Below the pieces are notes generated by a model that was not told where the DNA came from, ran no database searches, and saw nothing but the letters and a program-made list of their open reading frames with translations. Position numbers and translations under genes: made by a program. Positions 1 to 40,843 of a stretch of 40,843 nucleotides of DNA are shown piece by piece. How positions within the stretch are numbered: the first letter of the stretch is position 1; each line of letters opens with the position of its first letter. The DNA is from Okamejei kenojei (taxonomy: Eukaryota): NCBI GenBank assembly GCA_035221665.1, contig CM069157.1, forward strand, positions 744,001 to 784,843, read 5' to 3'.

Positions 1-589
1 TTTCAACAATCTGACATGACCATTTAACCAAGTACAGCTATACTGGGTTATCGGCTGAAATCTGGGCCAGTTTAGTGTCCGGGAGGTTGCTGGACTGTGT
101 TCATGTTTTCTCTCTCACATTTAAAAATAGTTTGCAATGACCTTAGTATTTCTGGTCATTGTTACAAAAGATGCATCTGGTCTCTGGCATCTCTGGGACA
201 TGGATTACTCGACAAGGTCCAACAAACTGGGTGCAACTTCCTGAAGGACATGGCTCAACTTCAGGAATAAAGAGAATTCCATGGCTACATTTGCAAGGGC
301 GTCTTACATCTTGAGTATGTCAAATAAATTAATAACTTTAAACTATGTATCTGGAGCTGCAGGAAATGTCACTTGCACTAAGAGATATAGATCTTGGCTC
401 ACGAGAAAAGATCGACACAAAATGCTGGAGTAATTCAGTGGGACAGGCAGCATCTCTGGAGAGAAGGAATGGGCGACGTTTTGGGATTTGTTCACTGTTA
501 CCCATCCATAGGTGACATTCTCTCATTCCTAATTCCATTACAGCTCTGCCTGCCCAGTCTTTACGTAAAGGGATTTGCACCAGTTAGTT

Positions 590-770
590 AGTTTAGTTTA
601 GAGATACAGCACTGAAACAGGCCCTTCTGCCCATCGAGTTCGCACCGACCAACAATCCCCGCATACAAGCACAATCCCACACAAACCAGGGACAATTTAC
701 ATTTATACCAAGCCAATCAACATGCAAACCTGTACGTCTTTGGAGTGTGGGAGGAAACCGGAGCACCCGG
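590..770 (-). mobile_element. tRNA-derived V-SINE (HE1-like), 5'-truncated
   Basis: Same family as 10441-10757, with a (CTAAA)n tail. Confidence 0.75.
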
Positions 771-771
771 A

Positions 772-1310
772 GTAGTGTGAGCAGTTTTGGGCCCCATATC
801 TGAGGGGGGATGTGCTGGTGCTGGAGAGGGTCCGGAGAAGGTTTACAAGAATGACCCCAGGCATGAGTGGGTTAACATATGACAAGTGTTTGACAGCACT
901 GGGGCTGTACTCACTGGAGTTTAGAAGGATGAGGGGTAAACAATTGACATTTTCTGAATAATTAAAGGCCAGGATAGAGTGGATGTGGAGAGGATGTTTC
1001 CACTGGTGAGAGAGTCTAGGACCAGAGGCCACAGCCTCAAACTAAAAGGACGTTCCTTTAGAAAGGAGATGAGGAGGAATTTCTTTAGTCAGAGGGTGGT
1101 GAATCTGTGGAATTCACTGTCACAGAAGGCTGTGTAGACCAAGTCAGTGGATATTTTTAAGGGGCAGATAGATAGATTTTTGATTAGTACGGGTGTCAGG
1201 GGTTATGGGGAGAAGGCAGGAGAATGGGGTTAGGAGGGAGAGATACATCAGCCATGATTAAATGGTTGAGTAGACTCGATGGGCCGAATGGCCTAATTCT
1301 GCTCCTATGA
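772..1310 (+). mobile_element. CR1-clade LINE 3' fragment
   Basis: Degenerate ORF2 C-terminus (QFWAPYL...LERVRRRFTRM...LGLYSLE...FFSQRVVNLWNSL) plus a 3' UTR ending GGCCGAATGGCCT. Confidence 0.85.
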
Positions 1311-2054
1311 TGAATGAACATCGGAGCATGAGAGGTTGAGCTGCGACCCGATAAAAGAATATCATGAAAGGCAGATATCGGGGCCTAGATAAACCTTGCT
1401 CCCAGTGTGAAGACGCCATGGTCTGAAGAGCGTAGATTAGAATGAGCGGGCAAAGCTAAAGGGAGATTTGTGAGGCATGGTTTAAAACGTGCGTGGCAGG
1501 TGCCTGAAACATCGTGCCAGGGAAGGTAGAAGCAGGTACTACCGCAGTGTGTAAGAGGCACAGCATGGTGGGAAGAAGGGCCTGTTCCTGTTCCGTACTG
1601 CTCTATGTTCAGTGTTGTGTGTATGATCATCTCATGAGACTGCTTTTACAAAACGGACATTCCTCCACAAGACTACACCCATGGGCTCCACGATGTCATC
1701 TACCTGAATTTTGTTAAAAATCATTAATTAAATAAAAGGAAAATTATGTTTTCCTTTGGCAATTGTTTCAGTCCAAATCATGTATATAAAGTTTGTTGTT
1801 GTGCCAAAAAAGTTCTAACACAAACATGTTTCCCCAGGGGCCTTAACTTCCCATGGAAACGAAACATCAGCCGTGTTTCCCAAAGAAAATCAGTTCAGAG
1901 CCTTGAACTATTGTGGCAGCATTGGAGCAGGAACAATACAGTATCCGGTCACTCCCACTGTGACCACAGTCGTGAGCAGCAGAGCTGTGGGGACATGGTC
2001 GTGGTTGGTGTGGCTAGGCACAGCTTCACTGAGTACCATCACCATACAAGCAGC

Positions 2055-2255
2055 CTGCTTCCTTTATCATTGATACTTTTTTGCATATCTTTCATTCATT
2101 GTTCTTTATCTCTCCACATCACCGTCTATATCTCTCGTTTCCCTCATCCTCAACCAGTCTGAAGAAGGGTCTCGACCCGAAACATCACCCACTCTTTCTC
2201 TCCAGAGATGCTGCCTGACTCACTGAGTTACTCCAGCTTTTTGTGTCTGTCTTCA
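2055..2255 (+). mobile_element. Penelope-like element 3' terminal repeat containing a hammerhead-like motif
   Basis: Aligns by eye to the UTR of the 18960-19415 element; ends in the GATGCTGCCTG...GAGTTACTCCAGC block seen many times in the window. Confidence 0.75.
2159..2186 (+). ncRNA. Putative minimal hammerhead ribozyme motif
   Basis: CUGAAGA-A-[GGGU cucg ACCC]-GAAAC-AUC: conserved hammerhead core boxes around a 4-bp stem II, with an NUH triplet. Confidence 0.6.
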
Positions 2256-2370
2256 CTAGGTAAAGGCAGATCCAGTAACTAGATGACTAATTTAGTTCTA
2301 GTTAATTAGAACTAACTATTGCTCACATCTCAATCATTGTCTCATTGGTTCTCAGAGTCATAGAGCTCTC

Positions 2371-2503
2371 GGTCTGAAGAAGGGTTTCGACCCGATACAC
2401 CACCTATTCCTTCTCTCCAGAGATGCTGCCTGTCCCGCAGAATTACTCCAGCATTTTGTGTCTATCTTCGGTGCAAACCAGCATCTGCAGTTCCTTCCTA
2501 CAC
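2371..2503 (+). mobile_element. Penelope-derived short repeat copy (hammerhead core mutated, GAAA to GATA)
   Basis: GGTCTGAAGAAGGGTTTCGACCCGATAC followed by the family 3' block. Confidence 0.7.
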
Positions 2504-2574
2504 ATGGTTCAGAGCTCAGATACAGTGCGGAGCCTTGTGTAGGCAGTATAAGGGGAGCATGGCTGTGTATTTCA

Positions 2575-3270
<696 letters not shown>

Positions 3271-3959
3271 GTTACAAAATAATAAACTGGCCAATGAGGT
3301 TTCACTAAATTAACAATTAGAATTATGGTCAGTGTGGGCTAGTAGGGCCAAAGGGCCTGTTTCCATTAACTGGGTGGTGGGTGTATGGAACGAGCTGCCA
3401 GAGGAGGTAGGTGAATATTATATTCAGTATATAGGTATATCTGGTAGTATACAGGTACTCAAACAATATTTAAATGACATTTGTACAGGTACACGGATAG
3501 GAAAGGTTTAGAGAGGTGTGGGCCAAACACGGGCAAGTGGGACTAAGTCAGGAAGGCTAGCATGGATGAGGTGGGCCGAACTACCTGGTTCCATGCTGTA
3601 CAATCTTTGCCTCTGTGACTGCTGCCTTACATGGAGATCCGTCTTAATATGATTTAAGTTGTAATTTCTCACAGTTATTTGATGAGACCTGTTCCTGCCA
3701 ATAGCTTCAAATGTTTTCAGGCATTTTCTCCAAGTCCCTGATAACATGTTGGTTACATTACTACACCATGCCATTTGAGAGTTTAAATTTAACCATTGAC
3801 ATGAATCTGGAACTGAACCTGGGGAGGTGTGTGTGAAACTATCAAACTGTCGTTAAACAAAGAATGTGGTTAAAACCTACATCCCCAGAGGGAGCTTCAC
3901 CACCCTGACCTGGTTTAGTCTTTATGTTACTCATTACCTAGCCTTGTTTATAGTTCAAA

Positions 3960-4245
3960 TAGTTCAGAGATACAGCGTGGAAACAGGTCCTTCGGCCCAC
4001 GGATCAGCAGCACGGAGTTCTGCGGGGAGGACCGGCTGGCGATCCCCACACACTAGGGACAATTTACAATTTTACACCAAGGCAAATAACCTACAAACCT
4101 CCACGTCTTTGGAGAGTGGGAGGAACTGGAGCACCCGGAGGAAACCCACGTGGTCAAGGGGAGAACGTGCAAACTCTGTACAGACAGCACCCCTAGTTAG
4201 GATTGGTGCTGTGAGGCAGCAGCTGTATCACTGCATCACTGTGTC
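3960..4245 (-). mobile_element. tRNA-derived V-SINE (HE1-like)
   Basis: Reverse complement of the family consensus, with internal divergence. Confidence 0.75.
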
Positions 4246-4872
4246 GGCTGGTAATGGTTGTGATCTCCACAGAAGCAGCTAGAGATCGCCAGGCACTAAT
4301 CAACAGTTGCCAACACCTCACCCTCAGCACCAGAGCTTTGAGTTTGAGTTCAGTTTATTGTCACGTGTACCGAGGTACAGTGAAAAGCTTTTGTTGCGTG
4401 CGATCCCGTCAGTGGAAAGACAACACATGATTACAATTGAGTCGTCCACAGTGTATAGATACAGGATAAAGTGAATATCATGGAGGACTGGCTGAACCTT
4501 GTTGCCCTCTACCACAGTAAAGAATGTGTGGTGGATGTTTGAGTTAAATTGTATTGTGTACTGTGTGTGCTTGTAAGCGTATCGCTGCTGGCAAATTCAT
4601 TTCACTGCATGTAATGTGCATGAGACAAATAAAATTGATTTTGACTTTGACTTTGAATGTGTAGGAAGGAACTGCAGACGCTGGTTTACACTAAAGATAG
4701 ACACAATATGCTGGAGTAACTCAGCTGGACGGGGAGCATCTCCGGACAGAAGCAATGGGTGACGGGAATAACATGAGTAACGTTCAGTGCCAGTAAAGTC
4801 CGATCAAAGATAATGTTGCCGTGTAGAAGAGTGTAGCGATAATGACGTGTGGTTGCAGGGACCGTGCGTGTG

Positions 4873-5370
4873 ACCAGCACACACTGGCCATGGCTAGACA
4901 CCACTCACTCAAGCCTCACCTCTAGTTACCAGCACACACTGGCCATGGCTAGACACCACTCACTCAGCACCTCACCTCTAGTTACCAGCACACACTGGCC
5001 ATGGCTAGACACCACTCACTCAACGCCTCACCACTCACTCAACGCCTCACCTAGTTACCAGCACACAATGCCATGGCTAGACACCCCCAACAATTACCTC
5101 TAGTTGGGCCAGTAGCATGTATCACCCTCACCTCTACAGTCCGGGACACCACTCACTGTTACCAGCACACAATGGCCATGAAGCTAGACCAGCTAGACAG
5201 GACACACACAATGGCCCTCACCTCTAGTTACCACACAATGCTGGCTAGACACCACTGACCATTAACACAAGCTACTTACAGTAGCATTGTATCACACAGT
5301 CCGGGCATGAAGTCCAGCTAAAGGACACTGCCACAGCTTTGACCATTAACACCCAAGCTACTTACATGTT
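4873..5370. repeat. ~55-bp degenerate tandem repeat ACCAGCACACACTGGCCATGGCTAGACACCACTCACTCA..CCTCACCTCTAGTT
   Basis: Units start at 4873, 4928 and 4984; later copies are scrambled. Confidence 0.85.
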
Positions 5371-5529
5371 GAAGGAAGTGAGCTTGACAAAGTTACTCTT
5401 CAATGAAGCCGTTAACGGGTTTAATCCGGTGACTCCAACCGCAGTGGAGATCAAGTACCCAATTGTTCCACCAAATTTGACAGCCTGATGTCGGCCGGAC
5501 CACATCGAGGTAGATCACGGTGCAGCACG

Positions 5530-5830
5530 CCGGCGCAGCGGGTAGAGCTGCTGCCTCACGGCGCCAGAGACCCGGTTCCACCCTGACTATAGGTGCTGTC
5601 TGTGTGGTGTTTGCACGTTCTCCATGTGACCTGCGTGGGTTTTCTCCGGGTGCTCCGGTTCCCTCCCACACTCCAAAGACATACAGGTTTGTAGACTAAT
5701 TGCCTTGGGTAAAAACTGTGAATTGTCCCGAGTGTGTGTAGGATAGTGTGAGTGTGCGGGGGTCGCTGGTCGGTGCGGACGCGGGGGGCTGAAGGGCCTG
5801 CTTCCGCTCTGTATCTCCAAACTAAACAAA
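5530..5830 (+). mobile_element. tRNA-derived V-SINE (HE1-like)
   Basis: GGCGCAGCGGGTAGAGCTGCTGCCTCAC head, V-domain TTTGCACGTTCTCC...CTCCGGTT..CTCCCAC, CTAAA tail. Confidence 0.85.
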
Positions 5831-6144
5831 ACAAAGCCGTCACCTCTTGTGCCATCTCTGGAGACAGGGTCAGCAGCACGGAGGTCTGCGGGGAGGACCG
5901 GCGGCGATAGTGGAGTGGTCAATGATGGCACTGACCGACCGACCGACCGACCGACGGACAAGGACGGACACATGGAAGTTTGGACACCGCTGCCGGGGGA
6001 AGGAAGAAAGGAGGACTTGGTGGGGGGAGGGGGGAGAACCAAGGGGGACCCAGCGTGGAGGGGAGGGGGGCGAAATTTGTAACTTTGTAAGTGGCCTTTA
6101 TGGGCGAATATTTGCACACCTTGGGTACACAGACAAAGACTCAC

Positions 6145-6550
6145 TTTACAAGAATGATTTCAGGAATGAGTGGGTTAACCTATGATGAGCGTTTGTCGGC
6201 ACTGGGCCTGTACTCGCTGGAGTTTAGAAGAATAAGGGGGGGACCTCATTGAAACGTACAGAATAGTGAAAGGCTTGGATAGAGTGGATGTAGAGGTGAC
6301 TAGAGGTCACAGGCTCAACATTGGAAGGATGTTCTCTTTGGAAGAAGATGAGGAGGAATTTCTTTAGTCAGAGGGTGGTGAATCTGTGGAATTCTTTGTC
6401 ACAGAAGGGTGTGGAGGCCAAGTTAATACGGGTGTCAGGGGTTACAGGAGGAAGGCAGGAGAATGGAGTAAGGAGGGAGATAGTTCATCCATGATTGAAT
6501 GGCGGAGTAGATTTGATGGGCCGAATGGCCTAATTCTACTCCTATCACTT
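6145..6550 (+). mobile_element. CR1-clade LINE 3' fragment
   Basis: Homologous to 772-1310. Confidence 0.85.
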
Positions 6551-6586
6551 ATGACGTGACAATAAAGTATTAATTCATTCATTCAT

Positions 6587-9500
6587 CACTCCATGTCCCA
6601 CACTCCATGTCCCACTCTCCATGTCCCACTCTCCATGTCCCACTCTCCATGTCCCACTCCATGTCCCACTCCATGTCCCACACCCCACTCCATGTCCCAC
6701 TCCATGTCCCACACTCCATTCCCATGTCCCACTCCACCCACACTCCATGTCCCACACCCACTCCATGTCCCACTCCATGTCCCACTCCATGTCCCACTCC
6801 ATGTCTCCATGTCCCACACACTCCATGTCCCATGTCCCACTCCATGTCCCACTCCAGTCCCACTCTCCATGTCCCACTCCATGTCCCACTCCCATGTCCA
6901 TGTCATCCCACTCCATGTCCCACCCACACTCCATGTCCCACTCTCCATGTCCCACACTCCATGTCCCACACTCCATGTCCCACTCCATGTCCCACTCTCC
7001 ATGTCCCACACTCCATGTCCCACTCTCCATGTCCCACTCTCCATGTCCCACTCCATCTCACTCCATGTCCCACACCACTCCATGTCCCACCACTCCATGT
7101 CCCACTCCATCCATGTCCCACTCCATGTCCCACACTCCATGTCCCACACTCCATGTCCCACTCCACTCCATGTCCACTTCTCCATGTCCACTCACCATCC
7201 ATGTCCCACTCCATGTCCCACACTCCATGTCCCACACTCCATGTCCCACTCCCATGTCCCACTCTCCATGTCCCACACTCCATGTCCCACTCCATGTCCC
7301 ACACTCCATGTCCCACACTCCATGTCCCACTCCATGTCTCTGTCCATCCCATGTCCCACTCCATGTCCATGTCCCACTCTCCATGTCCCACACTCCATGT
7401 CCCACTCCATGTCCCACTCTCCATGTCCCACTCTCCATGTCCCACTCCATGTCCCACTCCATGTCCCATCCATGTCCCACTCCATGTCCCACTCCATGTC
7501 CCACTCCCATGTCCCACTCCATGTCCCACTCCATGTCCCACACTCCATGTCCCACTCCATGTCCCACTCCATGTCCCACTCCATGTCCCACACTCCATGT
7601 CCCACTCCATGTCCCACACTCCATGTCCCACTCTCCATGTCCCACACTCCATGTCCCACTCCATGTCCCACACTCCATGTCCCACACTCCATGTCCCACA
7701 CTCCATGTCCCACTCTCCATGTCCCACACTCCATGTCCCACTCCATGTCCCACTCTCCATGTCCCACTCCATGTCCCACTCCATGTCCTCTGTCCCCACT
7801 CCATGTCCCACTCCATGTCCCACTCCATGTCCCACTCTCCATGTCCCACTCCATGTCCCACTCCATGTCCCACTCCATGTCCCACTCCATGTCCCACTCT
7901 CCATGTCCCAACTCCCATGTCCCACACTCCATGTCCCACTCTCCATGTCCCACTCTCCATGTCCCACACTCCATGTCCCACTCCATGTCCCACTCCATGT
8001 CCCACTCTCCATGTCCCACACTCCATGTCCCACTCTCCATGTCCCACTCCATGTCCACTCCATGTCCCACTCTCCATGTCCCACACTCCATGTCCCACAC
8101 TCCATGTCCCACTCTCCCATGTCCCACTCCACTCCATGTCCCACTCCATGTCCCACTCCCATGTCCATCATGTCCCACACTCCATGTCCCACTCTCCATG
8201 TCCCACTCCATGTCCCACTCTGTCCATGTCCATCTCCATGTCCCACTCCATGTCCCACTCTCCATGTCCCACTATGTCCACTCTCCATGTCCCACTCCAT
8301 GTCCCACACTCCATGTCCCACTCTCATCGTCCCACTCCCATGTCCCACTCCATGTCCCACTCTCCATGTCCCACTCCCACCCACTCTCCCATGTCCCACT
8401 CCATGTCCCCACTCCATGTCCATCCATGTCCCACTCCATGTCCCACGTCCCCACTCATGTCCCATTCCCACTCCCCCACTCCATGTCCCACTCCATGTCC
8501 CACCTCCATGTCCCACAACACTCCATGGAACCACTGTCCCACTCTCCATGTCCCACTCCATGTCCCACCTCCATGTCCCACTCTCCATGTCCCACTCCAT
8601 GTCCCACACTCATGTCCCACTCCATGTCCCACTCTCCATGTTCCCACAACACTCCATGTCCCACACTCCATGTCCCCACTCCATGTCCCCACTCCATGTC
8701 CCACACCGAGTCCCACTCCATGTCCCACTCCCATGTCTCTCCATTCCCCACTCCCCATGTCCCACTCTCCATGTCCCACTCCCCCATGTCCCACTCCATG
8801 TCCCACACTCCATGTCCCACTCTCCATGTCCCACACTCCATGTCCCACTCCATGTCCCACTCCATGTCCCACACTCCACACATGTCCCACTCTGTTCCCA
8901 CACACTCCATGTCCCACTCTCCATGTCCCACAATCCATGTCCCACACTCCATGTCCCACTCTGTCCCACTCCCATGTCCCACACTCCATGTCCACACTCC
9001 ACTGTCCCACATGTCCCACTCCATGTCCCACTCCATGTCCCACTTCCATGTGCCCACTCCATGTCCCACTCCATGTCCCCACACTGTCCCATCCGTCCCA
9101 CTCCATGTCCCCACTCCATGTCCCACTCCATGTCCCACTCCATGTCCCACTCCCCATGTCCCACTCCATGTCCCACTCCCCTCTCATGTCCCACACTCCA
9201 TGTCCCACACTCCATGTCCCCACACACATGTCCCACACTCCAGTCCCCACTCTCCATGTCCCACTCTCCGTGTCCCACTCTCCATGTCCCACTCCATGTC
9301 CCACTCCACTGTCCCCCACTCTCCATGTCCCACTCCATGTCCCACTCCATGTCCCACACTCCATGTCCCACTCTCCATGTCCCACACTCCATGTCCCACT
9401 CTCCATGTCCCATGTCCCACTCTCCATGTCCCACACTCATGTCCACTCTCCCATGTCCCACTCTCCATGTCCCACCCACACTCCCCCCAAAATCCCAGTC

Positions 9501-9660
9501 CCACTCTCCATGTCCCACTCTCCACCATGTCCCACTCTCCACTCCACTCCAATGTCCCACTCCATGTCCCACTCCCACCACCCACTCCCATTGTCCCACA
9601 CTCCATGTCCCACACTCCATGTCCCACTCCATGTCCCACACTCCATGTCCCACTCCATGT
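6587..9660. repeat. ~3.1-kb 14/16-bp minisatellite CACTCCATGTCC(CA/CACA/CACT)
   Basis: Visible tandem array; stop-free units explain the >1000-aa ORFs. Confidence 0.97.
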
Positions 9661-9664
9661 GCTA

Positions 9665-9886
<222 letters not shown>

Positions 9887-10440
9887 TCACCTCCGCACAG
9901 CTTCTGGGCCAAGGCTGGACTGTCCAAGGGGGCACCACCCACACAGTGCTCCCTCTCCTCTACAACGTCCTCCAGCCCCCCAACCCCCACCCCCCACCCC
10001 CCCGCCAACCTGGTTTAAACACCTCTTTATCCAGAGGGTGGTGAATCTGTGGAACTCATTGCCACAGAAGGTTTGGAGGCCATCAATGGAGAGGCAGAGA
10101 TAGATAGATCTCTTAAAGCAGAGATAGATAGATTCTTCATTAGTGCGGGTGTCACGGGTTATGGGGAGAAGGCAGGAGAATAGGGTTATGAGGGAGAGAT
10201 AGATCAGCCATGCTTGATTGGTGGAATAGACAAGTCTCCCCGTCAGGATAGTGGTTCCCCTCCACCTCTAGTGCCCATCCCTCTTGTACATGTTCCCTCT
10301 GGTCCAGAGCAGATGCCAATGGTCCCCATGTGTGAATGGCCGCCTCCTGCACCAACTCCTCAGCCACACATTCATCAGCTCCTGTTGTTGGCAGCAGCTC
10401 CGGCAATAATCCCCCGCATGCAATACACACACAGAGAACC

Positions 10441-11018
<578 letters not shown>

Positions 11019-11779
11019 TCAGTAACATAACAATACCTGAGAGATAGAGACACAAGGAACTGCAGGTGCTGGAAACCTGAGCAAAGTGCTGGAGGAACTC
11101 AGCGGGTCAGGCCTCATCTGTGGAGGGAATGGACAGACGACGTTTCAGGTCGGGACCCTTCCTTGGTGTCTCCATTCCCTCTAAGATGCTGCCTGGTACC
11201 TGAGAGATGTCTTAGGCTCCATCGATACCTTTGTATAGATATAGTACAATGCCTGGCTACTGTAAACCACAGCGCAATAAAGGCTTCTCCCTCATTTAGT
11301 CTTTCAAACCCAGTCTAAAGAAGGGTCTCGATCCGAAACATCATCCATTCCTACTCTCCAGAGATGATGCCTGACCCGCAGAGTTACTCCAGCTTTTTGT
11401 GTCTACCTGCGATATTGTCTTTAATCAGTTAAACGTAGCGAGGAAGTGAGGGAGAGACTTTGGCTTCTAGAGAAGAGGACAGGGTTGAGGATGGGCATCA
11501 GAGGGCAGGTGAGGTTCCAGCCAGAGTGACCACCTGATGCTGCTCACACCAAGCTGGTCACCACCAGAGTGTAACCATGCACCTTGTGCCTTGCTTCTGA
11601 AAGGTGCTTCTATTGAAGTTGCTGGATGCCAGGTTGAGCAGCTGAATCAATGTACCCTGGCTCCTGCATGGAGAGGTTGGTGGACATTCTCAAGTCGAGT
11701 TTATTGTGAGACGCACGGCTACAGCTGGGTACAGGGAAAATGTAAGTATTACCTGGTCTTATAGACAGCAAGCAAATGG

Positions 11780-12190
11780 GCCTGAGCTACAGGGAGAGGT
11801 TGGGCAGGCACGAACATTATTCCTTGGAGCGCAGGAGGATGAGGGGCGATCTTATAGAGGTGTATCTTATAAAGGAATAGATTGGGTAGATGCACACTTG
11901 CCCAGAGTAGGTGAATCAAGATCCAGAGGAGATAGGTTTAAGGTGAGGGGGGAAAGATTTAATAGGAACCCGAGGGGCAACTTTTTTACACAAATGGTGG
12001 GTGGGTGTGTGGAACGAGCTGCCAGAGGTGGCTGCAAGTAGCATGATGTTGAAGAGACAGTTGGACAGGCACATGGATAGGACAGGTTTGCAGGGATATG
12101 GGCCAAACGCGGGCAGGTGGGACTAGTGTAACTGGGACATGTAGCCGGTGGGGGCAAGTTGGGCCGAAGGGCCTGTTTCCGCTCTGTATC
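11780..12190 (+). mobile_element. CR1-clade LINE 3' fragment (second subfamily)
   Basis: GESRSRG.RFKVRGERF...NFFTQ; its 3' end GGGCCGAAGGGCCTGTTTCC is shared with the SINE tail. Confidence 0.8.
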
Positions 12191-12672
12191 ACTCTAAAAC
12201 AAAGCTCTTCACTGTACCTCGGTACACGTGACAATAGTTACAGGCGCTGGTTGGCAGGTCCATTACACCTCACCGTGACCACAGTGGTCCACAGCTCCGT
12301 GGACCAGGCTGCTGTAGGTGTGACCTACAATGGGCACGGTGTGAACTCCCCCAACCAGCACCCTCCACCCTGTCCCCCTCCCCCCCCCCTCGTCCTCCTC
12401 CGACCTACCCGACACAACCCAGCACCCCTCTCCAGTCCGAGGGCCCTCCCGGTTGCCCCCCCCTTGTCCCTCCCCCCCTCTGGTTGGGGGGTGTGGTGTG
12501 TGGGTGGGGGGGCCCTCCTGATGGTGGCCCCCCCCCTCCCCCCCCCCCTCCCACCCCTCATCCCCTCCCTCCCCATCCCCCCCTCCCTGTTCCCCCCTGT
12601 TCCCCCTCCCTGCCACTACTCCCCCCTCCCCCCGACTCCCTCCCCGTTGCGCCCCCCCCTCGTGTCACGTAC

Positions 12673-12775
12673 CCTTGGTGGTCTCGCTCTCACGGACCAG
12701 GTAGGATCCGTGCGTGTTCCCCGTTGTCAGCAGCTGCCGTTCCGCATCCTTGCGTCCAGACTCTGGAAGAACCAG
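12673..12775 (-). CDS. lck: Lck SH2 exon 1: WFFQSL(G)[28 protein letters not shown], with an apparent 1-bp deletion near 12756
   Basis: gacag| acceptor, G|gtacgt donor; YLVRES (FLVRES) motif. Length is 103 nt where the flanking phases require 104, and WFFQSL and RKDAERQLL are in different frames. Confidence 0.92.
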
Positions 12776-13110
12776 CTGTCCACAGAGCAAGAGAGAGTCT
12801 AGTTTATTGTCACGTGTACCGAGGTACAGTGAAAAGCTTCTGTTGCGTGCTGACCAGTCAGCGGAAAGACAATATATGATTACAATCGAGCCATTTACAG
12901 TGTATAGATACGGGTTAAGGGAATAATGTTTAGTGCAAGGTAAAGCCAGCAAAGTCGGATCATAGACAGACCAAGCACTATCTGGGTTAGACAGAAAGGG
13001 TCTGGCAGATCAGGGAGAAGGTCCCGGTATGATCGTTCACAGTTTGGGAAACAGACGGTAAACGTGACAATGGCAGAGAGAGTCAGCGAGCGAGCGAGCG
13101 AGCAGCTTAC

Positions 13111-13209
13111 GGTTCAATCCCCAGCGAGTGAGCCTGAGCCACAAAGTTGTATGGGATATATCCTTCTTCTCCAGTCACCGTCGACACAGCTTTCCACCAC
13201 TCTCCCTCC
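13111..13209 (-). CDS. lck: Lck SH3 exon 2: [33 protein letters not shown]
   Basis: tacag| acceptor, |gtaagc donor, 99 nt; WW and GYIPxNFV SH3 motifs. Confidence 0.95.
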
Positions 13210-13297
13210 CTGTACACACAGGACCATGGTATTAATGAATCATCCAACAATCTGTAACATCTTCACATCAAACCGTGCTTAACCCCGCACACTAGAT

Positions 13298-13590
13298 TGG
13301 AGATACAGCGCGGAAACAGGCCCTTTGGTACAGCGAGTCCGCACTGACCAGCGATCCCCGCACACTAACACTATCCCACACTCACTAGGGACAATTTACA
13401 ATTTTACCCAAGCCAATTAACCTACACACCTGCACGTCTTTGGAGTGTGGGAGGTAACTGGTGCACCCGGAGAAAACCCACGCGGTCACAGGGAGAACGT
13501 GCAAACTCCGAACAGACAGCACCCGTAGTCAGGATGGAGCTCGGGACTCTGGCGCTGTGAGGCAGCAGCTCCACCCGCTGCACCACCGGG
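13298..13590 (-). mobile_element. tRNA-derived V-SINE (HE1-like)
   Basis: Reverse complement of the family consensus. Confidence 0.85.
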
Positions 13591-13808
13591 CCACATAACT
13601 CCCTCAGGCAAACTTTGTACAAAATGTTTGATCTCCAAAGGAAACAAATAAACAAATAATCGATCTTGCAACTCTTCCTGTTTCAAGGAACTGCAGTAAT
13701 GGTTACAATCTCTTTGTTTACATTTCCTCCTCACGTTGTCCGTCTTGTCCCTCAGTCAGAGTGCTGGCTGCTCTAATCGCAGCGTGGCGTCTGCCCGACA
13801 CAACTCAC

Positions 13809-13902
13809 CGACTGGTCACCTTTATCTGGTCGCCTTTCTTCAACTCCAGGTCATCCTGATGTTGTCGCTCGTAGTTGTACAAGGCGACAAACAGATCATC
13901 AG
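13809..13902 (-). CDS. lck: Lck SH3 exon 1: ADDLFVALYNYERQHQDDLELKKGDQIKVTSR
   Basis: tttgcag| acceptor, |gtgagt donor, 94 nt, phase 1 to 2; ALYxY...DL..KKG SH3 motif. Confidence 0.95.
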
Positions 13903-13929
13903 CTGCAAATATACAGAAGAGTGAACGGA

Positions 13930-14255
13930 CTGGTTAGAGTGCATGTGGAGATGATGTTACCACTAGTGGGAGAGTCTAGGACCAGAGGGCACAGCCCCAG
14001 AATTAAAGGACGTTCCTTCAGGAAGGAGATGAGGAGAAATTAATTTTGTCAGAGGGTGGTGAATCTGTGGAATTCTTTGCCACAGATGGCTGTGGAGGCC
14101 AAATCAGTGGATATTTTGAAAGCAGAGATAGATTCTTGATTAATACAGGTGTCAGGGGTTAGGGGGAGAAGGCAGGAGAATAGGGTTAGGAGGGATAGAT
14201 CAGCCATGATTGAATGGCGGAGTAGACTTGATGTGCTCCTGTCACTTATGATGTT
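13930..14255 (+). mobile_element. CR1-clade LINE 3' fragment
   Basis: Homologous to 772-1310. Confidence 0.8.
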
Positions 14256-14579
14256 ATGAAATGAATCAAAGCAGCCCAGATTGTGAGCAAGGTAGTTCAT
14301 TTACTGGAGGATACGGTGCAGACAAGTGAACTGCAGATGCTGGTTTACAATAAAGATGGACACAAAATGCTGGACCCAGCATGGGATACGTTTAAACTTT
14401 GTCCTTTACGTGGCAACCCTTTGCATACCTTGTGACATCATCACTGTGACAATGAAACATTCATTCGCTCATTCATTCACTCATTCATTCATTCACTCAT
14501 TCCAACATCACCCACCTGCTCCATTCATGCCAGGATCGCACGGCCATGCTTGGTTACGACTGGCCTGGTGATAACTTAC

Positions 14580-14649
14580 CCGGAAAGGGAGAGGTGGGCG
14601 GAGAATGATGCTCATATTCCACCAAGGGATCTCGAACTTCTGGATAGTT
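14580..14649 (-). CDS. lck: Lck unique-domain exon: NYPEVRDPLVEYEHHSPPTSPFP
   Basis: tttactctag| acceptor, G|gtaagt donor, 70 nt, phase 0 to 1. Matches Lck EVRDPLVTYEGSNPPASP. Absent from the ORF track in this frame. Confidence 0.93.
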
Positions 14650-16064
14650 CTAGAGTAAAATGGAAAGCAGTGATAGCCTGAGTGTTGGCACATTGACCTT
14701 CACCATAAGTTACTGAAGGAAGCAGAGATATTGTTCTCGGGCAGCCACTGTTGTGGATCTGTTTGATGGGTACAAACATCTTGGCAATCTCCACTCTTTC
14801 AAACTCTACCATTAAAGTCCATTCAGTTCTAAAAAAAAGCCCAGGTCATTTTGACTCCATGCTGATGGGTAGAATCTTCCAGAACTGATCGTTCCTTCGT
14901 AAACTTTATCCCGAACCTCTCCTGTGTCTGTGGACCCTTTTCACACGACACAGAGCCAGCGTGTTACAGCATGGAAACAGGCCCTTCGGCCCAACCATGA
15001 CATCCCATTTAAACTTGCCCCAATTGGCCCATATTCCTTTAAACATTAAAGGACACAGGGTGTGGGCGTAACTCAACAGGTCAGGCAGCATCTCTGGAGG
15101 ACATAGATAGATGACGTGTTGGGTCAGAATCTTTCTTCAGTCAGAAGAAGTGTCCTGATATGAAACATCGCTATCCATGTTCTCCACAGATGCTGCCTGA
15201 CCCGCTGAGTTACTCCAGCAATTTGCATTTAACTTTGGTTTACTGGGCTTGGGTTTGGTTATCCTGCTACAGAAAAGATGCCATAACTGATGTCAGGTCT
15301 CCACCCAACCTCCATGCTCCAGAGAGAACAATCCCAGTTTGTCCAATCTCTCCCTCTAGCTGATGCTCCCTAAACCAGGCATCATTCTGGTAAATCTCTC
15401 CAAAGCCTCCACATTCTTCCTGTAATGGGACAACCAGAATGTAGAATTGGACGAAACACCCGTGGCAGTAGATGACCCTTCAGCCCAATGCTTCTGTACT
15501 AACTGGTAACAGAGGGAGCTGGTCTATTGTGGGCCTGAGCATCACTGGTCACTGCACCCAGCACTGTGTAAATGTCCCAGAGCTTGGCTTTGATACAGAG
15601 GGCAGCTCTGGGAGACACCGCCTTGGAGTCTGATGGGAAAGGAGTTAAAGATTAACTGAAGACATGGGAGGCTGGGACCAGCTGGTTATCAGTTACTGAG
15701 TTACTCCAGCACTCTGTGTCTTCTTCTGTAAACCAGCACCTGCAGTTCCTTGTTTCCTCATTCTTCACTCACAGCTGACTACACGGGTTTCATAAATATT
15801 TACTTCCTCTGATAATGTAGGGGTGAGTCGGTTGACTTCTCTTCACCAATACCCCTGGAACACCACCACCTCTGCCCACATTTTGCTTTTAGCTTCTCAT
15901 TTCAACTCCTCTCTTTTCCAGTCTTCACCTTGTGGTCAAATCCTACCTAATGGGAGAGGGAAGAGTTAGAGGCGCGTGGGCCCAAATGTGGGACTAGTTT
16001 AGATCGGTATGTTGGTCGGCATGGGTGAGTTGGTCTGAGGCATGGTACAGTGATGCAGCTTAGA

Positions 16065-16350
16065 CCAGAGACACAACATGGAAACAGGCCCTTCAGCCCA
16101 CCGAGTCCATGCCAACCATCGATCGCCCGTTCACTAGTTCTATGTTATCCCACTTTCTCATCCACTCCCTACACACTAGGGGGTCAATCAACCTACAAAG
16201 CTGCCCGGCTTTGGTGTGTGGGAGGAAACCGGAGCACCCGGAGGAAACCCACATGGTCACATGGAGAACGTGCAAACTCCATACATACAGCACCCGAGGT
16301 CAGGAACGATCCCGGGTCTCTTGCGCTGCGAGGCAGCAGCTCTACCCACT
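16065..16350 (-). mobile_element. tRNA-derived V-SINE, divergent subfamily
   Basis: Head and V-domain conserved; 3' half differs. Confidence 0.75.
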
Positions 16351-16461
16351 CTACCTCCCATGCATCCCGTCAGTCACCAGCACATCGAAAGATATCCCTG
16401 TGTGATTTCAGGAACCATTGATGAAGCTGATTATCGGCCAGGTGCCGAGGAGGAGACTCAC

Positions 16462-16569
16462 TTGTTGCTGGTACTGCTTCTGCTCACGCTCATACTCCAG
16501 CTTGCATTGTTCACACATGTCCTCAATCCAGTTGTCATCGTCATAGTCAGAGCTGCAGTTGCAGCCCAT
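16462..16569 (-). CDS. lck: Lck first coding exon (SH4/unique domain): MGCNCSSDYDDDNWIEDMCEQCKLEYEREQKQYQQQ
   Basis: ATG at 16569, preceded by acceptor ttttccag|CAACC (exon starts 16574); donor CAA|gtgagt; 108 nt. G2/C3/C5 acylation motif plus CxxC (CEQC), as in Lck MGCGCSS...CENC. Confidence 0.95.
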
Positions 16570-16695
16570 GGTTGCTGGAAAACAAGCAGAGCCAACATCT
16601 TCAACCACAGCGACTAACGTCTTGCCTGAGGTTACGCTTCATGCCTGCAGGTGTGTACAGACTGCTCCCCTCACTCACTGCTCGGTGCAGTCACT

Positions 16696-17010
16696 TTAGT
16701 TTAGTTTAGTTTACAGTACAGTACAGGACAGACACAGGCCCTTCGGCCCACCGAGTCTGTGCTGACCAGCGACCCCCGCACACTAACACTATCCTGCACC
16801 CATTGGGGACAATTTACAATTTTACCCAAGCCAATTAACTTACAAACCTGTACATCTTTGGAGTGTAGGAGGAAACCGGAGCATCCGGAGAAAACCAACG
16901 CAGGTCACGGGGAGAACGTGCAAACTCCGTACAGACAGCACCTGTAGTCAGGATGGAACCCGGGTCCCTGACTCTGTGAGGCAGCAGCTCCACCCGCTGC
17001 ACCACCATGC
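16696..17010 (-). mobile_element. tRNA-derived V-SINE (HE1-like) about 120 bp upstream of the lck start exon
   Basis: Full-length reverse-complement copy with a (CTAAA)n tail. Confidence 0.85.
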
Positions 17011-18169
17011 CAGCTAAAACCTCTTGATGTGAAGGGGTTATCACTACCCGTTACACTTTCCATTGCCTTGCTTGTCAGGAACTGGAGTCACTTGTATCTA
17101 ACAATGTTGCACAGTTCATCATTCAGAACAGTAGCTGTTACTCTGATATTTATTTGAAGGATTTTTACAGCAGCATTGATCAAGGTTTCAAGGGGATATG
17201 GGTTGAATGCAGGTGAATGGGACTTGTTTATCTGGGGCACATTGGTCAGAATGCACACGCTGGGCTGAAGGGCCTGTTTCCATGCTGTACACCTCTACGG
17301 CAGTGTACAATGGCCCTAGAACTTCACAGTCTTCCAAAATTTGTTATTTACCTACTTCTGAGGAAAGTACTGATGAGGTTTATTGCCTTGACAGATTAAC
17401 TCAATTCCTCTCTCCACAGACGCTGCCTGGCCTGCTGAGTATTTGTTTTATCTCCAGCATCTTGTAGGATTTTGACGTGTGGACAATTTCCTGTTTCCTT
17501 TACTAGAACCTTGCTACACACATCCATGGTACCGCTCGGCCCATCCACTCTATCCTAGCCCTATTCTCCACCGTGTAAGTATCCAGCATCATTGCCGCTT
17601 GGATGGGAAGGTCGCAAGGTTTGGCTCGGTCTCTGCACAGTCGGGATGCAAGTTATTGCTGTATTCCGGCTACTGAACCATCCTAATGCAACCAGAGAGC
17701 AGTCTTGTGCTACTATCTACCTCACCAGGGACTCTTGGACTATCCTTGATCGGACTTTACTGGCTTCACCTTGCACTAAACGTTTTTCCCTTCTCATGTA
17801 CTTGTACACAGTAAATGGCTGGATTGTAATCATGTGTTGTCTTTCTGCTGACTGGTCAGCACGCAACTAAAGCTTTTCACTGTACCTCAGTACACGTGAC
17901 AATAAACTGAACTGAAGTCGCATTGGCCAGAGTCCAGATTTAGCCTGATGTGACACGTTAAATTGCAGCTTATTCCGGGTGAAAACACGCAGAGGCTTCA
18001 CGGTTCACATGTTTAGGTTACATTCTGCCACAGACACTCACACATTCCCAGAGAGGATTTTATTGCTCAGCTGAAACTAATAGAAGAGGTATGCGTGGAC
18101 CTGTGCACCATGCCTCTGGGAAACATATTTCATCAACAGATACAGGTTTCCCTGGGTAGCTGTCTCCAG

Positions 18170-18470
18170 AGTCACAGAACTGTACAGCACGGAAACAGGC
18201 CCTTCGGCCCACCTTGTCCATGCCGACCAAGTTGCCGACTGGGCTAGTCCCATTGCCTGTATTCGGCTCATAGCCCTCTAAACCCTTTCTATCTGTCTGT
18301 ATCTGTCCAAATGATGATGTCTGTCTAAAAGTTGTAATTGTATCTACAGCTTCCTCTGGCAGCTCATTCCAGATACAGACTACCCTCTGAGTGAAAAAAG
18401 TTGCCCCCAGGTCCCTCTTAAATCTCTCTGCGCTCTCACCTTAAACCTGTGCCCTCTGCTTTTAGAATCC
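18170..18470 (-). mobile_element. CR1-clade LINE 3' fragment
   Basis: Minus-strand DSKSRGHRFKVR and the family 3' end. Confidence 0.75.
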
Positions 18471-18959
18471 TCTACCTGGCTCAAACCTTTCTCAGTTAAA
18501 ATATTGGAAATTAATCTTGTAAGATTATCAGGGAGACAATGTTTCTGTTTTCCTTTGACATTTTCATCTGCTCGTGATGCTATCGTCACCTCACGCACTA
18601 ATACTATCATGGAATTTCCGTGACTAACGTGTTTGTTTAAACAGAAGAGAAAATGATATCTGTGCGAAAAAACTTTCCTAACAAAACCTCACACTGGTAA
18701 TCTTTCTTGAAGCAACAACAAATCAGTATTCATTTTATTAAATAAAACCTTAGATTATAAAAACACACATATCTGTATTTTATATCACTTAGTGCAAATA
18801 TTCAAATCGCTTGCCAAGAAGTTTGCCAGAAGTAACAAGAGACTGAAGAAGAGTCCCGAACTGAAACGTCACCGATCCATGTTCTCCACAGATGCTGCCT
18901 GACCGGCTGAGTTACTCCAGCACTCCGTGAAACGTCACCTATCCATGTTCTCCACAGAT

Positions 18960-19415
18960 GCTGCAGAGATGCTACCTGACCCAAAATGCTGGAGTAACTC
19001 AACGGGACAGGCAGCATCCCTGGAAAGAAGGAATAAGTGACGTTTCGGGTGGAGACTGAAAGTGATGGGAAAGGGAAACTAGAGACACAGATATAGATGA
19101 TGATGTAGAGAGATAAGGAACAAATGAATGAAAGATAAGCAAAAAAATAACGATGATAATGGAAACGGCAAACTGTCAGCTGTTTGCTAGGTGAGAACGA
19201 GAAGCTGGTGTGATGGGTGGGGGAGAGATGGAGAGGGAATGCAGGGGTTACGTGAAGTTAGAGAAATCAATATTCATACCACTGGGCTGTAAGCTGCCCA
19301 AGCAAAATATAAGATGCTGTTCCTCCAATTTGCGTTTAGCCTCACTCTGACAATGGAGGAGGCCTAGGACAGAAAGCTAAGTGTGGGAATGGGAAGGAGA
19401 ATTAAAGTGTTTAGC
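18960..19415 (-). mobile_element. Penelope-like retroelement 3' fragment (GIY-YIG endonuclease C-terminus plus 3' UTR)
   Basis: 19415 to 19248 translates AKHFNSPSHSHT*LSVLGLLHCQSEAKRKLEEQHLIFCLGSLQPSGMNIDFSNFT*, resembling the Penelope GIY-YIG C-terminus. Its 3' UTR is homologous to 2055-2255. Confidence 0.8.
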
Positions 19416-20039
19416 AGCGGAAAGACTATGCATGATTACAATCGAGCCGTTCACAGTGTATAGATCCATGATAAGCGAATAACACATCCATCCTGGGATG
19501 TACATCCAAACGCAACAGCGAGTGCAGCCCCCGTGACTCTGACAACTGCCTTGCTGCAAGAACCAGGCAGAGCTGCCAAACTACCAGTGCAGCAGTATTT
19601 TGTGGTGAGCATGTTGCTTGGTTTGTGTGTCACTGCTGTGGTCAACCTGCACTGAAATAGTTTCCATGCCTGCTTTGTCCATTTTTTGAGGTTTTCATAA
19701 CTCAAGAAGTATGACATAAAACTGTTCACAACTGTGTCAGCGCAAGGCTGATAGTTGTGCAAACTTTCCATGCCAGGGTTGGTCAAACATCGGCAACTAC
19801 CTAAGCATCAGTCTGTGAAGCCCCTGCCCACCCCCACCCCCACCAACCCCCCACCCCTCCCCGTCACCCCCCCTCACCCCCCTCAAAGCCTTGAATGCCA
19901 AGAGGGTGAAGCAGCTGAGAACATCCTGGACTTACAACAAAAGACCTGGAAGAAACATTTAGACAGGTACATGGAATGGACATGTTTAGAGGGATAGAGG
20001 CAAAGATAATCCCCTTGCACCCCAACGGACCAATACAGT

Positions 20040-20330
20040 TCATAAGGTCATACTTTACTGCAGCAGAATTAGGCCATTCGGCCCATCGAGTCTAATCTGC
20101 CATTCAAGCATGGTTGATCTATCTCTCCCTCTCAACCACATTCTCCTGCCTTCTCCCCATAACCCATGAGACCCGTACTAATCAAGAATCTATCTATCTC
20201 TGCCTTAAAATTGACTTGACCTTCTGTGTCAATGACTTCCACAGAATCATCACCCTCTGATGAAAGAAATTCCTCCTCATCTTTTTCCTGAAGGAACGTC
20301 CTTTAATTCTGAAGCTGTGCCCTCTGGTCC
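20040..20330 (-). mobile_element. CR1-clade LINE 3' fragment
   Basis: Reverse complement of the 772-1310 3' region. Confidence 0.8.
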
Positions 20331-20333
20331 TGT

Positions 20334-21215
20334 GGGGGGGACGGGGAAGGGGGAGGGGGTGGGGGGGGAGGTGGGGTTGGAGGGGGAGAGGGGGGAGGTG
20401 GGGGAGGAGGGGAGAGAGGAGGGGGAGGAGGGGGAGGAGGGGGAGGGGGAGGAGGGGGGAGGGGGAGGGGGGGAGGAGGGGGAGGAGGTGGGAGGGAGGG
20501 GAGGTGGAGGGGGGAGGGGAGGAGGGTGGGGGAGGAGGGGAGGGGAGGGGGGAAGGGGGGGAGGGTGGAGGGGGAGGAGGGGGGGTGGAGGGGAGGTGGA
20601 GGGGGTGAGGGGGAGGAGGTGGAGGTGGAGGAGGGGAAGGAGGGGGAGGAGGGGGGAGGGGGGGAGGGGAGGGGGGTGGGTAGGGGGGAGGGGGAGGTGG
20701 GAGGAGGGGGAGGGGGAGGAGGGGGAGGGGGGAGGGGGAGGTGGAGGGGGGGATTGGAGNNNNNNNNNNNNNNNNNNNNNNNNNNNNNNNNNNNNNNNNN
20801 NNNNNNNNNNNNNNNNNNNNNNNNNNNNNNNNNNNNNNNNNNNNNNNNNNNNNNNNNNNNNNNNNNNNNNNNNNNNNNNNNNNNNNNNNNNNNNNNNNNN
20901 NNNNNNNNNNNNNNNAGGGGGGTGGGTGGGGGAGGGGGAGGAGGAGGTGGTGGAGGGGGGGTTGGAGGGGAGGAGCGGTGAGGGGGAGGAGAGGAGAGGA
21001 GGGGTGGAGGGCGGCGGGGATTAGGAGACGGGAGGAGGGGGGGGGGAGGAGGCGGGAGGGGGGGGAGGAGGGGGGGGGGGGGAGGGGTGGAGGGAAGGGT
21101 GAGGGTGGGTTGGGGGAGGTAGGGGTGAGGAGGTGGGAGGGGGGGAGGGGGGGAGGGGGGAGGGGGAGGGGGGGGGTGGAGGGGGGGGAGGGGGGAGGGG
21201 GAGGAGGGGGAGGGG
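20334..21215. repeat. G-rich polypurine low-complexity tract spanning an assembly gap
   Basis: (GGA/GGGGA)n-like sequence. Confidence 0.9.
20760..20915. other. Assembly gap (156 N)
   Basis: Run of N. Confidence 1.
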
Positions 21216-23003
21216 TGGATTCTTTTCTTCACATTGGGGGGTGAGTGGGAGGCATCAGGGCTGGTTTTAGATTAAGAGAAGCCCTACGCTATTGCACTTG
21301 TGAGGCCCCTCCCAATCCCCCACCCCCACCATGAGTGGAAGATGGAAGAGTCCACCAGATTGACACCGATGTGCAGCCGAGCGTGGCCAATCAGATAAGG
21401 GGCAGGAAAGCTGCACTATTTATTTATTTATTTATTGCCAGCGCTAGTGTCGAGTTATCGGCTTAAAACACTATTATTCTGAAATGGAGGGCAAGGAAAA
21501 TTACTGAAGGGTTGTTTAGAGACAAGAGTGCGTTGTGACAGCATATGTAAGAAAGGCCTATGACAGTGTCAAAAATATTATACACCAGGCCCGTACGAAG
21601 CTTTTCAAAAAGGAGGGTGGCATGGCAGGATTACGAAAAATTTATGTGAAATAAGTGCACGCAGCGCATATCACAAGTGCGAAGCTCAAAGACGCTTGCA
21701 GCCGGGGTCCAGGGCCCGCTTAAGGACCCTGGAAGCTCTGGGGCTTTAGATGCTCTCTGTTGCATTCTGAGCCTTATTTTGGAGCATTTTTGCACCAAAT
21801 CTATGGCCAATATTTCAGAAATAATTTTGGTTGAGTCAAGAGTAATGAGTGGTTGGAATGGGATGATTGGGGTCATTGTTGTATACATTTTCTTTAATGA
21901 AAAATTGAAGTTGTCCTTAATAATCAAGTTGTACTGTAAAATGATATGTAAAATGTTATAAAGGAGCATGCAAACATTGCAAACAAAACACTGTAAGTTT
22001 TTGCAGTAAATAAAACCTTTTTTTAGGAAATGTTTTGTGTGTTGATTTGATTGTCTTTTACTGTTCGACTGTGTTAGTGTGTGCATGTTAAAAATATGAT
22101 GCAAAATGAAAGTCGCAAACTATGGAACTCATATTTTTCAGTATTGTTATCAAGGAAAAGAAAGCAGTTCCAATAGTTTGATATTATTCATATGGAGGAG
22201 AAAATATAATTGCTCTAAAACCTACCTTAATTTTGCAATCTCACTAAAGATAATCGCCCTTCCCCTCTACCCCCCTCTCTTTCCCCCTCCCCCCCCCTCC
22301 CCACCTCTCCTCCCCCTCCACTCTCTCTCTCTCCCTCCCTCACTTTTCTCTTCCCCCTTCCCCCTCATCCTCTCCTCTCACTCCACACCCTCACCCCCCC
22401 CCCCCTCTCTCTCTCTCTCCCCCCCTCCCCTCCCTCTCTCTCCCCCCAATCTGTCTCAACCCCCCCTTTTCCCCTTTTTCACACCTACCCCTCCTCTCTC
22501 ACCCTCCCACGCAGCGAGGCTCCGACTCCGTGCCACAGACACCGCAGCCCCTCCCTTTCCCCCCCGGCCCGGAGAAACGGGCACTCCGGCAACGCAATAT
22601 TCCACCACTTACCTGGAGTAGACACGAGTCATCGAGGTGATTGTGTGGAGTGGAAATGGAGATCTGAACCCGCCCGGGCCCACTGGTCACACGCGGAGAG
22701 GCAGCGTCATTTTGTGTCGCTACTGCGTCACCGGCTTTTCCCAACTGCGCAGGCGCGGATGGTTGCAATTTTTTTCCCCAAAACTTCCAGCGGCCGGAAC
22801 CAGAATTTCGGATAATTTCCGTTAAAGTGGAAACGCTGATCGCGCTCCAATTTTTTTTTTGTTGGGTTTGTTTTACTCTGGAAAAAAAACATCTTGGCCG
22901 GAGGCCCCCTAGATTTTGAGGCCGTAGGCTTCAACCTATGATGAGGCCTGTAGGCAAATCCGGCCCTGCCGAGGCCCCCTAGATCTCGAGGCCCTAAACC
23001 TAA

Positions 23004-23377
23004 GGGGTTCTTAAGGGGTTGGACAGGCTAGATGCAGGAAGATTGTTCCTGATGTTGGGGAACTCCAGAACAAGGGGTCACAGTTTAAGGATAAGGGGGA
23101 AGTCTTTTAGGACCGAGATGAGAAGATCTTTTTTCACACAGAGAGTGGTGAATCTGTGGAATTCTCTGCCACAGAACGTAGTTGAGGCCAGTTCATTTGC
23201 TACATTTAAGAGGGAGTTAGATGTGGCCCTTGTGGTTAAAGGGATCAGTGGGTATGGAGAGAAGGCAGGTACGGGATACTGAGTTGGATGATCAGCCATG
23301 ATCATATTGAATGGCAGTGCAGGTTTGAAGGGCCGAATGGCCTACTCCTGCACCTATTTTCTATGATTCTATGATTC
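23004..23377 (+). mobile_element. CR1-clade LINE 3' fragment
   Basis: RTRGHSLRIRGKSFRTEMRRSFFTQRVVNLWNSLP; (TTCTATG)-type tail. Confidence 0.9.
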
Positions 23378-24259
23378 TAAACAAACTTGTGAAGCTTATA
23401 CGTAAATCTGGCCCTGGGTGCACTGGTGACAAGGCCACCATTGATTGTCCATCCCTGGGCTAGTAGATTGGGTGGAGTCACCTTCCTGATTGCTGCAATC
23501 CTTCCACTGAAGGTGGGTTGATGTGGAGGATAACCCAGGATATCGGCTCCAGTGTGAGGGAGGACCGGAGGCAATGATCCTGCTCAGGATGGCTTTTGGC
23601 TTGGAAGGGAATATTTATCGGCCATTTATTGGTGGAGCTCGGGGGTTTTGTCTAACATTTGACAGGGGAAATGATCATAAATGGGGCAGCCAAAAGCTCA
23701 CTCAGCACACTGACTGATGCACATGGTTTGAAGTACGTCCTGTCTTTATTGAGGAAGGAAATACTGCTGGATTCTCAGTAAAGGAAGATGAACAGACTCA
23801 AGATGAGCTAAACCTGTTATAGTGGAGGTGGGAGAAATTGTTGATAAATGTGGCATCGTTTATAACTGTAACCTTTACGCACATCCGTCTGTCCGCCAAG
23901 AAGCGCTCACTCTGTCCGTACTGACAGGAAACGCACGGTGGATAAAATACCTGGTTCTAGGAGTTGGATCACAGCTCATGGCACGGATTAAAGATTGAAA
24001 TTGGGGTATTGGCCACAAATGTCACAACATTGACAGACATGGGAACAAGAAACACAAAGTGCTGGAGGAACCCAGTGGGTCAGGCAGCATCTGTGGGGGA
24101 TGGACAGGTGATGTTTCGGGTTGGGACCCTCCCATTCTCTCTGTGTGTCTACAGATGGAGGGGTGGGGGAACTGAACATGTTTTGCTCCTGATCAAAGAA
24201 TATGTCCAGCAACGGCACATCAGTCAACTTTACCTGGGTAGTGGCAGAAGTTTAAAAGT

Positions 24260-24545
24260 TTAGTTTAGTTTATTGTCACGTGCTCCGAGGTACAGTGAAA
24301 AGCTTTACGTTGCATGCTAACTAGTAGTGGAAAGACTGCATGATTACAATCCAGCCATTCACAAATGTACAGATGCATGATAAGGGAATAACGTATAAAG
24401 TCCAGTAAAGATAGTCCGAGTGTCTCCAATGAGGTAGATGGGGGGTCAGGACCGCTCTCTAGTCTAGTTTGTGATAGGATGGTTCAGTTGCCTGAGAACA
24501 GCTGTGAAGAATTTGGCCCTGAATCTGGAGGTGTGCGTTTTCACA
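24260..24545 (-). mobile_element. 3' end of a further non-LTR retrotransposon family (other copies at ~4340-4480 -, 12800-12960 -, 17660-17915 +, 32580-32650 -)
   Basis: Shared terminus TTTTCACTGTACCTCGGTACACGTGACAATAAACT(AAAC)n with variable 5' truncation; clade not determined. Confidence 0.7.
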
Positions 24546-24687
24546 CCGCGAGTGATAATTGTACACAGAATTAGGAGTCTGCACCCTCTGGTGAAGCTTT
24601 GTCCCTCATCACTCTCCCTGCTACCAGTTACATGTTGTCACTGCCCCTGCCCTTTGGTCCCTCTGCTAGGAGAGGGGCCAAAGGGCA

Positions 24688-24720
24688 CCAATACCGATAC
24701 CAATACTGATACCAACACCA

Positions 24721-24757
<37 letters not shown>

Positions 24758-25505
24758 TACCAATACTGATACCAACACCAACACCGATACCGACACCAAC
24801 ACCGACACCGACACCGATACCAACACCGACACCAACACCGACACCAACACCAACACCAACACTGATACCAACACCAATACCAACACCAACACCGACACCG
24901 ATACCAACACCGACACCGATACCAACACCGACACCGATACCAACACCGACACCAACACCGACACCAACACCGACACCAACACCGACACCGATACCAACAC
25001 CGACACCGATACCAACACCGACACCAACACCGACACCAACACCGACACCAACACCGACACCAACACCAACACCGACACCGATACCAACACCGATACCAAC
25101 ACCGATACAACACCCGATACCGACACCGACACCGACACCAACACCGACACCAACACCAATACCAAACACTGACACCGACACCGACACCGACACCAACACC
25201 GACACCAACACCGACACCGACACCGATACCAACACCGATACCAACACCAACACCGATACCGACACCGACACCAACACCGACACCAACACCGACACCAACA
25301 CCGACACCAACACTGATACCAACACCGATACCAACACCGACACCGACACCGATACCGACACCGACACCAACACCGACACCAACACCGACACCAACACCGA
25401 CACCAACACTGATACCAACACCGACACCGACACCGACACCGATACCAACACCGACACCGACACCGTTACCAACACCGACACCAACACCGACACCGATACC
25501 AATAT
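24688..25505. repeat. Hexamer microsatellite (ACACCG/ACACCA/ATACCA)n
   Basis: Visible array; yields TD/TN, VS/VL and VG pseudo-ORFs. Confidence 0.95.
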
Positions 25506-25907
25506 CACCAGTAGTTGGGCCGAAGTGCCTATTTCTACACTGTAAGGCTGTATGACTCTGTGAATATATGACCAATACTGGAACCAATACCAACACTATT
25601 ACTAATATTGATACCAATACCAATACCAATACATTACTGGGTCTGTCTCAGGCTTAGAGGAAACGCATCTTTCCACCTTCCATGAAAACAAATCTTCACT
25701 GCCAACTTGGATGAAGTACGCCAAGATAAAACTCTCAGTCTGGAGAAGGGTCTCGACCCGAAACATCACCCATTCCTTCCCTCTAGAGATGCTGCCTGAC
25801 CCATTGAGTTACTCCAGCATTTTATGTCCAAATCAGGAGAAAAGTTGGCGGCTGAATTTTTGTTGACGGTTTTGTAAAAAATTGACCAAAAAAAAGCAAG
25901 TACCATC

Positions 25908-40843: not shown

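Follow-up and report, generated by a model that had tools for sequence, protein, structure and literature searches.

A short motif resembling a hammerhead ribozyme recurs throughout the window, i.e., the 40,843-nt stretch of Okamejei kenojei DNA analysed here (contig CM069157.1), and raises the questions of which element carried it there, whether that element cut its own RNA and whether the copies seen can still do so. We consider it highly probable that a Penelope-like element (PLE), likely of the Neptune type, had this repeat as its 3' terminal repeat and left it here in the form of short decayed remnants, and that the active ancestor likely self-cut via a minimal hammerhead.

Copies of the repeat and their hammerhead-like motif

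A profile seeded with 13 window copies and applied at a threshold of E<=0.01 gave 27 matches spanning 408..39716 on both strands (14 on the plus and 13 on the minus strand), and none in the reversed window, which served as the control. The matches total 2,287 bp, or 5.6% of the window, and include all 15 copies named in the original prediction, so that the density is about one copy per 1.5 kb (27 copies in 41 kb) instead of the one per 3 kb estimated there. The 28-nt consensus, with up to three mismatches allowed, was matched five times in the window and never in 100 shuffles. Three sequence types of 14, 5 and 5 copies were separable by ad hoc rules among the 27, and three copies were left without a type. 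Besides the copies described individually below, the profile search placed members at 485-408, 4764-4693, 11165-11073, 24134-24049, 28755-28652, 29852-29773, 39416-39381 and 39716-39642 on the minus strand, and at 11307-11410, 15695-15722, 17404-17466, 25732-25831, 28094-28197, 32271-32360, 36693-36799 and 39444-39500 on the plus strand.

The anchor copy (2159..2186, plus strand, antisense to the host gene) reads GAAACATC. Its core consists of C3-A9 at 2159-2165, G12-A15.1 at 2179-2182 and H17 at 2186, with an extra A at 2166, and its stem II is formed by 2167-2170 and 2175-2178 on the plus strand. The 5' strand of helix I lies at 2155..2158 (plus strand), which is also where the majority of family copies start; no more than 2 bp form there, 2157-2158 with 2187-2188. 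Past the predicted cut site, the body (2187..2254, plus strand) has the short 3' end and no tail. The ACGU palindrome named in the original prediction is broken in this copy because position 16.2 (2184) is A, not G. In the contigs of three DNA runs, G makes up 56%, 56% and 44% of the depth at 2184, where the reference has A; since G is common there in all three runs, it is likely the ancestral base, and A is likely a product of CpG decay.

The consensus put forward for the family is reproduced by the column majority, which reads CUGAAGA, an extra A, a GGGU/ACCC stem II with a 4-nt loop, GAAA, CGU and C17. The core positions C3-A9, G12-A14, A15.1, U16.1 and H17 are all present in the column majority of the 27 copies and are complete in three of the 13 copies that span the motif. 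The extra base after A9 is A in 15 of 17 copies, G10.1 is found in 16 of 17, and position 11.1 is C in 13 of 22 and T in 8 of 22. The palindrome at 15.1-16.1, which takes the place of helix III, is ACGU by majority (16.2 is G in 13 of 23 copies and A in 10 of 23). Helix I of the family is only 2 bp long, with pair 3 missing in 11 of 13 copies and pair 4 in 11 of 12.

This majority sequence fits the consensus of Cervera and de la Pena 2014 (PMC4209133) for the minimal type I hammerheads of PLEs, namely CUGANGAH / G10.1-C11.1 / GAAA / palindrome / NUH, so the motif was correctly assigned to this class. The CUGANGAH core with its extra base, G10.1-C11.1, GAAA, the palindromic 15-16 and NUH are shared with the published hammerheads, as are the pyrimidine-rich 5' flank and the mostly solo copies with some opposite-strand pairs; the 4-bp stem II and the 2-bp helix I stand at the short end of the published range (PMC4209133). 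Helix I rows in the supplement of that paper run from 2 to 6 bp, with 2-bp cases in Culex, Drosophila and Oikopleura, and the hammerheads described there were uncleaved as monomers and cleaved at a low level as dimers (PMC4209133).

The same core occurs outside the family. A degenerate core pattern found at least 120 metagenome loci, of which 80 had their flanks examined, and gave no match in viral contigs. Core conservation among these loci is circular, since they were picked by the core pattern, and because they are unrelated to the repeat outside the core (by blastn, one match of 29 nt, the core only, among the matches listed for the at least 120 loci) they are usable only as outgroups and not as family members. 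Two of their properties are independent of the pattern. Among the matches listed, 29 of 120 loci carry a PLE protein, on the strand of the core, that terminates 69-167 nt upstream of it, and a 3-bp helix I, which lay outside the search pattern, is formed in 13 of 30 distinct contexts as compared with 3.5 in shuffles, none of 10,000 being as high. The core is therefore a real PLE hammerhead type. Among the matches listed, L076:551-579 was the sole locus sharing the 5' flank of the batoid family, and it has a 3-bp helix I. Three further loci (L005, L047 and L118) each carry two cores on opposite strands, in the inverted layout also seen in the window.

That the likeness to a hammerhead arose by coincidence in an unrelated repeat is hardly credible. 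Such a coincidence would fit the absence of Rfam hammerhead matches in the window (none at the gathering score and none among 24 matches at E<=10) and the absence of covariation inside the family: a stem II covariation check gave no signal above shuffles in 13 window copies (score 0.176 vs 0.173 shuffled, with 217 of 500 shuffles as high), a comparison of low power made on dead copies of one family. However, 11 core bases, the extra base, G10.1-C11.1, the palindrome and the place behind a PLE open reading frame all agree with the published pattern, and the coincidence is ruled out by the PLE linkage and by the helix I pairs that flank this core at other loci.

Whether the family could fold and cut is a separate matter. 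ViennaRNA gave stem II of the majority sequence a probability of 0.06 in a 40-mer and 0.00 in 95 nt with the downstream body, and a hammerhead-like dimer reached -12.7 kcal/mol as compared with -26.5 kcal/mol for the best dimer. The folding stability of five real copies was nothing unusual (z-scores from -0.75 to 0.70), and the subfamily folds were uninformative for type B, with a noisy 5-copy majority. Given the 2-bp helix I and the competing fold, unaided cleavage of a monomer is unlikely. In the majority at 2153-2163, the first five core bases can pair with the five bases that precede position 2.1, which could conceal the core; this same self-complementarity is also the centre of the inverted pair at 15140.

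These properties bear on a reading that we hold to be possible, if rather unlikely, in which the batoid family was already inactive as a ribozyme before it was amplified, its core being a relic or a protein-binding site paired to downstream sequence. Helix I of 2 bp, where 31 of the 52 other contexts of this core have at least 3 bp (among the matches listed), and the predicted fold, which buries the core, are consistent with it. PAc, the Poseidon element of the anole, also lends it weight, since its hammerhead mutants did not lower insertion in vitro (Frangieh et al. 2024, PMC11167929), and so do Naiad PLEs, which prosper although they have no hammerhead (Craig et al., bioRxiv 10.1101/2021.04.23.441226). 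On the other hand, all 11 core positions are kept in the 27-copy majority even though the three sequence types differ elsewhere, a 2-bp helix I is known in published PLE hammerheads (PMC4209133), and the PAc hammerhead, which cleaves only with protein, does cleave once protein is added (PMC11167929). An ancestor that cut itself through its minimal hammerhead is the reading we prefer.

Penelope-like origin of the repeat

The derivation of the repeat from Penelope is borne out by one copy that follows, at a distance of about 190 nt, the C-terminus of a PLE reverse transcriptase (RT)/GIY-YIG protein. The C-terminus of the PLE polyprotein, i.e., the end of its GIY-YIG endonuclease, is encoded at 19248..19415 on the minus strand as a 5'-truncated remnant of 55 codons with one internal stop. 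It is directly followed at 18976..19247 (minus strand) by a 3' UTR of about 190 nt and a repeat copy in which the 5' half of the core is deleted. The UTR part of the anchor (2059..2154, plus strand) and the UTR that follows the endonuclease remnant at 19248 are 82% identical across 93 nt (2059-2144). Only one of the 27 copies is joined to coding sequence.

The 42-residue fragment after the stop (19251-19376) matches 72 proteins, the best named ones being gene models of Rhinoraja longicauda (85%) and Leucoraja erinacea (80%). From P0046, one of these 72, 51 long relatives of 734-958 residues were found, in which RT (PF00078) is listed for most and GIY-YIG (PF01541) for 15. The 55-residue remnant matches 40 of the 51, and where aligned it lies at their extreme C-terminus. 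Pfam gave no match to the short protein fragment of the window, and its GIY-YIG matches to relatives were below the cut-off and in three of nine only. The RT domain is absent from the window and present in the relatives. Among the proteins retrieved there was no intact full-length one from a skate or ray (the best matches, at 45-49%, were to unnamed proteins), and the master element was not seen. The batoid proteins aligned have a CX2-5CxxC zinc-finger linker, as do 50 of the 51 long relatives; the window remnant ends short of this linker. Such a linker between RT and endonuclease marks Neptune/Nematis (Craig et al., bioRxiv 10.1101/2021.04.23.441226), and judging from these alignments the source element was likely a PLE of the Neptune type. 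P0001, P0013 and P0037 are NCBI gene models of skates and rays that end in the endonuclease peptide of the element (e.g., neuromedin-U receptor 1 and LAMP3 isoform X2), and these ends are likely annotation artefacts. Fragments of the element protein thus sit in skate and ray gene models, and repeat annotation is affected.

The order of the element is the endonuclease end, a UTR of about 190 nt, the hammerhead motif, a body of about 65 nt and an optional tail of about 35 nt. The tail was found in nine of the 27 copies, eight of them above the 99.5% null and one being itself a probe. PLEs are described as having 5' truncation, inverted or tandem joints and an optional tail of 30-40 bp (Craig et al., bioRxiv 10.1101/2021.04.23.441226), and all of these are present in the repeat family, with the joints recurring in three DNA runs. 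A second copy 215 nt downstream of the anchor (2368..2505, plus strand) has a broken core (A14, U16.1) and the tail of about 35 nt, and an older-type copy with a tail (31343..31640, minus strand) has in front of it a pyrimidine-rich stretch with an inverted duplicate (about 31480-31640). Two plus-strand copies at 18839-18928 and 18928-18982 form a partial tandem, standing tail-to-tail with the endonuclease-bearing copy as an inverted pair (18839-19056). Head-to-head inverted pairs occur at 15050..15235, joined at a short palindrome overlapping the core start, and at 39014..39240, where the minus copy runs from the first base past the predicted cut site and the plus copy begins just 5' of the core.

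Abundance, 5' ends and proposed mode of insertion

The family had been described as very abundant, and this is confirmed by the 27 copies in the window and by about 150,000 contigs per run in three DNA runs. A 231-nt stretch matched 144,957 contigs in run X2, 151,971 in X6 and 151,139 in X13, the runs coming from three related organisms; runs X16-X21 are small shares, of which X16 alone was compared. Compared with the unique flank, the motif is covered about 1.3-1.6 x 10^5 times as deeply, which is an order of magnitude only and not a copy number. High abundance is expected, since this class shows thousands of motifs per genome (PMC4209133). The remnants seem far above the intact motifs counted there, about 4,000 in the coelacanth and about 9,000 in Xenopus, but the two kinds of counts are not comparable. 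Shark or skate terms were absent from two of the three supplement files of that paper, of which file 1 may list more species (PMC4209133). No description of skate or ray PLE hammerheads, or of this repeat family, was found in a full-text search of mostly open-access papers. Our results extend the link between PLEs and hammerheads to batoids, at very high copy number.

Of the 14 copies extending to the 5' side, ten have their first base no more than about 7 nt from C3; seven of these adjoin unrelated DNA and three an inverted partner, and the other four extend further up. Each of the three DNA runs has about 1,000-1,900 contigs breaking off at every listed place among 2155-2157, with unlike flanks (agreement 0.31-0.36), as well as head-to-tail joints of 92-100 nt that lead back to 2155-2157 (7-27 contigs each). 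Tandem units that each hold a complete hammerhead are absent from the window. The inverted junction 39113/39114 starts at the base past the predicted cut, and a joint 2187->2155 is listed in run X13; these cut-site junctions are a weak hint only. A splice acceptor was also considered as the cause of the 5' boundary, as CAG precedes the core here as in D. virilis (PMC4209133), and it is unsupported because the copies retain the CAG and their loose ends have no common exon.

A common 5' end would be expected if most copies, instead of being truncated at random, were non-autonomous SINE- or retrozyme-like units of about 95-140 nt, which we regard as unlikely. RNA would then start 3-5 nt before the core and the PLE enzyme would copy it from the tail to the RNA 5' end, and tandem units would supply two hammerheads in cis. 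The starts near C3 in ten of 14 window copies, the many contig breaks with unlike flanks at 2155-2157 in three DNA runs and the joints of 92-100 nt are what such a unit would leave behind. We take the TCAGT before the core to resemble an initiator, and the Penelope element of D. virilis has an internal promoter including an initiator (PMC2377424). However, the break at 2155 is partly an artefact, since divergence of the anchor copy at 2145-2154 exaggerates what the runs show there; tandem joints are scarce relative to about 150,000 contigs; and the palindrome TTCAG-T-CTGAA over the core start could give fold-back or template switching with no promoter at all.

The furthest-reaching form of this idea, to our mind a doubtful one, is that skates and rays carry a hammerhead-headed non-autonomous mini-retroelement of about 95-140 nt in about 10^5 copies per genome, with an intact or tandem minority still self-cleaving. 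An RNA start 3-5 nt before the core would then cap helix I at 2-3 bp. If it were true, these copies would be among the largest sets of vertebrate ribozymes, and the cut-site junctions would document, within the genome, that PLE hammerheads cleaved in vivo.

For the terminal repeat of a truncating PLE, which we favour, PAc offers the closest guide. Its reverse transcription has two initiation points, both lying downstream of the hammerhead (Frangieh et al. 2024, PMC11167929), and these two start sites would explain the optional tail. By analogy, the protein of the skate element may nick DNA and prime reverse transcription from either of two such positions (PMC11167929). Each insertion would start at the short end or the tail end, copy the hammerhead first and usually halt soon after. 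A start downstream of the hammerhead would leave all insertions ending with the repeat and most of them short, as extrapolated from PAc (PMC11167929). The master RNA likely cleaved weakly after GUC, either by dimerizing via the ACGU palindrome or with the element protein acting as chaperone, or both (PMC4209133, PMC11167929). The abundant junctions allow one to ask whether templates are cut at the hammerhead and why so many starts lie just before the core.

PAc and the repeat share a hammerhead in the pLTR, two classes of 3' ends about 35 nt apart and AT-rich flanks. PAc alone belongs to the Poseidon clade, is intact, was tested with protein-assisted cleavage and has its ORF start inside the hammerhead (PMC11167929), whereas the skate family has the Neptune/Nematis zinc-finger linker, and neither an intact copy nor an ORF start was seen in it. 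Non-LTR retrozymes are likewise non-coding, pLTR-derived units with type I hammerheads (PMC7229834), and head-to-tail dimers are rare here. Retrozymes with a mean of 363 bp were reported in one chondrichthyan, and of nine Xenopus dimers one cleaved and eight did not (Li, Clavereau and Pollet 2026, bioRxiv 10.64898/2026.07.22.740005). Unlike these, the unit described here is about 95-140 nt long and dispersed rather than arrayed, and has a minimal and mostly broken hammerhead.

Decay of the copies and the host gene

The copies had been called self-cleaving, which is unsupported for those seen here. Thirteen of the 27 cover C3 to position 1.2, the other 14 not spanning the motif, and none of the 13 jointly has an intact core, a 4-bp stem II and the palindrome. 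A pattern of intact core and intact stem II with a free loop had no match in the window. All 11 core bases are present in three copies, namely 2159 (without the palindrome), 32797 (stem II with three of four pairs) and 18843 (stem II with two of four). The copy closest to intact is that at 32668..32807 (minus strand), which has the full core, the palindrome, a 2-bp helix I, three of four stem II pairs and the tail, and lies on the same strand as the host kinase exons. With no intact copy in the window, these copies are ordinary fossils of a described class.

Nor is the core more conserved than its surroundings, as had been expected of a functional motif. Outside CpG sites, mismatches to the majority amount to 16 of 181 (8.8%) in the core and 96 of 936 (10.3%) in the downstream flank (P=0.68, window copies), which counts against function in the window. 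At CpG sites the figures are 36 of 128 (28%) in the motif and 14 of 52 (27%) downstream. In run X2, the catalytic G12 reads A at 13% of depth, as compared with 7% per loop CpG base (among the variants listed). The decay is neutral, with CpG loss in the lead. Being made on single dead copies, the comparison of core and flank speaks against selection after insertion and not against an active ancestor.

Exons of a Src-family kinase lie on the minus strand, with SH2 at about 11000 to 10868 and kinase segments near 9700 and at 2620-2800. The top PDB matches of the SH2 exon are HCK, then Lyn and Lck, and a motif scan located no upstream exons of the gene. The anchor copy lies beyond the last kinase exon found, on the opposite strand. 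It is extremely unlikely that the motif is an intronic ribozyme adopted by the host to regulate this HCK-like gene, in the manner of the conserved intronic hammerheads of amniotes. Copies do lie between the kinase exons and 13 of the 27 are on the kinase strand, but the anchor is broken and antisense to the gene, the window holds no intact copy, the strands are balanced (14 vs 13) and the core has no excess conservation. The broken antisense anchor, the lack of strand bias and the lack of excess conservation largely refute host adoption. The locus is a dead intronic remnant with no sign of host function, and the copies in the kinase gene are predicted neither to cleave nor to serve the host.

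Other repeats share the window. Long minisatellites lie at 2822-3270 (20 nt), 24686-25502 (12 nt) and 6587-9660 (12/14 nt), the last of which occupies 3 kb of an intron. Among the matches listed, a second dispersed family occurs at 949-1173, 13909-14133, 22998-23251, 26104-26357, 29163-29773 and 31712-32269, in stretches of up to about 620 nt at 84% and in inverted orientation; it is a candidate for CR1/L2 LINE ends, which it resembles. The assembly has a gap at 20760-20915, comprising 156 N within a G-rich low-complexity tract. A third family of about 180 nt, putatively SINE-like, has at least 11 partial copies, at 597-757, 13296-13483, 16714-16901, 37097-37284, 40475-40654 and other sites.
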